Source: Dehalococcoidia bacterium | GTDB lineage: Bacteria; Chloroflexota; Dehalococcoidia; UBA2979 | Direction: 5' to 3' | Assembly (NCBI GenBank): GCA_965219085.1 | Contig: OZ244720.1 | Location: 1,995,429-2,059,428, forward strand | DNA: 64,000 bases | In this document: piece after piece, positions 1-64,000 of the stretch | Position numbering within the stretch: the stretch's first letter is position 1 | Layout of the letters: each line of letters opens with the position of its first letter | Program-made: the position numbers and the translations under genes | Notes under the pieces: model-generated | The model's database searches: none | The model's input: the letters and a program-made list of their open reading frames with translations, nothing else | Told to the model about the DNA's origin: nothing

Positions 1-92
1 CCGTGATGATGTTCGCGATCGCCTTCGTCCTTGCGAATCTCGTTGTCGACCTGTCGTACGCCTTGATCGACCCACGGATCAGGTACCAGTAG
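1..92 (+). CDS. ABC transporter permease (DppB/OppB type), 3' end only, 5' truncated by the window edge
   Basis: Translation ...VMMFAIAFVLANLVVDLSYALIDPRIRYQ* matches the conserved C-terminus of Dpp/Opp permeases; this tail recurs in the dppB copies at 59.3-61.5 kb. Confidence 0.7.
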   Translation, partial: VMMFAIAFVLANLVVDLSYALIDPRIRYQ

Positions 93-126
93 GCGTGGCG
101 ACACTCAGCCGCGCCGGCGGGAGCGT

Positions 127-1044
127 ATGAGCACTGCACAGCCAGGCGGGTCGGACGCGGTAACGGAGCTGCAGGCGGCCGGCTTGAGCCTGGAATCGCG
201 TGCTCCCGCCGTAGACATCAGCTTGCGGATCCTGCGCTCCCCCGTGGGTTCCTCGTCGTCGGTTGTGATCGCCATGCTCGCGCTCTCGGCGATCTTCGCG
301 CCGCTGATCGCGCCGTACGACCCGATTGCAATCTCGCTCGACAGCTTCCAGAGTCCAAGCCTCACGCACCCCATGGGCACGGATAACCTCGGACGTGATG
401 TGTTCTCGAGGGTCCTGTACGGCTCGCGCATCTCGCTCTACGTTGCGGCGCTGGCGGCCACCTCCGGAACGCTCGTGGGTTGCTGCCTGGGCCTGCTCAG
501 CGGGTTCTTCGGCGGGTGGTTTGACCTGGTCGCACAGCGCGTCGTCGACGCGATGCTGGCGTTCCCCGCGCTCGTACTGGCGATGGCGCTCGTGGCCGTC
601 CTCGGTCCGAGCACGACGAACGGCCTGCTGGCGATCTCAATCGTCATCATCCCCGGCAACTCGCGGGTTATCCGCAGCGCTGTGCTCTCCGTCAAGGAGA
701 GCACCTACGTGGAGGCGGCCTACTCGATCGGCGCTTCGCCGCTGCGGGTGATGCTCCGTCACATCCTGCCGCAGGTGTTCGCACCAATCCTCATCCTGGT
801 CTCGACGGTGCTCGGCGCGGCCATCCTGATCGAGACCGCGCTGAGCTTCCTCGGGCTCGGCACGCAGCCGCCCGATCCATCCTGGGGCCAGATGCTGAGC
901 GGGTCCGGACGCGAGTACATGGAGCAGGCCCCGTGGCTCGCGATCTTCCCCGGCCTCGCCATCAGCGTCACCGTCCTGGCGTTCAACATGCTCGGCGACG
1001 TGGTCCGGGATGTGCTCGACCCGAGGCTGCGCGGTTCGCAGTAG
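127..1044 (+). CDS. peptide/nickel ABC transporter permease, DppC/OppC type
   Basis: 305-aa ORF with multiple transmembrane segments and the permease signature ..ASPLRVMLRHILPQV..; paralogous (about 65% identity) to the ORF at 58386..59288. Confidence 0.85.
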   Translation: MSTAQPGGSDAVTELQAAGLSLESRAPAVDISLRILRSPVGSSSSVVIAMLALSAIFAPLIAPYDPIAISLDSFQSPSLTHPMGTDNLGRDVFSRVLYGSRISLYVAALAATSGTLVGCCLGLLSGFFGGWFDLVAQRVVDAMLAFPALVLAMALVAVLGPSTTNGLLAISIVIIPGNSRVIRSAVLSVKESTYVEAAYSIGASPLRVMLRHILPQVFAPILILVSTVLGAAILIETALSFLGLGTQPPDPSWGQMLSGSGREYMEQAPWLAIFPGLAISVTVLAFNMLGDVVRDVLDPRLRGSQ

Positions 1045-1281
1045 CGACATGCCCCCGACGCGGTTTCGGCGCCGCCGTGTCCCGGGGGCGACCGAGGCCA
1101 CCTACGAGGTGCAGGCCGCGGACGTGGGCTACAGGCCGGTGGCGAGGGTCTCGTACACGGACGACGATGGCTTCCGCGACAACCTGGGAGAGACGCGAGC
1201 GGGCGACACCTCGGCCTCCGGTGAGAAATGTCGCCCGCACACCTTGCAGAATCTATGCGGAATCACCCTCAACGCTCGCGA

Positions 1282-2577
1282 TCAGACGGCCTCGGTCTGA
1301 CCCGGAAGACCGAGGTCCGCCCCGCCGCCCACGATGCGACGAAGCGCAAGACGCCAGGCTACAAGGGCGAGGACGAGGATGACGGCACCCTCCAGGATGG
1401 CGACGGCACGGAGGCCGACCAGATCGGCGAGGGCGCCCGCGAAGATGGCGCCCACCGGGAAGAGTCCGAATATCGTGAAGGCGAGGCCCATCACGCGGCC
1501 TCGCATCTCGTCGGGGACGCGTATCAGCAGAAAGGTATCGTAGGCCACGAAGAGCGCGCTCTGAGCTGCGCCCGCAACACCGAGCGCGGCTGCCGTCAGC
1601 AGGATCCACTGGGAGAAGCCGTAGATGATTGCGGCTGCGCCGGTTCCGACGATGCCGAGGAACATGAGGTAGCCGATCTGCCTCGGCCGTCCCACCGCCG
1701 CGACGGCCATCGCCCCAATCACGCCGCCGGCGCCGAGCGACGCGCTGAGGAACCCAAACATCGCGGCGCCACCGCCAAGTTCCTCCTCGACGAACAGCGC
1801 AAGCAGGAGTATGTACGACGCGCCGAGTACGAACGGCGTGACGACCACGGCGGTGAGCCTCAGCAGGTGGGGGTCGGCTCTCAGGTAGTCGATCGCCTGT
1901 CGCAAGTCGGCGGTCACGGAGCGGGAGTCAGCGCGCTCGATCGAACCGAACGAAGCCGCGACGCCGATCAGCAATATCATGGCGGCCGCCAGATGCGCGC
2001 CGGATGTGGCGAAGTAGGCGACGCCGACGCCCACCCCGCCGACGAGCAACCCGCCGATGGCCGGGCCGACCACGCTCGGCACGCTGTGACTGGCAGTGTT
2101 CAGCGACGTGGCGTTCATGAAGTGCTCCTGAGGCACCAGGCGGCCCGTCATGGCCTGGCTCGCCGGGAAGCGCACTGCACCCAGCAGGCCGCTAATGAGC
2201 GAGGCGACGAGCACATGCCAGACAGCCACGAGGTCGGCGACAACCAGGACGCCGAGCGTCACAGCCACGAGCACGGCCATCAGGTTGTCGATCAGCAGCA
2301 GATTGCGTCGATTGAACCGGTCGGCAATGAGGCCCATCGGGATCGACCCCAGTGCGAAGGTGACCGCCCACGCTGCCTCGACCGCACCCAGGACCAGAGC
2401 GGAGTCGGTGAGTTGGACGACCAGCCAGGCGCGAGCAGTGAACTGCACCATCAGGCCCATCGACACGATGAAGTTGCTCGCCCAGAAGTAGCGGAACTGC
2501 CGGAACTTCAGCGAGCGCAGGGCGCGGTGGACGACACCTCCGCGCTCAACGATGGGCAGCTCGGTGGGGTCATTCAC
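1282..2577 (-). CDS. MFS transporter
   Basis: 431-aa ORF with 12 predicted transmembrane segments and MFS-like motifs (..GLIADRFNRRNLL..). Confidence 0.8.
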   Translation of the reverse strand: MNDPTELPIVERGGVVHRALRSLKFRQFRYFWASNFIVSMGLMVQFTARAWLVVQLTDSALVLGAVEAAWAVTFALGSIPMGLIADRFNRRNLLLIDNLMAVLVAVTLGVLVVADLVAVWHVLVASLISGLLGAVRFPASQAMTGRLVPQEHFMNATSLNTASHSVPSVVGPAIGGLLVGGVGVGVAYFATSGAHLAAAMILLIGVAASFGSIERADSRSVTADLRQAIDYLRADPHLLRLTAVVVTPFVLGASYILLLALFVEEELGGGAAMFGFLSASLGAGGVIGAMAVAAVGRPRQIGYLMFLGIVGTGAAAIIYGFSQWILLTAAALGVAGAAQSALFVAYDTFLLIRVPDEMRGRVMGLAFTIFGLFPVGAIFAGALADLVGLRAVAILEGAVILVLALVAWRLALRRIVGGGADLGLPGQTEAV

Positions 2578-2677
2578 GATGGCTGCCCGGCGGCGGCCAT
2601 GAAGAGCTTACGCACGCGTCCGGGGTCTTCCTCGCCGAGTCGATCCGGGACGCGGTCACAGCTTCGAGCAACCACGG

Positions 2678-3007
2678 CTAACCGACGACGCCCGCCCCGC
2701 GCAGCCGCTCGATCCCCGCATCATCTCGCTCGAGGTCTCTCAGCACCTCGGTCGTGTGCTCGCCAGGCGCAGGAGCGGCCAGGCGAACGTTGCCCGGCGT
2801 CCCGGAGTACTTCGGGCCGATGCCTACCTGGTGCACGGCGCCGACCTTCGGGTCGTCGACTTCAATCAGCATCTGGCGCGCGATCGCATGCTCGTTCTTG
2901 AACACCTCGTCAAGGGCGTGTCGACCCGGCGCGTACCCGGACAGGTCGAGGACTCTGACTCCGGCCGGCGGACCGGTCGCGACAGTGGGATTCGTCATGC
3001 GATACAT
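2678..3007 (-). pseudogene. remnant of a family-III CoA-transferase / alpha-methylacyl-CoA racemase-like gene with an internal deletion
   Basis: 109 aa; N-terminus ..LAGVRVLDLSGYAPG.. is the CaiB/BaiF N-motif, and it is joined directly to a C-terminal block ..IEVDDPKVG..GTPGNVRLAAPAPGEHTTEVLRDL.. that matches the C-terminus of the intact Mcr-like gene at 53712..54911; about 290 internal residues are missing. Confidence 0.6.
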
Positions 3008-3382
3008 CCTCCCCGGATCACGCGGGCTGCGCGAGCGGGATCATGGTAACGCGAAGGCGTGACCGGCTTCCCGGCGTTCTTCGTGGTTGACGGCGGACTG
3101 AGCCGGCCCTCAGCCAGCGCGGGAGCCCTGCCGCGAGCGACGTGAGCGACGCGGGGATGCCGGCGGGCTCATGCGTCGCGTGGCTCGCCTGGCCGGTGGA
3201 GGCAACGTTCGGCAGGTGAGTATCCGATCCATGCGCCGGCCTTGAGTCCCGGCATGGTCGATGTCATCGTGTGAAGCGACGCCACGATGCATCAGCTACT
3301 GCATCGTGAATGTAGCTTGCACTAATGTCTGTGCGTAGGTTCTACTGGTGTCCAGGTGCAGTGCTAACGCGGCAACGCGTAT

Positions 3383-4480
3383 GTGCGCGGCGACTTCCGG
3401 AGGGTAGCAGTGGCGTTACCTGGATTTGGTGCGGACCTACCGCGCAGAGCGAGTCCGCGCGCATCCGGCCGTGCGTGCCTCGCGCTGGTCGTCGCGGTGG
3501 CGGTGGCGGCCGTGGCGGTGCTGGCTGCGAGCTGCGGGGACGACGAGGAGCAGCGGCTCACGATCTACTCGGGCCGCAGCCCGGAGCTGGTCGGGCCACT
3601 GCTGGAGCGCTTCACCGAGGAGACGGGCATCAACGTCGGCGTCCGCTACGGCGGCACCGCACAACTCGCGGCCCTGCTCATCGAAGAGGGCGACCAGAGC
3701 CCGGCGGACATCTTCATCGCCCAGGACGCGGGCGCGCTCGGCGCCGTGCAGGCGGCCGGCCTCTTCACCACCATCGACGACGATATCCTCGAACGCGTCG
3801 CGCCGGCGTACCGCTCACGAGAGGGCGTCTGGGTCGGGCTCTCCGGGCGTGCGCGCGCGATCGTCTACAACACCGACGCGCTCGACCCTTCCGAGCTCCC
3901 CGACTCGATCCTCGAGTTCACCGACCCCAAGTGGCGCGGCCGGGTGGCGTGGGCGCCGACCAACGGCTCGTTCCAGGCCTGGGTCACCGCGCTGCGCGTC
4001 AGCGAGGGCGAAGACGGCGCGCGCGCGTGGCTCGAGGGGATGCTCGCGAACGACTCGCCCGAGTTCCCGAACAACGTCTCGATCGTCGCGGCGGTGGGTC
4101 GCGGTGAGGTCGACGCCGGCCTCGTCAACCACTACTACCTGAACCGCTTCCTCGCGGAGCAGGGCGAGGACTTCCCCGCCCGCAACCACCACACGGGCCC
4201 CGGCGACATCGGGACGCTGGTCAACGTCGCGGGCGCGGGCGTGCTCCGCAGTTCGGAGGCGACCGACGAGGCGCGCCGGTTCATCGAGTTCATGCTGAGC
4301 GAGGAGGCCCAGCGCTACTACGCCGAAACGAACGCCGAGCACCCACTCGTGGCCGGGGTGGCCGGTGCTCCCGGGCTGCGATCGATCGCCGATCTGCAGC
4401 CGCCCGCGATCGACCTGAGCGACCTCTCGGATCTCGAGGGCACGCTCCGGCTGCTGCGCTCTACCGGCGTGCTGCCGTAG
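3383..4480 (+). CDS. Fe(3+) ABC transporter substrate-binding lipoprotein (FbpA/AfuA family)
   Basis: Signal peptide with lipobox LAASCG; blocks LTIYSGRSPELV, ADIFIAQDAGAL, WVGLSGRARAIVYN and NHYYLNRF match FbpA-type iron-binding proteins; no cognate permease or ATPase adjacent. Confidence 0.75.
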   Translation: MRGDFRRVAVALPGFGADLPRRASPRASGRACLALVVAVAVAAVAVLAASCGDDEEQRLTIYSGRSPELVGPLLERFTEETGINVGVRYGGTAQLAALLIEEGDQSPADIFIAQDAGALGAVQAAGLFTTIDDDILERVAPAYRSREGVWVGLSGRARAIVYNTDALDPSELPDSILEFTDPKWRGRVAWAPTNGSFQAWVTALRVSEGEDGARAWLEGMLANDSPEFPNNVSIVAAVGRGEVDAGLVNHYYLNRFLAEQGEDFPARNHHTGPGDIGTLVNVAGAGVLRSSEATDEARRFIEFMLSEEAQRYYAETNAEHPLVAGVAGAPGLRSIADLQPPAIDLSDLSDLEGTLRLLRSTGVLP

Positions 4481-4579
4481 GCCAACTCCGGGTGTCCTGG
4501 CTGCACGGTCGCGCGTGGGGGCGCTCCCGTCTGGAGGCGCCGCGGCGCGAGCGGGCTGCGGTGAGATGACGAGTTCCAG

Positions 4580-5596
4580 TTGGCCCATCTATATGCTGGT
4601 CGCGCGCACGCGATGCTGGCCCCGGCCAGAGAGGACCGCATGACGCTCGACTTTGCGACTGCCCGGCTGCTGATGCAGATGGCGGAAGCCGGCGGCACGC
4701 CGCTGCACGAGAGCACGCCCGCGGAGGCGCGCGCGCTCGGGCGCGCGCTCATGGAGCTCAACGGCCCGGCGCCACCGATGCTTCGCGTCGACGAGCACAG
4801 CCTCGCCAGGCCGGACGGCACGGTCCCGATCCGCGTGTTGGCGCCGCTGGAGCAGCCGGCCGGCGTGATCGTCTACTACCACGGTGGCGGCTGGGTCATC
4901 GGTTCGATCGACGAGTCAGACACCGTGGCGCGCAAGCTCGCCGAGCGCACGTCGTGCACGGTGGTGCTCGTCGGCTACCGGCTCGCGCCCGAGCACCGCT
5001 ACCCAGTGGCGGTCGACGACTCGTACGCGGCGCTGGAGTGGGTCGGCGAGCACGTCGATGAGCTGGCAAGGCCGGGCGCTCCACTGTTTGTCGCTGGTGA
5101 CAGCGCCGGCGGCAACCTCGCGGCCGTGATGGCGCTGCGAGCGCGCGATCGCCGAGGCCCGCCGATCGCGGCGCAGATCCTGATCTACCCGGTCACCGAC
5201 GCCGACTTCGAGCGTCCGTCGTACACCGATCCCGGGAACCAGCTACTGCTGACGCGCGAGGCCATGGCCTGGTTCTGGGATCACTACGTCCCGGACGCCG
5301 CGCGACGCGTCGAGCCCGACGCCTCGCCGCTGCGCGCCGCCGACCTCGCCGGGCTGCCACCGGCGGTCGTGCTGACCGCCGAGCACGACGTGCTGCGCGA
5401 CGAGGGCGAAGCCTACGCCGAGCGGCTCGAGGCGGCCGGAGTGCCGGTCAACCTCCAGCGCCACGAGGGTCAGACACACGGCTTCTTCACGCTGCTGATG
5501 CTACCGGGCAGCGAGCGCGGCTTTCAGCAGGTGGTAAAGGCCGTGCGCGCGACGATCGCCGAGCGTGCGAGGGAGGCCGCGAACGCGACGCCGTAA
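4580..5596 (+). CDS. alpha/beta-hydrolase esterase/lipase (HSL family, Aes-like)
   Basis: HGGG oxyanion motif (VIVYYHGGGWVIGS) and nucleophile elbow GDSAGG; the true start may be the internal Met near 4640. Confidence 0.8.
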   Translation: MAHLYAGRAHAMLAPAREDRMTLDFATARLLMQMAEAGGTPLHESTPAEARALGRALMELNGPAPPMLRVDEHSLARPDGTVPIRVLAPLEQPAGVIVYYHGGGWVIGSIDESDTVARKLAERTSCTVVLVGYRLAPEHRYPVAVDDSYAALEWVGEHVDELARPGAPLFVAGDSAGGNLAAVMALRARDRRGPPIAAQILIYPVTDADFERPSYTDPGNQLLLTREAMAWFWDHYVPDAARRVEPDASPLRAADLAGLPPAVVLTAEHDVLRDEGEAYAERLEAAGVPVNLQRHEGQTHGFFTLLMLPGSERGFQQVVKAVRATIAERAREAANATP

Positions 5597-5672
5597 CCCA
5601 CGCTTCGCGCGCGAGGCGATAGAGTGTGGCGGGCGCGGCCTCGCGGGCGCCGCTCGACGCGGGAGGATTGAG

Positions 5673-7310
5673 ATGACGACCAACACCAGCCAGTCAGAAC
5701 TCGACGCCGTCGTGGTGGGGGCGGGATTCTCCGGCATGTACATGCTCTACCGGCTGCGCGAAGTGCTCGGCCTGTCCGCGCGCGTGTTCGAGGCGGGGGA
5801 CAACGTCGGCGGTACCTGGTACTGGAACCGCTACCCCGGCGCGCGCTGCGACTCCGAGTCGTACGTCTACTGCTTCTCGTTCGACAAGGACCTCGCCCAG
5901 GAGTGGAACTGGAGCGGCAAGTACCCCGAGCAGCCCGAGATCCTGCGCTACCTCAACCACGTCGCCGATCGGTTCGGCCTCCGCCCCGATATCCAGTTCG
6001 AGACGCGCGTCACCGCCGCGCACTTCCGCGAGGACCTCAACCGCTGGGAGATCGAGACCGACCAGGGCGACCGCGTGCTCGCGCGCTACTTCATCACCGG
6101 GATCGGCTGCCTCTCGGCGGGCCAGATCCCCGACATCGAGGGGCTCGATGGCTTCGAGGGCGACTGGTACCACACCGGCGCGTGGCCCCACGAAGGCGTC
6201 GACCTCGCGGGCAAGCGCGTAGGGGTGGTCGGCACTGGTTCGAGTGGTGTTCAGTCGATCCCGGTGATCGCGAAGCAGGCAGGGCACGTGACTGTCTTCC
6301 AGCGCACGCCGCAGTACATGATCCCGGCCCGCCACGGCACGGTCACGCCCGAGTTCCTCGATGACATCAAGGGCCGCTACGACCAGATCTTCGAGAAGAT
6401 CAAATGGTCGGGCGGTGGCGGCCCCTACGACGTCGTCGACCGCTCGGCCCTCGATGTCGGGGACGAGGAGCGGCGCGCGATCTACGAGGCGGCGTGGGAA
6501 CAGGGCGGGCACCGCTTCCTCAGCGCCACCTTCCACGACATCGCCGCCGACCGGCGGGCCAACGACACGGCCTCCGAGTTCATCCGCTCGAAGATCCGCG
6601 AAATCGTCCGCGACCCCGAGACCGCCGAGAAGCTGGTCCCGCGCGACCACCCGTTCGCGTCGAAGCGCGCGCTGATCGACACCGACTACTACGACACCTA
6701 CAACCGTGACAACGTCGACCTGGTCGACATTCGCCACGACCCGATCGAGGAGATCACGCCGCGCGGCATCCGCACCCAGGATGGCGAGTACGAGCTCGAC
6801 ATCATCGTCTTCGCCACCGGCTACGACGCGATGACCGGCGCGTTCAACCGCATCGACATCCGCGGCCGCGGCGGCGAGCTGCTCCGGGAGAAATGGGCGG
6901 AGGGCCCGAAGACCTACTTGGGGCTGTCCTCGGCGGGCTTCCCCAACATGTTCATGATCACCGGCCCCGGCAGCCCCTCGGTGCTGAGCAACATGCCCGT
7001 CTCGATCGAGCAGCACGTCGAGTGGATCTCGGACTTCGTCGACCACATGCTCGAGCACGGTGTCGAGATCGCCGAGGCGGACGCCGATGCCGAGGCGGAC
7101 TGGGTCGACCACGTCAACGACGCGGCGAGCAAGACGCTCTACCCGCTGGCGGACTCGTGGTACCTGGGCGCCAACATCCCCGGCAAGCCGCGCGTGTTCA
7201 TGCCCTACACGGGCGGGGTCGGCAACTACCGCAAGAAGTGCGACGAGGTCGCCGAGGCCGGCTACGAGGGTTACGTGCTCCACAGCGAGGCGCCCCTCGG
7301 CGTCCGCTGA
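5673..7310 (+). CDS. Baeyer-Villiger (flavin-containing) monooxygenase, cyclohexanone-monooxygenase type
   Basis: ATG at 5673 preceded by GGGAGG; FAD GxGxxG (VVVGAGFSG), BVMO fingerprint FEGDWYHTGAWP, second Rossmann GKRVGVVGTGSSG; the ORF-track entry 5565..7310 starts upstream at a GTG. Confidence 0.85.
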   Translation: MTTNTSQSELDAVVVGAGFSGMYMLYRLREVLGLSARVFEAGDNVGGTWYWNRYPGARCDSESYVYCFSFDKDLAQEWNWSGKYPEQPEILRYLNHVADRFGLRPDIQFETRVTAAHFREDLNRWEIETDQGDRVLARYFITGIGCLSAGQIPDIEGLDGFEGDWYHTGAWPHEGVDLAGKRVGVVGTGSSGVQSIPVIAKQAGHVTVFQRTPQYMIPARHGTVTPEFLDDIKGRYDQIFEKIKWSGGGGPYDVVDRSALDVGDEERRAIYEAAWEQGGHRFLSATFHDIAADRRANDTASEFIRSKIREIVRDPETAEKLVPRDHPFASKRALIDTDYYDTYNRDNVDLVDIRHDPIEEITPRGIRTQDGEYELDIIVFATGYDAMTGAFNRIDIRGRGGELLREKWAEGPKTYLGLSSAGFPNMFMITGPGSPSVLSNMPVSIEQHVEWISDFVDHMLEHGVEIAEADADAEADWVDHVNDAASKTLYPLADSWYLGANIPGKPRVFMPYTGGVGNYRKKCDEVAEAGYEGYVLHSEAPLGVR

Positions 7311-7518
7311 GCCGCCGGGCGCGCTCGCCTGAAGGGGATGCGGGACTCGATATCGAGGGTCCGAAGGCGTTCCCCGAGCATCGCCGCCCGGACGTCATCG
7401 ACGCGTAGCCTCCTGCGCGAGAGTCGGCACGACGACGGCACAGCCTGTTACCGCAGCGAAAGATTTGCGAAACGCGAACGTCACGCCCCTGACACCCGTC
7501 GGTACCCCACGCGTTCAA

Positions 7519-7600
7519 GCTAGCGCCTGCTTGCCCCGCCTGAGCACAGGCGGGTGCACGGCGCGATAACTGCCGGGGAAACCGAGGCCTCCTCGGCCTT
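7519..7600 (+). promoter_or_regulatory. structured leader upstream of the ABC binding-protein gene; weak resemblance to a guanidine-I (ykkC) riboswitch 3' half, followed by a short hairpin
   Basis: CUAG..., then ACGGCGCGAUAACUGCCGGGGAAAC (compare ykkC ACGGCGGGAUAAAAGCCCGGGAGA), then hairpin CCGAGG-CCU-CCUCGG; the 5' conserved blocks are not recognisable. Confidence 0.15.
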
Positions 7601-8336
7601 CTTGTAGGTGGCGCAACGCGCCCCGCCCGCAACGCGGAACCGGAGGAGAGACCCTTGATGTTGACCTGGCCCCACCTGGCGGACCTGCGATTGGTGGCGA
7701 TGCTCGTCGCCGCCGTCGCGCTCTTCGCGGTCGCATGCGGCGGCGACGACGACGACACCACGCCGGCTCCGATCAGGTGATCGTGCTGGTGAAAGACAAC
7801 TCCACCGGCAACGACCAGATCATCGCCACCGCGGACATCCAGTCGATCGAGGATCTCGGCGGCACGACGATCGGCGTTGAGGTCGGCGTTGTCGACCACT
7901 TCCTCCTGCTGCTCGGCCTCGAGTCCGTCGGGCTCACCGCCGCCGACGTCAACATCGTCAACCTCGAGACCGGCGCGGGGGTGCCGCATTCGCGTCGGGC
8001 CAGCTCGACGCGGTCGGCGTCTTCGCACCGTTTACGGTGCAGGCGCTGATCCGCGAGGGTTCGCACACGCTCTTCACGTCCGCCCTGTTCCCCGGCGCGA
8101 TTCCCGACCAACTCGTGCTCTCGCGCGAGATCGTCGACTCGCGACCGGAGGACGTGCAGAAGATCATCGAGGCCTGGTTCAAGACCCTCGAATGCATCGA
8201 GGCGAATCCGGCGGACGCGGTCGCCATCATGGCCAGGCGCGCGGGCGTCACGGCCGAGGAATACGCAGAGTACGACTGACCTGACCCCTTGAAACGGGAC
8301 CACCGTTGATGAGAGTCCTTTGGCCCATGAAAGTGG

Positions 8337-8633
8337 GTGGAGGAGGACATCACGGTGAAACGACGCAGGCACACGCCTGAGCAGATCGTGCGCAAGCTGC
8401 GCGAGGTGGAGCGGCTGCTCGGCGAAGGGCAGACGATCGCCGAGGCGGCGAAGCGGGTCGAGGTCTCGGAGCAGACCTACCACCGCTGGCGCAACCAGTA
8501 CGGCGGGATGAAGGCCGACGACGCCAAACGGCTGCGCGAGCTGGAGCGCGAGAACGTCCGGCTGAAGCGGATCGTCGCCGACAAGGAACTCGAGATCGAC
8601 GCGCTCAAGGAGATCGCCCGGGGAAACTGGTAA
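8337..8633 (+). CDS. IS3-family transposase OrfA (HTH)
   Basis: 98 aa, ..RRRHTPEQIVRKLREVERLLGEGQTIAEAAKRVEVSEQTYHRWRNQYGG.. with leucine-zipper tail, typical of IS3 OrfA. Confidence 0.9.
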   Translation: MEEDITVKRRRHTPEQIVRKLREVERLLGEGQTIAEAAKRVEVSEQTYHRWRNQYGGMKADDAKRLRELERENVRLKRIVADKELEIDALKEIARGNW

Positions 8634-8662
8634 GCCCGTCGCGCCGGCGCGAGGCAGTCTGC

Positions 8663-9487
8663 ATGTTGCAGGACCGCCTCGAGTTGTCGGAACGGCGGGC
8701 ATGCCGGGTCACCGGCCAGCACCGCTCCACACAGCGCCGCCTCCCGGTGCGCGGCCGCGGCGACGACGCGCTGCGCGCGGAACTCCACGCCTTCTCGCGT
8801 GGCCACCCCCGCTGGGGGTACCGCCGGGCCTGGGCGACCTTACGCGAGGAGGGCTGGGGCGTGAATCGCAAGCGGGTGCAACGGCTCTGGCGTGAGGAAG
8901 GGCTGCGCGTCCCGGTGAAACGGCGCAAGCGTCAGCGCCTGGGGGACTCGGCGGTGCCCGCCGCCAGGCTGCGCGCTGAGCGGCCGAACCACGTCTGGGC
9001 GCTGGACTTCCAGTTCGACCAGACCGCGGACGGGCGGGTCCTGAAGCTGCTCAACATCGTCGACGAGCACACACGGGAGGCGCTGGCGATCGTGGCCGCC
9101 AGGCGCATCAACGCCGACGCCACGGCCTCAACGCTCGACGGGATCGTCGCCCGGCGCGGGACGGCGCCTGGGTACATCCGTTGCGACAATGGGCCCGAGC
9201 TCACGGCCAACGCGCTGCGCGACTGGTGCCGGTTCAGCGGTACGGGCAGCAGCTACATCGAGCCCGGTGCGCCGTGGGAGAACCCGTACGTCGAGTCGTT
9301 CAACGGCCGGTTGCGCGACGAGTTCCTGGCGGTCGAGCAGTTCGACAGCCTGCTCGAGGCGCAGGTGCTGCTCGAGGACTGGCGGATCGAGTACAACACG
9401 AAGCGCCCGCATAGCAGCCTGGGCTGGCTCGCCCCGGCTGCCTACGCCGAGCGCTGGGAGACTCAGCTACACGCTGGACTCTCATAA
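8663..9487 (+). CDS. IS3-family transposase OrfB (DDE integrase core, rve)
   Basis: 274 aa with the integrase catalytic core (..HVWALDFQF.., ..YIRCDNGPELT.., ..SFNGRLRDEFL..); probably expressed as an OrfAB fusion by -1 frameshifting. Confidence 0.9.
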   Translation: MLQDRLELSERRACRVTGQHRSTQRRLPVRGRGDDALRAELHAFSRGHPRWGYRRAWATLREEGWGVNRKRVQRLWREEGLRVPVKRRKRQRLGDSAVPAARLRAERPNHVWALDFQFDQTADGRVLKLLNIVDEHTREALAIVAARRINADATASTLDGIVARRGTAPGYIRCDNGPELTANALRDWCRFSGTGSSYIEPGAPWENPYVESFNGRLRDEFLAVEQFDSLLEAQVLLEDWRIEYNTKRPHSSLGWLAPAAYAERWETQLHAGLS

Positions 9488-9799
9488 GCGGTGGACTCGC
9501 GAAGGGGGTCCGGTCACGACGCCGGCGCCACGATCTTCACGGCTGCGCAGAACCTCACGGCGTTCGAGGCCGGCGACGACTTCACGAGCCTGCAGTTCGT
9601 GGCCGACCAGATCGTCCCGTTCCTGATCGATGCCGAGTTCATCGAGGCGGAGCCGGATCTGTCGGGGCTCTTCGATCCGTCGTTCGTCGAGACCTACGTG
9701 TCGGCGAACTAACGGGTCTCGCAGGAAGTGGCTAAACCCGAATACACCGATCGAGGCTTGAGGGGGCGGGATGCCGGTATGCCGGAGAGTTCGGCAGGT

Positions 9800-11350
9800 G
9801 TGTCGGTGTTCGCCGGGCGGTGCCGGAGCGAGCAGGCGCAGCTCGGGGGCGCTGAGGGCGCGGGCGCAAGGCGTGCGCGGGCATGCTGGCGCGAGCCTCG
9901 GAGGGGGGCCGGCGCTGTGAGCGGTCGTCAGGCCGGGAGCGGTAACGCCCGTAGTCGCGCGAGCGCGGCTGCCAGCTGCCCGGCCCAGGGCCAGCGCCTG
10001 GGGAGGTGCAGGGTCCAGCGCCGGGCCGAGTGGGTGAGCCGTCCGGCGAGGGCGAAATAGCGCCGCCTGAGCGTCCTGGTGGTGACGATTCCCTCGCCGA
10101 GCCCGAGCCGTGCCGTCCAGCGGGCGAGGTTGTGCGCGATCACCTGCACCGCGAGCCATGCCGCGTTCGCGGCGAAGCGGCCCGAGGGGAGATGGTTGAG
10201 CCCGACGCCGTACTTGAGATCGCGGATCGCGTTCTCGATCTCGGCGTGGCGACGATGGTCGGTCTCGAGCTCCATCATCTCCCCCGAGCGGTCGGTGATG
10301 AAGGCGTGGTAGCTGTACGTCGCGAAGAGCGCCAGCTGTGAGCCGGGCGCCGGCTTCACGCGCCGCACGATGAGCCGCACCGCGCTGGCGTCCCTCGTGT
10401 GCCGGAACGGGGTGTAGGTCGTCTCGGCGACATCGGCGCCGCCCGGCAGCCAGTACGGGATCGGCGTCCAGTCCTCTTGCGGTATCGCCTCGATCAGCCT
10501 ACGCACGCTCGGCTGCTGGCGGATCGTGACCGAGAAGCGGACATCCTGCTTGCGGCAGACGGCGACGACCGCGTGGTTGTAGAAGCCGCTGTCGGCGCGC
10601 ACCGTGAGCTGCCCGCTCGCCCCGGCGTCGCGGACCCGCGCCACCGTCTCACGCAGGAAGTGTGCGGCGCCGCGGGCGGTGTTGGCGCGGCCCTCGCGCA
10701 GCCGCGCCATCAGCACGTCACCCGTCCCGGCCGCAACGGCGAGCAGCGGGTGGTAGCCGCGCGCGCCCGTGTAGCCGTGGTGCCGGGCGCCCTCCTTCGC
10801 CAAGCCGTAGGTCTCGCAGATCGTCGAGTCGAGGTCGATCGTGAACGGCGCGTCGCCGGGTCCCGCCCCGGCCGCCCAGCCGCGAGCGAGCAACTCGCGG
10901 CTGACGCGGTCGAGCTGGCGGACGTGGCCCCAGCGGAAGCTGCGCAGGAACGTGCCCAGGGTGGACGGCGCCTTGACCGTGCAAGCCAGCACGCTCGCCG
11001 TCCCGCCGGCGCGCAACGCATCGGCGTCGTCGATGCAGTCACCGCCCGCGAGCGCCGAGGCGATGAGGGTCAGCAGCTTGTCGCCGGCGTTCGCCCGGCC
11101 CGGCGCGTCACCGAGGTCGACGCAGCTGTCGGCGAGCTCTTGCAGACCGAGATGCTGGGCGAGCGTGGCCGGGAGCAGCAGGCCCGCGTGGTCCACGAGG
11201 CGGTCGTCATCGAAGGCGATGTCTATCCGGTCGGGGTCGCTCGTTGGTAGCATCGAATGGGTGCTCCCTGTGGCTGTGACGTGATTCGGCAAAACCCATT
11301 GTCCCAGCTACAGCGGAGCACCCAACCGCAGCCCCTAGCGCGCTCTTCTT
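9800..11350 (-). mobile_element. second insertion sequence, IS1380/IS4-like (boundaries approximate)
   Basis: Contains a single 454-aa DDE transposase ORF between the binding-protein remnant and the permease gene; ends and target duplication could not be fixed by eye. Confidence 0.55.
9928..11292 (-). CDS. DDE transposase, IS1380-family-like
   Basis: 454 aa; size and organisation typical of IS1380/IS4-type transposases (..TIDLDSTICETYG.., ..HPLLAVAAGTGDVL..). Confidence 0.7.
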   Translation of the reverse strand: MPNHVTATGSTHSMLPTSDPDRIDIAFDDDRLVDHAGLLLPATLAQHLGLQELADSCVDLGDAPGRANAGDKLLTLIASALAGGDCIDDADALRAGGTASVLACTVKAPSTLGTFLRSFRWGHVRQLDRVSRELLARGWAAGAGPGDAPFTIDLDSTICETYGLAKEGARHHGYTGARGYHPLLAVAAGTGDVLMARLREGRANTARGAAHFLRETVARVRDAGASGQLTVRADSGFYNHAVVAVCRKQDVRFSVTIRQQPSVRRLIEAIPQEDWTPIPYWLPGGADVAETTYTPFRHTRDASAVRLIVRRVKPAPGSQLALFATYSYHAFITDRSGEMMELETDHRRHAEIENAIRDLKYGVGLNHLPSGRFAANAAWLAVQVIAHNLARWTARLGLGEGIVTTRTLRRRYFALAGRLTHSARRWTLHLPRRWPWAGQLAAALARLRALPLPA

Positions 11351-11478
11351 CGGTGGATCAGGGCTAAAGCAGGCAAGGGGGCGGCCATGCGCGACAGCAC
11401 CGGCGCGCCCCAGGCGGAGTTGCCGCCCGTCGCCTGTGGACCACGCCGCCACGGGCCGGCACGCCCGGCGGCCGGCTC

Positions 11479-12267
11479 ATGGTCGGCCGCCGGCCGAGCT
11501 GGTTCTGGCGCATCCGCGAGGACATCTCGCCCACGCTCCGGATCGCGCTCGCATCGGCCTCGGTGACGGCGCCGCTGGCGGTCTGGATCATCCTCGTCGC
11601 GAACCACGCGGTGAACCCGATCTTCCTGCCGAATCCGCTCGACGTGCTGGGCTCGCTGCGAGACCTGTTTACCGAGGGGCTGCCGCTCTCGGACGCTCGA
11701 GCCAGCCTCCAGCGCGTCGCGATCGGCTTCGGGATCTCGCTGCCACTCGGCCTCGCGATGGGGACGTTCAAGAGCATGGAGGCGCTGTTCGAGCCGGTGA
11801 TCGGCCTGTTGCGCTACATGCCCGCGCCGGCATTCGTGCCGCTGCTCATCATCTGGTTCGGCTTCGCCGAGACGCCGAAGGTCGCGCTGATCCTCATCGG
11901 CACGATGTTCTTCAACACCCTGATGATCGCGAACGTCGTCTGGCAGGTACCGACCGATCTGATCCGGGTGGCGCTGACGCTGGGCGCGAGCAACGTGGCG
12001 GTCTTCACGAAGGTGATCTTCCCGCACAGCGTGCCCGGTGCGATCGATGCGGCGCGTGTGAACCTCGCCGCGGCGTGGAACCTGATCGTCGTGGCCGAGC
12101 TCTTCGCCGCCGACGAAGGCCTCGGTTACCGCATCGTCCGCTCCCAGAAGTTCCTGCACATCGACACCATCTTCGCGGTGCTGATCGTGATCGGGATTCT
12201 CGGCCTCACCAGCGATCTGCTGCTTCGCACCGCGCGCAACCGCCTCGCGCCGTGGTCACAGGAGTAG
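11479..12267 (+). CDS. ABC transporter permease, NitT/TauT family (SsuC-like)
   Basis: 262 aa, six transmembrane segments, EAA-like loop (..GASNVAVFTKVIFPHSVPG..). Confidence 0.85.
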   Translation: MVGRRPSWFWRIREDISPTLRIALASASVTAPLAVWIILVANHAVNPIFLPNPLDVLGSLRDLFTEGLPLSDARASLQRVAIGFGISLPLGLAMGTFKSMEALFEPVIGLLRYMPAPAFVPLLIIWFGFAETPKVALILIGTMFFNTLMIANVVWQVPTDLIRVALTLGASNVAVFTKVIFPHSVPGAIDAARVNLAAAWNLIVVAELFAADEGLGYRIVRSQKFLHIDTIFAVLIVIGILGLTSDLLLRTARNRLAPWSQE

Positions 12268-12273
12268 ACGGCC

Positions 12274-13056
12274 ATGGTCGCTCGGCACACAGCGTTGCAG
12301 ACCCGAGGGCTCACCAAGCCGTTCCCCGGCCGCGGCGGCGAATCGACCGTCGCGCTCGAGGACATCGACCTCCACGTGGAACGGGGCGAGTTCGTATGCC
12401 TCGACGGCGCCTCCGGCTGCGGCAAGTCCACGCTGCTGAATATCATCGCCGGTCTGATTGAGCCCTCCGAGGGCGAGGCGCTGCTCGATGGCCTGCCGAT
12501 TGGCGGACCCAGCCCGAACCGCGGGCTGGTCTCGCAGGGCTACTCGCTGCTTCCCTGGCGGACCGTCGCCAAGAACGTCGCGTTCGGCCTCGAGCTCTCG
12601 GGCTGGAGCAAGGCGGAGCGAGCGGAGCGCGTCGACTACCTCCTTGGGGTCATGCAACTCACGAAATGGGCCGACTCCCGGCCCAGCGCGCTCTCGGGCG
12701 GGATGCGGCAGCGTGTCGCCATCGCGCGTTCGCTCGCCCCCCAACCCGAGGTGCTGCTGCTGGACGAGCCGTTCGGCGCGCTGGACGCGCACACGCGGAT
12801 GCTGATGCAGGAGTTCCTGCCGGACATCTGGCGCGAGACCGGCACCACCGTGCTGATGGTCACGCACGATGTCGAAGAGGCATTGTTCCTCGCGCAGCGG
12901 ATCTACGTGCTGTCCTCGCACCCCGGTCGCGTGAAGCGCGAGATCGTGCTGCCCTTCGGCGATAACCGTTCGCAGCAGTTGCGACGGCAAGAGGACTTCC
13001 TGGACCTGCGCGACGAGGTGCATGCGTTGCTCTTCGCCGAGGTCTCCGAGGTCTAG
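12274..13056 (+). CDS. ABC transporter ATP-binding protein, NitT/TauT family (SsuB/TauB-like)
   Basis: Walker A GASGCGKST, signature LSGGMRQRVAIARSL, Walker B LLLDEPFGALD. Confidence 0.9.
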   Translation: MVARHTALQTRGLTKPFPGRGGESTVALEDIDLHVERGEFVCLDGASGCGKSTLLNIIAGLIEPSEGEALLDGLPIGGPSPNRGLVSQGYSLLPWRTVAKNVAFGLELSGWSKAERAERVDYLLGVMQLTKWADSRPSALSGGMRQRVAIARSLAPQPEVLLLDEPFGALDAHTRMLMQEFLPDIWRETGTTVLMVTHDVEEALFLAQRIYVLSSHPGRVKREIVLPFGDNRSQQLRRQEDFLDLRDEVHALLFAEVSEV

Positions 13057-13138
13057 GCGTCATGCCCGGTATCGAACCCCGCTGAAAGGACCCTCGTGAC
13101 CCAGCCGCCGTTCCCACTCGCACGAATACCGCGGTGAA

Positions 13139-14251
13139 GTGCCGCTCCACGACCATTACGGCCCCGAGGCGCGCTACGCTGCCGAGGCCGAGGCGCTGAT
13201 TCCGCAGACCGCCTGCGAGCGCGAGATCGCGTGCGGCCTCGAGCTCGGCCCGCAGGGCGCCGGCTCGATCGTCGATCGGTCGATCCCGACGTTCAGCCGC
13301 GGCGAGCTGCCCCACTTCGCGGGTATCAACACCTTCCTCAAGGCCCCCTACCGCGAGGATGTGCGCGAGTGCCGCGCGTACGACGTATCGATCCTCGGCG
13401 CCCCGTACGACGGCGGCGCCACGTACCGCCCGGGCACGCGTTTCGGCCCCCAGGGTATCCGCAAGATCTCCGCGCTCTACGGTCCGTACTCGTTCGAACT
13501 CGGCGTCGACCTGCGCGAGTCGATCACGATCTGCGACGTCGGCGACATCTTCACCATCCCGGCGAACATCGAGAAGACGTTCGACCAGATCAGCAAGGCC
13601 GTCGGTCACGTCTACGCGAGCGGCTCCTTCCCGATCGTGCCCGGCGGCGATCACTCGATCGGCTACCCGACGGTGCGCGCCGTCGCGGAGCACCTCGACG
13701 GCGGCAACCTCGGGATCATCCACTTCGACCGCCACGTTGACACGCAGGAGACCGACCTCGACGAGCGGATGCACACCACACCCTGGTTCCAGGCGACGGA
13801 CATCCCGAACGTGCCGGCGAAGAACCTCGTCCAGATCGGCATCGGCGGCTGGCAGGCGCCGCGCCCCGGCGTGAAGGTCGGCCGCGAGCGCGGCACGACG
13901 ATCATGACCGTCACCGACTGCGTCGAGATGGGCATCGAGGACGCCGCCGCGCGCGCCCTTGAGGTGGCATGGGACGGCGCCGACGCCGTCTGGCTCTCCT
14001 TCGATGTCGACTGCCTGGACGCGGCCTTCGTGCCCGGCACGGGCTGGCCCGAGCCGGGAGGCTTCCTGCCTCGCGAGGTGCTGAAGTTCATCCAGCTGAT
14101 CTCGGAGCGCCCGCTCGCCGGGATGGAGGTTGTGGAGTGCTCGCCCCCCTACGACACCGCCGAGATCACCGCACTGATCGCCACGCGCGTGATCTGCGAC
14201 ACGCTGGGCCGCCAGGTGCGCGCGGGGCACCTGCCGCGGCGGGGGGCGTAG
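13139..14251 (+). CDS. arginase/agmatinase-family ureohydrolase with an N-terminal extension of about 60 aa (candidate guanidine hydrolase; alternatively agmatinase or guanidinobutyrase)
   Basis: 370 aa; Mn/Ni-binding motifs [15 protein letters not shown] and SFDVDCLD; GTG start; lies directly between the NitT/TauT transporter genes and ureA. Confidence 0.75.
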
Positions 14252-14255
14252 CGCC

Positions 14256-14556
14256 ATGCGACTGACACCTCGCGAGCAGGATGCGCTGATGATCTACGTC
14301 GCCGCCGACCTCGCCCGGAAGCGGCGCGCGCGGCCTGCGCCTCAACTACCCCGAGTCCGTGGCGCTGATCAGCGAGGCCATGATGGAGGCCGCACGCGAC
14401 GGCACGGCGGTCACCGAGGCCGCCGTGCGGGGCGCCCAGGTGCTCGGCATCGAGGACGTGATGGAAGGCATCCCCGAGATGGTCACCCTCGTACAGGTGG
14501 AGGCGACGTTCCCGGACGGAACGAAGCTCGTCTCCTGCCACGATCCGATCCGCTGA
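14256..14556 (+). pseudogene. ureA: urease gamma subunit (ureA) with a 1-bp frameshift
   Basis: [25 protein letters not shown] then frame switch to [43 protein letters not shown]; the indel lies near 14335 in GCGGCGCGCGCGG. Confidence 0.75.
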
Positions 14557-14936
14557 TGGCGGACCACGCACGCTACCTCGTCGAGGACGGCGACCTCGAG
14601 ATCAACGCCGGACGCCCGACGGTCACGCTGGCGGTCGCGAACTCCGGCGACCGCCCGATCCAGGTGGGATCGCACGCGCACTTCTTCGAGGTGAACCGCG
14701 CACTCCGCCTCGACCGCGCCGCCGCATTCGGGATGCGACTCGACATTCCCGCCGGCACGGCGGTTCGGTTCGAGCCGGGTCAGCAGCAGACCGTCACGCT
14801 CGTCGCCTTCGGCGGCGCACGACGGGCGCACGGCATGAACGCGCTTGTCGAAGGCTCCACCGACAGCGCCGACGTGCGCGCCGCCGCGCTCGCCCGCCTC
14901 GAGGAGCGCGGATTCAGCTCGGAGGCCCCGCGATGA
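14555..14936 (+). CDS. ureB: urease beta subunit
   Basis: ATG overlaps the ureA stop (TGATG); [54 protein letters not shown].. Confidence 0.85.
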
Positions 14937-16650
14937 GCCGCATCTCCCGCGAGCGCTACGCCGCGCTCTACGGCCCCACGACCGGCGACCGCTTCCGCCC
15001 CGCCGACACGCAGCTGATCTGGCGCGTCGAGCATGACCACGCCGTACTCGGCGAGGAGGCCGTGTTCGGCGGGGGCAAGACGATCCGCGATGGCATGGCG
15101 CAGGCGCCACGCATGACCGCCGCGGGCGGCAGTCCCGACCTCGTGATCACGAGTGCGCTGATCCTCGATCCCGTGCTCGGCGTGATCAAGGGCGACATCG
15201 TCGTCAAGGATGGGCGGATCGCGGCCATCGGCAAGGCCGGAAAACCCCGACATCATGGACGGCGTCGACCCCGCGCTCGTGATCGGGCCGGGTACCGAGG
15301 TCATCGCCGGCGAGCACATGATCGCGACGCCCGGCGGCGTCGACAGCCACATCCACATGATCGCGCCGCAGCAGGCGTGGGCCGCCCTCTCGAACGGCAT
15401 CACGACGATGCTCGGCGGCGCCGCCGGCCCCGCCGACGGCACGCGCGCCACCACCACCACGCCCGGCCCGTGGAACATCGCGCGCATGCTCGAGGCCGCC
15501 GAGACCATGCCCGTGAACTGGGGCCTCTTCGCGAAGGCGAACGCCTCGGACGTGGCGGCGATCGCCGAGCAGGTCGCGGCCTGCGCGCTCAAGGTCCACG
15601 AGGACTGGGGCTCGTCCCCCGCCGTGATCGACGCCGCGCTCCGCGCCGCGGATGAGTACGACGTGCAGCTGGCGATCCACACCGACACCCTCAACGAGAG
15701 GGGCTTCGTCGAGGACACCATCGCCGCGATCGCGGGCCGCACGATCCACACGTTCCACACCGAGGGCGCGGGCGGCGGTCACGCTCCGGACATCCTCCGC
15801 CTCGCCGGCGAGCCGAACGTGCTCCCTTTGAGCACCAACCCGACTCGCCCCTACACGGTGAACACGCTGGCCGAGCACATGGACATGCTCATGGTCTGCC
15901 ATCACCTCAACCCGCAGGTCCCCGAGGACGTCGCCTTCGCCGACAGCCGCATCCGCCCCGAGACGATGGCCGCCGAGGATGTCGTCCACGACGTGGGCGT
16001 ACTGAGCATGTACTCGTCGGACTCGCAGGCGATGGGCCGCGCCGGCGAGAACTTCACGCGCCTGATCCAGACCGCCGACAAGATGAAGCAGGTGCGCGGC
16101 CCGCTGCCCGAGGACGCCGCGGGCGACGACAACGCCCGCGTCCTCCGCTACATCGCCAAGCTCACCATCAACCCCGCCCGCACCCACGGCATCGCGCACG
16201 AGGTTGGCAGCCTCGAGACCGGCAAGCTCGCCGACATCGTGCTGTGGCCGACGCAGTTCTTCGGTGCGAAGCCCGCGCTCGTCGTCAAGGGCGGCATGAT
16301 CGCGTGGTTCGTGATGGGCGAGCCGAACGCCTCGATCCCGACGGTCGAGCCGGTCATCTACCGCCCGATGTTCGGCGCACACCCCTCCGTGATCCCGGCG
16401 ACCAGCGTCACCTTCCTCAGCTAGGCCACGCTGGATCGCGGCGTGGCCGGGGCGCTCGGCCTGCGGTGTCGCATCGCCGTCAGCAGGAACAATCGTGCGC
16501 TCACCAAGGCCGACATGCTCCGCAATGACGCCCTCCGGGCGATCGATGTCGATCCCGAGACCTACGAGGTGCGCGACGATGGCGAGGTCGTCACCTCGCC
16601 CCCCGCAGAGACCCTCGCGCTGTCCCAGCGCTACTTCCCTGGTCTAGCGA
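14933..16650 (+). pseudogene. ureC: urease alpha subunit (ureC), disrupted: +1 indel near 15236, in-frame TAG at about 16425, and an indel at the ureC/ureF junction
   Basis: N-terminus [21 protein letters not shown]..; GGAAAACCCC gives ..AGKPRHH.. instead of ..AGNPDIMDG..; conserved ..TFLSQAA.. reads TFLS*AT (TAG); C-terminus ..SQRYF then runs into ureF because of CCCT in place of CCT. Confidence 0.8.
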
Positions 16651-17353
16651 TGCCCGCCTCGACCCGCTCGCTGATCGCGCTGCTCCAACTCGCGGATTCC
16701 TCGTTCCCGATGGGCGCGTTCGCCCACTCCTACGGGCTGGAGCAGCTCGTCCGCGACGGCATGGTGCGGGACGCCGCATCGCTCGAGGCCTTCGTCGACT
16801 CGATCGTCTCGCTCCAGCTCGCGCCCGCCGAGGCCCGCGCCGCCGCCTCGGCGTGCCACGCCGCCGCGCTGGGCGGCCTCGAGACTGGTGCTCGCGATCG
16901 ACCACTGCCTCCACGTCACGCGCGCCCCTCGTGAGCTGCGCGACGCGGCGGTCGCCGCCGGCCGCCGGCTGCTCGAGGAGGTCGCCGCGCACGCCGCCGG
17001 CCGCCGCGGCCTTGTGCCCGCGTTCCGCGACGCCGTGCTCGAAGACCGCGCGCCCGGCGCCCACGCCGTCGCGCTCGGCGTGGCGGGCGCGGCCTTCGGC
17101 GTGCCGCCCGAGGACGTTGCCGCCGCCCCGCTCTTCAGCACGGCGAACGCGCTCGTGCAGGCGGCGATGCGCCTGCTCCCGATCTCGCACCGCGACGCGC
17201 AGTCCGTGCTGCACCGCGTTCGCGACGCGATCGCCGACGCCGCGCGCGCGGCCGCCGCGGACGGAACCGCTCGCGTTCACATCGTTCCACCCACTCCGGG
17301 AGATCGCGTCGATGCGCCACGCGAGCGCACCGGTCCGCTTCTTCGCGTCGTAA
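16648..17353 (+). pseudogene. ureF: urease accessory protein UreF with two frameshifts
   Basis: MPASTRSLIALLQLADSSFPMGAFAHSYGLE.. (frame 0), then ..LVLAIDHCLHVTRAPRELRD..FSTANALVQAAMRLLP.. (frame +1), then ..EPLAFTSFHPLREIASMRHASAPVRFFAS* (frame +2, TAA at 17351). Confidence 0.7.
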
Positions 17354-17371
17354 CGCAAGCAATCGGGGCAC

Positions 17372-17397
17372 GCAGCCGAGGCATGCAGCCGAGGCAT
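17372..17397 (+). repeat. perfect 13-bp tandem duplication (GCAGCCGAGGCAT x2) in the ureF-ureG junction
   Basis: Read directly from the sequence, immediately 5' of the ureG ATG. Confidence 0.85.
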
Positions 17398-17409
17398 CGA
17401 GGTCAGACC

Positions 17410-18039
17410 ATGAGCCAGCCCATCACCATCGGCGTCGGCGGCCCCGTCGGCTCCGGCACGTCGCTGCTCGTCGAGCGCATCGTCCCGCCGATGATCGAAC
17501 GTGGCTTCTCGCCGGGCGTCGTGGCCAACGACGTCGTCACCGAGGAGGACGCACTGATCATCCGCCGCGGCCTCGATGGCATCCTCGACCCGGCGCGCAT
17601 CGTCGGCGTCGCGACCGGCGCCTGTCCGCATCAGGCGGTGCGCGAGGACCCATCGCTCAATCTCGCCGCGATCGAGCGTCTCGCGGAGGAGCACCCGGAC
17701 ATCGACCTCGTGTTCATCGAGAGCGGCGGCGACAACCTCACGCTGACCTTCAGCGCGCTGCTGGCGCGGCTCTCGATCTACGTGATGGATGTCGCCGGCG
17801 GCGACAAGACCCCTCGCAAGCGGGGGGCGGGCATGATCCAGTCGGACCTGCTGGTCATCAACAAGACCGATCTCGCGCCATACGTCGGGGTCGACGTCAT
17901 GGAGCGCGACGCCGCGACGTACCGCAGCGGCCCGCTGCTGTTCACCGACTGCCGCCACGGCAGCGGTCTCGTCGAGGTCGCCGACTGGCTTGCCACTTCG
18001 ATCAGCGCGCTCGCCGCTCCGGCTGCCGCCCCGGCGTGA
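17410..18039 (+). CDS. ureG: urease accessory GTPase
   Basis: MSQPITIGVGGPVGSGTSLL (P-loop), ..ESGGDNL.., ..INKTDL..; 209 aa, intact. Confidence 0.9.
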   Translation: MSQPITIGVGGPVGSGTSLLVERIVPPMIERGFSPGVVANDVVTEEDALIIRRGLDGILDPARIVGVATGACPHQAVREDPSLNLAAIERLAEEHPDIDLVFIESGGDNLTLTFSALLARLSIYVMDVAGGDKTPRKRGAGMIQSDLLVINKTDLAPYVGVDVMERDAATYRSGPLLFTDCRHGSGLVEVADWLATSISALAAPAAAPA

Positions 18040-18049
18040 CGCGCGCCTG

Positions 18050-18843
18050 ATGCCCGTCCGCAGCCGGCTGGTCGCGCGCTTCGCTCCGTCGCCGGGTGGA
18101 GCGCCCCGCGCGGTGCGCGCCGACGTTGCGGCGACCACCCCGCTCGAGCTGCGCGGCCCCTTCCCCGCCTCGATCCCCGGTACGCCCCGCGCTACCTCTT
18201 GCTCAACGTCACCGCCGGCATCCTCGACGGCGACGACTACGCGATCGAGGTCTGCGCGGCGCCGGGCACGCGAGTCGGCGTGGAGCCCACATTCGCCGCG
18301 AAGGTGTTCCGCTCACGCGGCGGCGGCGCGGCCTTGCGCACGCGCATCGAGGTCATGCCGGGCGCGGAGCTCCGCTACGACTCGGGCCTGCTGATCCCGC
18401 ATGCGGGAGCGGTCCTCCGTCAGCAAACCGAGATCGTGCTGCACGAATCGGCGCGGGCAAGCTGGAGCGAGTCGCTGTCGTTCGGCCGCCTCTCGCACGA
18501 CGAGCGGTTCCAGTTCAAGCGGATCGAGAACGAGCTGCGAGTCGTCGATCCCGCGGGGCGTGTGCGCTACGAGCGCCGCTCCGACCTCGTCCCGCAACGC
18601 GACCGTGCCGCCCTCGAATCAGCCGTCGGCTGCTTCGGCGCGGTCGGCTCGATGGTCCTGCTGGGCAGGCAGCCCGGCGAGGAGCCCGAACTCCCCGATC
18701 TCTCCGCGCTGCCCGGCGTCTACGCCGGTGCGACGACACTTCCCGACGACCTCGGCACGATCGTCCACGTGCTCGCTGAGTGGCCCGAGCAGATCGAGGC
18801 GGTATTCAGCCTCGCGCGAGCGGCGCGGTGCGCGCAGGTATGA
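18050..18843 (+). pseudogene. ureD: urease accessory protein UreD/UreH with a 1-bp frameshift near 18190
   Basis: MPVRSRLVARFAPSPGGAPRAVRADVAATTPLELRGPFPASIPGTPR then frame switch to YLLLNVTAGILDGDDYAIEV..RIENELRVVDPAGRVRYERR.. Confidence 0.7.
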
Positions 18844-19194
18844 GCGTCGCTGCCCCTCGAGGACCGGGTAGTGACTCCATCAGGAGACGGCGCTGCGGCC
18901 GCGGGCCGAGACTCACAACTCGGACACTGGTATCCGGCCCTCTGGAACCCTTCTGGACCCGGCCGCCATCCAACACCGCCCTGCATGGGGTAGATGTCCC
19001 GCGGCAGCAGGTCTCCAGGCAGAGGATGACACCGGCGCGATTATCTCCCCGCCGCGCTTGCTTCCAGTTGCTACTGATCCAGGCGGGCGGATGCTGTTCA
19101 GCGCTGGATGAGTTGCTGAGCCGATCGGCCACGCCCCAGGCGATTTCGCTACCGAGGCTCGCGGTTCCGCCTTGGGCCGTGCGAGGATCGCCGT

Positions 19195-20025
19195 ATGCCA
19201 CTCGTCGGAGGCAAGGAGCTGCTCGATCGCGCCGAGCGCGGCGGCTACGCCGTAGCCGGGTTCAACGTCTCCAACATCGAGCTCGCCCTCGGCGTCATTG
19301 ACGCCGCCGAGGCGCGGCGCGCGCCGATCCTGCTCCAGTTCAACCCCTCCAACATCGAGCACTTTGGGGGGATCGAGGTCGCCGCGGCAACGGCCCGTGC
19401 CCTCGCCCGGCGCGCCGAGGCACCGATCGCGGTCCACCTCGACCACGGCCCCGACATCACGCTGCTGCGCGCGGCGGGCCACGCCGGCTTTACCTCGCTC
19501 ATGTTCGACGGGTCGACCACGCCCATCGACCGCAATATCACCGACACGCGCGCTGCGGGCGCGCTCGCCATCGAGTACGGCGTGGCGCTCGAAGCCGAGC
19601 TCGGCCACGTCGGCGGCCGCGAACCCGGTGTCGTCAGCTCCGAGTCGATCCTGACCGACCCGACCGCGGCCCGCCGCTTCGTCGACGAGACACAGGTCGA
19701 CTCGCTCGCGATCTCGGTCGGCACCGCGCACGGGCTCGCCGGCATCGTCGACGTGGCGCTCGTGCGCGAGCTGCGCGCGGCGACGCGCGGGTTGCCGCTC
19801 GTGCTGCACGGCGGCTCCGGCGTCGCGCCCAACGCGCTGCGCGACTGCGTGCGAGCAGGGGTGCGCAAGCTCAACGTCAGCACCGAGATCCATGCGGCCT
19901 TCGCACAGGCAGTCGCGGGCGCCGGCGGCTCCGACCCACGCCCGGCGCTGCGCGCCGCCCGCAATGCAGTGGCCGCCGCCGCGTCGCTCCGCATCGACGC
20001 GCTCGGCTCGGCGCTGCGCGGCTGA
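19195..20025 (+). CDS. fba: class II fructose/ketose-bisphosphate aldolase
   Basis: ..GYAVAGFNVSNIE.., HLDHG, SVGTAHG, LVLHGGSG motifs; 276 aa. Confidence 0.85.
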   Translation: MPLVGGKELLDRAERGGYAVAGFNVSNIELALGVIDAAEARRAPILLQFNPSNIEHFGGIEVAAATARALARRAEAPIAVHLDHGPDITLLRAAGHAGFTSLMFDGSTTPIDRNITDTRAAGALAIEYGVALEAELGHVGGREPGVVSSESILTDPTAARRFVDETQVDSLAISVGTAHGLAGIVDVALVRELRAATRGLPLVLHGGSGVAPNALRDCVRAGVRKLNVSTEIHAAFAQAVAGAGGSDPRPALRAARNAVAAAASLRIDALGSALRG

Positions 20026-20086
20026 GGCTTGCCCGTCGCCGCTGCCGCGGGTTTCGGCGCCGGGGTGCGCGGCTATACTCGACGGG

Positions 20087-20880
20087 ATGGCCAGCTCGTA
20101 CCGACCCCAGCGCGGCTTTGCCGACGCATCGGAACGCGATCGCGCCGCCGGGGTCCCCCCGGCGGCCCGACGCCTCGTTCCGCCCATCTACGACCTCTCC
20201 CATGTCGGGCTCGAGGACGTCGACCCCTGGATCCCGCGCCCCGAAGACCGCGCGGCCGGCCGCCCATCGGTCGCTGCCGCGATCTGGCCGTGGGGACTGC
20301 GCGGGCTCGCCGACACCCTCGAGGTGGTCGCGCTCGCGCTGCTCATGTTCATCCTCGTGCGCGGAGTCGCGCAGAACTTCGTTGTCGACGGCGGCTCGAT
20401 GGAGCCCACGTTCAGCAGCGGCCAGATGCTGATCGTCAACAAGCTGGCCTACTCCGAGTTCGACCTTGCCTGGCTGCCGGCCGTCGGCTCCGACGATTGG
20501 CGTCCCTTCGGCGCGCTCGAGATCGGTGACGTGATCGTCTTCGAGTTCCCCGCACGGCCAGGACCGCGACTTCATCAAGCGTGTCGTGGCGCTGCCCGGC
20601 CAGACCGTCGAGGTGCGCGACGCGTTGGTGCTGGTCGACGGGGTCGCGCTGGTGGAGCCGTACCTCAGCGACCTCGCCCGTTACGCGTACGGCCCGGAGA
20701 CCGTGCCGCCCGGCCACGTCTTCGTACTGGGCGACGCGCGCAACAACTCCTACGACTCGCACTCCTGGGGGATGCTCGACCAGGCGTTCATCATCGGCCG
20801 CGTCGAGCTGCGCTACTGGCCGGTGGACCGCGCCGGCATGGTGGGCGGCGAGACGCCCTCGACCGAGGGGGGCGGGCAGG
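20087..20880 (+). pseudogene. lepB: signal peptidase I (LepB) with a +1 indel near 20560 (or a sequencing error)
   Basis: ..DGGSMEPTFSSGQMLIVNKLAY.. then ..IVFEFP, frame switch, ..DRDFIKRVVALPGQTVEVRDALVLVDGV..GDARNNSYDSHSWG..RYWPVDRAGMV; the site is TTCCCCGCACGGCC. Confidence 0.7.
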
Positions 20881-20886
20881 GAGACG

Positions 20887-21484
20887 ATGACCGCCGTGAA
20901 CGACACGCCGAACCCGTCCGTGCTCGATGCCGTGCGCGAGACCGGCGCGCTCCTCGAGGGCCACTTCCAGCTCGCCTCCGGCGTGCATTCGGACCGCTAC
21001 CTGGAGAAGTTCAACCTGCTCCAGTGGCCCGGCCATACCGAGGACGCCTGCCGGGCGCTCGCCGAGGCCGGCGCGCCCGCTCGCACCGAGCACCATCGTC
21101 GGCCCGACCACGGGCGGCGTGATCATCGCGTACGAGGTGGCGCGCCAGCTCGGCCTGCGCGGGATCATCGCCGAACGCAACGCGGACGGCCCCGGACGCC
21201 GTATCCAGCGCGACTTCCGCCTCGAGTCCGGCGAGCGGGTGCTGGTCGTCGACGATGTGCTGACGAGTGGCGGGTCGGTGTTTCGCGACACGATCGAGGC
21301 GGTCCGCATCGCCGGCGGCGATCCGATCGCCGTCGGCGTGCTCGTCGACCGCTCGGCAGGCCGCGTCGCGTTCGAAGGACTACCCCTGTACGCCTCGATG
21401 GTGCTCGACCTCGACACGTACCAGCCGGACGACTGCCCGCTGTGCCGCGACGGCCACCTCACCGTGCCGCTGACAGTGACGTAG
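20887..21484 (+). pseudogene. orotate phosphoribosyltransferase-like protein (PyrE family, C-terminal CPLC motif) with a frameshift near 21075
   Basis: MTAVNDTPNPSVLDAVRETGALLEGHFQLASGVHSDRYLEKFNLLQWPGH.. then frame switch to ..STIVGPTTGGVIIAYEVARQLGLRGIIAERN..VLVVDDVLTSGGS.. Confidence 0.65.
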
Positions 21485-21518
21485 CGGCCTCGATTCCCTC
21501 GACGCCGGGCAACGCAAA

Positions 21519-21547
21519 GCCGCTGCCGTATTGGCAGCGGCTTCGTC
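21519..21547. terminator. bidirectional intrinsic terminator hairpin between the convergent pyrE-like and GNAT genes
   Basis: GCCGCTGCC-GTATT-GGCAGCGGC (perfect 9-bp stem) followed by TTCGTC; a second GC hairpin CCCCGGCTGCAGCCGGGG lies about 15 bp downstream. Confidence 0.6.
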
Positions 21548-21596
21548 GGTGATGACCCCGGCTGCAGCCGGGGCGGGTTGCCGATGTACCCTGGCT

Positions 21597-22301
21597 CTAG
21601 ATCCCCATGAACTCGCTTTGCGCGCTCAGCATCATCACGTCGATCTTCGCCTGGAACTCGTCCACGTCCAGGCTCATGATCAGCAGGTCGTGCAGGACCG
21701 AGTCGCGGTCCATGACCTGGTTGCGCAGGCGCGCCTCGCGCTGGAACCCCATGCGCGTGAACACCTTGATGGCGGCGCCTTGGTCCGTGGTCATCTGCGC
21801 GAGCATCTTCTTCACGTCGCGCTCGCGCGCGATCACGAATGCCTGCTCGACCAGCAGCCGTCCGAGCCGCTTCGTGCGCATCGACGAGTCGACGAGTACG
21901 CGCAGTTCGGCGATGTGCCGGGTCCAGCTCATGCGGTCCGAGTTGACGCCGGCGTAACCGACGATCTCGTCTTCGTGCGTCGCGACGATGGTGGTGTTGA
22001 AGCCGTCCTCGATGTCCTGCAGCCAGGCGTCGACCACGAGCGGCTGCGTGATGTCGCGGCGCAGGAACAACAGGTCGTGCACGGGTTGGGCCCGCGCGAA
22101 CGTGACCATCGCGTCCCTGTCGGCGCGCTCGAACAGCCGCAGCGTGATTTCGGTGCCGTCGAGGTTGAGAACGGCCGGGTATTCGAGCTTCTGTGCGGCC
22201 TGCGCGGCCGCCTGGTCAGCGACCTTCCAGCCGTGACCCCCCAACGCCCGACCTACCGACTGGAGCACTCCCATGATCGTCCTCCCTCGTCCCGAACCCA
22301 A
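21597..22301 (-). CDS. GNAT-family N-acetyltransferase
   Basis: 234 aa with acetyl-CoA binding region ..RTKRLGRLLVEQAFVIARERDVKKM.. Confidence 0.7.
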   Translation of the reverse strand: MGSGRGRTIMGVLQSVGRALGGHGWKVADQAAAQAAQKLEYPAVLNLDGTEITLRLFERADRDAMVTFARAQPVHDLLFLRRDITQPLVVDAWLQDIEDGFNTTIVATHEDEIVGYAGVNSDRMSWTRHIAELRVLVDSSMRTKRLGRLLVEQAFVIARERDVKKMLAQMTTDQGAAIKVFTRMGFQREARLRNQVMDRDSVLHDLLIMSLDVDEFQAKIDVMMLSAQSEFMGI

Positions 22302-22471
22302 GGGACCGAGGGGAACCCGGCCCCGATGGCGTCAAGTATGGTGCGCGCGGCAAGCCATCACAACTCTGACGCGCACGCGAGCATGCGCACGCTGGCGGAC
22401 GGGGGACATCCCGCCGCGCCCCGCGGATCCCGGTACCCTAGCCTCCGCACACCTCGAGGGAGGCATGCGCC

Positions 22472-23663
22472 GTGGAGTGGTGGCCGGTCGCGGGCGGCGA
22501 GACGTGGGCGTGGGCGTGGCGCGCCTACCCCGGTGTCTGGCTCTTCATCGCAGCGCTCGGCGCCGCCTACGTACTGCTCCTGCGAGCCGAGTCCCGGGGC
22601 GCGCGGCGGCGCGGCGAAGCGGGCGTCGAGGCCTGGCGCATCGGCCTGTTCGCCGGCGGGCTCGTGCTGCTGTGGGTCTCGCTCGACTGGCCGCTGGGCG
22701 CCATGGCCGCTGGCTACCTCGCGACCGCGAACGCCGCGCAGGACCTGCTCGTCACGCTCGGCGCCGCGCCGCTGATGCTGCTCGGCCTGCCGCCGTCGAG
22801 GGACCGGCAGCGGCAGCCCGCGAGCTTACTGGTGCGCGCGCGAGGGATGCTCGGCCAGCCGATCATCGCGGCAGCGGTGTTCGGTGTGGTGCTGATGGTC
22901 ACGCACCTGCCGGACGTCGTCGACGCGCTGCGGCCGCACGCGGTGGGGTCGTTCGCGATCACATCGGCGTGGCTGCTCTCGGCGGTCGTGCTGTGGACGC
23001 CGCTGGCGGGGCCGCTCGCGGGGCGGCACCGCCTGCCGTACTTCGGCGCGCTCCTGTACCTCGATCGTGCCGTTCGTCTTCCCGAAGATCGCCGGCGCGT
23101 TCTTCGTCTTCGCCGACAGGCCGCTGTACGAGGTCTATACCTCCGCCCCTCGCGTCTTCGACGACGTCTCGGCTATGCAGGACCAGCACGTCGCGGGCTT
23201 CGTGCTGTGGGTGATCGGCAGCCTCATGGTCGTCGCCGCGCTCGGCGCGCTGTTCCGCCGCTGGTACACCGAGGACCGTCGCATGGCCGCGCCGCCGAGC
23301 CTCGAGATCCCCGCCGACCCGCGTGCCGTCGACCTGCTGTTCGAGGTGCAAGGTGGCTGGGCCGCGCTCGAGCAGCTCGTCGCGAGCGTTGAGCAGGCGC
23401 TGCCCCGCGACCGCACCGGCACCGCGCTGGCGTTCGGCTACCGCGCGCGCGCCGAGGATGCAGCGGGTGACGACGATGTCCCACCGACGCAGGTCATACT
23501 CGAACTGCACATCGCGCTCGGGGCGGCCGTGGAGGCGGGCGTCGCGCAGCGCATCGAGGCGGACTACGGGGACTACCTGGGTCGCCAGCCGCGCCGCCGC
23601 CGTGATGCGATCGCGCGGGCGCTGGCGTTCCGCGTCGTCGGCTACGGCTCGCGCGTGACATAA
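22472..23663 (+). pseudogene. cytochrome c oxidase assembly factor CtaG-like polytopic membrane protein with a +1 indel near 23060
   Basis: Caa3-CtaG-like transmembrane profile; ..FGALLYLD then frame switch to IVPFVFPKIAGAFFVFADRPLYEVY.. Confidence 0.55.
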
Positions 23664-23717
23664 CCCGTCGCACCGGCGGGGCGGTGGTACGATCGGCGCC
23701 CGGACCAGGAGTGCGCG

Positions 23718-23987
23718 GTGCTCTACTTCCTCGCGATGGTGCTGCCCCCGCTTGCCGTGCTGTTCACGGGCCGCAAGACGGCGGCCATCCTCAACATCCC
23801 GCTCACGCTCGCGGGCTGGCTGCCCGGCGTGCTCCACGCCGTGCTCGTCGTCAACGAGCACAAGGCCGACCAGCGCGCTAGGCGCGACTTCTTCGCCGAG
23901 CTCCCGGCCCACATCGCCGAACGCCTGTCGGAACACGTGGACGAGGAAGAAGAAGACACCGAGCAGTACGAGGACGACGAGCAGTGA
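23718..23987 (+). CDS. YqaE/Pmp3-family small membrane proteolipid with an acidic C-terminal tail
   Basis: ..LPPLAVLFTGRKTAAILNIPLTLAGWLPGVLHAVLVV.. matches the UPF0057/Pmp3 signature; the tail is ..EEEEDTEQYEDDEQ. Confidence 0.7.
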   Translation: MLYFLAMVLPPLAVLFTGRKTAAILNIPLTLAGWLPGVLHAVLVVNEHKADQRARRDFFAELPAHIAERLSEHVDEEEEDTEQYEDDEQ

Positions 23988-24361
23988 GAGCGATGGACGG
24001 CCCGTAGCCCTCGCCACGGTCGGCGACCAGGTACACGCCCCGGCCTCGGACAGCGGGGCCGAGCCCCCTCGGCCCCGCGGTCCACCAGGGGTCGAGACGC
24101 GAGGCAACAGGGGCGTCCGCCCTCGCATCCGTGCACAGGGCCGCGCCGGGGGAGGCGCCGAGTGCACGTGCCCGGCGTGGTGTCCGCTCCGGACACACGC
24201 AGCGTGATCGCCGCGCGTTAACGGCTCGTTAGACGGCGTGCGCGTCTTCGCACGTTTTCTGGCCCCTCCTCGCCCGCCAACCGCTGCTCCCGGCTTGACA
24301 GGCCTTGCCCGTGCGGTCGAGGCTCCGGCGAGGCGCGATCCTGCGCGCGAGGAGGGGCCAG

Positions 24362-25633
24362 ATGACGATCTCGACCGGGCGAAGCTCGGCGCTCCCGACC
24401 ACCACGGCCGACGGGCGGCCGTTGCCGCTTGCCGGCGTACGCGTCGTGGACTTCACGTGGATCGTCGCCGGGCCGCAGGCGACGCGGATCCTCGCCGACC
24501 TCGGCGCCGACGTGATCCGGGTGGAGAACGAGAGCCACCTTGACTCCCTGCGGATGGGCGGGGGCCGCCCCGCGGACGAACGGGCCCGCCACAACAGCTC
24601 CGGGCTGTTCAACAACCTCAACCGCAACAAGCGCAGCATGACCGTCAATCTCTTCCACCCGCGCGGACGCGAACTCGTCGAGGAGCTCATCACGGGCGCC
24701 GACGTGGTCACGGAGAACTTCAGCCCCGGCGCCTTCGAGCGGATGGGCTTCGGCTGGGACCGCCTGCGTGAGCTCAACCCCAACATCATCTACATGTCGC
24801 TGTCCGGGTACGGACACTTCGGGCGCGACGCCTCGTTCGTGACGTGGGGGCCGACGGCACAGGCCATCTCCGGCCTCACGTACCTGTCCGGGCTGCCGGA
24901 CCAGCCGCCGGCCGGCTGGGGCTACTCCTACCTCGACCACTCGGCCGGCTACTACGGCGCGATCGGCTTGCTGCTCGCCCTGCGCAAGCGTGCGCGCGAG
25001 GGCGGCCCGCTGCGCGTCGACCTCTCGCAGGCCGAGACGGGCATGGTGATGACCGGCGCGCAGATGCTCGACGCGCAGGTGAACAACCGCCCCTCGCGTC
25101 GCTCCGGAAACTTGCTGCCGTACCCCGAGATCGCCCCGCACAACACCTACCGTTGCGCCGGCGACGACCGCTGGATCGCGCTCGCCGTCGAGACCGACGC
25201 CCACTGGGCCGCGCTCTGCGACGTGCTCGGCGCGGACGCGCTCGCCTCCGACCCACGCTTCGGCACGAACGGCGGCCGCGTCGAGGCCCGCGAGGAGCTG
25301 GACGCGGCCATCGACGCACTGACGCGGGGCTGGGACACGCGCGAGCTGATGTACGCGCTGCAGGCGCGCGGCGTCCCCGCGGGCGTGGCCCAGACCACCC
25401 AGGACAAGATGGAGCTCGACCCGCAGCTCGCCGCGCGCGGCTTCTACCCGCGCGCCGACCACCCCATCCTCGGCGAACACCGCTACGAGGCGCTCCCGTT
25501 CCTCCTCGAACGCTTCGGCTGGCAGGTGCGCCGCGGCGCGCCGCTGCTCAGCGAGCACAGCGACGAGGTGCTCGCCGAACTCGGCTGCGACGAGGACGAG
25601 ATCGCGCGGCTGCACGAGGAGTTGGCGATATGA
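24362..25633 (+). CDS. family-III CoA-transferase (CaiB/BaiF), first of a tandem pair
   Basis: ..LAGVRVVDFTWIVAGPQATRILADLGADVIRVE.. N-motif; C-terminal ..LGEH..EVLAELG.. Confidence 0.85.
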   Translation: MTISTGRSSALPTTTADGRPLPLAGVRVVDFTWIVAGPQATRILADLGADVIRVENESHLDSLRMGGGRPADERARHNSSGLFNNLNRNKRSMTVNLFHPRGRELVEELITGADVVTENFSPGAFERMGFGWDRLRELNPNIIYMSLSGYGHFGRDASFVTWGPTAQAISGLTYLSGLPDQPPAGWGYSYLDHSAGYYGAIGLLLALRKRAREGGPLRVDLSQAETGMVMTGAQMLDAQVNNRPSRRSGNLLPYPEIAPHNTYRCAGDDRWIALAVETDAHWAALCDVLGADALASDPRFGTNGGRVEAREELDAAIDALTRGWDTRELMYALQARGVPAGVAQTTQDKMELDPQLAARGFYPRADHPILGEHRYEALPFLLERFGWQVRRGAPLLSEHSDEVLAELGCDEDEIARLHEELAI

Positions 25634-26889
25634 GTACCGGCGCCGAAGGACTCCGCATCATCGAGATCGGTGACCTGGGCGAGGTCGCCGGGAAGCTGCT
25701 GGCCGACGCCGGCGCCGACGTGATCCGCGTCGAGCCGCCCGCCGGCGCGCCCGCGCGGCGTATTGGGCCGTTCCCGGGCGACCGCCCGGACACGAACAGC
25801 TCGCTGCACTGGGCGCACTTCAACACGAGCAAGCGCGGCATCACCCTCGACGTCCATACCGCCGACGGCCTCGCGCTGTGGTGGAAGCTCGTCGAGGGCG
25901 CCGATGCAGTCATCGACGCCGCCGGGCACGGCGTGCTCGATGCCGCGGGCGCCGGCTGGGAAGAGGCTGCGCGTCGCTGCGACGGCAAGCCGCTCGTGTG
26001 GTGCTCCGTGACGCCGTTCGGCCGCGAAGGGCCGTGGTCGGACTGGGCCTCGAACGACCTCGTGCAGGTCGCCCTCGGCGGGCCGATGATGAGCACCGGC
26101 TACGACGACCACGAGCTGCCGCCGATCCGCGGTGGGTACGACCACTCGCTGTGGATGGCCGGCGAATACGCGACGATCGCCATCCTGGGCGCGACCGCGG
26201 GCTTCGAGGCCGGACTCGCCGACGGACCGGAGCTCGCCGACCTCTCGATCCACGAGTGCGTGAGCTGCACCGTCGAGGGGGCGTTCCCGAACTGGGAGTA
26301 CGACGGCCGGCTGGTGCAGCGCCAGACCGGCCGGCACTCCTCGCCCGACCGCACACCCGAGTGGCAGTTCCCGAGCGCCGACGGGCAGTTCATGAACGTC
26401 ATCGGCGGCGGGATGCCTCGCTCGGAGCAGGGGCTGGCCGACGTGCTCGACTGGATGGAGTCGCACGGCGCGGTCGAGGACCTGCGCGACCCGAAGTACC
26501 GCGACGCGATCCACTCGCCGCAGATGCCACCGAGCCCGGAGCGCCGCCACTTCTCGGAGGTGATCGAGCGCTTCATCGCCTCGCTCGACGCGCAGGACCT
26601 CTACCGGGGCGGGCAGGGCCTGCACCAGCCGTGGGCCGTGGTCCGCGCGCCCGAGGACAACCTCGACGACCCGCACTGGGCCGACCGCGGCACGTTCGCG
26701 GAGGTCGAGGTGCCCGGCCACCCCGAGCCCGTGCGCGTGCCGACCGCGCCATACCGCTTCGAGGGCGTGACGCGCCAGGTGCGCCGTCGCGCGCCGCTGC
26801 TCGCCGAACATAACCACGAGGTCTACGTCGGTGAACTCGGCCTCGATGACGCCGATATCCTGCGGCTGGCGCAGATCGGCGTGATCTAG
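25630..26889 (+). CDS. family-III CoA-transferase (CaiB/BaiF), second of the tandem pair, translationally coupled (ATGA overlap)
   Basis: MSTGAEGLRIIEIGDLGEVAGKLLADAGADVIRVEPP..; the 681-aa ORF-track entry starting at 24844 is an upstream run-on in the same frame. Confidence 0.85.
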   Translation: MSTGAEGLRIIEIGDLGEVAGKLLADAGADVIRVEPPAGAPARRIGPFPGDRPDTNSSLHWAHFNTSKRGITLDVHTADGLALWWKLVEGADAVIDAAGHGVLDAAGAGWEEAARRCDGKPLVWCSVTPFGREGPWSDWASNDLVQVALGGPMMSTGYDDHELPPIRGGYDHSLWMAGEYATIAILGATAGFEAGLADGPELADLSIHECVSCTVEGAFPNWEYDGRLVQRQTGRHSSPDRTPEWQFPSADGQFMNVIGGGMPRSEQGLADVLDWMESHGAVEDLRDPKYRDAIHSPQMPPSPERRHFSEVIERFIASLDAQDLYRGGQGLHQPWAVVRAPEDNLDDPHWADRGTFAEVEVPGHPEPVRVPTAPYRFEGVTRQVRRRAPLLAEHNHEVYVGELGLDDADILRLAQIGVI

Positions 26890-26998
26890 CATTGACGGAA
26901 CGTATGGCGACGCAGGGACTTCGGACTCCCCTGTCGACTGAGAGCGACCGTCACTGCGCCCATACCGGCGGTGGCTCTGGCGCGGCTGTGCCGCGCCG

Positions 26999-28201
26999 TC
27001 AGTTCCTCGGCAGCCCGAGCCCGCGCGTCGCGATGATGTTGCGCTGGATCTCCGAGGTGCCCCCGGCGATGGTCTGCGGCACCGAGAACACGTACTCGCG
27101 CGTCGCCCGGGCCGCCATCGGCGCCCGCGGGTCGTCCTCGTCCCAGAGGTTCGAGTAGAGGCCGAACGCGCTCACGGCCGTGCGGGCGATGCGCTGCGTC
27201 AGCTCGGTGCCGAAGACCTTGCCCATCGAGGCCTCGTAGTTCGGGATGCGCCCCGCATCCTGCATCGAGGCGATCCGCAGGCAGAGGTTGTAGTGCACGT
27301 CGGCGGCGATCGCCGCGTCCGCGACGTCGCGGCGCAGCGCCGGCGAGCTCGCCACGCGCGAGCGGGCCCGGCCCTCGGCGCTCCCGAGGTAGTCGGCCAG
27401 CTCGCGCACGTCGCGCCTGACCGTCGCCGAGCCGGCGATCCCGGAGCGTTCGAAGTCGAGCGCCGTCGCGCCGACGTACCAGCCACGGTTCTCCTCGCCG
27501 ATACGGTTCTTGACCGGCACGCGCACGTCCTCGAAGAAGGTCTCGTTGAAGCCGTGCTCTCCGCCCATGTTGATGAGCGGCCGGAACTCCACCCCGGGGA
27601 GGTCGGTGGGGATCAGCAGCGCGCTGATCCCGCGGTGCTTGGGCGCTGCGGGGTCCGTCCGTACCGGCACCCAGAGGTAGTCGGCGAGGTGGCCGTTCGA
27701 GGTCCAGATCTTCTGACCGTTCACCACGTACTCGTCGCCGTCGCGCACTGCGCGCGTCTGCAGCGAGGCGAGGTCGGAGCCTGCGCCGGGCTCTGAGAGC
27801 CCGGAGTGCATCAGGTGTTCGCCGCTCACCATCCGTGGCAGGTGCTCGCGCTTCTGCTCCTCGGTGCCGACGAGGATGATCGTCGGGCCGTACTGCACCA
27901 CGCCCGGCCCGCCAACGGCAGGCGCGTGCGCCGTTGCCATCTCCTCGCGGAGGATCGTCTGCGCCCAGATGGAGAGGCCGGCGCCGCCGTACTCCTCCGG
28001 CCAGTGGGGCGCGAACCAGCTGCGCTCGGCGAGTGCGTCGGTCCAGTCCTGCGCCGCCTGGCGCGCCTCGGAATCGGGCGAGCGGCGGTCCTGCGCCCAG
28101 TTGCCGCCGGGCGTGCGGTAGCGCTCGGGAAGCTGCTCGTCGAGGAGCGCGCGCACCTCGGCGCGGAAGGCGGCCTGCTCGGGGCTGTCGCTCCAGTCCA
28201 T
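26999..28201 (-). CDS. acyl-CoA dehydrogenase
   Basis: 400 aa; ..YGGAGLS.., catalytic region ..YEASMGKVFGTELTQ.., C-terminus ..QRNIIATRGLGLPR. Confidence 0.85.
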   Translation of the reverse strand: MDWSDSPEQAAFRAEVRALLDEQLPERYRTPGGNWAQDRRSPDSEARQAAQDWTDALAERSWFAPHWPEEYGGAGLSIWAQTILREEMATAHAPAVGGPGVVQYGPTIILVGTEEQKREHLPRMVSGEHLMHSGLSEPGAGSDLASLQTRAVRDGDEYVVNGQKIWTSNGHLADYLWVPVRTDPAAPKHRGISALLIPTDLPGVEFRPLINMGGEHGFNETFFEDVRVPVKNRIGEENRGWYVGATALDFERSGIAGSATVRRDVRELADYLGSAEGRARSRVASSPALRRDVADAAIAADVHYNLCLRIASMQDAGRIPNYEASMGKVFGTELTQRIARTAVSAFGLYSNLWDEDDPRAPMAARATREYVFSVPQTIAGGTSEIQRNIIATRGLGLPRN

Positions 28202-28527
28202 CGCCCGACCTTAGCCCAAATCCACCGAAGGAGAGCGCGCGAGCACCTGCCACGCGTGTCCGGTAAGGCCTCAGTGAGAACCGCCGGTCTCGACGCCGCC
28301 AACGGTGCATCAGTGCGACGAGCGCGCCGAGCAACATGGGCCGTGGTCCCCGGCACAGTTCAACTCGCGCCTGTCACGCCCAGAGTGCGGACTCAGTTGC
28401 GGCCCGTCGCCACGGATTGGCACGGTCCTGCAATCAGCGGGCGGCGGCGATGGGGCTATGGGTCGCCGTTAGCGGCGTTTAGCCGCGGTGCCTTGCGGCG
28501 CGGGTGGCCGAAGCCCACACTGACGCC

Positions 28528-29219
<692 letters not shown>

Positions 29220-29223
<4 letters not shown>

Positions 29224-30479
29224 GCACCGCGCGCTGGCTGGCCCTGACGTTCGCGACGGTGGCCGTCGTGGGGACGTTCGCGCTGCCGCAGGGCTGGGCC
29301 GCCGTGATCGCCCTCGTCGCCGTGCTCGCGCTGCTAGGGGTCGCGCTGCGGACCGGAGCCCGCCGGCCTCCGACGCCCACAGTCCGGGCGAGCCCCGAAC
29401 CCACCGAGCCGCCCGAGCCGCCCTCGTTGGACTCGTGGCGCGACGTACTCGACATGCTCCCGCTCGGCGTCGCGCTGCTCGACGAGGAGCTGACGGTGCT
29501 CGACGCGACCCCGGCGTTCGCGGAGCTCGTCGGCCACCCGGTGGGCGGCATGATCGAAGCCTCGCTGATCCGCGCCACGCGCGAGTACGACCTCACCGCC
29601 ACCGTCCGCGAGCGACCGGCCGAAGCGCGTGACGTGCACCTCACCGGCGGCCGCCAGGTGCGCGTCCGCGTCGCGCCGCTGTCGCCTCCGCTCCTCGGCG
29701 GACGAGCCACGCTGCTGCTCTGCATCGAGGACGTGACCGCGCTGCACGACGCCCAGCGCGCCCGTACGGACCTCGTTGCGAACCTCTCGCACGAGCTGCG
29801 CACCCCGATCGCCGGCGCGCGCGCCATCGCCGAGACGCTGCAGTCCGCCTCCGAGGACCCGGCGGACCGTGAACGCTTCCTCGGGCTGCTCACCGATGAG
29901 CTGGAGCGTATGACCGACATGGTGCAGCGCATGCTCCGGCTCGCGCAGCTCGAGTCGGAGCTTGAGCCGCTCGACCTCGAGGCTGTCACGCCTGGCTCGC
30001 TGCTCGAAGCGGCCGCGGAGCGCTTTGGCCCGGTTGCCGGACGCCAGGACGTGCGCATCGAGGTCGAGCAGGCGGCGCCGGACGCCGTCCGCGCCAACCC
30101 GGGTCGTGCCGGCGAGGTGCTCGCCAATCTCCTCGACAACGCCCTGCGGCACAGCCCGCCCGGCTCGCGCATCACCCTCGCCGCCGTGGCCGACGACGCC
30201 GACTCCGTGCGGTTCGAGGTGCGGGACGAGGGTCCGGGCATCCTCCTGCAGGAGCGCGACCGCGTCTTCGAGCGCTTCTACACCGGGGACATCGCGCGCG
30301 AGGCGGGCTCGCACACCGGGCTGGGGCTCGCGATCGCGCGGCGGTTGGTGCAGCAGCAGGGCGGACGCATCTGGGTCGCCGATCGCTCGCCGGGCGCGAC
30401 GCTGTGCTTCACGCTCGCGCGCGCCGACGGGACGGCGGACGCGAGTGTCGGCGCCGCTGGTGACGGGGCTTCAGGCTAG
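29220..30479 (+). CDS. sensor histidine kinase (partner of the preceding regulator)
   Basis: GTG start overlaps the regulator stop; two transmembrane segments, H-box LSHELRTPI, N/G boxes ..NLLDNALRHS..GTGLGLAIA.. Confidence 0.85.
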
Positions 30480-31765
30480 GCCTCGGCGGCGACGGCCACC
30501 GGCTCGGGGCGCTCACGGAAGTTGCCGGTGCGCACCAGCGAGCGGACCTCGGGCAGCAGCATCGACGCCGCGATGAACCCCACGGTCCACATGATGCCCG
30601 GCACGATCAGCAACAGCCGCACCCCGATGCCGTCGGAGAGCCAGCCGAAGCCGAAGTTCACGAACGCCATGTGTCCGGCGGCGAGCACGACGTACAGCGA
30701 CATCACCCGCCCCCGGAACGCGTCGGGCGTGATGCGCTGCACGAACGTCGCCGCCATCGCCATGTAGCTCGCCTGCGTCGCCCCTGCGAGGACGCCGCCG
30801 GTGACGGCCATGTAGGGCGTGGTGGCGAAGCCGACGACGAACATCGAGAGGCCGCTGCCCACGCCGATGATGAAGAACATGCGCCCCAGCGCCGCGTCGC
30901 TCTGGAGCATCGAGACGATCAGCGTCCCGATGATCGAGCCCGCGCCGATACCCACGATGATGCTGCTGAAGGTGATGTCGGCGCCGCCGACAACGGTCGC
31001 GAGTGTGGGCATCATCGAGTCGAACGCCATCGTCGCACCGCAGTGGAAGCCGACGAGCACGAGCATCACGAGCACGCGTGGGTCACGCTCGACGTAGGAG
31101 ATGCCCTCGCGCATGTCGCGGAACACGGGGCCGATCGCGAAGACGGGCTCGGCATCGTTCGGCCGCGCCGCGCTGCGGTACTCGAGCCGGAGGAGCTGGT
31201 AGAGTGCGAGCGCGAGGAACACGCCAGACAGCACGAAGACCGACCCCGCGCCGAGCTGATTCAGGAGCCCCGCGCCGATGAGCGGCCCGGCGATGCGCGA
31301 GCCGTGCCGGGTGATCCCGGAGAGCGCCACCGCGTTGAGCAGGTGCTCCTTCGGGACGACGTTGGGGATGATCGCCTGCTCTGCGGGCGTCCCGAACGCT
31401 CGCGCCATACCGCCGATCACCGCGAAGACGAGCACGTGCCAGGCTTCGACCCAACCCGCGAACGTGATCGCCGCAAGCGCGAGCGCTGCCACGATCCCGG
31501 CAGCGTCCGCGGCGATCGCCATCAGCCGCCGGTCGGCGCGGTCGGCGAGCGCGCCGCCGATGGGGCCCGCGAGGGTCATCTGGATCATGCCGGCGAACGT
31601 GACCGCGCCGACCCACGCCCCCTGCCCGGTCAGCTCGTAGACGAGCCAGCCGCGCGCGAGCAGCATCGTCCAGAACGACGCCGACGCGAAGAACGCGTTC
31701 CAGAAGACGCGGCGGAAGTCCGGGAAGAGCAGCGACGGGTGGCGCTCGGCGATGTACGTCCGCAT
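30476..31765 (-). CDS. MFS transporter
   Basis: 430 aa (start MRTYIAERHP..), 12 transmembrane segments; the longer ORF-track version 30476..31891 adds an Arg-rich run-on. Confidence 0.8.
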   Translation of the reverse strand: MRTYIAERHPSLLFPDFRRVFWNAFFASASFWTMLLARGWLVYELTGQGAWVGAVTFAGMIQMTLAGPIGGALADRADRRLMAIAADAAGIVAALALAAITFAGWVEAWHVLVFAVIGGMARAFGTPAEQAIIPNVVPKEHLLNAVALSGITRHGSRIAGPLIGAGLLNQLGAGSVFVLSGVFLALALYQLLRLEYRSAARPNDAEPVFAIGPVFRDMREGISYVERDPRVLVMLVLVGFHCGATMAFDSMMPTLATVVGGADITFSSIIVGIGAGSIIGTLIVSMLQSDAALGRMFFIIGVGSGLSMFVVGFATTPYMAVTGGVLAGATQASYMAMAATFVQRITPDAFRGRVMSLYVVLAAGHMAFVNFGFGWLSDGIGVRLLLIVPGIMWTVGFIAASMLLPEVRSLVRTGNFRERPEPVAVAAEA

Positions 31766-31785
31766 GCGCGCAGTGTACCGCTCCC

Positions 31786-32433
31786 TCACCCTCCCGTGAG
31801 CGTCGAGGCGCGTTCGAGGATCGCCTGCGCCCGCTCGCCGTGGTCGAGCGCGCGCGCTGCCTCGTGGCCACGCTCGCTCATCTTGCGCCACGTGCGGGCG
31901 ATGATCCGCGCCATCTTCTCGTCGTCGTCGATGCGCGCGGCCACCTCGGCGAACTGCGTCTCGAGGAAGACGAGGCTGAGCCCGTCCTCGAACGTCTGCA
32001 CGTCCGGGTCCGTCGTCGCCGCGTCACGCGTGAGGCCCTGCTTGAGCACGATCTGGCGGACGCGCTCGATCGTCGCGTCGTCGTAGCCGGCATCGCGCAG
32101 CAGGCGCTCGGCCTCGTCGGCGTGGAACGCGCGGAGATGCGCGCGCCAGCGCAGGTAGCCGCTGCGCCCCGGCGGGAACGAGTCTCGCGGGATCGTCCAG
32201 CGCCGCACGTGGTGCGCGCGTGCCGCGAGCAGCAGCGCCTCGCTCGCCGCGGGGTCGAGGCGGCGCACCCACGCGCCGAGCATGCGCGCGTGCGTGAGCT
32301 CCTTCGGCTGCGCCTCGCCGTCTACCTCGATGCGGTTCGGGTCGCCGGCGTTGGCGGCGTCGATGGCCGCGACGGCGCGCTCGAAGCGTTCGTGCGGTGT
32401 CGTGGCGGGCGCGGTTGTGGGATGGTTGGTCAT
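31786..32433 (-). CDS. DUF4202-family protein
   Basis: 215-aa non-repetitive ORF (MTNHPTTAPATTPHERFERAVAAIDAANAGDPN..) embedded in the C-terminal part of the spurious 913-aa antisense ORF 31786..34527. Confidence 0.5.
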   Translation of the reverse strand: MTNHPTTAPATTPHERFERAVAAIDAANAGDPNRIEVDGEAQPKELTHARMLGAWVRRLDPAASEALLLAARAHHVRRWTIPRDSFPPGRSGYLRWRAHLRAFHADEAERLLRDAGYDDATIERVRQIVLKQGLTRDAATTDPDVQTFEDGLSLVFLETQFAEVAARIDDDEKMARIIARTWRKMSERGHEAARALDHGERAQAILERASTLTGG

Positions 32434-32625
32434 GTCGAGCCCATTATGTGCCAACGGCTGCCGGTGCGAGGGGCCGGGCGCGTTGACACGACGGCCATCG
32501 GTGCTACGATCCCTGCATTGTCGAGAAACTTGACCAGGTTTATCGACATTAGCCGGACAGGGCCCGGCCGACGCTGATGCTCGGGTGAGAAGCCCCGCGA
32601 CCGCCCGCTGAGGATGGAGTGCCCT

Positions 32626-34410
32626 ATGACCACCGCCACACGTACCGACCGCCCCGGCCGCGTGATCGCGATCCTCGAGGAGGAGTTCGAGGACTTCCGC
32701 ACGGAGGCCACCGAGTTCCTCGCCGAGAACCCCGAGGGCGACGACTTCACGAGGTTCCGCCTCCGCCAGGGCGTCTACGGCCAGCGCCAGCCGGACCGCC
32801 AGATGATGCGCGTGAAGCTGCCCTTCGGCGGCACCACGTCGGAGCAACTCGACGCATTCGCGGTCATCGCCGAGGACTACACGCCGCTGCGCAAGGGCCA
32901 CCTCACGACGCGCGAGGCGATCCAGCTCCACCACATCCCGCTCGAACGCACCCTCGACATCATGCAGATCCTCGGTGACGCCGGACTCTCGACCCGCGAG
33001 GCCTGCGGCAACACGGTGCGCAACGTCACCGGCGACGCGTGGGCGGGCATCCGCTCCGATGAGCCCTTCGACGTGTCGCCTTACGCGGGCGCCTTCGTGC
33101 GCTACTTCGTGCGCAGCGAGCTCACGCAGCTGCTGCCGCGCAAGTTCAAGGTCGCCTTCTCCGGCAGCGACGAGGACGCCGCCCTCACGCAGATCCACGA
33201 CATCGGCTTCATCCCCGAGATCCGCGAGGTCGACGGCGTGCCTACCAAGGGCTTCAAGATGGTCGCCGGCGGCGGCCTCTCGATCATGGCCCGCCACGCC
33301 GTCGTGCTGCGCGAGTGGGTCTCCGTCGACGACTACCTGAAGGTCTCCGAGGCGGTCCTGCGCATCTTCGACGCCGCCGACGAGCTGCGGAAGAACATCG
33401 CCAAGGCGCGCATCAAGTTCCTGGTCCACCGCGTGGGCGAGGAGGAGTTCCGGCGCATGGTCGACGAGGAGCTGGCGAAGGACTGGGCCGCCGACCGTGA
33501 CGCCTCGCCCGACCCGCTGCTGTTCCTCGACGACGAGGAGGCGGACGCCCCGCCCGCACCCACGAATCCCGAGCAGCCGACCGACGCCGACCGTGCGGCG
33601 TTCGAGGAGTGGGCGCGCACCGCGGTGCGCGCGCAGCGCCAGGCCGGTTACTCGGCGATCGAGGTGAAGGTGCCGGAGGGCGACCTCAACCCCGGGCAGT
33701 TCCGTGGCCTCGCGGCGCTGCTGCGCGAGTATGGCTCGGGCCGCGCGCGCACCACGCCGTGGCAGAACATCGTGCTGCGCTGGATCCCCGACGGCAGCGT
33801 CTACACCGTCTGGAAGGGGCTGTCTGAACTCGGCCTCGGTGATGCGGGCACCCTCGAGATCGAGGACGTGGTGAGCTGCCCCGGCACCGACAGCTGCAAG
33901 CTCGGCATCACCAGCTCGATGGGGCTGAACCGCGCGATCGCGGACCGCGTGCGCGAGATGGCGGTCACCGACCCGCTGACGCGGCGCATCCTCATCAACG
34001 CCAGCGGCTGCCCCAACTCGTGCGGGCAGCACCACATCGCGAACATCGGGTTCCACGGCGCCGCCATCAAGTCCGGCGCGCGCCAGGTGCCCGCCTACCA
34101 CGTCTTCGTCGGCGGCAACCGCCGCCCCGGCGCGGACCTCGAGCTCGGCACGCTGCTCAAGGTGCGGCTCCCCGCCAAGCGGGTCCCCGACGCCGTCGAG
34201 CGCTTCGTCCGGCTCTATGAGGCCGAGCGCGAGGACGGCGAGGAGTTCAACGAGTACTTCGGGCGCGTCGGCAAGCTGCACTTCGAGGACTCGGTGCGGG
34301 ATCTGACCCTGCCGCCGGAGTTCTCGCTCGACACCATGAACGAGTTCATCGACTGGGAGCGCGAGAGCATTTACGTCCTCGAACGTGGCGAGGGCGAATG
34401 CGCGGTCTAG
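32626..34410 (+). CDS. sirA: ferredoxin-dependent sulfite (or nitrite) reductase hemoprotein, SirA/NirA type
   Basis: Two nitrite/sulfite-reductase ferredoxin-like half domains; siroheme/4Fe-4S cysteines (..CPGTDSCKLG.. and ..GCPNSCGQH..). Confidence 0.8.
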   Translation: MTTATRTDRPGRVIAILEEEFEDFRTEATEFLAENPEGDDFTRFRLRQGVYGQRQPDRQMMRVKLPFGGTTSEQLDAFAVIAEDYTPLRKGHLTTREAIQLHHIPLERTLDIMQILGDAGLSTREACGNTVRNVTGDAWAGIRSDEPFDVSPYAGAFVRYFVRSELTQLLPRKFKVAFSGSDEDAALTQIHDIGFIPEIREVDGVPTKGFKMVAGGGLSIMARHAVVLREWVSVDDYLKVSEAVLRIFDAADELRKNIAKARIKFLVHRVGEEEFRRMVDEELAKDWAADRDASPDPLLFLDDEEADAPPAPTNPEQPTDADRAAFEEWARTAVRAQRQAGYSAIEVKVPEGDLNPGQFRGLAALLREYGSGRARTTPWQNIVLRWIPDGSVYTVWKGLSELGLGDAGTLEIEDVVSCPGTDSCKLGITSSMGLNRAIADRVREMAVTDPLTRRILINASGCPNSCGQHHIANIGFHGAAIKSGARQVPAYHVFVGGNRRPGADLELGTLLKVRLPAKRVPDAVERFVRLYEAEREDGEEFNEYFGRVGKLHFEDSVRDLTLPPEFSLDTMNEFIDWERESIYVLERGEGECAV

Positions 34411-34444
34411 CGCGATCACTACGCAGCATCGGAAAGGCGGCGGC

Positions 34445-35227
34445 GTGACGACATCAACGGGCGGGCACCAGGTGGTACGAGGCAGCAGGGGCGATGAGAC
34501 GCCGACCGGCCGCCTGGCCGTGCCCATCGACTATGCCGAGGCGGAGATCATCCGCGTCGCCAACGAGGAGCTCGATCGCGCCGGCCCCGGCGACATCCTC
34601 AGCTGGGCCGTCGACCGCTACGGCGAGGGCCTGACGCTGGCGTGCTCCTTCGGCGGCACGTCCGGGATGGCGCTGGTCGACATGGTGCAGCGCCTCCAGC
34701 CCTCGACCGAGGTGTTCTACATCGACACCGACTACCTGTTCCCGGAGACGCACGACACGATCCGGGCGGCACGGCTGCACTGGCCCAAGGTCAACATCGT
34801 CGGCTACGGTCCGGAGCTGACCACGGAGGGGCAGATCGAGCTGCACGGCCCCGCGCTGTGGGATCGCGACCCGGACCTCTGCTGCGACATCCGCAAGGTC
34901 GAGCCGAACCGCGAGGCCCTGCGCGGCAAGCGCGCATGGGTCTCCGGCCTCCGCCGCGACCAGACCGGCCGCGAGGAGACCCCGGCGGTGCAGTGGGATG
35001 AGAAGTTCGGGCTGGTCAAGGTCAACCCGCTCATCAACTGGAGCGAGAAGTTGCTCTGGTCGTACATCTTCGAGCGCGGGCTGCCCTACAACCTGCTCCT
35101 CGACCGCGGCTTCCCGAGCATCGGCTGCACGAACTGCACGCGCGCCATCCAGCCGGGCGAGGACCCGCGCGCCGGCCGCTGGTCGGGCTTCGACAAGCTG
35201 GAGTGCGGACTGCACACGACCTCCTGA
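34445..35227 (+). CDS. cysH: phosphoadenosine/adenosine phosphosulfate reductase (CysH, APS-reductase type with a C-terminal Cys cluster)
   Basis: PAPS-reductase fold motifs (..LACSFGGTSGMALVDM.., ..ECGLH); CC..C..C cluster (..DLCCDIR.., ..IGCTNCT..). Confidence 0.8.
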   Translation: MTTSTGGHQVVRGSRGDETPTGRLAVPIDYAEAEIIRVANEELDRAGPGDILSWAVDRYGEGLTLACSFGGTSGMALVDMVQRLQPSTEVFYIDTDYLFPETHDTIRAARLHWPKVNIVGYGPELTTEGQIELHGPALWDRDPDLCCDIRKVEPNREALRGKRAWVSGLRRDQTGREETPAVQWDEKFGLVKVNPLINWSEKLLWSYIFERGLPYNLLLDRGFPSIGCTNCTRAIQPGEDPRAGRWSGFDKLECGLHTTS

Positions 35228-35246
35228 CGCCCGCTCGTGCTACCTC

Positions 35247-35270
35247 AACAGCCCGCTTCGGCGGGCTGTT
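35247..35270 (+). terminator. intrinsic terminator hairpin after cysH
   Basis: AACAGCCCGC-TTCG-GCGGGCTGTT (perfect 10-bp stem) followed by GTGCGTTCGG. Confidence 0.55.
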
Positions 35271-35350
35271 GTGCGTTCGGCGGGTGCATACGTAACGTGA
35301 TAATCAGACAAGGAAGTATAGTTGTCGCAGACGTGTATACTGGTGCCCGA

Positions 35351-35710
35351 ATGGCGGCGGGAAGCTGGGCGAGCGACGTGACCACCGAGGCATTCGACGC
35401 ACGCGATGTCTTCGCCACGAAGGCCGACCTCTTCGCAACGAGGGCCGAGCTCAAGGACGAGATCGCCGCGCTGCGTGTCGAGGTCAAGGAGGAGATTGCG
35501 GCGCTGCGTGTCGAGGTCAAGGACGAGATCGCCGCGCTGCGTGTCGAGGTCAAGGAGGAGATCGGCGCACTCCGGGCGGAGATGCAAGCGGAGATCGGCG
35601 CGCTCCGCGCGGAGATGCATCAGATGGAAGCACGCCTGATTCGCTGGATGGCCGGTGCCCTCATCGGCGGGATGGTTGCTGCTGCCACCATCTCGCGCCT
35701 CGTCGCCTGA
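35351..35710 (+). CDS. small coiled-coil membrane-anchored protein with tandem 11-residue repeats (DUF1640/XhlA-like)
   Basis: Three near-identical 33-bp DNA repeats encode EIAALRVEVKE/D, followed by two diverged copies (EIGALRAEMQA/H) and a C-terminal transmembrane helix. Confidence 0.6.
   Translation: MAAGSWASDVTTEAFDARDVFATKADLFATRAELKDEIAALRVEVKEEIAALRVEVKDEIAALRVEVKEEIGALRAEMQAEIGALRAEMHQMEARLIRWMAGALIGGMVAAATISRLVA
35458..35630 (+). repeat. 33-bp tandem repeat array (five units, three near-perfect) inside the coiled-coil gene
   Basis: GAGATCGCCGCGCTGCGTGTCGAGGTCAAGGAG/C repeated head to tail. Confidence 0.8.
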
Positions 35711-35738
35711 CGCCCGCTCCCCCCGCTAAGCTTGGGGC

Positions 35739-36704
35739 GTGACGAAGCTGCTGCCCGGCACCGCATCCTGGACCGACAAGCCCCTCATCGAGGGCGGGCG
35801 CTTCTATCCGCCCGAGGCGAAGTCCGCCGAGGCGCGACTGCGCTACTACGCCACGCAGTTCCCGCTCGTCGAGGTCGACGCGCCCTACTACGGCCTGCCG
35901 ACCGTCGCGCAGGCCGAGCGCTGGGTGGAGCGAACGCCGCCGGGTTTCACGTTCGACGTGAAGGCGTACTCGCTGTTCAGCGAGCACCCGACGCCCGTCG
36001 CGCGGCTCCCGAAGGCGATCCAGGCTGAACTCCCGCCCGACCTGCGCATGAAGCGCCAGTTCTACCGCCGCGACGCCCCCGGGGACCTGTGCTGGTCGAC
36101 TTACCTCGACGCGCTGCTGCCGCTGCACGATGCCGGCAAGCTCGGCGTGATCGTGCTGCAGTTCCCGCGCTGGGTGACGCCCAACCGCCGCAGCCACGCG
36201 TACCTCGAGGAGGTGCGCGAGCGGCTCGGCCACTACCGCGGCGCCGTCGAGTTCCGCAACCACCGCTGGCTCGACGCCGAGCACCGCGAGTCGACGCTTG
36301 CGCTGCTCGGCGACCTCGAGCTGGCGTTCATCTGCGTCGACGAGCCGCAGGGGTTCGACAGCTCCGTCCCGCCGGTCGCGGCGGCCACGACCGAGCTCGC
36401 GTTCGTGCGCTTCCACGGCCGCAACGCCGCGATGTGGGAGGCGAGTACGCGCACGTCCTCGGAGCGCTTCGACTACTACTACGAAGCGGCCGAGCTGGAC
36501 GAGTGGACGCCCCGCATCCGCTCGCTCGCCGAGGAGGCAAACGAGGTGCACCTGGTGGTCAACACCAACAACTTCGACCAGGGGCCGGTCAACGCACGCC
36601 TGCTCGCCGAGCGCCTCTCCGAGGTCGGCCTCGACACGGCGCCCGGCTTCGACCCCACACCCGCCGAGCCACCCGCCCCCTCCGGGCAGGGCCGCCTCCT
36701 GTAA
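35739..36704 (+). CDS. DUF72-family protein (YecE-like)
   Basis: 321 aa; ..ASWTDKPLIEGGRFYP.., ..RLRYYATQFPLVEVDAPYYGLP.., ..FVRFHGRN.. are DUF72 signatures. Confidence 0.75.
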   Translation: MTKLLPGTASWTDKPLIEGGRFYPPEAKSAEARLRYYATQFPLVEVDAPYYGLPTVAQAERWVERTPPGFTFDVKAYSLFSEHPTPVARLPKAIQAELPPDLRMKRQFYRRDAPGDLCWSTYLDALLPLHDAGKLGVIVLQFPRWVTPNRRSHAYLEEVRERLGHYRGAVEFRNHRWLDAEHRESTLALLGDLELAFICVDEPQGFDSSVPPVAAATTELAFVRFHGRNAAMWEASTRTSSERFDYYYEAAELDEWTPRIRSLAEEANEVHLVVNTNNFDQGPVNARLLAERLSEVGLDTAPGFDPTPAEPPAPSGQGRLL

Positions 36705-36736
36705 GATCGCCGAGGCGCTCCCACGGCGCGCACGGG

Positions 36737-37768
36737 ATGCTTGCGATGATTGAGCATCGGGTCCGGCTGCACTCACGGCGCGAGGCGCTGCGCCTCGTCG
36801 CGCTGAGCGGCGTCGCGCTCCTCGCCGCCTGCTCGCGATCGGCTGCGCCACCAGGTGACGACGGGCGCCCCAGCGAGCCGGCGCCGCCCGTGGTCGCCTC
36901 GGCGCCCTCGCCGGCTCCGACCCCGCCAGCGACCGCGACGCCGACACTCACTCCGACGCCTACCGTCACTCCGCCGCCGCCTCGCGGCCGCGACGAAGTC
37001 GCTCTCATGGCCGGCACGGAGTGGGAGACGCCGCTGGTGGTGACACACAGCGGCGTCGAGGGCCCGACGCTGCTTGTCCTCGGTGGCGTGCACGGCAACG
37101 AGCCCGGCGGCTGGTTCGCCGCCGACGGCATCGCCGGGTGGGAGCCCGCGCGCGGCAGCCTGCTCGTGGCCCCTCGCGCGAACGTCGTCGCCATCGGGCT
37201 GTTCCAGCGCACCACGGAGGCGCTCGGCGACCTCAACCGCCTCTACCCGGGCTCACTCGACGCCGAACTACCGATGGCGCGCATGGCCGCGCACATCGTC
37301 GACGTCGCACGGCGCTACGAGGTCGACGTGGTGCTCGACCTCCACGAGTCGTGGGGGTTCTACGCCGAGCGCGGCGAGAACCAGGGGACGGCGTTCCTCG
37401 GCCAGACGATCACGACCGGGCCGGCGCGCGACCGAGTCCCCTTCGCGCGGCTCATCGCCGGGCGCGTCAACCGGGAGATCGAGGTGGAGCGCGAGCTGAT
37501 GGTGCCGCGCGATTGGACGCAATGGCCCACGTCCGTCACCGACGAGGAGTTGGCCGCCGGCGCCCCCGAGGCCGCCATGGCGTCCGCGCTCGCGCGCACG
37601 CGCTGGCGGCCGGGCCGTTGGAGCAGCTCGCTGTCCCTCGGACGTATCGTGCCGGGGGTGCTCCCTGTGCTCGTCGAGATGGGGCAGGACCACCAGGCCG
37701 TCGAGCGCCGCGTCGAACTGCACCAACTCGTCGTTCAGAACACGATGGAGCTGCTGCGCATGGCGTAG
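36737..37768 (+). CDS. succinylglutamate desuccinylase/aspartoacylase-family zinc hydrolase lipoprotein with a Pro/Thr-rich linker
   Basis: Lipobox LLAACS; linker PAPTPPATATPTLTPTPTVTPPPP; zinc motif ..LVLGGVHGNEPGG.. and ..VVLDLHES.. Confidence 0.7.
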   Translation: MLAMIEHRVRLHSRREALRLVALSGVALLAACSRSAAPPGDDGRPSEPAPPVVASAPSPAPTPPATATPTLTPTPTVTPPPPRGRDEVALMAGTEWETPLVVTHSGVEGPTLLVLGGVHGNEPGGWFAADGIAGWEPARGSLLVAPRANVVAIGLFQRTTEALGDLNRLYPGSLDAELPMARMAAHIVDVARRYEVDVVLDLHESWGFYAERGENQGTAFLGQTITTGPARDRVPFARLIAGRVNREIEVERELMVPRDWTQWPTSVTDEELAAGAPEAAMASALARTRWRPGRWSSSLSLGRIVPGVLPVLVEMGQDHQAVERRVELHQLVVQNTMELLRMA

Positions 37769-37771
37769 CGT

Positions 37772-38419
37772 TTACGACACGACTGGAAGCGCCCTTAACA
37801 GCCCCTCGACGCCTTCACGCAGCTCGCCGATCCCGTCGTCGCCGAGCACCGCCCACGGCGCGAAGAACCACTCGTCCGTCTGCCCCTCGACGGCGTCGCG
37901 CAGGGCTTGCCCCTCAGGCGTGGTGCGGTACGCGCCACCCTCGGCGGCCACGAGCCAGCCCCGCGCCTCGAGGTCGGCGAGGGCACGCGCGTAGAACGCC
38001 GCGTCGTACCCACGGAACGCGGCGGCCGAAGCGATCGCCTCCGCCGTCCGCGCCTCGCCGGCCCAGACGTGCGAGAAGGCGTTCCACAGCCCGCCCTCCG
38101 TCGATGGATCGACGTGGGCGCTCCACGCCGCGAGGTGCACGTCGTCGCGGTAGGCGAGGCAGTCCAGCGCCGCCTCGCGGATCCGGCCGGGGAGCGGTGT
38201 GTGGGCGCTCGCGGTGCGGAAGCGGCGCTCGGCGCCCCAGCGCGCCGGCGGTTCGGGCGCGGCGAGGTTCGCCGCGGCGATCGCCGCGAGCAGCTCGTGG
38301 GTGCGCGCGAGGTCGGCGTCCGGCATCGCCACGACCGCGCCGAGGCGCGCGTCGCCGGCCTCGCCGAGCGCGCGCACCGCCTCCCGCGCGTGCGGCAACA
38401 CGACGTAACGAGTGGCCAT
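37772..38419 (-). CDS. hypothetical protein (start uncertain)
   Basis: 215-aa ORF; about 100 in-frame upstream codons look protein-like but contain no ATG/GTG/TTG after the preceding TGA. Confidence 0.4.
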   Translation of the reverse strand: MATRYVVLPHAREAVRALGEAGDARLGAVVAMPDADLARTHELLAAIAAANLAAPEPPARWGAERRFRTASAHTPLPGRIREAALDCLAYRDDVHLAAWSAHVDPSTEGGLWNAFSHVWAGEARTAEAIASAAAFRGYDAAFYARALADLEARGWLVAAEGGAYRTTPEGQALRDAVEGQTDEWFFAPWAVLGDDGIGELREGVEGLLRALPVVS

Positions 38420-38720
38420 GGGGTCGCCGCCGCGTTCGACCTCCTTGAGCCAACCCCCGGCGGCGAGGCGGGCGAACTCCGCGGCGAAGCCCTCGGGCCG
38501 CGTGTACGGGTCGCGGCCCTGGGCCTCGTCGACGGACAGCGTGTCGAGGCCGATCTCGGCGTAGTCGTACAGCGCGAGCGGGATGGCGCGCTCCGCGGCG
38601 AGGGCGTCGATGGCCGGGCGCGCGACGCGCCACAGCTCGAAGACAGCCGTCTCGACGAGCGACCATGTGCCGGCGAGGGGGTGCGGGTCGTGGGTGGGTG
38701 AGGTGGTCAGCCGGGCCGTC

Positions 38721-40049
38721 CTACGTGCTGACGCGGCGGACGATCTCGTACGTCAGCTCGGTGCCCATCTCCATGTTGTCGAGGGTGAGGAACTCGTTGT
38801 GGGCGTGGAGACCCGCGAGCTCCTCGGCGCTGAGCAGGCAGGGGATGAAGCCGTACGCCGGGATGCCGAACTCGCGCAGGAAGCGGTTGTCGGTGGCGAA
38901 CGTGGCGAGGCCCGGCACGACGATGGCGTCCTCGACGGCCGAGGTCATGGTGTCACGGATGGCGTGGAACAACTCGCTGTCCCAGTCCGACGGGTTGGCG
39001 CCGTAGACATCACGCGCCTCGGGCTCAACCTCGACGAGCGGGTCACCGATCTGCTCGCGCACCGCTTCCATCCAGCCCTCGATGTTCTCGCCGGGCAGGA
39101 GCCGGCAGTCGAGGACGGCCTCGGCGCGCGGCGGGATCACGTTCGCCTTGATGCCCGCCTCCACCATCGTGACGTTGAGCGTGTGCATGAACATCGCGTG
39201 CGAGCCGGGATTGGAGCGCAGCGCGGCCTCGAGGGCGCCCCGGTCGGCGGGATCGGGCAGAATGCCGGCCTCGGCGAGCCGTTCGACGAGCGCCGTCGTG
39301 CCGGGCGTGAACGTGAGGCCGCGGTCCCACTCCGCGAGGCGCAGCAATGCGCTCAGCAGGCGCACCGCCGGGTTCTCGGTCGTAGGCAGGCTGCCGTGGC
39401 CGCCGGGGCCGGTGGCGCGCAGCCGCAGCCAGGCGACGCCCTTCTCGTCGATGGTCGGCATGAAGATGCGGCCTTCACGGCCCGCGAACTCGGTGATGCC
39501 GCCGACACCCTCGTTGAGTGCGAATTCGATGCCGTCAAGGAGCTCGGGGCGGCGGCGGATGACCCAGCGGATGCCGCGGATGCTGCCGGCCTCCTCGTCC
39601 GGCACGCCGAGGAACACCACGTCACGTCGCAGCGGGACGCCGAGGCGATGCAGCAGCAGCACCGTCATCAGCTGCATCACCGCGGCGCCCTTCATGTCGA
39701 GCGCGCCGCGGCCGTAGATGCGGCCGTCCCGCACGACGCCCTCGAAGGGCGGCATGTCCCAGGACTCCTCCTCGACCGGCACGACGTCGAGATGGTTCCC
39801 GAGCAGCAACGCGCCGCCCTTGCTGCCGTCGCCGCGCAGGCGCGTCATCACCAGCTCGCGGTTGGGGTGCGTCTCGATGTAGTCGCACTCCAGGCCCTCG
39901 GCTTCGAGGATGGCGCCGAGGAAGCGCGCCGCGGGGGCCTCGTTGCCCGGCGGGTTCGAGGTGTCGATCCGGATGTAGCGCTGGAGGATGTCGAGCGCCT
40001 CGGCGTGGACCGCTCGCCAGTCGATCGCGCCCGCAGCCTGTTCCGCCAT
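38721..40049 (-). CDS. M20-family metallopeptidase (ArgE/DapE/CPG2 type)
   Basis: 442 aa; ..LLLGNHLDVVPV.., ..GRGALDMKGA.., ..GVPDEEAGS.. metal-binding motifs. Confidence 0.85.
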   Translation of the reverse strand: MAEQAAGAIDWRAVHAEALDILQRYIRIDTSNPPGNEAPAARFLGAILEAEGLECDYIETHPNRELVMTRLRGDGSKGGALLLGNHLDVVPVEEESWDMPPFEGVVRDGRIYGRGALDMKGAAVMQLMTVLLLHRLGVPLRRDVVFLGVPDEEAGSIRGIRWVIRRRPELLDGIEFALNEGVGGITEFAGREGRIFMPTIDEKGVAWLRLRATGPGGHGSLPTTENPAVRLLSALLRLAEWDRGLTFTPGTTALVERLAEAGILPDPADRGALEAALRSNPGSHAMFMHTLNVTMVEAGIKANVIPPRAEAVLDCRLLPGENIEGWMEAVREQIGDPLVEVEPEARDVYGANPSDWDSELFHAIRDTMTSAVEDAIVVPGLATFATDNRFLREFGIPAYGFIPCLLSAEELAGLHAHNEFLTLDNMEMGTELTYEIVRRVST

Positions 40050-40095
40050 CGTGTCCCGCCCGCCCGTGCTGCCGAGGTGTGCCGTCGAGGCGGCG

Positions 40096-40950
40096 CTAGA
40101 AGATGACGTTCATCAGCCGGCCGCGGTAGCGCGCCGCGAGTTCGTGCGTGTCGCCGAGCACCGCGAAGGCGTCGAGCATACGTAGCCGCCCGCCGTCCTC
40201 GTCGAGCTCGCGGTCGAGGCGCACCGTCGCGAGCAGGTGCTCGAGCGCGTCCTGCCACTCGCCCGCGACGGCGAGCACCGCGCCGAGGTGGTAGCGCGCC
40301 TCGGCGTCGTTCTCGTCGGCGGCAACGCGCGCCTCAAGGGCGGCGCGGTCCTTGCCGGCCGCCAGCTCGGCCAGGCCGATGCGGCCGAGTGCTCGCCGGG
40401 CGCGGGGGTCGTGCTCGTAGGGCGCGGCCAGCTCGCGCGCGCGCGCGGTGTCAGCCGCGTCGCCGCTCGCGGAGAGGATGTCGGCGAGTTCGAGCGCGGC
40501 ATCCAGATGGTTCGGGTCGCCGGCGATCACCAACTCGAGCTGCTCGCGCGCGGCCGCGTCGTCGCCGAGGGCGCGGAAGCGCTGCGCCGCGGTCATGGCA
40601 TGGTCGGCTTGCGAGGGCACGAGGATGTCGAAGAACGCCCGCACGTGCTCCTCGGGCTGTACCCCGGCGAACTCGCTGGTGACGCCGCCGCCCTCGAAGG
40701 CCTTCACCGCGGGGATGCTCTGGATGCCGTACTGCTGGGTCACCATCGGGTTCTGGTCGATGTTGACCTTCACGAGCTGTACGCGACCGGCGTACTCGTT
40801 CGCGATCTTCTCGAGCGTCGGGCTGAGGATGTGGCACGGCTCGCACCACGCCGCCCAGAAGTCGACGATGACGGGCATCTGGTGCGAGCGCTGAATGACG
40901 ACGTCGGTGAAGTTCGCGTCGGTGGCTTCGAGCACGGCTCCGGTGGTCAT
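40096..40950 (-). CDS. thioredoxin-domain plus TPR co-chaperone (YbbN/CnoX-like)
   Basis: ATG 40950 with GGAGG RBS; thioredoxin motif WAAWCEPCH; TPR-like C-terminal half; the ORF-track version (448 aa) adds an Arg-rich run-on. Confidence 0.8.
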   Translation of the reverse strand: MTTGAVLEATDANFTDVVIQRSHQMPVIVDFWAAWCEPCHILSPTLEKIANEYAGRVQLVKVNIDQNPMVTQQYGIQSIPAVKAFEGGGVTSEFAGVQPEEHVRAFFDILVPSQADHAMTAAQRFRALGDDAAAREQLELVIAGDPNHLDAALELADILSASGDAADTARARELAAPYEHDPRARRALGRIGLAELAAGKDRAALEARVAADENDAEARYHLGAVLAVAGEWQDALEHLLATVRLDRELDEDGGRLRMLDAFAVLGDTHELAARYRGRLMNVIF

Positions 40951-41015
40951 CGTTCTCCTCCCTCGCGCACCGCTCAGGGTAGCGCGCGCCGGGCGCTGGA
41001 TCAGTCCGCCCGCCC

Positions 41016-41915
41016 TCAGTCCGCCTGCAGCTCCGCGAGGTAGTCCGCGGCGAAGCGCTGTGCCAGTTCCGGGGCATCCTCGAGCTGGCGCGGATGCAGC
41101 CCGATGATCGCGTGATTCACCCCCGACTCGCGCGCGGCGTGTAGGCGCTCGGCGGTCTGCTCCAGCCGGTCGGCCGCGAGCGCGCCGACGTTGTTCATCG
41201 CGATCATCAGCGCGGCCGGGTCGCGGCCGGCGCGCGAGGCCGCCTCGCGCGCTGGCGTCATCGCCTCCTCGGCGCGGTTGAGGTAGCCGGCGTGGGCGAG
41301 CCAGCCGTCGCCGAGCTCGCCGATGCGGCGCATCTGCTGGGGGCTGTCGCCGCCGATCCAGATCGGCAGGTGCCGCGGCGGCAGCGGGCGCGCGGTCCAG
41401 CCGTCGACGGTGTGGAACTCGGTCTCGAGGCCGTCCACCCACTCCTCGTCGAGCAGCGCGCGGATGACGCGCACGCTCGCCTCGAAGCGGTCACCGCGGC
41501 GGTTCGTGGGCATGCCGAGGACTTCCATCTCCTCGCGCGCCCAGCCCATGCCGGCGCCGAGCAGGAAGCGCCCGCCCGCGAGGTGGTCGATGCTCGCGAC
41601 CATCTTCGCCGTGTAGGCGGCGCTGCGGTAGTTGAGCACCAGCACGGAAGTGCCGAGCCCGATCGTGCTCGTCACGCCCGCGACGAACGTCAGCTCCGTC
41701 AGCGGCTCGATGATCGAGTGGTCGACGTACGTGCGGGGCGGCACGACGCCGTCGGGCGCGTACGGGTACGGCGAGCGCCACTCGCGCGGGAACATGACGT
41801 GGTCGTTGACCCACAGCGCGTCGTAGCCGGCGTCCTCCGCCGCGCGCGCATGCCGCAGCACGAGGTCGCGCGAAGCCGCTTCGCCGAGCTGTGGCAGTTG
41901 CACTCCTACCTGCAT
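41016..41915 (-). CDS. LLM-class (luciferase-like) flavin/F420-dependent oxidoreductase
   Basis: MQVGVQLPQLGEAASRDLVLRHARAAEDAGYDALWVNDHV.. is the typical LLM N-terminus; about 300 aa. Confidence 0.75.
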   Translation of the reverse strand: MQVGVQLPQLGEAASRDLVLRHARAAEDAGYDALWVNDHVMFPREWRSPYPYAPDGVVPPRTYVDHSIIEPLTELTFVAGVTSTIGLGTSVLVLNYRSAAYTAKMVASIDHLAGGRFLLGAGMGWAREEMEVLGMPTNRRGDRFEASVRVIRALLDEEWVDGLETEFHTVDGWTARPLPPRHLPIWIGGDSPQQMRRIGELGDGWLAHAGYLNRAEEAMTPAREAASRAGRDPAALMIAMNNVGALAADRLEQTAERLHAARESGVNHAIIGLHPRQLEDAPELAQRFAADYLAELQAD

Positions 41916-42114
41916 CACGCCTCCGTTCGCGTCGCGAGGAACGTATGGAGCGCGCGCGCCCGGCGTCAAGGCGTCCCCGCGAGCAATGCAAGCCCGAGCG
42001 CACGCCGCTACGATGCGCTCAGGCCGCACCCCGCGCTGTGGCTTCGGGCGCGCCGCGCGCACGGACCTCGCACGCGGGCGGCAGCGCGCGGCCACCTGGG
42101 GAAGGACGGATAGC

Positions 42115-42832
42115 GATGCACGAGGCGCTCACGGTGGAGAAGACTGGTGGGATCGCGACCTTCACGATCACGAGGCCGCGCGTCAACGCGCTCAGCCTCG
42201 ACCTCCTCGAATCGTTCGCCGAGGAGTTGCACAGCGCCGCCGACGATCCCGACATCATGGTCGCGGTGTGGCGCAGCGGCCTGCCGAACATCTTCTGCGC
42301 CGGCTTCGACCTCAACGACAGCGGCCCCAGTTCGGCGCACCACATGCCCGGCGAGCGCACCGTGCGCGTGCGCAACGCGCAGACGGCGCTGCTCGACATC
42401 CCGATCCCGATCATCGTGGCCGTGAACGGGCCGGCGGTCGGGCTCGGCCTGCTCATGCCGGCGCTGTGCGACATCGTGGTGGCCGGGCGCAGTGCGCGCT
42501 TCGGGCTGCCCGAGATCCAGATCGGCGCCATCGGCGGCGCCGGCCATGCGCGCCGCATCCTGCCCGAGCCCGTCCTGCGCTACATGATGCTGACCGGCCG
42601 CCGCGTCACGCCCGAGTACCTCCAGCAGTGCGGCGCGATCGCGCTCGTCGTCGACGACGACCAGCTCGAGGCGGAGACGATGGCGATCGCGCGCGAGATC
42701 ACGACCTACGACCCGGTGGTCGTCCGCAACAACAAGATCGCGCTGGAGATGCTGCGAGGCGTCGACGACGTCGCCACCGTGTACGCGATCGAGCACAAGT
42801 GGGGCGCGGCGATCCGCGCCTCCCGCGAGTAA
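42115..42832 (+). CDS. enoyl-CoA hydratase/isomerase (crotonase family)
   Basis: ..IATFTITRPRVNALSLDL.., ..IFCAGFDL.., ..IVAVNGPAVGLG.. crotonase signatures. Confidence 0.8.
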
Positions 42833-42844
42833 CGAGGAGCCTCG

Positions 42845-44080
42845 ATGCCGAAGGCCCTCGCGGGCTACCGCATCTGCGACTTCACCGGCCAGCTGGCGGG
42901 CGCCGGGGCGACGCGCCACCTCGCCGCGTTCGGCGCCGAGGTGATCCGTATCGAGGACCCCGTGAATGAGGGGCGCTGGGACATCCTCCGCGGCCAGCCG
43001 CCGTACGTGGATGAGCGCCGCGGGATCAACCTCGGCGGTTCGTTCAACAACCACAACGTGGGGAAGCTCGGCATCACGCTCAACCTCCGCACCGAGCGCG
43101 GCAAGGAGCTGCTGACCGAGCTGGTCAAGGCGTCCGACGTGGTATCGGAGAACTTCTCGGCAGGCGTGATGGACCGGCTCGGATTCGGCTACGAGCAGTT
43201 GCAGGCCATCAAGTCCGACGTCATCTACGTCTCGAACAGCGGCTTCGGGAAGCAGGGGCCGTACGGCACGTACAAGACGTGGGGCCCGATCGTGCAGGCG
43301 GTGGCCGGGCTCACGTGGACCTCGAAGCTGCGCGACCAGCCGCCGGCCGGGTGGGGTTACTCCTACATGGACCACACCGGCGGCTACTACATGTGCATCG
43401 CCATCCTCGCCGCGCTGCATCACCGCAACGTCACCGGCGAGGGCCAGTGGGTCGACATGTCCTGCACCGACGCGGGCGCGACGCTGACCGGCCCCGCGAT
43501 CCTCGACTACACCGTCAATGGCCGCCCGACGCGCCGTGACGGCCTGCCCGACTCGAACCACAACCGCTGGCCCGCGATGGCCCCGCACGCCGTCTACCCA
43601 GCCGAGGGGGAGGACAACTGGATCGCCATCGCCTGCCGCGACGAGGCGGACTGGCACGCGCTGACCGCCGAGGTCGCCGAGCCGTGGACCGCCGACCCGC
43701 GTTTCGCGACCCTCGACGACCGTATCGAGCACGAGGCGGCGCTCGACGAGGCATTGGGCGGCTGGACTGCGTCGCGCGAGGCGTTCGCCACGGCTGAGCG
43801 CCTCCGCGCGGCGGGCGTGCCCACCTCGGCGGTCGCGCGCCCCGAGGACCGCATCGACCACGACGAGAACACGAGCGCGTGGGGGCTGTGGCCGGAGGTG
43901 CGGCAGACCGACATGGGCGCGGTGCGCGTCGATGGCGTGCCCGCGCACCTGAGCGAGACCGAATGGGAGCTCGGACGCGGCGCACCGAACCTCGGCGAGC
44001 ACAACGAGGAGGTCTACGGCGGACTGCTCGGCCTCGACGTCGGCGAGATCGCGAGCCTGCGCGAAGAGGGCGTGATTTGA
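42845..44080 (+). CDS. family-III CoA-transferase
   Basis: ..LAGYRICDFTGQLAGAGATRHLAAFGAEVIRIE..; 411 aa. Confidence 0.85.
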   Translation: MPKALAGYRICDFTGQLAGAGATRHLAAFGAEVIRIEDPVNEGRWDILRGQPPYVDERRGINLGGSFNNHNVGKLGITLNLRTERGKELLTELVKASDVVSENFSAGVMDRLGFGYEQLQAIKSDVIYVSNSGFGKQGPYGTYKTWGPIVQAVAGLTWTSKLRDQPPAGWGYSYMDHTGGYYMCIAILAALHHRNVTGEGQWVDMSCTDAGATLTGPAILDYTVNGRPTRRDGLPDSNHNRWPAMAPHAVYPAEGEDNWIAIACRDEADWHALTAEVAEPWTADPRFATLDDRIEHEAALDEALGGWTASREAFATAERLRAAGVPTSAVARPEDRIDHDENTSAWGLWPEVRQTDMGAVRVDGVPAHLSETEWELGRGAPNLGEHNEEVYGGLLGLDVGEIASLREEGVI

Positions 44081-44097
44081 CCGGCCCGAACGCTCCG

Positions 44098-45330
44098 ATG
44101 GGACCGATGCACGGCCTGCGCGTGATCGAGCTGTGCGAGGAGATCGGCGAGTTCGCCGGCAAGCTCCTCGCCGACATGGGCGCCGACGTCGTCAAGATCG
44201 AGCCGCCCGGCGGCTCGCGCACGCGCTCCTACGCGCCATTCCTCGACGACGTTCCGCACCCCGACCGCAGCCTCTTCTTCTGGCACTACAACACCAGCAA
44301 GCGCTCCGTCGCGCTCGACCTCGACGGCGAGGTGGGGCGCGAGGCGTTCCGCAAGCTCGTGGCCGGCGCCGACGTGCTCGTCGAGGACCGCGCGCCCGGC
44401 TGGCTGGCGGAGCGTGGCCTCGACTACGAGGACCTGCGCGGCGGCAACCCCGGCCTGATCCACTGCGCGATCACGCCCTTCGGGCGCTCCGGCCCGCGCG
44501 CAGGCGACCCCGCGACGGACCTCACGATCCTCGCGGGGGCCGGGCCTGCCTGGTCATGCGGCTACGACGACCACTCGATCCCGCCCGTGCGCGGCGGCGG
44601 CAACCAGGGCTACCAGACAGGCTGCCACTGGGCGCTGATCAGCATCCTCACCGCCGTGCTCTACCGCGACGGCGGCGGCGCGGGCCAGTTCATCGACGTG
44701 AGCCTGCACGCCGCCTCGAACGTCACGACCGAGGCGGGCAGCTACCAGTGGCTCGTCGCGCGTGAGACCGTGCAGCGCCAGACCGGACGCCACGCCGGCG
44801 TGACGCCCTCGGGGCCGACGCAGGTACAGGCGAAGGACGGCGTATGGATGAACACCGGGCTGTTCCCGCGCCGCCCGCACGAGTTCCGCATCCTCATCGA
44901 CTGGATGCAGGAGCTCGGCCTGTTCGACGAGTACGAGCAGTCGCCGCTGCTCGAGACGGCCGCCGGCATGGATCGCATGCTCGATATGGCCCGCGCCGCC
45001 GAGGACGAGGAAGAAGCAGCGCTCCTGAGCGCGGGCCGTGAGGCGATGATCTTCCTCGTGCAGCGCCTCGACGCCTACGAGTTCTTCTCGGGCGCGCAGG
45101 AGCGCGGCTTCCAGGTCGGCATCATCTACGCACCCGAGGACGTGATCGAAGACCCGCACTTCGTCGCACGAGGCTTCCCGACGGAGGTCGAGCACCCGGA
45201 ACTGGGCCGCTCGTTCGTCTACCCCGGCGCGCCGTACGCCTTCCGCGGCTCGCCGTGGGCGATCACGCGCCGCCCACCACTGCCCGGCGAGCACACCGCG
45301 GAGGTGCTCGCCCAACTCGACAGCGCCTGA
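44098..45330 (+). CDS. family-III CoA-transferase
   Basis: ..MHGLRVIELCEEIGEFAGKLLADMGADVVKIEPP..LPGEHTAEVL.. Confidence 0.85.
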   Translation: MGPMHGLRVIELCEEIGEFAGKLLADMGADVVKIEPPGGSRTRSYAPFLDDVPHPDRSLFFWHYNTSKRSVALDLDGEVGREAFRKLVAGADVLVEDRAPGWLAERGLDYEDLRGGNPGLIHCAITPFGRSGPRAGDPATDLTILAGAGPAWSCGYDDHSIPPVRGGGNQGYQTGCHWALISILTAVLYRDGGGAGQFIDVSLHAASNVTTEAGSYQWLVARETVQRQTGRHAGVTPSGPTQVQAKDGVWMNTGLFPRRPHEFRILIDWMQELGLFDEYEQSPLLETAAGMDRMLDMARAAEDEEEAALLSAGREAMIFLVQRLDAYEFFSGAQERGFQVGIIYAPEDVIEDPHFVARGFPTEVEHPELGRSFVYPGAPYAFRGSPWAITRRPPLPGEHTAEVLAQLDSA

Positions 45331-45340
45331 GGACAGCACC

Positions 45341-47872
45341 ATGACCGCATCACCCACGACCAACGGACAGGCCAGGCCCCTCGCGGGCATTCGCGTGCTC
45401 GACCTCGCCACCGGCTACTGCGAGATCACCGGTCGGCTGCTCGCCGACATGGGCGCCGAGGTGATCAAGATCGAGCCGCCCGGCGGACACCCCTCGCGCC
45501 GTCATCCGCCGTTCGTCGACGGCCGCGAGGGCGAGCTCGCCGGCTCGCTGCACTGGGCCGCCTACGCCATCGGCAAGCGCAGCATCGTGCTCGACCTCGA
45601 CGACGAGGTCGACCGCGCGCGGCTGCGCGAGCTCGCGCGCGGCGCCGACGTGCTCGTGGAGTCGCTCGAGCCGGGCGCGCTCGACGCGCTGGGGCTCGGC
45701 TACGCGGACCTGGGCGCGCTCAACCCCGCGTTGGTCTACGCCTCGATCAGCCCGTTCGGGCAGAGCGGCCCGCACGCGCACCGGCCGGCCACCGACCTCA
45801 CGTTGCAGGCAGCGGGTGGGCTCGTCTCGATGCAGGGCGACCGCGACCGGCCGCCGATCCCCGTCGGCTTCCCGCAGGCTGGCCTGCACGCGGGCGTGCA
45901 GGCCGCCGCCGACATCGTCGTCGCGCTGAATGAGCGCGACCACTCCGGGCTCGGCCAGCACCTCGACACCTCGATGCAGGCGTGCATCGTGTGGACGCTG
46001 CTCGACGCGACCGGCTACCCGCCGAACGAGGGCGGCGACAAGCCCGGCTACGGCGACGACCGCTCCAACCCCGTCCCGCGTCGGACGCCCGGGCTCGACT
46101 TGCCGACCATGCTCGAGGTGGCCGACGGGTACACGACGAGCTCGATGGGCGCCGGCCCGCAGATGACGAACACCGTGAACCAGGCCGTTGCCTGGATGCT
46201 GCGAGACGGCCCCGGGTTCCCCGAACACCTCCGCGGCATCGACTGGCAGCACTGGCACGAGGACTGGGCAGAGCCCGGCGTTGCGCCCGAGAGCGCGCCG
46301 CTGGTGAACGAGGCGCTCCAGCACGTCCTCGCCTTCCTGCGCTCCAGGACAAAGGCCGAGCTGCACCCGTGGTCGCTCGAGAGCAAGGCGCTCGTCGCGA
46401 AGATCGCGACGGCCAGGGACCTGCTCGAAGACCCGCAGCTCGAGGCGCGCGACTACTGGCAGCAAGTCGGCGGGCACACCGTGCCCGGCCCCTTCGTGCG
46501 CCTCTCGCGCACGCCGATCGGCTCGGTCGAGCCTGCTCCGGCGCTCGGCGACGGCGCTGCGCTCCTCGACACGCCGCGCGCGCTGGCCGTCAACGGCGCG
46601 CGATCCTCGAACGGCTCGACCACCCCGGACGGCTCGACCACCTCGGACGGCCGGGGCGGGCGGCGCCCGCGGACGTTCGAGGGGCTGAAGGTCGCCGACT
46701 TCTCGTGGTACGGCGTGGGGCCGCTCATCGCCAAGGCGCTCGCGGATCACGGGGCGACGGTGGTGCACGTGGAGTCCGAGCGGCACTTCGACGGCCTGCG
46801 CCTGGGGCCGCCATTCAAGGACGGCGAGTTCGACATCAACAAGGCGCAGTTCTTCGCCGACTACAACTCCTCGAAGCTCGGCATGTCGATCGACCTCTCG
46901 CACGAGGTCGGCCGTGAGATCGCGCGCGACCTCACGCAGTGGGCTGACGTCATGGTGGAGAGCTTCACGCCCGACACGATGGAGCGTCACGGCCTCGACT
47001 GGGCCGTGCTCGGCCCCGACCACCCCGACCTCATCATGGTCCGCACCTGCCTCCGAGGGCAGACCGGGCCGGAGCGCCGCTACACGGGCTTCGGCATGCA
47101 GGGCGCGGCACTGGCCGGGCTCCACGCCGTCACCGGCTGGGCGGACCGCCCGCCCGCCGGCCCGTACGGCGCGTACACCGACTTCATCAACCCGCGCTTC
47201 GGGCTCCTCGCCGTCGCGTCCGCGATCTACGAGCGGCGTCGCAGCGGCAGGGGACAGCTCATCGACCTCTCGCAGGGCGAGGCGGCGATCCACTTCGCCG
47301 CGCCGCTCGTGCTCGACTACGCCGCGAACGGCCGCGTCGCCGGACCCGCCGGTCACGACTCGATGACCGACGCGCCGAACGGCGTCTACGCCTGCCGCGG
47401 CGTCGAGCGCTACGTCGCCATCTCGTGCGCGACGACCGGGCAGTGGCGCGCACTGCGCGACCTCGCCGGCCTCGAGGGCTTCGATGGGGTGGAGTACGAG
47501 ACGTACGCGGGCCGGCAGGCCGACCGTGCGCGCATCGACGCCGCACTCGCGGCGTGGTGCGCGGACCAGGACGGGCACGAGCTGGCGGCGCGGCTCGCCG
47601 ACGCGGGCGTGCCCGCCTCGGCGGTGCTGCGCGCGACGGACCTCTACGAGGACGCGCAGCTCGCGCACCGCGGCTTCTTCGTGACGCTCGACCACCCGGC
47701 GATGGGCCCGACGCCGTACGACGGCCTCGCGACGCAGTACTCGGGATCGCCCGGCAGGCTCAGCAAGGCCGCGCCGATGTTCGGCGAAGACACGCACTAC
47801 GTGCTGACCGAGCTGCTCGGCGCGAGCCCCGAGGACGCGGCGCGCTTCGCTGAGAGCGGCGCGCTCACGTAG
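45341..47872 (+). CDS. single-chain tandem fusion of two family-III CoA-transferase domains (843 aa)
   Basis: Domain 1 ..LAGIRVLDLATGYCEITGRLLADMGAEVIKIEPP..; linker NGARSSNGSTTPDGSTTSDGRGGRRP, encoded by an 18-bp tandem repeat; domain 2 ..LKVADFSWYGVGPLIAKALADHGATVVHVE..; continuous frame, no stop. Confidence 0.85.
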   Translation: MTASPTTNGQARPLAGIRVLDLATGYCEITGRLLADMGAEVIKIEPPGGHPSRRHPPFVDGREGELAGSLHWAAYAIGKRSIVLDLDDEVDRARLRELARGADVLVESLEPGALDALGLGYADLGALNPALVYASISPFGQSGPHAHRPATDLTLQAAGGLVSMQGDRDRPPIPVGFPQAGLHAGVQAAADIVVALNERDHSGLGQHLDTSMQACIVWTLLDATGYPPNEGGDKPGYGDDRSNPVPRRTPGLDLPTMLEVADGYTTSSMGAGPQMTNTVNQAVAWMLRDGPGFPEHLRGIDWQHWHEDWAEPGVAPESAPLVNEALQHVLAFLRSRTKAELHPWSLESKALVAKIATARDLLEDPQLEARDYWQQVGGHTVPGPFVRLSRTPIGSVEPAPALGDGAALLDTPRALAVNGARSSNGSTTPDGSTTSDGRGGRRPRTFEGLKVADFSWYGVGPLIAKALADHGATVVHVESERHFDGLRLGPPFKDGEFDINKAQFFADYNSSKLGMSIDLSHEVGREIARDLTQWADVMVESFTPDTMERHGLDWAVLGPDHPDLIMVRTCLRGQTGPERRYTGFGMQGAALAGLHAVTGWADRPPAGPYGAYTDFINPRFGLLAVASAIYERRRSGRGQLIDLSQGEAAIHFAAPLVLDYAANGRVAGPAGHDSMTDAPNGVYACRGVERYVAISCATTGQWRALRDLAGLEGFDGVEYETYAGRQADRARIDAALAAWCADQDGHELAARLADAGVPASAVLRATDLYEDAQLAHRGFFVTLDHPAMGPTPYDGLATQYSGSPGRLSKAAPMFGEDTHYVLTELLGASPEDAARFAESGALT

Positions 47873-47972
47873 CAGGCCGCCCATGGACGCCCTGTCTACA
47901 ATCGGGGCGGCCGGACGCGTCGCGCCGCAGCGGACGCGGCGGGCAGGCGAAGGAGGACCCGTGGCGGAGACG

Positions 47973-49133
47973 ATGCGAGGGAAGACGGCGATCGTCGGTC
48001 TCGCCGAGACCACCTACTACAGGCGCGGTGGCGCCGAGGACGCCGAGTTCAAGCTCGGCCTCCAGGCCGTGCAGGCGGCCGCCGAGGACGCCGGCATCGA
48101 CGTCCGCGACATCGACGGCTTCTGTTCCTACAGCAATGACCGCAACGACCCGACGCGCTTCCATTCCGCGCTCGGCCTGCGGGACCTCAAGTGGTCCTCG
48201 ATGGTCTGGGGCGGTGGTGGCGGCGGCTGCGCGGGCGCCGTCGCGATGGCCGCCGCGGCGGTACACGCCGGGATCGCGACGAACGTCGTGGTCTTCCGCG
48301 CGCTCGCGCAGGGCCAGTTCGGGCGCTTCGGCGCCGCGAGCGCGTCCGGGCCGCTGGAGGGCGCGCCCGCGTACACGCAGCCGTTCGGGCAGATGTCGCC
48401 GGCGCAGTCGTACGCGATGAAGGTCACGCGCTTCATGCACGACCACGGCGTGCAGCAGAGCGCGCTGCGCGCCGTCTCGCTCGCGAGCTACTACCACGCC
48501 CAGCGCAACCCGCGCGCCGTCATGTACGGCCGCCCGCTCGACGAGGAGCGCTACGACAACTCGCGCTGGATCGTCGAGCCGTTCCACCTCTACGACTGCT
48601 GCCAGGAGAACGACGGCGCCGCCGCGGTCATCGTGACCACGGCCGAGCGCGCCCGAGACATGAAGAATAAGCCCGTCTACATCCTCGCCGGTGGGCAGGG
48701 CTCGCAGTACCGGCAGTCGGCGTGGGCGCACAACGCACCCGACTACGGCACCTCGAACTTCAAGAACAACGCGGCCTCGCTGTTCGACATGGCGCAGGTC
48801 AAGCCCGAGGAGGTCGACGTCGCGCAGGTCTACGAGAACTTCACCGGCGGCGTCGTGATGAGCATCGTCGAGCACGGCCTCATCCCCGTGGAGCAGGCCA
48901 ACGAGGAGTTCACGCTCGACAACTTCCGGTTCGACGGCGGCAAGCTGCCGCTCAACACCTCGGGCGGCAACCTCGCCGAGTGCTACATGCACGGCTTCGA
49001 GCTGGTGATCGAGGCGGCGCGGCAGGTCCGCGGCGAGTCGACCGCGCAGGTCGACGACCCGGAGATCTCGCTCGTCGCGGGCGGGCCGATGGTCGAGCCG
49101 ACGAGCAACCTGCTGCTCGGCGCGCAGGTCTAG
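47973..49133 (+). CDS. thiolase-like protein, SCP-x / lipid-transfer-protein type
   Basis: ..AIVGLAETTYYRRGG..; thiolase fold without the classic biosynthetic-thiolase signatures; C-terminal ..NTSGGNLAECYMHGFE.. typical of SCPx/Ltp thiolases. Confidence 0.8.
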   Translation: MRGKTAIVGLAETTYYRRGGAEDAEFKLGLQAVQAAAEDAGIDVRDIDGFCSYSNDRNDPTRFHSALGLRDLKWSSMVWGGGGGGCAGAVAMAAAAVHAGIATNVVVFRALAQGQFGRFGAASASGPLEGAPAYTQPFGQMSPAQSYAMKVTRFMHDHGVQQSALRAVSLASYYHAQRNPRAVMYGRPLDEERYDNSRWIVEPFHLYDCCQENDGAAAVIVTTAERARDMKNKPVYILAGGQGSQYRQSAWAHNAPDYGTSNFKNNAASLFDMAQVKPEEVDVAQVYENFTGGVVMSIVEHGLIPVEQANEEFTLDNFRFDGGKLPLNTSGGNLAECYMHGFELVIEAARQVRGESTAQVDDPEISLVAGGPMVEPTSNLLLGAQV

Positions 49134-49147
49134 GGCGGGAGCGAACC

Positions 49148-49618
49148 ATGGCGAACGCAACCAAAGCCGACGTCGAGGCGGGCGGCAGCTACTTCCCGAC
49201 GGCCGTCGCCCTCCCGGTGGCGATGGTGGATGGCCTCGACGCGCCGCACTACGAGGGCAAGGAGCGCGGCGAGCTGTGGGTGCAGTACTGCACCGCCTGC
49301 GAGGCGCACCAGTGGGGCCCCGAGTGGATTTGCCACCGCTGCCTCGGCTACGACCTTGAGTGGCGGCAGGTGGCGGCCGAGGGCCGGATCTTCTCGTGGG
49401 AGCGGATCTGGCACCCCGTCCACCCCGACCTCGCCGAGGCGGTGCCGTACGTCGTGGTGCTGATCGAGCTCCCGCACGCGGACGACATCCGCATGGTCGG
49501 CAACCTCCTCGGCGACCCCGAGGAGGAGATCGTCATTGGTTCGGAGGTCGAGGCGGTGTTCGAGCACCACCCTGATCACGATCCGGCCTACACTCTCGTG
49601 CAGTGGTCCCGGACGTAG
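49148..49618 (+). CDS. DUF35 protein (rubredoxin-like Zn ribbon plus OB fold), partner of SCP-x thiolases
   Basis: CTACEAHQWGPEWICHRCLG Zn ribbon followed by an OB-fold segment; immediately downstream of the thiolase-like gene. Confidence 0.8.
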   Translation: MANATKADVEAGGSYFPTAVALPVAMVDGLDAPHYEGKERGELWVQYCTACEAHQWGPEWICHRCLGYDLEWRQVAAEGRIFSWERIWHPVHPDLAEAVPYVVVLIELPHADDIRMVGNLLGDPEEEIVIGSEVEAVFEHHPDHDPAYTLVQWSRT

Positions 49619-49707
49619 GGGACGAACGCAGCAAGATGGACGCGCCGGCCGAGGCCTGAGCGCGGCGACCGCCCCCGGCACACCCCGGGGCGGGAAAGGA
49701 TGGGGAC

Positions 49708-50868
49708 ATGGACTTCGAGATGCCGGCGGAGGTGCTCGACTTCCGCAAGCAGGTGCAGGACTTCATCGCCTCGCACCGCACACCCGAACTCGACGCCGAG
49801 ATCGCCGAGAGCCACATCCACGGCTACGGCCCCGCGTCGCAGGGCTTCATGCGCGCGATGGCGCAGGAAGGCCTCGCCGCCGTCGCATGGCCCGAGGAGT
49901 ACGGCGGCCAGGGCAAGGGCGCGCTCTTCCTGTGGACCCTCGCCGAGGAGTGCGCGCGTGAGGACGTGCCGTTCGACAACCTCACCTTCATCTCCGTCGG
50001 CCCGAGCATCATGCGCAACGGCACGGAGGAGCAGAAGCAGGAGATCCTCCCCAAGGTGCTCAGGGGCGAGATCAACTTCGCCCTCGGATACACCGAGCCG
50101 AACGCCGGCACCGACCTCGCCTCGCTACAGACGCGCGCCGTCCGCGACGGCGACGAGTGGGTGATCAACGGGCAGAAGATCTACACCTCGTCTGCCCACC
50201 TCGCGACGCACGTCTGGCTCGCGGCGCGGACCGAGCCGGATGCGCCGAAGCATCGCGGCATCTCGACCTTCGTGCTGCCGCTCAACACCCCCGGCATCAC
50301 CGTTCGCCCGCTGTGGATCATGGGCGAGGGCCGCACCAACGAGACCTTCTGGGAGGACGTGCGTATCCCCGCCGACTCGCTGATCGGCGAGGAGAACCGC
50401 GGCTGGTACATCGTCAGCGGCGCTCTCGACCTCGAGCGTGTGGCCATCGGCACCTACCGCCCGCTCGAGAAGACGGTCGAGGACATGGTGGCGCACATCA
50501 AGGAGGCGCGGCCCGAGCTCCAGGACGACGCCTTCGCCCGCCAGGCGGTGGCCGACGCGCTCATGCGCGTCGAGGTCGCCCGCGCGCTCGCGACGAACAA
50601 CGCCGCGATGGTGCACAGCGACCTGATCCCGACGATGGAAGCCTCGATGGGCAAGGTCTGGACGACGGACTCCCGCGAGCGCGTGAACGACGCCTTCATG
50701 GACATCCTCGGCCGCACCGGCGGGATGCAGGCCGGCGTCGAGGACGCCCCGCTCGACGGCGCGCTCGATGCGGCGTGGCGCGGTTCCCCGGTGGGACGTT
50801 TCGGCGGAGGCACCAACGACATCCAGCGGCGCATCATCGCGACCCGCGGCCTCGGGCTGCCTCGCTAG
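49708..50868 (+). CDS. acyl-CoA dehydrogenase (first of an adjacent pair)
   Basis: 386 aa; ..YGGQGKGALF.., ..NGQKIYTSSAH.., C-terminus ..IQRRIIATRGLGLPR. Confidence 0.85.
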   Translation: MDFEMPAEVLDFRKQVQDFIASHRTPELDAEIAESHIHGYGPASQGFMRAMAQEGLAAVAWPEEYGGQGKGALFLWTLAEECAREDVPFDNLTFISVGPSIMRNGTEEQKQEILPKVLRGEINFALGYTEPNAGTDLASLQTRAVRDGDEWVINGQKIYTSSAHLATHVWLAARTEPDAPKHRGISTFVLPLNTPGITVRPLWIMGEGRTNETFWEDVRIPADSLIGEENRGWYIVSGALDLERVAIGTYRPLEKTVEDMVAHIKEARPELQDDAFARQAVADALMRVEVARALATNNAAMVHSDLIPTMEASMGKVWTTDSRERVNDAFMDILGRTGGMQAGVEDAPLDGALDAAWRGSPVGRFGGGTNDIQRRIIATRGLGLPR

Positions 50869-50877
50869 GAGGACGAC

Positions 50878-51951
50878 ATGGATATCCGTCTCAGCGAGCT
50901 GCAGGAGTTGCTCCGCACCAACGCGCAGGAGTTCTTCGAGCGCGAGGTCACCTTCGAGCGCATCCGCGAGATCGAGGCAGCCGACACGCCCGACATGCAA
51001 CTGTGGGACCAGATGGTCGAGCTCGGCTGGACCTCGCTGCCCATCGCCGAGGAGTACGGCGGTCAGGGCGGCACCCTGCTCGACACCTCGATCCTCGTCA
51101 ACGAGGCCTGCCGCGCCGCCTTGCCGAGCCCCTTCACCTCGACGCTGATCGCGGCCGTTGCCGTGCAGCGCCACGGCTCCGAGGACCTCAAGCAAGCTCT
51201 GCTGCCGCGCCTCGCCGACGGCCTCGCGATCTCCTCGGCGGTGCTCGAGGCCGACGACGCCATCTACGGCGAACCGCAGACGACGTCCGACGGCTCGACC
51301 GTCAGCGGCGAGAAGCGCTTCGTCGAGTTCGGCGCGACGAGCGACGTGCACCTGGTCACGGCGACGCGTAACGGCTCGCAGGGCATCGCGGTGGTGTCGC
51401 GCGACCAGGCCGGCGTGGAGCTGTCGCCCGTCCAGACGATCGGCGCGATTCCCCAGGCCCACGTCCGCTACGACGGCGCCGCCGTCGACGGCTGGATCGA
51501 GGGCGCGGAGGCCGTCGATGGCCTGCGCGACCTCGGCACGGCGCTCACGGCGTTCGAGGCCTACGCGTACGCGCAGAAGGCGCTCGACCTCACCATCGAC
51601 TACGTGCAGCTGCGCGTCCAGTTCGGCCAGCCGCTCGGCGCGTTCCAGGCGGTGCAGATGCACTGCGCCGACATGGCGACGCTCGTCGAAGGCTCGCGCT
51701 TCCTCGCGCAGGAGCTGCTATGGAACCTCGACCAGGGCGAGGTGACGCGCCGCGACGTGGCGATCGTGAAGGCGATCACCTCGAAGATGGCGCCGCAGGT
51801 GCTGCAGGACTGCCACATGCTGCACGGCGGCATCGGCTACATGCAGGAGTACGACCTGCACTTCTTCACGCGGCGCGGCAAGGAAGCCTCGCTGCGCTGG
51901 GGCTCCGCCCGCGAGGCGATGAACGTCGTCGTGGACGCCGCCTTCGCGTAG
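50878..51951 (+). CDS. acyl-CoA dehydrogenase-fold protein (second of the pair, shorter, possible beta subunit)
   Basis: 357 aa; ACAD fold (..EEYGGQGGTLLD.., ..MLHGGIGYMQEYDLHFFTRR..); 9-bp spacing from the upstream ACAD gene. Confidence 0.75.
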   Translation: MDIRLSELQELLRTNAQEFFEREVTFERIREIEAADTPDMQLWDQMVELGWTSLPIAEEYGGQGGTLLDTSILVNEACRAALPSPFTSTLIAAVAVQRHGSEDLKQALLPRLADGLAISSAVLEADDAIYGEPQTTSDGSTVSGEKRFVEFGATSDVHLVTATRNGSQGIAVVSRDQAGVELSPVQTIGAIPQAHVRYDGAAVDGWIEGAEAVDGLRDLGTALTAFEAYAYAQKALDLTIDYVQLRVQFGQPLGAFQAVQMHCADMATLVEGSRFLAQELLWNLDQGEVTRRDVAIVKAITSKMAPQVLQDCHMLHGGIGYMQEYDLHFFTRRGKEASLRWGSAREAMNVVVDAAFA

Positions 51952-51972
51952 CGACTGGCAGCACGGACGGCG

Positions 51973-52584
51973 GTGGGCAGCGTCGAGCTATTGCGGGAGC
52001 GTGGTGCTGCCGTGTCTGTTGATCGGATGACCAACTGGCAGATCGCTGCCCTCGCCCTCTACTCGCTGGGTGGAGCAACCTCGCGGCAACACCAAGAGGA
52101 TGTCGCCGTGAAGTGCTATGAGTTTGCCCCTCGGAGATTTCGGTGGGAGAAGTACGAGTACCCGAACCTCGATATCGTCGGCAAGGCGCTGCGTGACGCG
52201 AAGCACGTCAAGAATGGCAGCCTTGTCAGTGGCGATAAGCGCCTTGGCTGGCTCCTGAGTCCTGCTGGTGTCGACTGGGCATCCCGGAATGGGCCAGCTG
52301 GTCGGGACATGGACGACGGCGGCTCGTCTGTACTGCCTGCGGCCGAGGGCAGAGAGTTGCGGCTACTGAAGTCACACCAACTGTTCGGGGGGTGGGAGGC
52401 CGGGAGCGAAGCGGTGTCCGTCTTCCTGGTAGCCGACGCAGTCGGCCTCACGGCAGACGCGCCGATTCAATCGATCGCGCGGCGCATCACGGAGCTGCAA
52501 AGCGCCGCCCGAGCCGGGCGGCAACGCGATGTGGAAGGATTCTTGAGATGGCTCATGGACAGCCTGAACGCGTCAAGCTCGTAA
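51973..52584 (+). CDS. hypothetical protein, first gene of the low-GC island
   Basis: 203 aa, no recognisable motif; local GC is about 58% against about 72% in flanking genes; 3' end overlaps the next ORF. Confidence 0.5.
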   Translation: MGSVELLRERGAAVSVDRMTNWQIAALALYSLGGATSRQHQEDVAVKCYEFAPRRFRWEKYEYPNLDIVGKALRDAKHVKNGSLVSGDKRLGWLLSPAGVDWASRNGPAGRDMDDGGSSVLPAAEGRELRLLKSHQLFGGWEAGSEAVSVFLVADAVGLTADAPIQSIARRITELQSAARAGRQRDVEGFLRWLMDSLNASSS

Positions 52585-53686
52585 CGACTCAACGCGCCCA
52601 TCAGCAGGATGCCGCAAACGCGATGGGCTCGGATCCTATCAAGGCGATTATTGAGTTGGTGACCAATGCTGACGATGCCTACGACGGCGTTACAACGAAC
52701 CGCAAGGGGAAGATTCGGATCGAATGGGAGCGACACCGCAAGACCCCGACGGTCCTCCGTGTCCTCGACCGCGCCCGCGGGATGACAAGGGATGAGATGC
52801 TTGAGCGACTCGGCAGGCTCGGCGAACGCACAAGCGGATTTGAGCATGGCGCACAACGCCGGGGCTTCTTCGGCCGGGGCGGGAAGGACGTGGCGCACTT
52901 CGGGCCAGTGCGGTGGGAATCGAAGCGGAGCGGCGAGCACACCGGATTCGAGATCGAGTACAAATCCGGGGCCTCGGTTGACGCCCTCGTATACGAGCTC
53001 CCGGCAGTCGAGTCCCGCGACACGGGCACAACAGTCACTCTTGAGATTCAGCCTCGCTTCCAAAGTCCGCTGGAGTCGACCCTCATGGACAGACTCAAGC
53101 GGCACTATGCCCTGCGGCCGATACTTGACGACCGTCGCAACCGCGAGATTACCCTGAACGATCAGAAGGTCGTGTTCGAGCCACCTCGGGGCAGATTGCT
53201 CCTCGATCGCGAGAAGCACTCGATCCGGGGCTACGATGGTTTCGAGTGCGTCATCACGATTACGGAGTGCGCTGAGTCTCTCGACGATGACCAGTCCCCA
53301 GATTACTGGCGGCACTCGCTCCTGATCACGTCGGGGCGTGCAGCGTATGAGGTCTTTCAGGGCGGCAAGTTCTCACGCGGCCCGCATGCTCAATACCTGG
53401 GAAGGCTCTTCGGCACTGTTGACGTACCCGGCATCAACGAACTCATCCGCGAGCATGATGACCGTGTCGAGGCCGGGCTCGACCCGACCGAAACGCGATG
53501 CTGGCCGAAATCCTTGCCTCGACAGTAGTGCGGAGTAGGCTGCAGGAGAAGTATCAGGAGCGCCACGACGTAGCACGGCTATTCTTCGAGTACCAGAACG
53601 ACCTCGCGAAACTGTTGCCGCGCGTGCATGCCGCGCTCGTTCCCGCAGCCGAGCGCCGCAGCGTTGAGCCATGGCGACAAGGCTGA
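52546..53686 (+). CDS. GHKL-superfamily (Bergerat-fold, HATPase_c-like) ATPase; C-terminus reached through a +1 frame change near 53480
   Basis: N-box IIELVTNADDAY, G1 box VLDRARGMTRDE, G2 box GFFGRGGKDVAHFG; the frame ends ..DPTETRCWPKSLPRQ* at 53528 but the +1 frame continues protein-like (..MLAEILASTVVRSRLQEKYQERHDVARLFFEYQNDLAKLLPRV..) to 53686. Confidence 0.6.
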
Positions 53687-53711
53687 GTGCTGAGGCGCCC
53701 ACAGCCCCTGG

Positions 53712-54911
53712 TCAGGCGACGACGCCCCTCGCCTTGAGCGCCGCGATCGACTCGGCGGACTCGCCGAGCTCGGCGAGCACCTCGTCGGTGTGCCGGCCGA
53801 GGTGCGCAGGGGCGCTGCGCACGTTGCCCGGTGTGCCCAGCAGCTTCGGCGCGACGCCGACGTGGCGCACGGTCCCCGCGCCCACGCCCTCGCCCTCCAC
53901 CTCGATCGCCATCTCGCGCTCCCGCTGGTGGGGGTCGTCGAGCATCTCGTCGAGGTCGAGCACGGGCGTCAGGCATGCGTCGAGGTGGCCGAAGTCGGCG
54001 AACCACTCGTCGCGCGGGCGTTCGCGGAAGCGTGCTGCGAAGGCGGCCTGCATCCCGGCCTGGCGGTCGGGATCGTTCTGGTGCGGGACGAACTCCTCGA
54101 AGCCGAGCGCCTTGCACAGCTCCTCGAAGAAGTAGGGCTCGATCGCGCCGACGCTGATCCAGCGGCCGTCGGCGCACTCGTAGACCTGGTAGTAGCAGCG
54201 CGCGCCGGCGAGCGTGTGGTCGCCGCGGCGCGGCGGCCCGGCCCCGGCGAGCATCGTCGCGACGTGCGAGATCATGAGCGAGGCGACGCCGTCCGACATC
54301 GCGGCGTCGACGTCCTGGCCGTGGCCGGTGCGCTCGCGCGCCTGTAGCGCGAGCACGATGCCGAACGCGGCCATCAGCCCGCCGCCGGCGAAGTCGGCGA
54401 TGATGTTGAGCGGGATCACCGGGTCGCCCTGCACGTTCCCGATCGACCCGAGCGCGCCGCCGATCGAGATGTAGTTGATGTCGTGCCCGGCGCGCGGCTC
54501 ATATGGTCCGGTGCGCCCGAAGCCCGACACCGAGCACGTGATGATGCGCGGGTTGATAGCCTCGAGGCTCGCGTAGTCGATGCCGAGGCGGTTCGTGACG
54601 CCCGGCCGGAAGCCGTCGATGACCACGTCGGAGCGCTCGACCAGGGCCCGGAAGATGCGCTGGCCGTCCTCGTCGCGGAGGTTGATGGCTGTGCCGCGCT
54701 TGTTGCGCCGGATCGCGTCGTGGGCGAGCGCGCGCGCCGCCTCCTCGGTCTCGGGCGCGCCGGCGCGCACGTTGAAGCGGGCGACGGCGCCCGGCGGCAC
54801 CTCGACCATGAACACGTCGGCGCCGAAGTCGGCGAGAAGCATGGAGGCGTACTGGCCGGGCGGGGTGCGGGACAGGTCGAGGACGCGAACGCCCTCCAGC
54901 GCCATGGTCAT
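53712..54911 (-). CDS. mcr: alpha-methylacyl-CoA racemase (family-III CoA-transferase fold)
   Basis: ..GHDINYISIGGALGSIG.., ..PLNIIADFAGGGLMAAFGIVLAL.., ..YYQVYECADGRWISVGAIEPYFFEEL.., ..FADFGHLDACLTPVLDLDEM.. match Mcr-type racemases. Confidence 0.8.
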   Translation of the reverse strand: MTMALEGVRVLDLSRTPPGQYASMLLADFGADVFMVEVPPGAVARFNVRAGAPETEEAARALAHDAIRRNKRGTAINLRDEDGQRIFRALVERSDVVIDGFRPGVTNRLGIDYASLEAINPRIITCSVSGFGRTGPYEPRAGHDINYISIGGALGSIGNVQGDPVIPLNIIADFAGGGLMAAFGIVLALQARERTGHGQDVDAAMSDGVASLMISHVATMLAGAGPPRRGDHTLAGARCYYQVYECADGRWISVGAIEPYFFEELCKALGFEEFVPHQNDPDRQAGMQAAFAARFRERPRDEWFADFGHLDACLTPVLDLDEMLDDPHQREREMAIEVEGEGVGAGTVRHVGVAPKLLGTPGNVRSAPAHLGRHTDEVLAELGESAESIAALKARGVVA

Positions 54912-55109
54912 GGGGTGCCTCCTCGGTGCGCTACGGGTCGTTGCAGGCCCGTGTCGCGAGGAGGGTAGCTCGTGGCGCTGTGCGGGACGAGGGGCGCGAG
55001 GCGCCTGGAGGCTCGGGCTTATTTGCGTTGGATGGCCGAAACGAAAATCACAGCACTCGCTATTTTCGTCGGCGCTAACACACGGCGCCGAGGCTGGCCC
55101 CGGAGGAGG

Positions 55110-55400
55110 TTACAGTCGTTCCCGAAGAGTCGCGGCTTCCAGCCGCCGTGACTGCTCGGCACGCCCGTCGACAACGGCCACGCCTTCCTGTCGAAGCAGC
55201 TCGACCGGATCACGAGAGTCGACCGGGTCGCTCCAGTGGAAGCCTTCGGCGACCGAGCCGCCCGCCGTCAGTACACGGTGGGCAGCGGAGCATTGGTTGC
55301 AGGCGGTGATGTGTCCGCCCACGGCACGAGCCGAACTGCCAATCGCATCCGCGAGGTCCCCGTAGGTCGTCCACTCACCCGACTGTACTTGATCCAGCAG
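55110..55400 (-). pseudogene. alkyltransferase-like (ATL) protein, MGMT/Ogt DNA-binding domain lacking the reactive Cys; no usable start codon in frame
   Basis: ..GEWTTYGDLADAIGSSARAVGGHITACNQCSAAHRVLTAGGSVAEGFHWSD..; AHRV replaces PCHRV; the in-frame stretch begins right after a TGA without ATG/GTG/TTG, and an upstream ATG exists only in another frame. Confidence 0.55.
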
Positions 55401-55590
55401 ACGGTGAAGGCCGGATCAATCCCGAGGTTCAGCGCTGCGTCCGCGCACTTCGCCCGCCAAGGCAGACAAAGTTTGGCCGTCCGCCCATCCATGCTCTCGG
55501 TCCCTGAATGACCCTCGGGCGCTCACCAGTCGCTCGCTCCACGATCTCCTTCGCCAGTCCGGTGGGGCTCCAATGTTCCCCGTCGACCAT

Positions 55591-56469
55591 CTAGGTAAGT
55601 GGCGTTGAAGGATGGTTTCGCCAGGTCACATGAGAGCGCTGGGGATCGGCCTTGAGCCATTCCGCAACCCGCTCACGCCATAGAGGCCGAATGCCGCGGG
55701 GCGCAAGCTCGACCAACGCCCCGTCTTCAATGAGCCCGGCGTCGACTAGCCTTGCGACGGCGCGTGTTTCACGGCGCGTGTGTGATCGCTCGTCCGTTGC
55801 TCGTTGCTCCATTTCGCGAGGCGAGACGGTGAAGTCCTCGACCTCCTGCAATGGCCAGACCTGCGAGACCGAGAGCACGACGTCGTGCTCGGTGCGGTAA
55901 GCGTTGAACTCGATCAACGAGACCTCAACGCCCATCTCGGTCAGCCAGACGGCGCTCGCGGTGACTTGCGGCGGGAAGCTCGCCGCCACCAGAGCGATGC
56001 GTGGCCGCCGGAGCAAGTCCGGGTCGAGCTCACCGCCGGCGTGCTCCTCGAGTTGGACAAGGGCGTTCTCGGCTGACACCAACTCCGTACCCTCCCGCGA
56101 CAGGTAGTCGGCGTGCCGTTCGCTGAGTGTCTCCGGCGTGAAGCGGCTCGCGAAGGCCGCGTACTTGACTGCCTGCATCCCGACAGTGTCGGGCGCCGGC
56201 CCGCGTTTCAACTCGGCCACGAGGAGCCGCCCCTCGCCGTCGAGGCCGAGCAGATCGAGGCGGTCTGCCGCGCGTCCGTCGCGCGCCTGCCATGCGGCGA
56301 ACTCGAACGTCACGATGCGGATGTCGTCGCCGAGGATCTCCGGGTTGTTGCGTACCCACTCTTGCAGGTCGGACCGCTCGCGCAGTCCCGCTTCGGCAAG
56401 GCTGATCGGTTGCGCGGGCTGCGCCGCGCCGGGCTGGACGGTGAAGATCAGCTCACTGGGCATGCGCAC
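55591..56469 (-). CDS. NucS/DUF91-like PD-(D/E)xK nuclease-family protein
   Basis: ..ERSDLQEWVRNNPEILGDDIRIV..DRLDLLGLDGEGRLLVAELKRGPAPDTVGMQAVKYAAF.. matches the DUF91 nuclease core (E..L..nP.L....iDll..d..g..vViElKr). Confidence 0.7.
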   Translation of the reverse strand: MRMPSELIFTVQPGAAQPAQPISLAEAGLRERSDLQEWVRNNPEILGDDIRIVTFEFAAWQARDGRAADRLDLLGLDGEGRLLVAELKRGPAPDTVGMQAVKYAAFASRFTPETLSERHADYLSREGTELVSAENALVQLEEHAGGELDPDLLRRPRIALVAASFPPQVTASAVWLTEMGVEVSLIEFNAYRTEHDVVLSVSQVWPLQEVEDFTVSPREMEQRATDERSHTRRETRAVARLVDAGLIEDGALVELAPRGIRPLWRERVAEWLKADPQRSHVTWRNHPSTPLT

Positions 56470-56654
56470 CTCCCGCGCTGATGCAGGCTACGCAACGAGC
56501 GTGATGATGTCACGGTGCGGGGTGGGTGAAGATGTAGCGCAGGTTCTCGCGCTTGGATGGCGAAGTTCGCGCGCGTCTGCTCCCTGGTGAGCCGGCCCCC
56601 GTAATCGGATTGGCGCGAGCTGCGACGCCGATATGTGTAGCCACTCACAGGACG

Positions 56655-56739
56655 GCACAGCAAGACGCCCGCCTGAGGGCGGGTGTCCCTGTGCGTTGCG
56701 GCTGGAGCGTTGGCTGCTAGCGCGAGCCTCGCAGGCGCG
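56655..56739 (+). repeat. direct repeat copy 1 (85 bp): duplicate of the dppC 3' end (last 7 codons plus stop) and its terminator hairpin
   Basis: About 93% identical to 58325..58408; contains the GC palindrome GACGCCCGCC-TGAG-GGCGGGTGTC and a decoy ..RLRGSR* coding end. Confidence 0.85.
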
Positions 56740-56930
56740 TTGTGGGTGGTGACTCGTTCGCAAATAGCGATGGGCGCTGGTTGCGCTATCGCTAACAACG
56801 GCCACGGCAGGCATGCTCAGGTAGTGTTTGATGGGGTATTCGAAGATAACGGCGCTGACTCTTCTCGCTACCGCTAACAACAGACGCCTCCCTCGATCGT
56901 TATTTGTGATAAGGACCATGTGCGATAATA

Positions 56931-58142
56931 ATGGACTCGGAGTGCGTGTACGTTCACGAGGAAGAGCCTGTGACATCGCTGACCGAGCAGACCCGCGAGC
57001 CGCATGGCCGCATGGTGAACGGCCCCGGCGGCTATCGCGCCTACGTGCCCGCCCCGGCTCCGCCGCCCCTGACGTGGGATGTCGACCTCGTCCTGAGCCT
57101 CTCGGCCGCCGATCTGGCTGTTGGCAGACTCGCCGGCGAGGGACGACGTCTCCCGAATCCGCACATCCTGATCCGGCCATTCGTCCGCAAGGAGGCCGTC
57201 CTGTCCAGCCGTATCGAGGGGACCCAGGCCACGCTCGGCGAGTTGCTCGCCGCCGAGGCGGGCGCGTTCGTTGAGCGCAGCCGGGACGACTTGCGCGAGG
57301 TGGGGAACTATGTGGTCGCCCTCGAATACGGCGTCGCTCGTCTCGAGTCGTTGCCCGTATCGCTGCGTCTGGTGCGCGAGCTGCACGAGCGCCTCATGCG
57401 CGGCGTGCGGGGCGAGGTCGCCACCCCCGGCGAGTTTCGGCGCAGCCAGAACTGGATCGGGCCGCCGGGTAGCACGTTGAACAATGCGACCTACGTCCCG
57501 CCGCCGCCTCTGGAGTTGATGGCGTGCCTGGATGCATGGGAGCGGTTCATGCACGACGAGACGTTGCCGCCGCTGGCGCACGCCGCCATCGCACACGCCC
57601 AGTTCGAGGCAATCCACCCGTTCCTCGACGGTAACGGGCGCGTCGGGCGGCTGCTCATCACGCTGTTACTCGTCGCGCGAGGGGTGATTCCCTCTCCGCT
57701 GCTCTACCTCAGCGCGTGGTTCGAGGCCACGCGCGACGAGTACTACAGGCACCTCCTGGGCGTGACGCAGCGGGGTGAATGGGAGGAGTGGCTGACCTAC
57801 TTCCTGCGAGGCGTCGTGCGCCTGTCCGAGGATGCGCTCGGCCGGATCCAGCGTCTCGACGACCTCCTCGCCGGATGGAAGGGCGCGTTGGCGGGCGGCA
57901 GGTCGCGACAACCGGAGCAGGCGCTCGACCTCTTTGCCGAGAACCCCTTCTGGACGGTCGGGGGCGCGGCCGAACGGCTGGGGGTGGCGTTCACGACTGC
58001 CCAGCGAGCCATCGACCGACTGGTGGCAGCCGAAATGGTCGCCCAGGTGGGGGACGCTCAGCGCAACCGCGTGTATTGCGCGGGCGCCATCCTCCAACTG
58101 TTGGAGGAAGAACCGCGCTTCGCCGACGGCACGGTCTCGTGA
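56931..58142 (+). CDS. Fic-family protein (Fic_N plus FIC domain plus C-terminal winged HTH)
   Basis: Active-site motif HPFLDGNGRVGRLL; Fic_N block ..LPNPHILIRPFVRKEAVLSSRIEGTQATLGELL..; AT-rich promoter-like TTGTGA..N17..GATAAT about 30 bp upstream. Confidence 0.85.
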   Translation: MDSECVYVHEEEPVTSLTEQTREPHGRMVNGPGGYRAYVPAPAPPPLTWDVDLVLSLSAADLAVGRLAGEGRRLPNPHILIRPFVRKEAVLSSRIEGTQATLGELLAAEAGAFVERSRDDLREVGNYVVALEYGVARLESLPVSLRLVRELHERLMRGVRGEVATPGEFRRSQNWIGPPGSTLNNATYVPPPPLELMACLDAWERFMHDETLPPLAHAAIAHAQFEAIHPFLDGNGRVGRLLITLLLVARGVIPSPLLYLSAWFEATRDEYYRHLLGVTQRGEWEEWLTYFLRGVVRLSEDALGRIQRLDDLLAGWKGALAGGRSRQPEQALDLFAENPFWTVGGAAERLGVAFTTAQRAIDRLVAAEMVAQVGDAQRNRVYCAGAILQLLEEEPRFADGTVS

Positions 58143-58324
58143 GGTAATCGGCACGCCTCGCGCCGGTGCAGGCTAGGCAACGCCGGGGGCGATGTCACGG
58201 CGGAGGCAGCGCTACGTGAGCGCGTCGACCCCGCTGGGACCGTCCGTCACCCCAACTCCTCGGCTATCCGTTCGCCGGCGTCGAAGTCCTCGAAGGTCTT
58301 CAGCCCGGTGACACTTACCGGAGG

Positions 58325-58408
58325 GCACAGCAAGACGCCCGCCTGAGGGCGGGCGTCTTGTGCGTTGCGGCTGAAAGCGTGGCTGCTAGCGCGAGCCTCG
58401 CAGGCGCG
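58325..58408 (+). repeat. direct repeat copy 2 (84 bp), overlapping the authentic 3' end of the dppC paralog and its terminator
   Basis: Perfect 12-bp stem AAGACGCCCGCC-TGAG-GGCGGGCGTCTT; see copy 1. Confidence 0.85.
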
Positions 58409-59288
58409 GGTCGAGCACGTCGCGGACGACGTCGCCGAGCAGGTTGAAGCTCAGCACCGTGACGGCGATCGCGAGGCCGGGGAACAGCGCCAGCCACGGC
58501 GACGTCTCGATCGACTCACGGCCACGGCTCAGCATCAGGCCCCACGAGGCGTCGGGCGGCTGCGTGGCCAGGCCGAGGAAGCTGAGCGCGCCCTCGATCA
58601 GGATGGCCGAGCCGAACCCCGCCGAGACGAGGATGAGGATCGGCGCCACCACGTTGGGCAGGATGTGCTGCATCAGCACCCGCGTCGGACTCGCGCCGAT
58701 CGCTCGTGCCGCCTCGATGTAGGTGTTCTCCTTCACCGATAGCACGGCACTGCGCACCACGCGCGAGTTGTTCACCGCCACAATGAGGGCGATGGCAAGC
58801 ACTCCATTCGTCGTCGAGGGCCCGATCACGCTGACGATGGCCATTGCCAGCAGGATGGCCGGGAACGACTGGATGGCGTCCACAATACGCTGGACCAGCA
58901 GGTCGACCCAGCCGCCGGCGAACCCGGAGACCAGCCCGACGAACGCGCCGGCCAGGGTGCCGAACCCGACGGTCAGGAACCCCACGTACAGCGAGATCCG
59001 CGCGCCGTACATGACGCGCGTCAGGATGTCGCGGCCGATGCCGTCCGACCCGAGCCAGTGGCCATCGACGCCCGGCGCGACGAACTTCTCGCGCGAGATC
59101 GCCTGTGGGTCGAAGGGCGACACATAGGGCGCCGCCAGCGCGACCGCGATCAGGATCAGGATGATGAGCCCGGACCCCGCACCCACCGGAGTGCGTGCGA
59201 TCTTGATGGTCGCGTCTACCGCTGGGTGACGTTGCCTTGCGGCAAGGTCCTGGAAAGTAGTGTCTTCAACTTGCGCTGCTGAAGCCAT
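58386..59288 (-). CDS. peptide ABC transporter permease, DppC/OppC type
   Basis: 300 aa; paralog of 127..1044 (..DVVRDVLDPRLRGSR*). Confidence 0.85.
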   Translation of the reverse strand: MASAAQVEDTTFQDLAARQRHPAVDATIKIARTPVGAGSGLIILILIAVALAAPYVSPFDPQAISREKFVAPGVDGHWLGSDGIGRDILTRVMYGARISLYVGFLTVGFGTLAGAFVGLVSGFAGGWVDLLVQRIVDAIQSFPAILLAMAIVSVIGPSTTNGVLAIALIVAVNNSRVVRSAVLSVKENTYIEAARAIGASPTRVLMQHILPNVVAPILILVSAGFGSAILIEGALSFLGLATQPPDASWGLMLSRGRESIETSPWLALFPGLAIAVTVLSFNLLGDVVRDVLDPRLRGSR

Positions 59289-59325
59289 CGTTTGCTCCGC
59301 TCTCTACGCCTGTATGCGCCTGTGC

Positions 59326-60276
59326 CTACGAGTACCGGATCCGCGGGTCGATGATCGCGTACGACAGGTCGATCAGCAGGTTCGACGTGATGAACAGGAT
59401 GGCGGTGAAGAACACCACACCCTGCACCACCGGGTAGTCGCGCACCTGGATCGCCTCGAAGCCCAGCGTCCCCACGCCCGGCAGCGAGAACACGACCTCG
59501 ACGATGACGAGACCACCGAGGAGGAAGGTGAGCTGGCTGCCCATGATCGTGATCACGGGGATCAGCGCATTCCGCAGCGCGTGCTTGAGGATGATGACGC
59601 GCTCCATCAGCCCCTTCGCGCGGGCGGTGCGCACGTAGTCCTGTCGCAGCACCTCGAGCATCGCCGAGCGCGTCATGCGGGCGTTAATCGCGCTGGAGCG
59701 GTAGCCGACGATGAGCGCGGGGAAGATGAAGGCCTGCATGTTGGCCCACGGGTTCTCCCACGGCGGTGTGTAGCCGAAGTCTGGTAACCACCCGACCCAC
59801 ACGGACAGGATGTACAGGAGCATCGTCGCCAGGAAGAAGTCCGGGACGGATAACCCCGTGATGGAGAACATCCGTGCGGCGTAATCCATCCAGCTATCCT
59901 GTCTGATCGCGGATACGATGCCTAATGGGATGGCCGTCACCACCGCAACGAACATCGCCATCATCGCGAGTTGGATCGAGACGCGCGATCGCGTCACGAG
60001 CGTCTCCAGGACATCGCGGCCAGTCCACAGCGATACACCCATGTCGCCCCGGAGCACGCCGCTGACCCACTCGACGTATTGGACCGGGAAGCTCTTGTCG
60101 AGCCCCAGCTCCCTTCGCATCGCGTCGACGTCCTCCTGGGTGAGGTAGCCCGACTCGGAGAGCCGCGCCATGACGACGTCGCCGGGCTGCAGTCGTAGCA
60201 AGCCGGCGATGAGAATGGTCACGATGAGGAGCGAGGGCATCGCGACCACGAGCCTTCGTACGATGTAACGACCCAT
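59326..60276 (-). CDS. peptide ABC transporter permease, DppB/OppB type (copy 1)
   Basis: 316 aa, MGRYIVRRLVVAMPSLLIVT.. to ..LLIDLSYAIIDPRIRYS. Confidence 0.85.
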   Translation of the reverse strand: MGRYIVRRLVVAMPSLLIVTILIAGLLRLQPGDVVMARLSESGYLTQEDVDAMRRELGLDKSFPVQYVEWVSGVLRGDMGVSLWTGRDVLETLVTRSRVSIQLAMMAMFVAVVTAIPLGIVSAIRQDSWMDYAARMFSITGLSVPDFFLATMLLYILSVWVGWLPDFGYTPPWENPWANMQAFIFPALIVGYRSSAINARMTRSAMLEVLRQDYVRTARAKGLMERVIILKHALRNALIPVITIMGSQLTFLLGGLVIVEVVFSLPGVGTLGFEAIQVRDYPVVQGVVFFTAILFITSNLLIDLSYAIIDPRIRYS

Positions 60277-60556
60277 AGGTCAGAACCTTCCCCTGGTGCC
60301 CGCCCCGAAGCGACGGGACACCATCATAGGCGAGGCTGAATCATAGTGTGCAACCACGCCTCGCGTCTCCCTCATGTGTAGCGAATCCGGGGATCCATCG
60401 CCGCATACGACAAATCAATCACTCATGGCCGGCTCCATCACGGTCGGGCGCTCGTACTGGAGGTACGCTCGCGACCGAGCTTGGGATCCTCGTTCCTGTC
60501 TCCTGCGGCGAACCGGGCGCGCGCCGAGGGTGTCCCGGCGCGCGCCCCGTACCTGC

Positions 60557-61507
60557 CTACGAGTAGCGGATCCGCGGGTCGATCACCGCGTACGAGAGGT
60601 CGACCAGCAGGTTCGCACCGACGAACAGCAGCGCCGTGAACAGCACCACGCCCTGCACCATCGGGTAGTCGCGCACCTGGATCGCCTCGAACCCCAGCGT
60701 CCCCACGCCCGGCAGCGAGAACACCACCTCGATGATGACGAGGCCGCCGAGGAGGAAGCTGAGCTGGCTGCCCATGATCGTGATCACGGGGATGAGCGCG
60801 TTCCGCAGCGCGTGCTTGACGATGATCGCGCGCTCCATCAGTCCCTTGGACCGCGCGGTGCGCACGTAGTCCTGGCGCAGCACCTCGAGCATGGCCGAGC
60901 GCGTCATGCGCGCACTGATGGCGCTGAAGCGGTAGCCGACGATCAGCGACGGGAAAATGAACGCCTGCACGTTGGCCCACGGGTCTTCCCACGGCGGGAT
61001 GTATCCGAAGGCCGGCAGCCAGCCGACCCACACCGACAGCACGTAGAGCAGCATGGTGGCGAGGAAGAAGTCCGGGACGGACAGCCCCGTGATGGAGAAC
61101 ATCCTCGCCGCGTAGTCCATCCAGGTGTTCTGTTTCACTGCCGAGAGGATCCCGAGCGGGACCGCTGCCATCACCGCGACCGTCATTGCCATCACGGCGA
61201 GCTGCACCGAGACGCGTGAGCGCGTCGCGATGGTTTCCAGGACCTCCCGGCCGCTCCACAGCGATTCCCCGAGGTCGCCGCGCAGCACGCCGGCCATCCA
61301 CGAGGCGTACTGCTCCGGGAAGCTTCGGTCGAGCCCGAGTTCCTCGCGCATCTTCGCGATGTCCTCGGGAGTGGGGTAGCCGGCTTCTGCCAGTCGCGCC
61401 ATGACGACGTCGCCGGGCTGCAGCCGGATGAGGCCGGCGATGAGGATGGTGACGATGATCAGCGACGGTATCGCGATCAGCAGCCTGCGAATGATGTATC
61501 GACCCAT
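60557..61507 (-). CDS. peptide ABC transporter permease, DppB/OppB type (copy 2, tandem paralog about 85% identical to copy 1)
   Basis: MGRYIIRRLLIAIPSLIIVT.. to ..LLVDLSYAVIDPRIRYS; the ORF-track version 60557..61735 carries a 76-aa upstream run-on. Confidence 0.85.
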   Translation of the reverse strand: MGRYIIRRLLIAIPSLIIVTILIAGLIRLQPGDVVMARLAEAGYPTPEDIAKMREELGLDRSFPEQYASWMAGVLRGDLGESLWSGREVLETIATRSRVSVQLAVMAMTVAVMAAVPLGILSAVKQNTWMDYAARMFSITGLSVPDFFLATMLLYVLSVWVGWLPAFGYIPPWEDPWANVQAFIFPSLIVGYRFSAISARMTRSAMLEVLRQDYVRTARSKGLMERAIIVKHALRNALIPVITIMGSQLSFLLGGLVIIEVVFSLPGVGTLGFEAIQVRDYPMVQGVVLFTALLFVGANLLVDLSYAVIDPRIRYS

Positions 61508-61634
61508 GGTGAGGCCCCTATCCCGGGCGCCCGCGGCATCGGCGCCGCGCTCACGGCCGGCGCCTCGGCGGCGGTGCGTCCGTGCTCCCGGCGGGGCCGT
61601 CGGTCCCGCCGTCCCCGGCGACCTGTGCGCCGAG

Positions 61635-61676
61635 GGGAAAACGGGGACTCTAGCGATCTGGCACAATTTGTCAAGG
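61635..61676 (-). promoter_or_regulatory. promoter-like 41-bp element, proximal copy, reading toward dppB
   Basis: Minus-strand CTTGACAAATTGTGCCAGATCGCTAGAGTCCCCGTTTTCCC gives TTGACA (-35), 18-bp spacer, TAGAGT (-10); about 130 bp upstream of the dppB start. Confidence 0.5.
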
Positions 61677-61789
61677 CCCCTACGCGCTTGAGCAGATTCG
61701 AGGCGCGCTGAAACCGCGGCCGTGGATCGGGGCATCGATCCGGGCGTCCGCCGATCCCGTCCCGCGCGGGCGCCGAGGCGCCCTGCGGA

Positions 61790-61831
61790 GGGAAAACGGG
61801 GATTCTGACGATCTGGCAGGATTTGTCAAGC
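61790..61831 (-). promoter_or_regulatory. promoter-like 41-bp element, distal copy (about 85% identical, 155 bp upstream of the proximal copy)
   Basis: Minus-strand CTTGACAAATCCTGCCAGATCGTCAGAATCCCCGTTTTCCC. Confidence 0.45.
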
Positions 61832-61911
61832 TCTTGCCCGCCTCGCGCTCGCCGAGGAAGGCGTTGCAGCGCAAGGGATCGGCAGGGTTCGCCGGTGCTC
61901 GGAACCCCGTG

Positions 61912-63375
61912 CTACTCGGGCCAGACGTGCTGCGTGAACGCCCAGTCGAGCAGTGCGGCGGCCGCGCTGGCGCGCTCCGGGGCGCTCAGCAGCACCGCGA
62001 AGACGCGCCGGCCGTCGCGGGTCGCCGACGCCACGAGCGTGAGCCCGGCCTCCTCGGTGTAGCCCGTCTTCACGCCGTCGGCGTCGGCGTAGCTCGTGAG
62101 GAACGTATTGAGCGTGCGCATCCCGATCACGGTGGAGCCGGAGGTCGTCCACGAGTGCGAGCCGACGATCTCCGCGAACGCCGGCAGCGTCATCGCGTGG
62201 CGCGCCAGCATCGCGAGGTCGTACGCGCTGCTGTACTGCGCCTCGTCGTGCAGCCCGTGCGGGTTCGCGAAGTGCGTGTCGGCGAGCCCGAAGCGCTCGA
62301 CGAGCGCGTTCATCGACGCTACGAACGCCTCGTCGGAACCGGACAGGTGGCGGCCGATCGCCAGCGCCGCGTCGTTGCCCGAGCGCAGCATCAGCCCGTA
62401 CAGCAGGTCGAGGGTGGTGAAGCAGTCGCCGGCCACCAGGCCCATGAAGCTGCTGTCCTCGTCGAGGGTGCGGTAGTCGACATCCGTCCTGACCCAGGAG
62501 CCGAGGTCGCTGCCCTCGATGGCGAGGATGGCGGTGACGATCTTGGTGAGGCTCGCCTGCGGGAGCCGGGTCTGGGCGTTGTGGCCGTACAACACCGCGC
62601 CCGAGGCCGCGTCGACGACGATCGCACTGACCGCCTCGATCTCCGGTGCGGGCCCGCCGACGTGCAAGGGCGCCACAGCGGTAGAGGGCAGGGGCGGCAG
62701 GCCGGTGCTGGCGGGCGTGGCGGATCCGCCGCCGGCCGGAGGCGCCGTCACCGCGAGCAGCGCGGTGGGCGAGGGCATCCGTCCGCCGGGGAAGTGATCG
62801 TTCCACCGCTGGTTCACGAACGCCGGCGCGCCGACCACGTAGGGGATCCAGCGGCCCGCGTCGTTCATGACCCACAGCGACCGCAGCGTGACGTCGCGAG
62901 CGGCGGCCGCGTGGATGATCCCGGCGGCCGTGCCGCCGCCCCAAACGACGAGCGAAGGCCCGCCCTCGGCTCGCAGGTGGCCGAAGAGCCCGGGCGGGGT
63001 GGTTCGCGTGTCGCAGATCGGTTCGGGTTCGGTCGGCACGAGGTACAGGTCGGCCGCCCACCCGATGACCGAGTCGAGCCGGATCTGCTGCCACGTGTAG
63101 CCGTCCGCTTCGGCGACGCCGTCCAGCACGACCACGCTCGAGCCGTCCTCGGCGCAGGCGAGTTCCACGCCCTCGATCGTCGGCTCGGCGCGGATGCGCA
63201 GACAGTCGCCCGCCGTCTGGACGATCGCGGTCGAGCCCTGCTTGAGGCGGGCGGGGAGGGGCGAGCGAGCGTCGATGAGCGGCGCGGAGGCGGCGTGCGC
63301 GTCGGAGCGCGGCCCCGCGGCGAGCGGCGCGATCGCGAGCACGATCAGGGTCAGAGCAAGGACGAGGCGACTCAC
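61912..63375 (-). CDS. D-alanyl-D-alanine carboxypeptidase (S11 peptidase) with an N-terminal extension
   Basis: Signal peptide; SxxK motif (..QASLTKIVTAILA..), SGN (..MLRSGNDAAL..) and KTG (..GVKTGYT..) motifs. Confidence 0.8.
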   Translation of the reverse strand: MSRLVLALTLIVLAIAPLAAGPRSDAHAASAPLIDARSPLPARLKQGSTAIVQTAGDCLRIRAEPTIEGVELACAEDGSSVVVLDGVAEADGYTWQQIRLDSVIGWAADLYLVPTEPEPICDTRTTPPGLFGHLRAEGGPSLVVWGGGTAAGIIHAAAARDVTLRSLWVMNDAGRWIPYVVGAPAFVNQRWNDHFPGGRMPSPTALLAVTAPPAGGGSATPASTGLPPLPSTAVAPLHVGGPAPEIEAVSAIVVDAASGAVLYGHNAQTRLPQASLTKIVTAILAIEGSDLGSWVRTDVDYRTLDEDSSFMGLVAGDCFTTLDLLYGLMLRSGNDAALAIGRHLSGSDEAFVASMNALVERFGLADTHFANPHGLHDEAQYSSAYDLAMLARHAMTLPAFAEIVGSHSWTTSGSTVIGMRTLNTFLTSYADADGVKTGYTEEAGLTLVASATRDGRRVFAVLLSAPERASAAAALLDWAFTQHVWPE

Positions 63376-63494
63376 GCCGGAGCGTCTCCAACGAACTAAC
63401 CCCGCCGCGATCGAGGATACAGGATCGCCCGCTCGCGGTCGGCGCTTCGGCCGCGACGTTGCGGAACTCGCGCCGATCGGGTACCTGAGAGGCC

Positions 63495-64000
63495 ATGCTG
63501 GAATGGATCGGCGAGGCCATCGAGGACGGCGAGGTCCTCGAGCGGCGCTTCGACATCGTGCACGACGCGGGCGCCGGCGGAGCCGGGACCCGCGTGCCCG
63601 GCGTGCTCTGGACGCCCGCCGCGGCGCCCGGCCCCGTGCCGCTGGTCCTGCTCGGCCACGGCGGCGCCGGCCACAAGCGCGACGACAGCCGTCTCGACTA
63701 CGCCCACAGCTACGTCGCGAGCGGGCTCGCGGCGGCTGCCATCGACGGGCCGTTCCACGGCGACCGCGCGCCCGCGGAGCCCGGTGATCGGGCCTACGAC
63801 GAGGCCCTCGTGGACTCGATGGTCGCCGACTGGCGCGCGACCCTCGACGCGCTCACCGCGCTCGAGGAGATCGATGGCGACCGCGTCGCCTACGGCGGCG
63901 TCTCGATGGGGACGATGTTCGGGCTGCCGTTCCTCGTCGCCGACGGCCGCGTGGGCGCGGCCGTGCTCGGCCTCTGCGGGCTGCGCGGCGACGGCGAGGT
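63495..64000 (+). CDS. alpha/beta-hydrolase (dienelactone-hydrolase-like), 3' truncated by the window edge
   Basis: MLEWIGEAIEDGEVLERRFDIV..LVLLGHGGAGHKRDD..YGGVSMGTMFGLPFL..; no stop before the window end; not in the ORF track. Confidence 0.6.
   Translation, partial: MLEWIGEAIEDGEVLERRFDIVHDAGAGGAGTRVPGVLWTPAAAPGPVPLVLLGHGGAGHKRDDSRLDYAHSYVASGLAAAAIDGPFHGDRAPAEPGDRAYDEALVDSMVADWRATLDALTALEEIDGDRVAYGGVSMGTMFGLPFLVADGRVGAAVLGLCGLRGDGE

Follow-up and report, generated by a model that had tools for sequence, protein, structure and literature searches.

A region within a 64,000-nucleotide stretch of DNA (the window), which is part of a metagenome-derived 3.3-Mb contig, is very probably the defunct remains of a gene module that held everything needed for guanidine assimilation. 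It carries a leader with a riboswitch remnant, genes of a predicted guanidine importer (gimABC), a predicted guanidinase gene (gdmH) and the urease cluster ureABCFGD (Table 1), and in this copy only gimC and ureB are free of lesions. An earlier sequence-only reading had described closely spaced + strand genes for a substrate-binding protein (SBP), a permease, an ATPase, an arginase-family protein and UreA, B, C, F, G and D. This order, strand and spacing were confirmed, including the short gap behind the ureohydrolase gene, whose stop codon (TAG, 14249-14251) is followed after 4 nt by the ATG of ureA at 14256.

Table 1. Features of the module and of the elements inserted into it (positions in the window)
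Feature	Position	Strand	State	Basis
Module as a whole (leader and riboswitch remnant; gimABC, gdmH, ureABCFGD)	7412..18853	+		blastn and gene tables of related loci
Guanidine-I riboswitch	7510..7606	+	remnant	RF00442, 16.7 bits; model R1, 12.1 bits
gimA (NMT1/SsuA-type lipoprotein SBP)	7658..9712	+	pseudogene	three-frame translation; alignment to intact L087, L088
IS3-family element	8277..9512	+		HTH_Tnp_1, rve, rve_3 (Pfam); transpos_IS3, 234.6 bits (NCBIfam)
IS1380-family element, gimA-gimB spacer	9737..11363	-		DDE_Tnp_1_4 (Pfam); transpos_IS1380, 334.8 bits (NCBIfam)
gimB (permease)	11387..12267	+		Pfam BPD_transp_1; comparison with relatives
gimC (ATPase)	12274..13056	+	intact, 260 aa	Pfam ABC_tran
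gdmH (predicted guanidinase)	13096..14251	+		PDB search, alignment, sequence reading
ureA	14256..14556	+	pseudogene, -2 at 14324 (codon 23)	
ureB	14556..14936	+	intact, 126 aa	Pfam Urease_beta
ureC	14933..16647	+	pseudogene	Pfam Amidohydro_1
ureF	16650..17353	+	pseudogene, +1 at 16881 (codon 79), +1 at 17261 (codon 203)	
ureG	17410..18039	+	open ORF	NCBIfam ureG, 207.5 vs cut-off 204.2
ureD	18050..18843	+	pseudogene, -1 at 18185 (codon 46)	

The module and its relatives

A blastn comparison with the window showed that seven genomes of related uncultured Chloroflexota (loci L001, L002, L083 and L085-L088) contain the block at approximately 95% identity, in three different neighbourhoods. In this synteny comparison, which had been proposed as a check, the whole module recurs in all seven relatives, with all ten genes intact in L087 and near-intact copies in L086, L088, L001 and L083. 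The six urease gene families are all present in the window in the canonical order ureABCFGD (Pfam and NCBIfam matches; orthologues in L001 and L087). These observations indicate that import, guanidinase and urease functions, together with the genes for urease maturation, can move jointly in a single module of approximately 11 kb.

In its intact form, as in L087, the module would operate in three steps. An ABC importer composed of the lipoprotein SBP GimA, the permease GimB and the ATPase GimC would bring in guanidine; the nickel enzyme GdmH would split it into urea and ammonia; and urease, likewise a nickel enzyme (UreABC, with UreFGD for its maturation), would turn the urea into two more molecules of ammonia and CO2. 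Where the same gene set occurs in Actinomycetota or in more distant Chloroflexota, a guanidine-I riboswitch would turn it on. Substrate and flux are predicted from the characterised homologues of the enzymes and from the association with riboswitches. The earlier proposal of guanidine import, hydrolysis to urea and urease action is supported by the identity of GdmH and by the riboswitches of the orthologous operons.

Decay of the window copy

We identified 11 frameshift or nonsense lesions, two insertion sequences and a 253-nt deletion, all of them specific to the window. The degeneration recognised in the sequence-only reading is confirmed and is more extensive than first stated: of the genes then regarded as intact, gimC and ureB are indeed clean, whereas gimB, gdmH and ureG are damaged.

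The gimA pseudogene retains its signal peptide, but has suffered the 253-nt deletion (at 7760/7761), which removes the W-x-x-W motif (alignment to L087 and L088), a -1 frameshift near 7979 and the insertion of an IS3-family element that interrupts the gene. The gene had been described as split by IS elements; this holds for the IS3 element, whereas the IS1380-family element lies in the gimA-gimB spacer, beginning 24 nt past the gimA stop. Both elements contain a transposase of their family, terminal inverted repeats and a target-site duplication. The IS3 element (orfA, 8331-8633; orfB, read in the -1 frame and extending to 9487) has the ends TG...CA and a 4-bp duplication, CGAC, as judged from junctions compared with L001, and identical copies of its OrfB protein are encoded on 13 contigs. 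The IS1380 element encodes a 454-aa transposase (9928-11292), is flanked by the 5-bp duplication CTAAA and has a copy of 91.7% identity in L085.

In gimB (native product 297 aa, gene start at 11387) a -1 frameshift at approximately 11426 (codon 14) cuts off the native ATG, and a 12-nt in-frame deletion at 11741 takes out the residues LISV; what is left is an ORF of 262 aa starting from an internal ATG at 11479. No indel or stop was found in gimC in comparison with the seven relatives. The native form of GdmH in this clade has 384 aa and starts with GTG at 13096, whereas in the window an additional A at 13116 (+1, codon 7) shifts the frame, which then stops at 13135-13137. The remaining ORF (370 of 384 aa) begins with a GTG at 13139, 1 nt past the shifted-frame stop, so that a complete GdmH frame including the N-terminal extension is absent from the window; its product also deviates by seven substitutions from alignment columns with a conservation of 95% or more. 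Truncated GimB and GdmH may still be produced from possible restart codons in these long open frames.

The lesions that had been reported in ureA, ureC, ureF and ureD proved to be real and window-specific in comparison with the seven relatives (Table 1). Those of ureC comprise two +1 frameshifts (at 15241, codon 103, and at 16637, codon 570), the loss of 6 nt at 15582 and a nonsense mutation (CAG to TAG at 16422-16424, codon 499). Although ureG is open, the Walker-A lysine of its product is replaced (GSGKS to GSGTS; K17T, AAG to ACG at 17458-17460), 6 nt are deleted at 17895, and the ratio of amino-acid-changing to synonymous substitutions (N:S) is 9:2 on the window branch versus 3:15 on the L001/L002 branches. 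The window thus lacks a urease with intact frames and catalytic residues. Because the SBP is destroyed, an IS cuts it off, the start codons of gimB and gdmH are lost, frameshifts or truncations affect four of the urease genes and UreG has lost its catalytic lysine, we infer that the module is non-working in this genome.

Substitution patterns point in the same direction. Singleton substitutions of the window show an N:S of 47:42, whereas those of the seven relatives give 90:184 (p=0.001). A surplus of changes that alter the protein is also observed for gdmH alone (12:9 vs 10:33; p=0.011) and for the locus compared with intact flanking genes (43:43 vs 50:103; p=0.013). In a first, coarser comparison of three genomes the gdmH ratio was not raised (12:21 vs 9:14).

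Since the sequence is derived from a metagenome, some single-base indels could be consensus errors, and the most serious alternative is that the small lesions as a whole are errors of assembly or consensus in a poorly covered or strain-mixed stretch of a long-read metagenome assembly, the genes from gdmH to ureD being functional in the real organism. Consistent with this, 8 of the 12 window-specific 1-2-nt in-gene indels between 7.4 and 23.1 kb are insertions, and the frameshifts form one contiguous block over this interval, continuing past 18843 into unrelated genes for an S26 peptidase, a phosphoribosyltransferase and CtaG. Isolated single-base lesions, possibly also errors, occur in the relatives (-1 in ureC of L088, -1 in ureA of L002), and random substitution errors would likewise increase N:S. 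However, most of the indels lie outside homopolymers, and the locus shows no excess of window-specific synonymous changes (42, vs 42 in L087 and 38 in L083); in the three-genome comparison, synonymous changes per site on the window branch are even lower in the locus (96/7284) than in its flanks (220/7806). Approximately 40 kb of the same window are without a split gene (none was found among approximately 29 other window ORFs with complete Pfam domains), and the chance that 13 random events over 54 kb of coding sequence would all fall inside 14 kb is approximately 2e-8. IS insertions with target duplications, deletions of 253, 12 and 6 nt, and the CAG to TAG and AAG to ACG changes are also atypical of consensus errors. 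We therefore consider such errors an improbable explanation, and genuine decay of the module the preferred one.

Regulation, transport and the predicted guanidinase

A riboswitch had been suggested upstream of the transporter genes. A remnant is indeed present, but the full RF00442 aptamer is not, the match lying far below the family's gathering score (63; E=1.5 for a search of 551 nt). What is kept is the 3' half, with a weak terminator-like hairpin of 6 bp (7582-7596) and a T-rich tail behind it, whereas the 5' conserved blocks are absent; aligned with intact riboswitches, the remnant is without CTAGGGTTCCG and GGTCCGAGAG. At orthologous loci RF00442 scores 82-86 bits directly 5' of gimA (L003, L006 and L010), a guanidine-I riboswitch is located 5' of gdmH in L024 and L080, and our self-built model detected one at 61 of the 80 species-level gdmH loci. 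Control of GimABC by guanidine is a predicted property of the orthologous operons (L003, L006 and L010) and not of the window itself.

The transporter, recognised earlier as a NitT/TauT-family ABC system and confirmed as such by Pfam (NMT1, BPD_transp_1 and ABC_tran), is by homology of the GimABC type. An SBP, a permease and an ATPase are encoded beside gdmH at approximately 30 of the 80 gdmH loci. The GimA orthologue of L006 scores 227 with TIGR01728 (cut-off 163.5), and its second-best NCBIfam match is TIGR03427, a urea-carboxylase-associated SBP. For the Synechocystis protein GimA (Sll1080) a guanidinium site has been predicted (W59, W62, D135, F205 and D233; PMC12704784). Judged by residue spacing, the L006 protein has possible counterparts (W46, W49, D121, F191 and D219; spacing 3/72/70/28 vs 3/73/70/28 in Sll1080), as do the orthologues of L003 and L010. 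The position of these orthologues directly behind guanidine-I riboswitches, together with the possible counterparts, favours a guanidine binder over a sulfonate or nitrate binder, as had been supposed.

The clade module might already have been a plain urease operon, unresponsive to guanidine, with the transporter and gdmH as passengers, the decay then being essentially that of a urease locus. In every one of the eight genomes of the clade, also where the genes are intact, the guanidine-I aptamer is degenerate (model R1, 12-18 bits), and damage in the relatives falls most often on the transporter genes (L001, L002, L083 and perhaps L085 and L086), as this would predict. Nevertheless, L087 and L088 retain all transporter genes undamaged, and gdmH is intact in all seven relatives, where its singleton substitutions are mostly synonymous; we regard this explanation as very unlikely.

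The 370-aa ureohydrolase is identified by homology as a true guanidinase, GdmH. It contains an arginase-family domain (PF00491, 260.7 bits), and in a PDB search it matched the crystallised guanidinase of Nitrospira inopinata (9FEK) with 81% identity (703 bits, E=8.5e-211) and GdmH of Synechocystis (7ESR/7OI1) with 66% identity (557 bits, E=2.1e-166), whereas any other arginase-family structure scored at most 179 bits (proclavaminate amidinohydrolase 179, guanidinobutyrase 163, agmatinases approximately 130). The metal-binding motifs GGDHS, DRHVD and DVDCLD are present in the alignment, and all four residues published as the guanidinase signature (in the numbering of N. inopinata: Thr105, His222, Trp313 and Glu344) are kept, allowing for a +2 offset of the PDB sequence. 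The protein falls under both agmatinase cut-offs of NCBIfam (NF002564, 210.8 vs 302; TIGR01230, 160.7 vs 174.3), in agreement with the earlier assignment to GdmH-like enzymes rather than SpeB, and no arginine decarboxylase, the neighbour named as counter-evidence, was found among approximately 40 window ORFs scanned. An alternative activity as an agmatinase or as a hydrolase of guanidino acids (such as SpeB or guanidinobutyrase) that feeds urease, with a transporter for the substituted guanidine or a sulfonate, is scarcely credible: databases name the family 'agmatinase' and the SBP passes the SsuA_fam subfamily model, but the bit scores, the agmatinase cut-offs, the signature residues, the riboswitches ahead of orthologous operons and the lack of an arginine decarboxylase gene among the window ORFs scanned all speak against it.

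Relation to known guanidine and urease systems

The pathway from guanidine via urea to ammonia is already known. In Synechocystis sp. PCC 6803 it is represented by gdmH-ghaA-ghaB-gimABC (sll1077-sll1082), under the control of a guanidine-I riboswitch and NtcA (Funck et al. 2022, as relayed in PMC12186494; PMC12704784). The module described here resembles this system in its guanidinase, in the adjoining NitT/TauT-type ABC importer, in the guanidine-I riboswitch ahead of orthologous operons in other Chloroflexota and Actinomycetota, and in urease as the next step of the pathway. It differs in that the transporter genes come first, the riboswitch is degenerate in the clade and ureABCFGD lies directly behind gdmH, whereas Synechocystis has its urease genes at another site, outside the control of the riboswitch (PMC11410670). 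Within the literature searched, urease of the model organisms is neither linked to gdmH nor riboswitch-controlled (PMC11410670, PMC12186494). In related loci, by contrast, a guanidine-I riboswitch and gdmH are immediately followed by urease genes; in L010, L078, L080 and L081 all urease genes and gdmH follow one such riboswitch, which would place urease under its control.

A further difference from Synechocystis concerns nickel supply, since no genes for the HypA/HypB-like nickel chaperones GhaA and GhaB were found within 10 kb of gdmH at any of 82 loci. Urease genes lie within 10 kb of gdmH at 12 of 80 loci in several phyla (chance approximately 8e-16 if a 5-Mb genome is taken to hold one urease cluster of 20 kb), and the junction of gdmH with ureABCFGD has arisen repeatedly, in several phyla and in four or more different gene orders. 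We tentatively suggest that in lineages without GhaA/GhaB the proteins UreF, UreG and UreD may load nickel into the guanidinase too; this speculative role would explain the repeated joining. A urease-linked module without GhaAB chaperones appears to be undescribed in the literature searched, and these loci provide a concrete, testable idea of how guanidinases acquire nickel.

The closest characterised enzyme is the guanidinase of N. inopinata, an organism with a guanidine-I riboswitch and an APC permease (Palatinszky et al. 2024, PMC11410670; PDB 9FEK). Its N-terminal extension of 14 residues is shared by the clade enzyme when this is intact (384 aa), and neither is linked to a dedicated nickel chaperone; in the window, however, the codon-7 frameshift severs this extension, and N. 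inopinata differs in using the APC permease instead of an ABC system and in its unlinked urease. As no nickel chaperone is known for its guanidinase, loading by UreFGD, if true, would bear on the question of nickel supply there as well (PMC11410670).

The guanidine carboxylase pathway of the ykkC/guanidine-I regulon (NitT/TauT ABC transporter, urea/guanidine carboxylase, CgdAB and allophanate hydrolase) shares the riboswitch class and the SBP type, but relies on ATP- and biotin-dependent carboxylation, whereas two nickel hydrolases are predicted here. None of its enzymes (urea/guanidine carboxylase, CgdAB, allophanate hydrolase) is encoded in the window. Our analysis extends the guanidinase pathway to uncultured Chloroflexota and adds a useful new case, a module that unites all steps of the pathway and has been damaged one gene after another.

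Mycobacterium tuberculosis has a ureABCFGD cluster without ureE, i.e. the same gene order and the same missing gene, but the urease cluster of the window lies 4 nt behind the genes of a predicted guanidinase and guanidine importer and is pseudogenised. The urease locus of Yersinia pestis is naturally inactivated through a frameshift in ureD, and the window similarly represents the loss of a nitrogen-scavenging nickel enzyme via small frameshifts. Here, unlike in Y. pestis, multi-gene damage extends across a whole three-step pathway, is accompanied by IS insertions and can be compared with intact copies in relatives, so that these eight close genomes, ranging from fully intact to wrecked, form a natural series for the order in which such a nitrogen-scavenging pathway is lost.

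Gene content and the guanidinase

Because the G+C content of the window is ~70%, reading frames were set by third-position G+C and three-frame translation; gene names were taken from Pfam and NCBIfam. The locus comprises a leader, gimABC (substrate-binding protein, permease and ATPase of a predicted guanidine importer), gdmH (predicted nickel guanidinase) and ureABCFGD (urease and accessory genes), hereafter the module.

Features of the module and its surroundings (window coordinates; L001, L002 and L088 are loci of related genomes)
Feature	Position	Strand	Remark
Family III CoA-transferase fragment	2681-3007	-	isolated C-terminal part, profile positions 314-366 of 366
Leader	about 7412-7657	+	riboswitch remnant
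gimA, NMT1/SsuA-type lipoprotein, substrate-binding	7658-9712	+	interrupted
IS3-family element	8277-9512		inside gimA; target duplication CGAC
IS1380-family element	9737-11363	-	gimA-gimB spacer; duplication CTAAA
gimB, permease	11387-12267	+	5' frameshift
gimC, ATPase	12274-13056	+	intact
gdmH, arginase-family gene	13096-14251	+	5' frameshift
ureA	14256-14556	+	frameshifted
ureB	14556-14936	+	intact
ureC	14933-16647	+	frameshifted, nonsense codon
RF02514 match	15219-15374	-	antisense to ureC; model positions 11-165
ureF	16650-17353	+	frameshifted
ureG	17410-18039	+	open, Walker-A lysine lost
ureD	18050-18843	+	frameshifted
S26 signal peptidase gene	20552		+1 relative to L001, L002, L088
Phosphoribosyltransferase gene	21072		+1 relative to L001, L002, L088
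CtaG cytochrome-oxidase assembly gene	23062		+1 relative to L001, L002

Among all PDB sequences, the GdmH product best matched the Nitrospira inopinata guanidinase 9FEK (PMC11410670; E = 8.5e-211, 703 bits) and 7ESR/7OI1 (E = 2.1e-166, 557 bits), 7OI1 being Synechocystis GdmH, followed by proclavaminate amidinohydrolase (179 bits), guanidinobutyrase (163) and agmatinases (about 130). Identity over the alignments is 81% to the N. inopinata enzyme and 66% to Synechocystis GdmH. The guanidine-catalysis residues Thr105, His222, Trp313 and Glu344 are all kept, after a two-residue PDB-sequence offset, the protein scores under both NCBIfam agmatinase cut-offs, and no arginine decarboxylase was found among the ~40 window ORFs scanned. 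The enzyme test proposed in the sequence-only reading, whether it clusters with SpeB, therefore does not refute its assignment as a guanidinase. The family is extremely conserved, with a mean column identity of 79% across Chloroflexota, Actinomycetota and Nitrospirota.

Each ureC examined also carries an antisense match to RF02514, the Helicobacter "5' ureB sRNA", at 42-62 bits and so over the Rfam gathering score. Besides the window, where the match is shortened, with its 5' end next to the ureC +1 frameshift at 15241, this was seen in two related loci (L001, 11987-12289; L083, 12809-13111), in the more distant Chloroflexota locus L010 (12594-12861) and in Dactylosporangium L024 (6221-6512). 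These matches look like conserved urease alpha coding sequence, not a real sRNA.

Decay of the window copy

Lesions were scored against seven related uncultured Chloroflexota genomes (L001, L002, L083 and L085-L088), which together with the window form the clade discussed here; all of the following are window-specific. gimA has suffered a 253-nt deletion at 7760/7761, with loss of the W-x-x-W segment, a -1 near 7979 and the IS3 insertion, and the IS1380 element has entered the spacer behind it. gimB has a -1 at ~11426 (codon 14) and a 12-nt deletion, gdmH a +1 at 13116 (codon 7), ureA a -2 at codon 23 and ureD a -1 at codon 46. Single bases were gained in ureF at codons 79 and 203 and in ureC at codons 103 and 570; ureC has also lost 6 nt and acquired a CAG to TAG change at codon 499. 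ureG lacks 6 nt and carries AAG to ACG in its Walker-A motif. Only gimC and ureB are clean. The lesions proposed earlier for ureA, ureC, ureF and ureD are thus borne out. Splitting of gimA by IS elements holds for IS3 but not for IS1380, which lies outside the gene, and among the genes previously taken as intact gimC and ureB remain so, but gimB, gdmH and ureG do not. A candidate +1 at 11503 in window gimB, called with L001 as reference, was rejected, since L087 and three other genomes show it to be a -1 of L001 itself.

The native gdmH frame ends at TGA 13135-13137, one base 5' of GTG 13139, where translation could conceivably restart to give a product without the 14-residue extension; in the N. 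inopinata guanidinase, the 14-residue N-terminal extension stabilises the hexamer. Of the columns with 95% or higher conservation in an alignment of 84 sequences, window GdmH deviates at seven (V15A, L38P, G79R, T94A, L168P, H218Q, C358R), and the L001 and L083 proteins at none.

For the IS3 orfB (window 8663-9487), the 90%-identity cluster member P0173, likewise of 274 aa, is found on 13 contigs (the longest 3.5 Mb), and the exact window sequence (P0171) on one. In L085, an IS1380 copy with 91.7% identity is found close to the module, and both families look active in the clade.

The substitution pattern also departs from that of the relatives. The ratio of amino-acid-changing to silent window-only substitutions (N:S) is 47:42 in the locus vs a total of 90:184 in the seven relatives (p = 0.001), and in gdmH alone 12:9 vs 10:33 (p = 0.011); for ureG it is 9:2 on the window branch vs 3:15 on those leading to L001 and L002 (p = 0.001). 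In the three genomes sharing the flanks, the window locus gives 43:43 compared with 50:103 in the flanking genes, which are intact (p = 0.013). The flanking genes themselves (3383-7310 and 19195-23660) show 110:220 on the window branch vs 41:162 on the L001/L002 branches (p = 0.001), a hint that purifying selection may be generally weaker in the window lineage.

It is improbable that a locally poor consensus in the metagenome assembly merely mimics this decay. Most window indels fall outside homopolymers, and the number of window-specific silent changes is ordinary. Since ~29 other window ORFs have complete Pfam domains and none is split, the frameshifts are not evenly distributed but clustered between 7.4 and 23.1 kb (chance under an even spread, about 2e-8); frame changes indicated elsewhere by a composition HMM were rejected as split genes, as Pfam shows separate complete genes there. 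The block of frameshifts reaches ~4 kb past the module into three unrelated genes (S26 peptidase, phosphoribosyltransferase and CtaG), which is the point in favour of poor consensus, and these downstream frameshifts could reflect either regional decay or such an artefact. Even with a poor consensus, however, the module would be non-functional on account of its two IS insertions, the 253-nt deletion, the TAG codon in ureC and the loss of the UreG lysine.

The module and its leader in related genomes

A block matching window 7412-18853 is present in all seven relatives at about 95% nucleotide identity, in three neighbourhoods: between flavin monooxygenase and class II aldolase genes (window, L001, L002, L088), between an F420H2-quinone-reductase-like gene and a CoA-transferase gene (L083, L087), and between ribD and a xanthine-dehydrogenase-like cluster (L085, L086). 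L087 has the complete set of ten full-length genes (354, 297, 260, 384, 100, 126, 572, 233, 211 and 264 aa). Block identity is 95.0% compared with 91.4% and 93.1% for the flanks, and in a three-genome comparison the window branch has 96 silent changes in the 7284 nt of the locus vs 220 in 7806 nt of flanks. This lower divergence would fit an exchange of the module among clade members and, with the three neighbourhoods, suggests that it has been transferred or has recombined between close relatives. The shared block itself contains no mobility genes.

The isolated CoA-transferase fragment adjoins the start of synteny to L001, L002 and L088 at ~3104, and is probably a rearrangement relic. Family III CoA-transferase genes are unusually concentrated in the window (24305-26886, 42845-47869 and 53715-54911; at least six domains, some in tandem or fused pairs) and are accompanied by acyl-CoA dehydrogenases (with 27002-28201 and 49708-51948); L083 and L087 encode fused versions of 817-873 aa.

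Among the relatives, the transporter is the most often damaged part. L001 and L002 have a gimA without start and signal peptide and a -1 in gimB, to which L002 adds a 226-bp gimB deletion and a -1 at the ureA end; in L083, codon 4 of gimA is a stop and a deletion fuses the gene with gimB, and ureC of L088 has a -1. Where a single-base lesion stands alone in these assemblies, it may be an error. The idea that gimA is broken throughout the clade was rejected when intact copies were found on examining L085-L088.

Guanidine riboswitches of every class are absent from the whole window at Rfam gathering thresholds. The upstream riboswitch suggested earlier survives as a remnant: window 7510-7582 occupies the precise position of the riboswitch in relatives outside the clade, but scores only 16.7 bits (E = 1.5) against RF00442 (guanidine-I), whose gathering score is 63. 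In the alignment it has lost the 5' blocks CTAGGGTTCCG and GGTCCGAGAG but keeps its 3' half (ACGGCG.GA...GCC.GGG), as well as a hairpin with a T-rich tract after it. Every genome of the clade has the same degenerate leader (12-18 bits), whether or not its genes are intact; aptamer loss therefore predates the clade, and we rejected it as the trigger of decay in the window. The 3' half of this leader is conserved across the clade (for example L087 7827-7918 and L088 7853-7928), and the L083 leader has a strong 12-bp terminator hairpin.

The pathway beyond the clade

A one-genome-per-species scan yielded at least 588 confirmed gdmH-like stretches, the best 80 of which were kept for locus comparison. 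In these 80, gimABC homologues lie beside gdmH at about 30 loci, and a guanidine-I riboswitch is detected at 61 by our own covariance model, built from five riboswitches (L003, L006, L010, L024 and L080). According to Rfam, the riboswitch is directly 5' of gimA in L003, L006 and L010 (82-86 bits), the three loci, all from Chloroflexota, that share the gene order of the window, and directly 5' of gdmH in L024 and L080. Synechocystis GimA has a KD of about 97 nM for guanidine, and its predicted site consists of W59, W62, D135, F205 and D233 (PMC12704784). The L006 orthologue has W46, W49, D121, F191 and D219, practically the same arrangement when compared by spacing only, and may share the predicted site of the Synechocystis protein (Sll1080). 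The binding-protein test does not refute a guanidine-type transporter either. The sequence-only observation of a decaying guanidine-to-ammonia locus was largely right, and its interpretation is supported by both tests proposed to refute it.

At 12 of the best 80 species-level loci, urease genes are found no more than 10 kb from gdmH (chance about 8e-16 if each 5-Mb genome has one urease cluster of 20 kb). The arrangements include riboswitch-gimABC-gdmH-ureABCFGD (L010), riboswitch-gdmH-ureABC..G (L080), riboswitch-gdmH-APC-like permease-ureABC..G (L078, L081), ureABCFG-riboswitch-gdmH-gimABC (Dactylosporangium L017, L021 and L024, the last from the cultured D. fulvum NRRL B-16292) and ureABC..G-riboswitch-gdmH without a gimABC match (Pseudonocardiales L014, L015). 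In the Actinomycetota MAGs L078 (11105-12649) and L081 (11106-12647), the permease gene between gdmH and ureA, behind the riboswitch, encodes ~513 aa; at the same place L010 has a 183-aa predicted membrane ORF (11148-11699) with no family assigned. Clustering of neighbouring ORFs left APC permease, gimABC and ure genes as the only recurrent real neighbours of gdmH.

The importer-GdmH-urease pathway is already established (2021-2025), and in four model genomes urease is located at sites outside guanidine-riboswitch control (PMC11410670). We found no description of the linked gdmH-urease arrangement in the literature searched, which did not cover Funck et al. 2022. What is new here is the whole pathway with its urease maturation genes, and without the nickel chaperones GhaAB, as one transferable module, which is under riboswitch control in relatives outside the clade; its occurrence in uncultured Chloroflexota; and a graded series of copies, from intact to wrecked.

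Within 10 kb of gdmH in 82 loci, a motif search found no HypA-like zinc motif, and relaxed UreG/HypB tblastn no HypB-like match other than UreG. In cyanobacteria, by contrast, ghaA and ghaB accompany gdmH (PMC12704784). The loci studied here agree instead with the comammox guanidinases, which are reported to have no chaperones around them and whose nickel loading has been called unclear (PMC11410670).

Follow-up and report, generated by a model that had tools for sequence, protein, structure and literature searches.

In the 64-kb window (the whole stretch of DNA analyzed here), a gene for a substrate-binding protein of the SsuA/NitT/TauT family is split in two by an insertion sequence. The insertion sequence, which occupies positions 8277..9516 on the + strand, is 1,240 bp long with a G+C content of 69%. 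It starts with TGACC, ends with GGTCA, and is bordered on each side by the tetranucleotide CGAC. The parts of the interrupted gene and the ends of the element are listed below.

7658..8276, + strand: 5' portion of the split gene (SsuA/NitT/TauT-family substrate-binding protein); it encodes a lipoprotein-like signal peptide and carries a 1-bp indel near 7975 as well as a 253-bp deletion at 7760/7761
8273..8276: left CGAC of the target-site duplication
8277..9516, + strand: complete IS3-family (IS407-group) insertion sequence
8277..8318, + strand: left inverted repeat (IRL), TGACCTGACCCCTT...GAGAGTCC, with TGACC at 8277-8281
9476..9516, + strand: right inverted repeat (IRR), GGACTCTCAT...GGGGGTCCGGTCA, with GGTCA at 9512-9516
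9517..9520: right copy of the target-site duplication, CGAC
9521..9712, + strand: remaining 3' portion of the split gene, AGATIF...YVSAN followed by the stop

Ends of the element and the uninterrupted target site

We determined the boundaries by BLAST against 19 full-length copies from related genomes, which align exactly over element positions 1-1240, and by the colinearity of the flanks with uninterrupted orthologous loci. Every coordinate and string given in the initial annotation, namely an element at 8277..9516 with TGACC/GGTCA ends and CGAC on both flanks, proved exact. The ends fit the IS3-family pattern of imperfect inverted repeats with 5'-TG...CA-3' termini. When IRL (8277-8318, 42 nt) was aligned with the reverse complement of 9476-9516 (41 nt), 34 of 44 columns matched, giving imperfect repeats of ~42 bp, in agreement with the ~40 bp originally proposed; the other copies also support the right repeat. 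The alignment score of 40 lies far beyond chance, as 19,164 segments of 1,240 bp drawn at random from the same window and scored in the same way had a mean of -2.3 (standard deviation = 7.0, maximum = 26). Identical flanking 4-mers arose by chance in 0.85% of these random segments. A 5-bp duplication, ACGAC, with the element ending in GGTC, is formally possible because an A precedes both CGAC copies, and it was rejected on the basis of the symmetry of the inverted repeats and of the 19 other copies ending in GGTCA. In the abutted inverted-repeat ends, a junction judged by eye, no convincing -35/-10 promoter pair was found.

When 8277..9520 is deleted, ...AEEYAEYD runs in frame into AGATIFTAAQNLTAFEAGDDF..., and the rejoined protein, used as a query, recovered full-length orthologues, the best of which (P0002, 358 aa) is 93% identical. 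As anticipated in the initial annotation, the uninterrupted orthologues are continuous across the junction, reading ...AEEYAEYDAGTTIFTAAQNLTAFEAGDDF... with no residue gained or lost, and their alignment with the rejoined protein also defines the 3' part of the gene. The uninterrupted site was found in four related metagenome contigs (L001 and L002, the DNA of P0002; L090; and L091) that share 93-97% nucleotide identity with the window. In these contigs, CGAC occurs only once, within ...GAGTACGAC followed directly by GCCGGC... (...TACGAC/GCCGGC...), and both flanks of the window align to them through CGAC inclusive. The single-CGAC empty sites and the alignment of the flanks therefore provide direct evidence of an insertion with a 4-bp target duplication, as had been suggested for this locus. 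The element also supplies the TGA that ends the upstream fragment, with the ORF 8037..8279 stopping at its first three bases. That excision restores the reading frame, a further claim made at the outset, is true across the insertion point but not for the gene as a whole, which carries the 253-bp deletion and the 1-bp indel upstream. In an exact search of JGI metagenome contigs, the left junction GARTAYGACTGACCTGACCCC had no match, so that the same insertion was not seen elsewhere.

The family of the target gene was assigned by a match above the cutoff to TIGR01728 / Pfam NMT1. The orthologue P0002 scored 213 bits against TIGR01728 (cutoff 163.5), which places it among the SsuA / NitT/TauT-family substrate-binding proteins. 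The binding-protein fragments in the window alone reached only 48.9 bits because the gene is broken, and the rejoined C-terminal 143 aa alone had no match in Pfam, so that NCBIfam and the full-length orthologues were needed.

Transposase genes, frameshift signals and related copies

The coding capacity of the element consists of two overlapping reading frames, accompanied by two predicted frameshifting signals.

8355..8633, + strand: orfA, 92 codons from GTG 8355, encoding an HTH_Tnp_1 DNA-binding protein (Pfam PF01527, 61.6 bits)
8621..8627, + strand: G_GGA_AAC, the predicted slippery heptamer for a -1 shift, 9 nt upstream of the orfA stop and in the X_XXY_YYZ register of orfA
8634..8700, + strand: predicted frameshift-stimulating stem, 8634-8640 paired with 8694-8700 (7 bp), enclosing further helices and starting 6 nt 3' of the heptamer
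8663..9487, + strand: orfB, 274 codons from ATG 8663, encoding the DDE integrase core (Pfam rve, rve_3 and HTH_21), in the -1 frame, which is open from 8582

orfA lies in frame 0 and orfB in frame -1, with the slippery motif inside their overlap, which is the layout of the IS3 family. The longest ORF for orfA begins at GTG 8337; the start codon is probably GTG 8355, after GGAGGA, judging from the Shine-Dalgarno-like sequence GGAGGAGGA at 8339-8347. OrfB scored 234.6 bits against NCBIfam NF033516 (transpos_IS3, cutoff 160), and the conceptual OrfAB fusion (377 aa, with a -1 slip at the heptamer) scored 296.3 bits in one stretch covering positions 3-368 of 369. The DD(35)E triad of OrfB consists of D115, D175 and E211; 35 residues separate D175 from E211, and an R occupies E+7. 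These DDE columns are invariant in comparison with IS1404, IS476, IS3, IS2 and IS150. The exact OrfB sequence was not found in the protein collection.

G_GGA_AAC is a documented efficient -1 site, or shifty heptamer (PMC5009743). Of 76 relatives, 71 have the motif G_GGA_AAN at this position, in Chloroflexota and Actinomycetota and down to 53% OrfA identity, while the surrounding codons vary. The RNA downstream of the heptamer had a minimum free energy of -63.1 kcal/mol (z = -4.08). Across 18 diverse relatives, the 7-bp stem retained 98.4% pairing, compared with 31-47% when the partner was slid, and its covariation score was 0.246 compared with 0.089 for shuffles, although this conservation is partly due to the protein because the 3' arm falls in the conserved SERRAC coding motif.

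We also scanned species-representative genomes, and 80 loci were returned. The 19 full-length copies, 18 of them at 93-95% identity and one at 78.5%, were all located in uncultured Dehalococcoidia MAGs. All start with TGACC(T/C)GACCCC and end with G(T/G)CCGGTCA. A perfect 4-bp flanking repeat was found in 15 of the 19 copies (chance expectation, about 0.1-0.2), and nearly all of these repeats differ in sequence. The lack of a perfect duplication in the other four is normal after recombination between copies or adjacent deletions. Copies within a genome were 99.1-100% identical (measured on five copies from a complete chromosome and on eight from a second MAG), which points to recent transposition in the Dehalococcoidia lineage, and the copy at 8277..9516 may itself still be active. 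Within the 64-kb window, neither blastn nor tblastn detected a second copy.

In L007, L016, L018, L023 and L049, loci of related Dehalococcoidia MAGs, partial or nested copies of this element, and in L049 and L009 also of the IS1380-family element described below, lie within a few kb. Such IS-rich regions include insertions of one insertion sequence into another.

Probable decay of the transporter and urease operon

The interrupted gene belongs to an operon at 7658-18900 of the window, the order of which is kept in L001, L002 and L091: SsuA-family binding protein, permease, ATPase, arginase-family ureohydrolase and ureA-B-C-F-G-D. The ureohydrolase scored 161.6 bits, below the agmatinase cutoff of 174.3. 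This gene content suggests that a guanidino or ureido compound is taken up and hydrolyzed, first to urea and from there to ammonia. When the whole window was scanned with Rfam for a riboswitch that might point to the substrate, none was found upstream of the binding-protein gene. Its sole match was 5_ureB_sRNA at 15219-15374 on the - strand (52.3 bits, gathering score 40), antisense within ureC, the urease alpha-subunit gene, and this match is most likely a consequence of coding-sequence conservation, not a genuine sRNA.

Besides the element at 8277..9516, the operon carries a second insertion sequence and a series of small apparent lesions.

9737..11363: IS1380-family element, 1,627 bp, with CCC...GGG ends and a 5-bp duplication CTAAA, between the binding-protein stop and the permease start
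9928..11292, - strand: IS1380-family transposase (NF033539, 334.8 bits)
~7975, 11425, 14324, 15241, 16884, 17258, 18185 and ~23060: small (1-2 bp) frameshifting indels, from the binding-protein gene to ureD and, at the last position, in a ctaG-like gene that lies far outside the operon and is split there

The IS1380 insertion has an empty site, GGCTGAAGCAGG, in L001, L002 and L091. In L090, the same IS1380-family element (91% nucleotide identity, full length) interrupts the ABC ATPase gene of the operon. 

Compared with L001, the binding-protein gene lacks 253 bp at 7760/7761 (L001 10104-10356). The missing segment, ~84 codons of the N-terminal lobe, begins just behind the signal peptide and extends to ...IASVG; its loss shifts the frame, and the breakpoints show no obvious repeat. 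The 1-bp indel near 7975 lies beside a G run. Because of the deletion and the indel, excision of the insertion sequence alone would not give a working gene. Compared with L002, frameshifts of 1-2 bp are present in the permease gene, ureA, ureC, ureF (two) and ureD. Several of the small indels fall within short homopolymers, and the related contigs were assembled from long metagenomic reads, so that these indels could either be errors in the long-read consensus or reflect genuine gene decay. This doubt does not extend to the 253-bp deletion or the two IS insertions. The insertion at 8277..9516 is one of several lesions in a locus that is being lost. The dN/dS of the binding-protein fragments relative to L002 was 0.32, similar to the neighboring genes (0.15-0.74), indicating that the inactivation is recent on a scale of roughly 11% synonymous divergence.

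A rival reading is that the binding-protein gene, or even the whole operon, was already non-functional and that the element landed in a pseudogene rather than killing an active gene. We place the chance of this only slightly below even. The 253-bp frame-shifting deletion and the 1-bp indel lie in the very gene that the element interrupts, the IS1380-family element separates that gene from the permease gene, small frameshifts relative to L002 affect ureA, ureC, ureF, ureD and the permease gene, and the same operon is broken at other places in related strains. However, the order of events is unreadable from one sequence. In addition, the dN/dS of the fragments lies within the range of their neighbors and well below 1, so that any decay must be recent, and the small indels may be long-read assembly errors, the ctaG-like gene outside the operon being frameshifted as well. 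The ORFs 8037..8279 and 9491..9712 should be annotated as one binding-protein pseudogene, and metabolic reconstructions of the source organism should treat the transporter of the urease-linked operon as non-functional.

Synteny with L001 and L002 ends at both borders of the operon, at window positions 7444 and 18915. At the upstream border, a flavin monooxygenase gene (5565..7310) in the window stands in place of an MMPL gene in L001, and at the downstream border a class II aldolase gene (19120..20025) stands in place of a luciferase-like gene in L001 and L002. The operon may therefore be a movable block. In L091, the closest relative, the binding-protein gene (L091 3600-4110) is truncated at its 5' end beside type I restriction-modification genes, and in L090 (1524-2495) the called binding protein diverges at its N-terminus and is cut short at its C-terminus. 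The transporter thus appears to have been damaged independently in several strains.

On a broader scale, there is perhaps an even chance that these observations reflect an IS407-group clade that uses G_GGA_AAN and a conserved long-range stem as its frameshift signal and is common to high-G+C Chloroflexota and Actinomycetota. Such a clade would now be expanding in a lineage of uncultured Dehalococcoidia, each genome having at least 8 near-identical copies, and there, jointly with an IS1380-family element, it would repeatedly dismantle the transporter/ureohydrolase/urease operon in different strains.

Group assignment and comparison with known elements

Membership in the IS3 family, which had been proposed from the start, is borne out by the NF033516 match above the cutoff, the DDE core and the two-ORF 0/-1 layout, and we were able to narrow the assignment to the IS407 group. 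Within the family, a 4-bp duplication marks the IS407 subgroup, while IS2 generates 5 bp and the rest 3 bp (PMC10045372). The IS407 group includes IS1404, IS476 and ISXac2, which are about 1.2 kb long and flanked by 4-bp repeats (PMC2722093), and its members from Paracoccus and Xanthomonas range from 1,195 to 1,269 bp (PMC3281130, PMC2722093). The element, at 1,240 bp, falls within the length range of about 1.1-1.4 kb that we used for the group.

We compared the groups by pairwise scores against IS1404, IS476, IS3, IS2 and IS150. OrfB scored 184 bits against IS1404 (43% identity) and 179 bits against IS476 (40%), compared with 57, 68 and 73 bits against the OrfB proteins of E. coli IS3, IS2 and IS150, respectively, a 2.5-3 times higher score for the IS407-group members. 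The IS476 copy that we fetched begins with TGACCTGCCCCC and has its own 4-bp repeat, GCTT; of the first 12 nt of our element, 11 agree with this terminus. Assignment to the IS407 group rests on the similarity of the transposase together with the 4-bp duplication, the length and the terminus TGACCTG.CCCC. We are highly confident that 8277..9516 is an intact IS3-family, IS407-group element inserted in a transporter binding-protein gene with a 4-bp CGAC duplication.

Membership of the element in the IS481 family, or in a different IS3 subgroup (IS3, IS51, IS150 or IS2), is very unlikely. The transposases of IS481 and IS3 are related and have rve_3 in common, the fusion protein reaches 144.4 bits against the NCBIfam IS481 model NF033577, and the IS51 group was outside the direct comparison. 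However, 144.4 bits is below the NF033577 cutoff of 224, whereas the IS3 model gives 296 against a cutoff of 160, and IS481 elements have a single ORF without a frameshift, in contrast to the two-ORF -1 layout with a conserved heptamer observed here. In 16 of the 20 copies the duplication is 4 bp, not 3, 5 or 6 bp; the scores of the transposase against IS1404 and IS476 exceed those against IS3, IS2 or IS150 by a factor of 2.5-3; and IS476 has almost the same terminus. Even less probable is an assembly artefact in which a long-read metagenome assembler misplaced a repeat: the window contains many small indels typical of error-prone assemblies and insertion sequences are classic sources of misassembly, but both junctions are base-precise, the duplicated 4 bp occur once in four empty sites, and a misjoin would yield neither a target duplication nor colinear, in-frame gene halves.

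For an IS407-group element, we propose the following course of events. The element inserted at codon ~291 of the gene encoding the substrate-binding (periplasmic/lipoprotein) component of a NitT/TauT (SsuA)-type ABC transporter and truncates the binding protein after ...EYD; staggered target cleavage and repair would have duplicated CGAC. OrfA, which contains the HTH, would be translated conventionally, and an occasional -1 slip on G_GGA_AAC, aided by the stem 6 nt downstream, would produce the 377-aa OrfA-OrfB DDE transposase. This protein would recognize the TGACC... inverted repeats, and, by analogy with studied members of the IS3 family, movement would be expected to proceed by copy-out/paste-in via a circular intermediate. 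The insertion is real but ordinary, no open question depends on it, and its value lies mainly in annotation. The element nevertheless represents a clean multi-copy IS407-group example with a G_GGA_AAC shift site in Chloroflexota and deserves an IS name.

The element shares with IS911, IS3, IS2 and IS150 the OrfA/OrfB/OrfAB logic with programmed -1 frameshifting, which for our element is a prediction, as well as the DD(35)E core and the TG...CA ends (PMC5009743). It differs from them in that the OrfB identity to experimentally studied IS3-family members is only 26-30%, in its shift site, which is G_GGA_AAC rather than of the A_AAA_AAG type, and in its 4-bp duplication, compared with 3 bp in IS3, IS150 and IS911 and 5 bp in IS2 (PMC10045372).

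A closer likeness is found in IS476, IS1404 and ISXac2 of Xanthomonas, which are also about 1.2 kb long, have two ORFs in a 0/-1 arrangement, generate a 4-bp duplication and often interrupt genes. The terminus of IS476, TGACCTGCCCCC, corresponds to TGACCTGACCCC in the Dehalococcoidia element. OrfB is 43%, 40% and 38% identical to the proteins of IS1404, IS476 and ISXac2, respectively (PMC2722093). These elements nevertheless differ from ours, as a transposase identity of only about 40% is accompanied by a different internal part of the inverted repeats, and their hosts are proteobacterial, whereas the host here is an uncultured Dehalococcoidia (Chloroflexota) with 70% G+C. The closest annotated transposases in PLSDB belong to unnamed IS3-family elements on plasmids of Mycobacterium marinum, Gordonia and Rhodococcus; over 97% of OrfB, they are 54-55% identical. 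An identity below 60% would, under the customary ISfinder rule, give an element a new IS name. Judged against these plasmid-collection transposases (54-55%) rather than against ISfinder, the element would be a new member of the group and not a previously described one.

Follow-up and report, generated by a model that had tools for sequence, protein, structure and literature searches.

The urease operon in the stretch of DNA analyzed here, 64,000 nt of contig OZ244720.1 from a Dehalococcoidia bacterium (the window; an uncultured, Dehalococcoidia-like member of the Chloroflexota), is most likely a real multi-hit pseudogene cluster in a locus that was freed from constraint in this lineage, a reading to which we give a probability of roughly 0.77 from comparative sequence analysis. 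The operon carries ten lesions: six frameshifts (one each in ureA and ureD, two each in ureC and ureF) and one nonsense codon, which together interrupt the full-length frames, as well as a UreG that lacks its Walker-A lysine and two deletions that keep the frame. None of the ten is present in any of the seven to eight relatives compared or in the outgroup, as would be expected of derived pseudogene lesions.

Pfam domains Urease_gamma, Urease_beta, Urease_alpha/Amidohydro_1, UreF, UreG (cobW), and UreD lie in a row, and these matches, with tblastn using the relatives' ORFs, place ureA-B-C-F-G-D in that order at 14256-18843 on the forward strand (Table 1). The genes for the gamma, beta, and alpha subunits are consecutive, as in a urease operon, and all three accessory genes were recognized by Pfam. 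Gene order is the same in relatives, and ureE was not found inside the operon in either the window or the relatives examined. UreC shares 74 to 80% amino acid identity with its eight closest Dehalococcoidia homologues (L001 to L008). Among species-representative genomes the nearest reach only 73 to 76% nucleotide identity, too distant for base-level comparison, a scan of JGI metagenome contigs with a UreD fragment found no relative, and look-ups of the window's proteins by exact sequence gave no record. Lesions were mapped by alignment with seven to eight relatives at 94 to 96% nucleotide identity and an outgroup at 82%. Comparison with operons of sister strains had been proposed by a sequence-only reading of this DNA; three of them (L082, L083, and L086) proved wholly intact (100/126/572/233/211/264 codons), and every lesion was derived and specific to the window.

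Table 1. Features of the urease operon and the linked upstream genes, with window coordinates.
Feature	Position	Strand	Evidence or remark
NMT1-type substrate-binding-protein gene, 5' part	7412..8276	+	Pfam NMT1, profile positions 76-244 only
IS3-family insertion sequence inside the binding-protein gene	8277..9515	+	Pfam
Binding-protein gene, 3' remnant between the two insertion sequences	9516..9736	+	blastn, 95.5% to L081/L083/L086
Second insertion sequence	9737..11363	-	DDE_Tnp_1_4 transposase, 454 aa, intact
ABC permease, ABC ATPase, and arginase-family ureohydrolase genes, ORFs open	11387..14251	+	
ureA (urease gamma), pseudogene	14256..14556	+	Pfam Urease_gamma over two frames, tblastn
ureB (urease beta), intact ORF	14556..14936	+	Pfam Urease_beta, 1.8e-42
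ureC (urease alpha), pseudogene	14933..16647	+	Pfam, tblastn, alignment
ureF, pseudogene	16650..17353	+	Pfam UreF split, tblastn
Perfect 13-bp tandem repeat GCAGCCGAGGCAT x2, ureF-ureG spacer	17372..17397	+	
ureG, open frame, probably dead	17410..18039	+	Alignment with relatives
ureD, pseudogene	18050..18843	+	Pfam, alignment

The sequence-only reading had described a urease operon with an amber codon and about six indels, and alignment with the relatives confirmed this almost base for base. The ureA indel, placed near 14335, is a 2-nt (GC) deletion after 14323 in the run GCGCGCGC, which moves the frame from +3 to +1 and is found in neither the seven relatives nor the outgroup. The ureB gene, called intact, is indeed a full ORF of 126 codons, as in relatives, with 1 nonsynonymous (N) and 9 synonymous (S) changes on the window branch. 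Two insertions predicted in ureC, near 15236 and 16640, were located at 15241, where an extra A lengthens the homopolymer in GGAAAACCCC, and at 16637, where an extra C converts CCT to CCCT and also lengthens a homopolymer. The latter puts the TAG stop at 16645-16647 out of frame, so that ureC reads into ureF (ATG at 16650), the fusion that had been proposed. The amber codon at 16422-16424 is CAG in 8/8 relatives, in agreement with the claimed C-to-T change. In ureF, the indels expected near 16895 and 17265 are insertions of A at 16884 (GAG-A-CTG) and of C at 17258 (GCCG-C-GG), which take the frame from +3 to +1 to +2, are seen in no relative, and extend no homopolymer; the gene has 6 N and 3 S changes on the window branch. 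The ureD indel near 18190 is a 1-nt C deletion (C5 to C4) after 18185 that shifts the frame from +2 to +1.

Beyond these, ureC lacks 6 nt after 15581 without a change of frame, and the resulting two-residue gap is unique, the residues being present in 80/80 homologues. Window-specific substitutions in UreC include L23P, G163A, T164A, and S301L, among others. An origin of the amber codon by deamination of 5-methylcytosine at a Dcm-type site (CCAGG to CTAGG) was considered because the context fits, but it is unsupported, as the window has 159 CCWGG sites where 141 are expected and thus shows no depletion. The 13-bp duplication 5' of ureG is a perfect repeat, as had been noted, but it was rejected as a lesion because it is intergenic and the 26-nt segment containing it (17361-17386 in the alignment) also occurs, in a diverged form, in L090.

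The ureG gene had been taken as intact, and its reading frame is open, but its product is probably not functional because of a lost lysine and a unique in-frame deletion. The Walker-A lysine codon at 17458-17460 is changed from AAG to ACG (K17T), giving GSGTS in place of GSGKS and breaking the GxxxxGK[ST] motif, whereas relatives all have GSGKS or GSGKT. Substitution of the UreG P-loop gives an inactive urease (PMC3792862). The 6-nt deletion follows 17895 and removes residues present in 70/70 homologues, and the protein has further substitutions P116A and Q138R. The sequence-only reading missed three lesions, namely the UreG lysine loss and the 6-nt deletions in ureC and ureG.

To compare selective constraint, substitutions were polarised by the outgroup and N and S counts on the window branch were set against those on the sister branch. 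For ureC, ureF, and ureG combined, the window branch has 22 N and 21 S changes (omega of about 0.36) versus 4 N and 26 S (about 0.05) in the sister branch (Fisher p=0.001), and the difference holds when all ure genes are pooled (p=0.024). Purifying selection thus appears relaxed on the window lineage, a signature that random base-call errors would mimic. Frameshifts are also concentrated here: the 4.6-kb operon holds six, whereas the window's remaining coding sequence, about 46.6 kb, holds three, so that the rates differ 20-fold (binomial p=3e-5). Tajima-type amino acid relative-rate tests against distant relatives found only UreC accelerated, and modestly so. This counts against the decay reading; it also indicates that the decay is recent. 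Scoring the window at alignment positions without variation among 80 distant homologues was abandoned because it over-counted window-specific changes; close relatives show that several of these, such as UreG D120R and UreC G215A/G218A, are common to the whole sister lineage.

Damage extends upstream of ureA. The 5' part of the binding-protein gene, which belongs to the linked ABC transporter, has an internal deletion of about 240 nt with frame switches at about 7762 and 7983 (tblastn; blastn against L086) and is cut off by an insertion sequence. This element has an orfA and an orfB (Pfam HTH_Tnp_1, HTH_21, rve, and rve_3), its inverted ends read TG...CA, and comparison with the empty site in L086 shows that CGAC was duplicated at the target; together these are the features expected of the IS3 family. 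The second element is flanked by a CTAAA target duplication, and a 91%-identical copy lies within the ABC ATPase gene of L081. The three ORFs between it and ureA show signs of relaxed constraint in their sequences: the permease has a 12-nt deletion after 11740, the ATPase has V44D adjoining Walker A, and the arginase gene has 9 N and 10 S changes on the window branch versus 1 N and 12 S in the sisters (p=0.024).

Related strains show what appears to be recurrent loss of the same transporter-arginase-urease locus. A 4-nt ureF deletion is common to L081, L084, and L085, one of which is an Illumina/SPAdes contig from another sample. L090 has a 1-nt insertion in ureC and a 54-nt deletion in ureD; L092 has a split binding-protein gene, an extra G in ureC, and a ureG frameshift; L093 has a G-to-A substitution in the UreG P-loop; and L081 carries the ATPase insertion described above. 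In total, at least five distinct lesion sets, the window's included, occur among about ten sampled haplotypes, and the same metagenomes also contain intact alleles. There are hints here of a functional urease polymorphism within an environmental population. It is possible, at somewhat less than even odds, that strains living side by side in a single uncultured Chloroflexota lineage are losing the locus again and again, each on its own; if so, this would be a natural population in which urea utilisation is still disappearing, possibly under selection of the "use it or lose it" or Black-Queen type.

We therefore favor real decay on account of K17T, the two 6-nt deletions, the raised N/S, the IS-broken transporter, and the independent lesions in sisters, and we regard the operon lesions as genuine, ordinary pseudogenisation. 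Under such decay, a larger urea-yielding nutrient locus, comprising an NMT1-type ABC transporter, an arginase-family ureohydrolase, and urease ureABC-FGD, would have lost selective constraint in the window lineage. Once a first essential component failed, whether the transporter or any one of the ure genes, the other genes would drift neutrally and gain substitutions and small indels. From the loss of an essential component and this neutral build-up we infer that the cell would make no active urease.

The likeliest of the alternatives is that the operon is intact and the lesions are assembly or consensus errors in a low-coverage or ill-polished stretch of a long-read metagenome, which we consider unlikely. 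Some consensus error is nevertheless probable. Genes for a lepB-like S26 peptidase, a phosphoribosyltransferase, and ctaG each have a lone 1-nt insertion (the three sites are 20552, 21071, and 23062) while evolving normally (dN/dS of 0.12 to 0.21, comparable to intact neighbours), a pattern that resembles an error of assembly or a mutation of very recent date. These three aside, the window's genes outside 7.7-18.8 kb showed no frameshift. The 1-nt indels that separate the window from L091 are all gains by the window (11:0; sign test, p=0.001). Bacteria usually show a deletion bias, the reverse of this excess, which suggests insertion-type consensus errors. The nearest relatives' contigs are of long-read metagenome style, and the window's frameshifts are confined to 7.7-23.1 kb, perhaps because the consensus is poor in that part. 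Insertions of 1 nt account for four of the six frameshifts in the operon. The earlier caution that indels in C or A homopolymers may be errors stands; of these four insertions, those at 15241 and 16637 extend a homopolymer and those at 16884 and 17258 do not. Random mismatch errors would likewise raise N/S.

Uniform sequencing error as the only cause is ruled out by the 20-fold clustering and the lesion types. The nonsense codon had been thought hard to explain as an error, and CAG to TAG does belong to the kinds that consensus errors rarely produce, along with AAG to ACG, the 6-nt deletions, the 2-nt ureA deletion, and the two insertion sequences with the deletion of about 240 nt. Neither the nonsynonymous excess nor the target duplications in the partner gene are easily explained as artefact, and real, independent urease lesions are seen in relatives, Illumina contigs included. 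Some of the single-base insertions, a minority, may stem from errors in the assembly consensus, but removing them would not restore function.

A strain-level mixture, in which the contig is a consensus of co-existing strains with one or a few lesions each and no cell carries all ten, is less probable still. Differently lesioned and intact strains do share samples: ERZ28763718 holds both L086 (intact) and L092 (decayed), and ERZ25071132 has co-occurring strain contigs at 7x, 23x, and 37x. However, 0/10 window lesions occur in any recovered relative, and the 4 to 6% divergence of the window from all of them marks it as a lineage of its own and not a composite of those sampled. Expression through programmed frameshifting and amber read-through or suppression is effectively refuted by the sequence: the six shifts go both ways (+1, -1, and -2) and have no slippery motif in common, the Walker-A lysine is lost, deletions fall within conserved motifs, and all relatives code conventionally. 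Suppressor strains of Escherichia coli can overcome an amber codon in one of the urease accessory genes; nothing specific supports the idea for the window.

If the operon has decayed as we propose, its ure genes should be annotated as pseudogenes; this applies to ureG too, which automatic annotation would pass as intact. Metabolic reconstructions of Chloroflexota or Dehalococcoidia MAGs should then leave this genome out of the ureolytic set. The lone insertions in the lepB-like, phosphoribosyltransferase, and ctaG genes warn that the contig may contain insertion-type consensus errors.

The case is a further instance of a decaying operon; it offers a clear baseline for comparison and no new mechanism. 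Urease-negative E. coli O157:H7 has a premature amber codon in ureD, and the two cases are alike in having an in-frame amber within an otherwise complete ure cluster, with a urease-negative phenotype in that organism; there, however, it is a single accessory-gene lesion, whereas in the window it lies in the catalytic subunit and is one of many. In Yersinia pestis, urease is silenced by a single extra G in ureD (PMC9248902, citing Sebbane et al. 2001), and the likeness lies in the intact operon of close relatives, the inactivation of an accessory gene by a small indel that shifts the frame, and lineage-specific gene loss. That lesion is one reversible homopolymer change, whereas the window has about ten lesions over 5/6 genes, structural subunits included, which makes reversion impossible, and its host is an uncultured environmental Chloroflexota bacterium. 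Multi-hit pseudogene clusters are also reported from genomes undergoing decay, such as that of Staphylococcus saccharolyticus (PMC6423177), and the likeness lies in frameshifts, nonsense codons, and insertion sequences that pile up in dispensable metabolic operons; in the window, by comparison, multi-lesion decay is concentrated in one locus, 7.7-18.8 kb.

The urease operon occupies positions 14256-18843 of the forward strand, with ureA, ureB, ureC, ureF, ureG, and ureD in that order, in a window of 70% G+C. An arginase-family gene lies immediately upstream, as do ABC ATPase and permease genes. Pfam searches recovered Urease_gamma, Urease_beta, Urease_alpha/Amidohydro_1, UreF, cobW(UreG), and UreD domains, several of them broken across overlapping ORFs of differing frames. 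The closest species-level genomes are Dehalococcoidia/Chloroflexota MAGs (UreC approximately 78-80% amino acid identity; DNA 73-76%), and tblastn with the ORFs of the nearest MAGs placed frame switches in ureA, ureC, ureF (two), and ureD, together with an in-frame stop in ureC. A UreG protein search returned 93-96% identical proteins from ENA metagenome assemblies. Close-relative metagenome contigs (L081-L086, L090, L092, and L093) match window positions 11364-18853 at 94-96% DNA identity, and the outgroup contig L087 does so at 82%. The operons on L082 (3.5 Mb), L083 (0.34 Mb), and L086 (3.5 Mb) are fully intact, with genes of 100, 126, 572, 233, 211, and 264 codons.

A sequence-only reading had described a urease operon disrupted by frameshifts and by an amber codon in ureC. 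Multiple alignment with the close relatives confirmed this with amendments, each ure lesion listed in the table being unique to the window, and the proposed origin of the TAG from CAG was borne out, since all relatives carry CAG. To the indels already listed, which held up, we add two in-frame deletions, one in ureC at residues present in 80/80 homologues and one in ureG. The insertion at 16637 puts the native stop of ureC out of frame, so that ureC would read on into ureF. The earlier description of ureG as intact is correct for its open frame but not for its function: because urease maturation needs the GTPase P-loop of UreG (PMC3792862), the gene, with its altered Walker A motif and its deletion, is very probably non-functional. 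The reported 13-bp tandem duplication is indeed present and perfect (17372-17397), but it is a spacer polymorphism rather than a lesion, as it lies inside a 26-nt intergenic segment that L090 carries in a diverged version and that is missing from the remaining sisters.

Features and lesions by window position
Feature	Position	Description
IS3-family element	8277-9515	TG...CA inverted ends; CGAC target duplication
Second IS	9737-11363	intact DDE_Tnp_1_4 transposase, 454 aa; CTAAA target duplication
Arginase-family gene	13139-14251	
ureA	after 14323	2-nt GC deletion within GCGCGCGC run
ureC	15241	+A, GGAAAC -> GGAAAAC
ureC	after 15581	6-nt in-frame deletion; two residues lost immediately upstream of conserved LK(V)HEDWG motif
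ureC	16422	CAG -> TAG
ureC	16637	+C; native stop at 16645-16647
ureF	16884	+A; no homopolymer extended
ureF	17258	+C; no homopolymer extended
ureG	17458-17460	AAG -> ACG; Walker A GSGKS -> GSGTS
ureG	after 17895	6-nt in-frame deletion; ungapped there in 70/70 homologues
ureD	after 18185	1-nt C deletion, C5 -> C4
lepB-like signal peptidase (S26) gene	20186-20880	1-nt insertion about 20552
Phosphoribosyltransferase (pyrE-like) gene	20881-21472	1-nt insertion about 21071
ctaG	22469-23657	1-nt insertion about 23062

The tetranucleotide CTAG is strongly rarer than expected in the whole window (21 observed versus approximately 84 from shuffles), and the amber mutation made one of these 21 sites (16421-16424). 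Dcm-type deamination (CCAGG to CTAGG) as the source of the amber codon finds no support in CCWGG frequencies.

The linked ABC transporter has an NMT1-type binding-protein gene that is intact in L086 but ruined in the window: approximately 240 nt are deleted internally, the reading frame switches twice (at about 7762 and about 7983), and two insertion sequences sit inside it in tandem. The two insertions represent genuine transposition rather than noise in the sequencing. In L081, a copy 91% identical to the second element has inserted into a different gene, the ABC ATPase gene, so this element is active in the lineage. The permease gene has a 12-nt deletion seen in the window only. Synteny with the sisters stops just past ureD (about 18853), where the window runs into an aldolase/lepB block placed elsewhere in relatives, and positions 1-1075 match a permease gene that in L086 follows ureD at a distance of approximately 5.5 kb. 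Positions 1-1075 and 18854-19200 reflect a genome rearrangement relative to the sisters.

The sequence-only reading allowed that several indels in C or A homopolymers could be sequencing errors, and for a few single-base insertions this may be so. Frameshifts were surveyed over the whole window by a codon-usage Viterbi path, checked with Pfam on stitched translations and by alignment to L091, a syntenic relative of 90% identity. Outside the operon, three genes (lepB-like, phosphoribosyltransferase, and ctaG) each carry a single 1-nt insertion dividing one Pfam domain over two frames, and the Viterbi survey and L091 alignment detected no frameshifts in 23.1-64 kb. All three are intact in L091 and have pairwise dN/dS values (0.12-0.21) like those of intact neighbours; their insertions are probably assembly errors or very recent mutations. 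Furthermore, in the alignment with L091 (19100-33950) the window has the extra base at 11/11 1-nt indels, of which 8 are intergenic and 3 coding (p=0.001). This bias, the opposite of the usual one towards deletion, looks technical and may point to consensus errors of the insertion type in the contig. Some of the operon's four 1-nt insertions may therefore be artefacts. Several observations, however, oppose a pure assembly artefact. Frameshifts are 20 times as dense in the operon as in the window's other coding sequence (46.6 kb; p=3e-5), and 23.1-64 kb shows none. The point mutations, 2-nt and 6-nt deletions, IS insertions, and raised ratio of non-synonymous to synonymous substitutions are all atypical of consensus errors.

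That ratio was obtained from substitutions polarised with the outgroup. For ureC, ureF, and ureG together, the window branch has 22 non-synonymous and 21 synonymous changes (omega approximately 0.36), against 4 and 26 on the sister branch (approximately 0.05; Fisher p=0.001). The two branches also differ for all six ure genes pooled (p=0.024) and for the arginase-family gene (9/10 versus 1/12, p=0.024). Conserved motifs of UreC carry residue replacements specific to the window, namely L23P (RLADT), G163A/T164A (GGGTGP), and S301L (LPSSTNP). Against distant relatives the overall acceleration is modest and confined to UreC, so the decay is evolutionarily recent.

Related strains show lesions of their own. 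L081, L084, and L085, from two samples and including one Illumina/SPAdes contig, have a 4-nt ureF deletion in common; in L090, ureC is frameshifted by +1 and ureD lacks 54 nt; L093 has a Gly to Ala change in the UreG Walker A motif; and in L092 the binding-protein gene is split, ureC has an extra G, and ureG is frameshifted. The L092 insertion, in CAGGG (about 9000, equivalent to window 16423), is one base from the window's TAG, either by coincidence or at a local mutational hotspot. Intact (L086) and decayed (L092) alleles occur together in sample ERZ28763718. These independent lesions make recurrent biological loss of the locus in this lineage plausible.

Elsewhere, a 1575-nt segment (26890-28464) missing from L091 carries, on the minus strand, a gene for acyl-CoA dehydrogenase (27002-28201) that is intact. 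The stretch at 52000-57000 has a G+C of 0.63-0.65, versus 0.70-0.72, is non-native by codon model, and is possibly a horizontally acquired island; it contains genes for a HATPase_c_3 protein (52392-53528) and a Fic/DOC-domain protein (56931-58139), along with an ORF that has no annotation. At least six family-III CoA-transferase paralogues lie in the 64 kb (24440-26886, 42840-47869, and 53715-54911), several head to tail alongside enoyl-CoA hydratase- and thiolase-like genes.

Ordinary pseudogenisation is the best-supported reading, and we put the probability of a genuine, recently decayed urease operon at roughly three in four, with an appreciable chance of assembly error in a few of the single-base insertions. 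Under such decay, failure of any one essential component would be followed by drift of the remaining genes. The operon described here would be a further instance of pseudogenisation, a well-known phenomenon. Urease-negative E. coli O157:H7 carries an amber codon in ureD. In Yersinia pestis, according to the passage of PMC9248902 that cites Sebbane 2001, urease is silenced by a single-G frameshift in ureD. These two are among the closest known parallels, but the operon in the window differs from both in having many lesions, the catalytic subunit included.

Follow-up and report, generated by a model that had tools for sequence, protein, structure and literature searches.

An eight-gene operon of a Dehalococcoidia bacterium (contig OZ244720.1) on balance appears to be catabolic, trimming the carboxyl-bearing side chain of a bulky, probably 2-methyl-branched and/or alicyclic acid by a route that would need neither ATP nor a thiolase. 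Its enzymes are of known types, but their combination is new. This reading is based on homology, on patterns of catalytic residues and on gene linkage conserved between genomes; from these we infer in which direction flux runs, which CoA donor, hydratase and substrate are used and which proteins form complexes. The locus lies in a 64-kb stretch of DNA (64,000 nucleotides, hereafter ‘the window’), where the limits 41016-51951 run exactly from the stop of the LLM oxidoreductase gene to that of ACAD beta. All genes named in a sequence-only reading were present on the strands given, with gene calls based on GC3 (0.93-0.97 in frame) and Pfam:

41016-41915, minus strand: LLM oxidoreductase, F420-dependent, luciferase-like (PF00296, 3.6e-47; TIGR03619)
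41987-42017, plus strand: putative promoter-like element TGCAAG-N16-TACGAT, conserved block upstream of ECH
42116-42832, plus strand: atypical crotonase-fold enoyl-CoA hydratase/isomerase (ECH), 238 aa (PF00378, 4e-37)
42845-44080, plus strand: CoAT1, family-III CoA-transferase, 411 aa, BbsEF chain-B type, predicted catalytic
44107-45330, plus strand: CoAT2, family-III CoA-transferase, 407 aa, BbsEF chain-A type, without the catalytic Asp
45341-47872, plus strand: fused double family-III CoA-transferase, 843 aa, two PF02515 stretches
47961-49133, plus strand: LTP, predicted Ltp2-like retro-aldolase of thiolase fold, 390 aa (TcLtp2 match)
49148-49618, plus strand: free-standing DUF35 protein, zf-ChsH2 and OB_ChsH2_C (PF01796, PF12172)
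49708-50868, plus strand: ACAD alpha, predicted catalytic, ChsE4/Tcur3483 type, 386 aa (structure-sequence matches)
50878-51951, plus strand: ACAD beta, predicted non-catalytic, ChsE5/Tcur3481 type, 357 aa (6WY8_A and 4X28_D matches)
53712-54911, minus strand: alpha-methylacyl-CoA racemase, family III, MCR type, convergent with the operon

The eight genes from ECH to ACAD beta all lie on the plus strand, with tight spacing (intergenic gaps of 9-89 bp), Shine-Dalgarno sequences and one upstream element kept across relatives. This element, TGCAAG-N16-TACGAT, is the sole well-conserved block in the alignment of ECH upstream regions (the window and L003-L007); located about 100 nt 5' of the first gene, it may serve as a promoter, while a generic scan for sigma-70 sites returned no call there. 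For LTP, the GTG start at 47961 is preferred, having a GGAGG Shine-Dalgarno sequence and giving an orthologue-matching length, and an ATG at 47883 is possible. The operon holds no transporter, aldehyde dehydrogenase or regulator genes, and no transferase, ACAD, ECH or LTP reached an NCBIfam equivalog cut-off.

The pathway reading turns on LTP, previously described as an SCP-x thiolase. That description was rejected because the thiolase cysteines are missing, with Gly at the position of the nucleophile and Asn at that of the second, acid/base Cys, and because the best solved relative is TcLtp2 (6OK1_A; 4.5e-68, 233 bits), against 5.5e-16 and 62 bits for BbsB, 8.9e-15 for archaeal thiolase and 5.3e-09 for PhlC. 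By its residues and matches, LTP is a predicted Ltp2-like retro-aldolase and cannot be a thiolase. Ltp2 relies for catalysis on Tyr294, in a YDHF motif, and on Tyr344 (PMC12329534); Y291-E-N-F of LTP aligns with Ltp2 Y294-D-H-F, and Y342 with Y344. YENF is a variant motif, in which the oxyanion-hole His296 is replaced by Asn and the Asp by Glu, so the chemistry of LTP could differ from that of Ltp2. The variant and the Tyr are invariant in all 29 orthologues linked to a fused transferase and occur in 79 of 80 metagenome relatives. LTP falls in this YENF clade; among cluster representatives, canonical YDHF proteins are seen only at identities of 36-42%. Members of the clade abound in metagenomes of soil, sludge, freshwater and marine origin, a range wider than that of known steroid degraders.

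The DUF35 protein is the presumed partner of the aldolase; its gene comes directly after LTP in 64 of the 66 metagenome loci, and some organisms have DUF35-LTP fusion proteins. Its best match is ChsH2(DUF35) (6OK1_B, 8.3e-12), with the CtShy DUF35 at 4.5e-11; it has an OB fold and conserves a C4 zinc ribbon (C48-x2-C51-x10-C62-x2-C65) as in ChsH2(DUF35). BbsA was absent among the matches at E up to 0.01. Because LTP is not a thiolase and groups with Ltp2, the pathway logic would follow igr/Ltp2, in which an aldolase acts after dehydrogenase and hydratase, and not Bbs, where an SDR and a thiolase take that place. The absence of an SDR is expected if cleavage is aldolytic, and the hydroxyacyl-CoA dehydrogenase SDR that the sequence-only reading proposed to seek elsewhere in the genome would not be required.

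Likeness to Bbs is limited to the CoA-transferases and the general scheme of a thiolase-fold enzyme with DUF35. BbsEF is the nearest solved relative of the transferases by sequence and fold, and has the same division into catalytic and non-catalytic subunits. CoAT1 matches chain B best in the PDB (9FN0_B, 6.4e-60; next 3.5e-40), its Asp176 (YMDH) aligning with BbsEF D178, the residue bearing the CoA adduct in 9FOL; CoAT2 matches chain A (9FN0_A, 9.4e-54; next 4.6e-37), with Tyr at the Asp position (NQGY) like 9FN0_A (NQAY). The fused transferase begins with an A-type domain that lacks the Asp and ends with a B-type catalytic domain (5.6e-75 against 9FN0_B), the two being joined by a linker of low complexity at about residues 405-445. 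Foldseek places its AF2 model (pTM 0.77; pLDDT <50 in the active-site loops, residues 161-175 and 571-617) nearest to BbsEF chains B/D, with a target TM of 0.84-0.86. D614 (YTD) is invariant, the N-domain motif PQA[GAS]xH lacks the Asp in every relative, and the fusion is collinear, at 35.5% identity, with a transferase encoded by two genes on plasmid 2 of A. aromaticum EbN1. The D178-equivalent Asp is kept only in B-type domains; each transferase unit is predicted to pair an Asp-bearing with an Asp-less domain, the 843-aa protein being both types fused. These matches support a placement nearer BbsEF than formyl-CoA, oxalate or carnitine transferases, as the sequence-only reading had supposed.

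The two acyl-CoA dehydrogenases have as nearest relatives the steroid α2β2 enzymes ChsE4-ChsE5 and Tcur3483/3481. ACAD alpha matches 6WY8_B (2.9e-73) and 4X28_A (ChsE4, 2.4e-70) far ahead of the next, generic ACAD (1.8e-37), and its E243 (LDLER), aligned with ChsE4 E247, is kept in 16 of 16 relatives. ACAD beta (6WY8_A, 5.5e-29; 4X28_D, 2.2e-22) is 23% identical to alpha, with Leu opposite E243 and a gap opposite the alpha TEPNAGTD. The presence of the Glu in alpha and the lack of both Glu and TEPxAG in beta agree with the published division of roles in such ACADs (PMC10925408). The pair is classed as heteromeric steroid type, probably forming an alpha2beta2 complex. The operon falls outside ordinary fatty-acid beta-oxidation; of the parallel once drawn with bbs and sterol cassettes, the BbsEF-like transferases and steroid-type ACADs stand, but the Bbs thiolase/SDR logic does not, LTP being Ltp2-like.

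The gene annotated as an enoyl-CoA hydratase does have the crotonase fold (best PDB match PaaF, 3e-25), but its first catalytic Glu position is Leu113 in 15 of 15 orthologues, the second, E133 (PE motif), being retained. The hydration step is thus uncertain, and the window operon may have no competent hydratase. The racemase was correctly recognized as MCR-type: M. tuberculosis MCR (1X74_A) matches at 6.6e-71 and the best-scoring transferase at 4e-44, and the racemase conserves the motifs AGH143DINY and D173FAGGG. In L003, L005 and L007 its gene is some 40 bp away from the stop of ACAD beta, and a 1.76-kb insertion separates the two in the window. The LLM oxidoreductase (TIGR03619, 216 bits; cut-off 166.9) is divergent from the operon and holds the same position in all five type-A loci.

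In the proposed sequence of reactions, CoA would first pass from a donor thioester to the free acid through a BbsEF-type CoA-transferase, which would be either the 843-aa fusion or a complex of the 411-aa catalytic with the 407-aa non-catalytic subunit; succinyl-CoA, or the short acyl-CoA freed by the final cleavage, would be the donor. The racemase would provide the 2-methyl epimer accepted by the ACAD, and the alpha2beta2 ACAD, with its catalytic Glu in alpha and a structural beta, would form the 2-enoyl-CoA. Hydration would follow, catalysed by the operon's own atypical crotonase or by a hot-dog pair of MaoC type with genes at another location, and the Ltp2-like protein bound to DUF35 would split the 3-hydroxyacyl-CoA by a retro-aldol reaction, releasing acetyl- or propionyl-CoA and leaving a ketone or aldehyde.

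Gene linkage was examined across genomes. The order LLM (minus)/ECH, CoAT, CoAT, fused transferase, LTP, DUF35, ACAD, ACAD/racemase (minus) is identical in five species-level Dehalococcoidia genomes, among which the fused transferase is 80-86% and the other module proteins are 85-97% identical; this recurrence exceeds chance. The fused transferase adjoins LTP in 31 of 76 genome loci, and beyond the five full operons another 26 loci, at about 50-56% identity, have LTP after it, with DUF35 next wherever the contig is long enough; roughly half of its relatives stand alone, without LTP. Conversely, a family-III transferase occurs in 16 of the 28 LTP loci having at least 4 kb on both sides. In L084, L085 and L096 the gene order is that of igr, with a hot-dog pair immediately before LTP and, on contigs that extend far enough, DUF35 after it. 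In a sister operon type (10 genomes and L001), a hot-dog hydratase pair replaces LTP and no aldolase lies nearby; neither operon type is demonstrably self-sufficient.

A narrower form of the main reading, which we consider rather unlikely, takes the operon for a genuine module of sterol/steroid side-chain breakdown, an equivalent in Chloroflexota of igr or ChsE4-5, which would take propionyl-/acetyl-CoA off sterol acids of marine or host (sponge) origin and use CoA-transferases in place of FadD ligases. Steroid-pathway enzymes are indeed the best solved relatives of both ACADs, LTP and DUF35, by wide margins for LTP and ACAD alpha; the racemase matches MCR best, the nearest genomes are sponge-derived MAGs, and oxidation of sterol or hopanoid-like substrates has already been proposed for SAR202 (PMC5395668). 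However, no steroid ring-degradation genes were found anywhere in the 64-kb window, the flanks of which are housekeeping genes, the YENF clade is more widespread than known steroid degraders, and alpha2beta2 ACADs also act on non-steroid substrates, the best NCBIfam match being pimeloyl-CoA dehydrogenase PimC. Very unlikely is a Bbs-like thiolytic beta-oxidation of aryl-/alkyl-succinates, in which the transferases would activate the succinate adduct and thiolase-DUF35 would free succinyl-CoA. The missing cysteines, the distance from BbsB and BbsA and the lack of a BbsCD-type SDR outweigh the BbsEF-like subunit split and the parallel between BbsAB and a thiolase-fold protein with DUF35; moreover, the organism looks aerobic (BVMO, Caa3 assembly factor), against the anaerobic origin of fumarate-addition products.

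On another, highly improbable account, the fused transferase would be a transferase/lyase resembling DddD, with DMSP or a related zwitterion as its substrate, and its neighbours would be unrelated genes from expanded paralogue families. DddD shares the tandem architecture, with CaiB domains at residues 1-416 and 439-821 (PMC7174347), and is the top Swiss-Prot match of some SAR202 transferases (PMC5395668), and the stand-alone relatives fit this account; but no BCCT transporter or dddB/C-type genes lie nearby, the linkage to LTP and DUF35 and the five-species gene order count against it, and BbsEF is the closest solved relative, DddD itself being compared by its published architecture. We give hardly any credence to LTP-DUF35 working in the condensing direction, in the style of archaeal thiolase/HMGCS/DUF35 or the PhlABC acylase, within a biosynthetic operon: the catalytic Cys that acyl-enzyme chemistry would need is missing, archaeal thiolase and PhlC match weakly, no HMGCS-like gene is present, and the ACAD, racemase and CoA-transferases are catabolic in type, even though aldol reactions are reversible and condensing enzymes, too, can have DUF35 proteins as scaffolds (the matches include 6ESQ and 5M3K).

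The side loci of the window were likewise as claimed. A second transferase pair lies at 24305-26889, beside an ACAD gene at 26999-28201 (minus strand), and an esterase (4613-5596) precedes a BVMO (5673-7310); the window also encodes the cytochrome oxidase (Caa3) assembly factor.

The candidate pathway is laid out as eight genes on the plus strand with intergenic gaps of 9-89 bp, flanked by a divergent oxidoreductase gene and a convergent racemase gene. Six-frame ORF lists are crowded at the window's G+C content of ~70%, and genes were called by third-position GC (GC3) and checked with Pfam, giving the following layout:

41016-41915, divergent from the operon: luciferase-like (LLM) oxidoreductase, by TIGR03619
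42116-42832, + strand: crotonase-fold protein, by GC3 and Pfam
42845-44080, + strand: family-III CoA-transferase CoAT1, by GC3 and Pfam
44107-45330, + strand: family-III CoA-transferase CoAT2, by GC3 and Pfam
45341-47872, + strand: fused transferase of 843 aa with two family-III domains, by two PF02515 stretches
47961-49133, + strand: thiolase-fold protein LTP, by GC3 and Pfam
49148-49618, + strand: DUF35 protein, by GC3 and Pfam
49708-50868, + strand: acyl-CoA dehydrogenase (ACAD) alpha, by GC3 and Pfam
50878-51951, + strand: ACAD beta, by GC3 and Pfam
53712-54911, convergent with the operon: racemase of the alpha-methylacyl-CoA racemase (MCR) type, by PDB match

Shine-Dalgarno sequences precede the gene starts, with a GTG at 47961 favored as the start of LTP. 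With 216 bits, the LLM oxidoreductase clears the curated threshold of 166.9 bits that NCBIfam sets for the F420-dependent family TIGR03619. Upstream of the first gene, the sole well-conserved non-coding block among loci sharing the window's gene order (type A) is TGCAAG-N16-TACGAT at 41987-42017, which looks like the operon promoter; a generic promoter and terminator scan returned counts near those in shuffled sequence.

Thiolases such as SCP-x/SCP2 and BbsB combine a nucleophilic Cys in the N-terminal half with an acid/base Cys in an HDCF-type motif. The sequence-only reading had taken LTP for an SCP-x-type thiolase, a claim that fails on both residues and matches: LTP carries Gly at the nucleophile position (GGGGGG-C-AG) and the motif Y-E-N-F, leaving both thiolase cysteines missing, and among all PDB sequences it matches Ltp2 of Thermomonospora curvata best (6OK1_A; 4.5e-68, 233 bits), followed by an uncharacterised "thiolase" (4U4E; 3e-41), the bile-acid aldolase Sal (9MYR_A; 7e-32), BbsB (7PXP_C; 5.5e-16) and an archaeal thiolase (6ESQ_A; 9e-15). 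In Ltp2, Tyr294 of YDHF is the base, Tyr344 the acid and His296 forms the oxyanion hole; the corresponding motif is HDCF in SCP2 thiolase and YDCY in Sal, and Gly in place of the thiolase nucleophile precludes thiolysis (PMC12329534). Both tyrosines are kept in LTP, where Y291 aligns with TcLtp2 Tyr294 and is invariant in alignment A2 as well as in 29/29 and 80/80 relatives, and Y342 (ECYMHG) aligns with Tyr344 and is also invariant. The YDHF motif itself is not intact, with Asp changed to Glu and the oxyanion-hole His296 to Asn. The Cys of the LTP GGGCAG stretch, considered as a displaced nucleophile, is ruled out by being Gly or Ser in relatives.

This residue pattern is a property of a clade. 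The YENF/Tyr/Gly combination is invariant in every orthologue with linkage to the fused transferase (29/29), and YENF recurs in 79/80 metagenome relatives of LTP, which were fetched by patterns lacking this motif. Cluster representatives at the 50% identity level that lie nearest to LTP (at least 44% identity) display YENF or YDNF plus Tyr, and the canonical YDHF plus Tyr is found at 36-42% identity. On the basis of the motif and the distance of these YDHF representatives, we file LTP as a sister clade of Ltp2; by residue logic, LTP is a predicted aldolase and not Ltp2 itself. Ltp2 converts 17-hydroxy-3-oxo-4-pregnene-20-carboxyl-CoA into androstenedione and propionyl-CoA. Homologues of LTP number 5647 at E <= 1e-20 among 8000 candidates scored, the YENF clade is widespread in non-host environments represented by metagenomes, and public annotation of relatives, where they are named, is mostly acetyl-CoA acetyltransferase.

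The DUF35 protein is the presumed, putative partner of LTP. Its best PDB match is ChsH2(DUF35) of the Ltp2 complex (6OK1_B; 8e-12), followed by the Sal-bound DUF35 (9MYR_B; 4.5e-11); the DUF35 of the archaeal HMGCS complex matches marginally, and BbsA is not among the PDB matches at E <= 0.01. Residues C48/C51/C62/C65 form a canonical C-x2-C-x10-C-x2-C zinc ribbon, the same Cys ribbon as described for TcChsH2(DUF35) (PMC12329534). In an aldolase-centered sample, a DUF35 gene lies directly 3' of the aldolase gene in 64/66 loci, and single-chain DUF35-LTP fusions occur.

ACADs of the ChsE/FadE alpha2beta2 type are heterotetramers with two FAD. In the window, the two ACAD genes lie 9 bp apart and encode products of 386 aa (alpha) and 357 aa (beta) that are 23% identical, with the alpha and beta chains of 6WY8/4X28 as their best matches. 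Alpha matches Tcur3483 (3e-73) and ChsE4 (2e-70) in the PDB, versus 1e-37 for generic ACADs, and beta matches Tcur3481 and ChsE5 (1e-22 to 1e-29). Alpha E243 (LDLER) aligns with the catalytic Glu of ChsE4, E247; beta has Leu at this position and a gap opposite the alpha TEPNAGTD (TEPxAG segment). In alpha2beta2 ACADs, the alpha subunit provides the catalytic Glu and holds both substrate and isoalloxazine, and the beta subunit contacts the ADP-ribose of FAD (PMC10925408), a division of roles that the residue split in the window pair fits. ChsE4-ChsE5 (FadE26-FadE27) and Tcur3481-Tcur3483 are thus the best solved relatives of both window subunits and share with them adjacent genes and a catalytic Glu in alpha with none in beta, although the window order is alpha then beta; given E-values near 1e-70 (alpha) and between 1e-22 and 1e-29 (beta), they are relatives and not orthologues. 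Around ChsE4 Pro91, a large-cavity marker, the local alignment to the window ACAD is ambiguous.

The BbsEF transferase moves CoA from succinyl-CoA to (R)-benzylsuccinate, and its structures (9FN0/9FOL) are, by sequence, the closest solved relatives of each of the operon's four transferase domains. CoAT1 (411 aa) matches benzylsuccinate CoA-transferase chain B in the PDB (6e-60; next match 3.5e-40), CoAT2 (407 aa) matches chain A (9e-54; next match 4.6e-37), and the C-terminal domain of the fused transferase matches chain B (5.6e-75). The fused transferase, the sole protein modeled, gave an AlphaFold model with pTM 0.77 and mean pLDDT 69.6, for which the closest fold is again BbsEF, chains B/D (Foldseek; 5.5e-30, target TM 0.84-0.86). 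A "D178-CoA adduct" appears in the title of PDB entry 9FOL; counted along the alignment with CoAT1, this residue is the chain-B Asp within YTDH, and it aligns with CoAT1 D176 and D614 of the fused transferase. Domains resembling chain A have Tyr (CoAT2) or Gly (fused N-domain) at this position, and across relatives of the fused transferase D614 is invariant and the N-domain is always without the Asp. BbsEF likewise consists of two subunit types with the CoA-adduct Asp in one, but in the window one such unit is a single-chain fusion, A-type then B-type. Identity to BbsEF is ~30-36%, too low for transfer of specificity.

The sequence-only reading had also reported genes outside the operon, all of which were borne out: an esterase with a Baeyer-Villiger-type monooxygenase (BVMO) at 4.6-7.3 kb, a second transferase pair with its ACAD (24.3-28.2 kb) and the racemase (53.7 kb). 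The second pair (24305-26889, within 24305-28201) is again BbsEF B-like and A-like, 43%/36% identical to CoAT1/CoAT2; with the Asp/no-Asp pairing repeated, the window holds three catalytic plus non-catalytic units, one of them a fusion. This pair adjoins an alpha-type ACAD (42% identical to the operon alpha; best NCBIfam match PimC) with no adjacent beta subunit, and a two-component system follows at 28537-30479. A 75-aa ORF at 2678-2905 on the minus strand, next to an MFS transporter gene, aligns to just the last 50 positions of the family-III CoA-transferase profile (3.6e-08) and is probably what is left of a decayed paralogue.

A plasmid tblastn with the fused transferase returned one match at >=80% coverage, comprising two adjacent transferase genes on plasmid 2 of Aromatoleum aromaticum EbN1 that are collinear with the fused N- and C-domains (35.5%, 90% length). 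There, the genes are separate and lie beside UbiD/UbiX, so that the partner is a decarboxylase, versus an aldolase in the window; we take the EbN1 locus to be the anaerobic o-phthalate cluster. A Paraburkholderia match (H3) was rejected as a fused transferase, comprising separate genes and no fusion. The M. tuberculosis genes Rv1866/Rv1867, presumably the same pairing of a transferase with a DUF35-thiolase, are kept out of the argument, and the papers found to mention them assign no function.

The remaining enzymes are a crotonase and a racemase. The crotonase is generic, its fold assigned by PF00378 and its best PDB match being PaaF (3e-25), and it reaches no NCBIfam cut-off. We take the catalytic Glu pair of crotonase hydratases (GGGxE and PE positions) to be Glu144 and Glu164 of rat ECH; the window protein keeps the second as E133 and has Leu113 at the first, a position occupied by Leu or Met in all 15 orthologues, and it may act as a hydratase, as an isomerase or otherwise. 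The gene at 53712-54911 matches M. tuberculosis MCR (6.6e-71, 242.6 bits) ahead of the best transferase (4e-44, 154 bits). Its product keeps AGHDINY and DF(A)GGG, the motifs that presumably hold the MCR catalytic His126 and Asp156, with H143 and D173 aligned to them, and differs from MCR (Rv1143, 1X74) in length (399 versus 360 aa) and in a 17-residue insertion near the N-terminus. In three related loci (L003, L005, L007), the racemase gene lies ~40 bp from the ACAD-beta stop.

Fused-transferase homologues number 2397 at E <= 1e-30 among the candidates scored, the best being from Chloroflexota/Dehalococcoidia MAGs; querying with the window's exact fused-transferase sequence matched no contig. 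A scan of one genome per species yielded 76 loci, onto which the window proteins were mapped by tblastn. The window's exact order from the LLM gene through the racemase (type A) is found in five genomes, several of them sponge-derived MAGs, at 80-86% identity to the window for the fused transferase and 85-97% for the other module proteins; in one of these (L007/L080), synteny with the window extends >20 kb on each side. Ten further genomes and L001 carry a variant (type B) of crotonase, fused transferase, two small hot-dog proteins, DUF35 and the ACAD pair, without both single transferases and the thiolase-fold gene. A third arrangement (type C; 26 loci, ~50-56% identity) consists of the fused transferase, then LTP, then DUF35 where the contig continues, and the remaining loci have the fused transferase by itself. 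Overall, the fused transferase is linked to LTP in 31 of the 76 loci centered on it, and in the LTP-centered sample a family-III transferase is linked to LTP-DUF35 in 16/28 well-flanked loci.

The hot-dog pair of type B sits at the place of LTP in type A, matching PF13452 (64 bits) with a weak MaoC match and no NCBIfam family. In three metagenome loci (L084, L085, L096), a hot-dog pair lies directly 5' of LTP, with DUF35 next wherever the contig extends far enough. Taken together, these arrangements point to hydratase and aldolase as one functional unit, with the genes distributed differently by lineage.

Several smaller differences among the relatives were recorded. In the window and four related loci, the tail motif of ACAD alpha is FGGGTNDIQR; eleven further loci, which appear to be the type B operons (L001, L008-L014, L016, L017, L020), have FAGGTNDIQR there. 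This Gly/Ala position (window 50800-50830) is exactly where the two Tcur3483 entries 6WY8 and 6WY9 differ; it may adjust specificity for the side chain, and it appears to change together with the exchange of aldolase and hot-dog pair. A second fused-transferase paralogue, 54-56% identical and on the opposite strand, lies close to the operon in L003 (20591-23029) and ~2-4 kb downstream of it in L009, L017 and L020, which shows that the fused family has expanded locally. In the type C Dehalococcoidia locus L079, a 673-aa protein (14132-16153) without Pfam or NCBIfam match starts within the end of the DUF35 gene, after fused transferase, LTP and DUF35, and is a possible unrecognized fourth component in that lineage.

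The simplest reading of the operon, as predicted from its genes, is a five-step route. A family-III transferase would load CoA onto a free acid, the racemase would epimerize C2, the heteromeric ACAD would carry out alpha,beta-dehydrogenation, the enoyl-CoA would be hydrated, and LTP-DUF35 would cleave the product by a retro-aldol reaction into a carbonyl compound and a short acyl-CoA. This logic is of the igr type (PMC12502768), which accounts for the missing SDR and the missing true thiolase. The igr C3 steroid side-chain system of M. tuberculosis and T. curvata (ChsE1-ChsE2, ChsH1-ChsH2 and Ltp2) similarly unites an alpha2beta2 ACAD, a hydratase and a DUF35-bound thiolase-fold retro-aldolase with no SDR or thiolase (PMC12502768, PMC12329534), and its 6OK1 complex is the best solved match for both LTP and DUF35, which keep both Tyr residues and the C4 ribbon. 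Differences from igr are as follows: LTP has YENF where igr has YDHF, DUF35 is its own gene and not the C-terminus of ChsH2, an atypical crotonase stands without a MaoC-type pair, activation is by family-III CoA-transferases versus acyl-CoA synthetases, and the host is a chloroflexotan with no steroid ring genes nearby. Because the 64-kb window contains no steroid ring-degradation genes, the operon flanks are housekeeping (sulfite and PAPS reductases, thioredoxin, M20 peptidase, urease) and the aldolase clade occurs in non-host environments, the operon is not demonstrably a steroid module. Sal-Shy, the bile-acid C5 side-chain aldolase/hydratase of Proteobacteria (9MYR), is also a thiolase-fold aldolase bound to DUF35 with Gly at the nucleophile position, and is the third-best PDB match for LTP and second-best for the window DUF35. 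Sal, however, has Tyr302 and Cys304 (YDCY), Gln for the second Tyr and a C3H1 ribbon in its DUF35, whereas in the window LTP has paired tyrosines as in Ltp2 and the DUF35 ribbon is C4.

Two other systems invite comparison through their transferases. A bbs operon comprises BbsEF, BbsG, BbsH, the SDR BbsCD and BbsAB, a thiolase with a catalytic Cys; in the Bbs pathway, succinyl-CoA primes the next round. The window operon is not of this type, having no BbsCD-type SDR in or beside it, no thiolase cysteines (hence no Cys-bearing BbsB), no bss genes and aerobic markers. A DddD-like role for the fused transferase is possible by architecture, DddD (DMSP CoA-transferase/lyase) also being a single chain of ~820-840 aa with two tandem CaiB-like domains (PMC7174347), but the ddd context (BCCT transporter, dddB/C/R) is absent from the window and related loci, nothing in the window implies lyase activity, and such a role leaves the conserved neighbors unexplained. 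Returning to the five-step route, the linkage of LTP-DUF35 with transferases suggests, and by analogy we infer, that acyl-CoA released by the aldolase, or succinyl-CoA, may prime the next round. We consider it conceivable, though on balance doubtful, that the fused BbsEF-like transferase, YENF aldolase and DUF35 make up a self-priming, CoA-recycling machine, in which acetyl-, propionyl- or another short acyl-CoA from the aldolase would be the donor for the next substrate molecule, so that carboxylated side chains of alicyclic or branched acids would be stripped at no ATP cost. If this were true, the widespread "acetyl-CoA acetyltransferase" family would represent an uncharacterised aldolase class, and would in part explain concretely why CaiB/BaiF transferases have expanded so strongly in SAR202-like Dehalococcoidia living on recalcitrant dissolved organic matter (DOM).

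Each enzyme type in the operon is already known. Two points appear to be new: a conserved association in which BbsEF-type transferases of both heteromeric and fused form are coupled to a YENF aldolase, DUF35 and steroid-type ACADs, and the recognition of an abundant "acetyltransferase" family as one predicted to be without thiolase chemistry. Dozens of CaiB/BaiF transferases are encoded by Dehalococcoidia of marine and sponge habitats, SAR202 among them, and their roles are described as unknown (PMC5395668, PMC6306507). The operon ties a BbsEF-type subclass of these to dehydrogenation, hydration and retro-aldol cleavage, whereby vague "CoA shuffling" becomes an assayable pathway, and it marks the LTP family, with no thiolase cysteines and the Ltp2 tyrosine pair, as large and systematically misannotated. 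Should the substrates be sterol-derived or carboxyl-rich alicyclic compounds, the pathway would bear on the degradation of recalcitrant marine carbon and host sterols; should they be ordinary branched acids, it would be a tidy case of pathway mosaicism.

Other features of the window were noted alongside. Between the convergent ACAD-beta and racemase genes lies a 1.76-kb insertion (51952-53711) of lower G+C content (~64%, weak GC3) that is absent from L003, L005 and L007; it holds a 203-aa ORF without family match and another of ~330-378 aa that weakly resembles GHKL ATPases (HATPase_c_3, 1.2e-06), and PADLOC returned nothing for either ORF. A different insertion of ~2.4 kb occupies the same site in L004, which may mark the gap as a hot spot for insertions. 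Just past the racemase, 55591-58142 holds two candidate anti-phage defence genes, one for a 292-aa protein on the minus strand (PADLOC candidate PDC-S11, 5e-49) and one for a Fic protein (SoFic, 2.7e-113), the latter also present in the syntenic relative L080.

Gene lengths in the urease cluster (14359-18843) are unusual: the alpha subunit as called (Amidohydro_1) has only 389 aa, ureB is followed by a gap of 318 bp, and a 383-aa product has both UreF and UreG domains; these may be frameshifts, fusions or artefacts of GC3-based gene calling. Two mobile elements (8337-11253) separate the BVMO gene from an ABC transporter, namely an IS3-like pair (HTH_Tnp_1 at 8337-8633 and rve integrase at 8663-9487) and a DDE_Tnp_1_4 transposase (9928-11253, minus strand); neither of the two small ORFs at 7777-8279 matches a family. 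At 4613-7310, a hormone-sensitive-lipase-type esterase scoring over the LipP1 equivalog cut-off (353 versus 350 bits) lies directly 5' of a type I BVMO (PtlE-like; 291 bits, under the cut-off), and this pair, although 35 kb away from the operon, could convert a ketone product via a lactone or ester.
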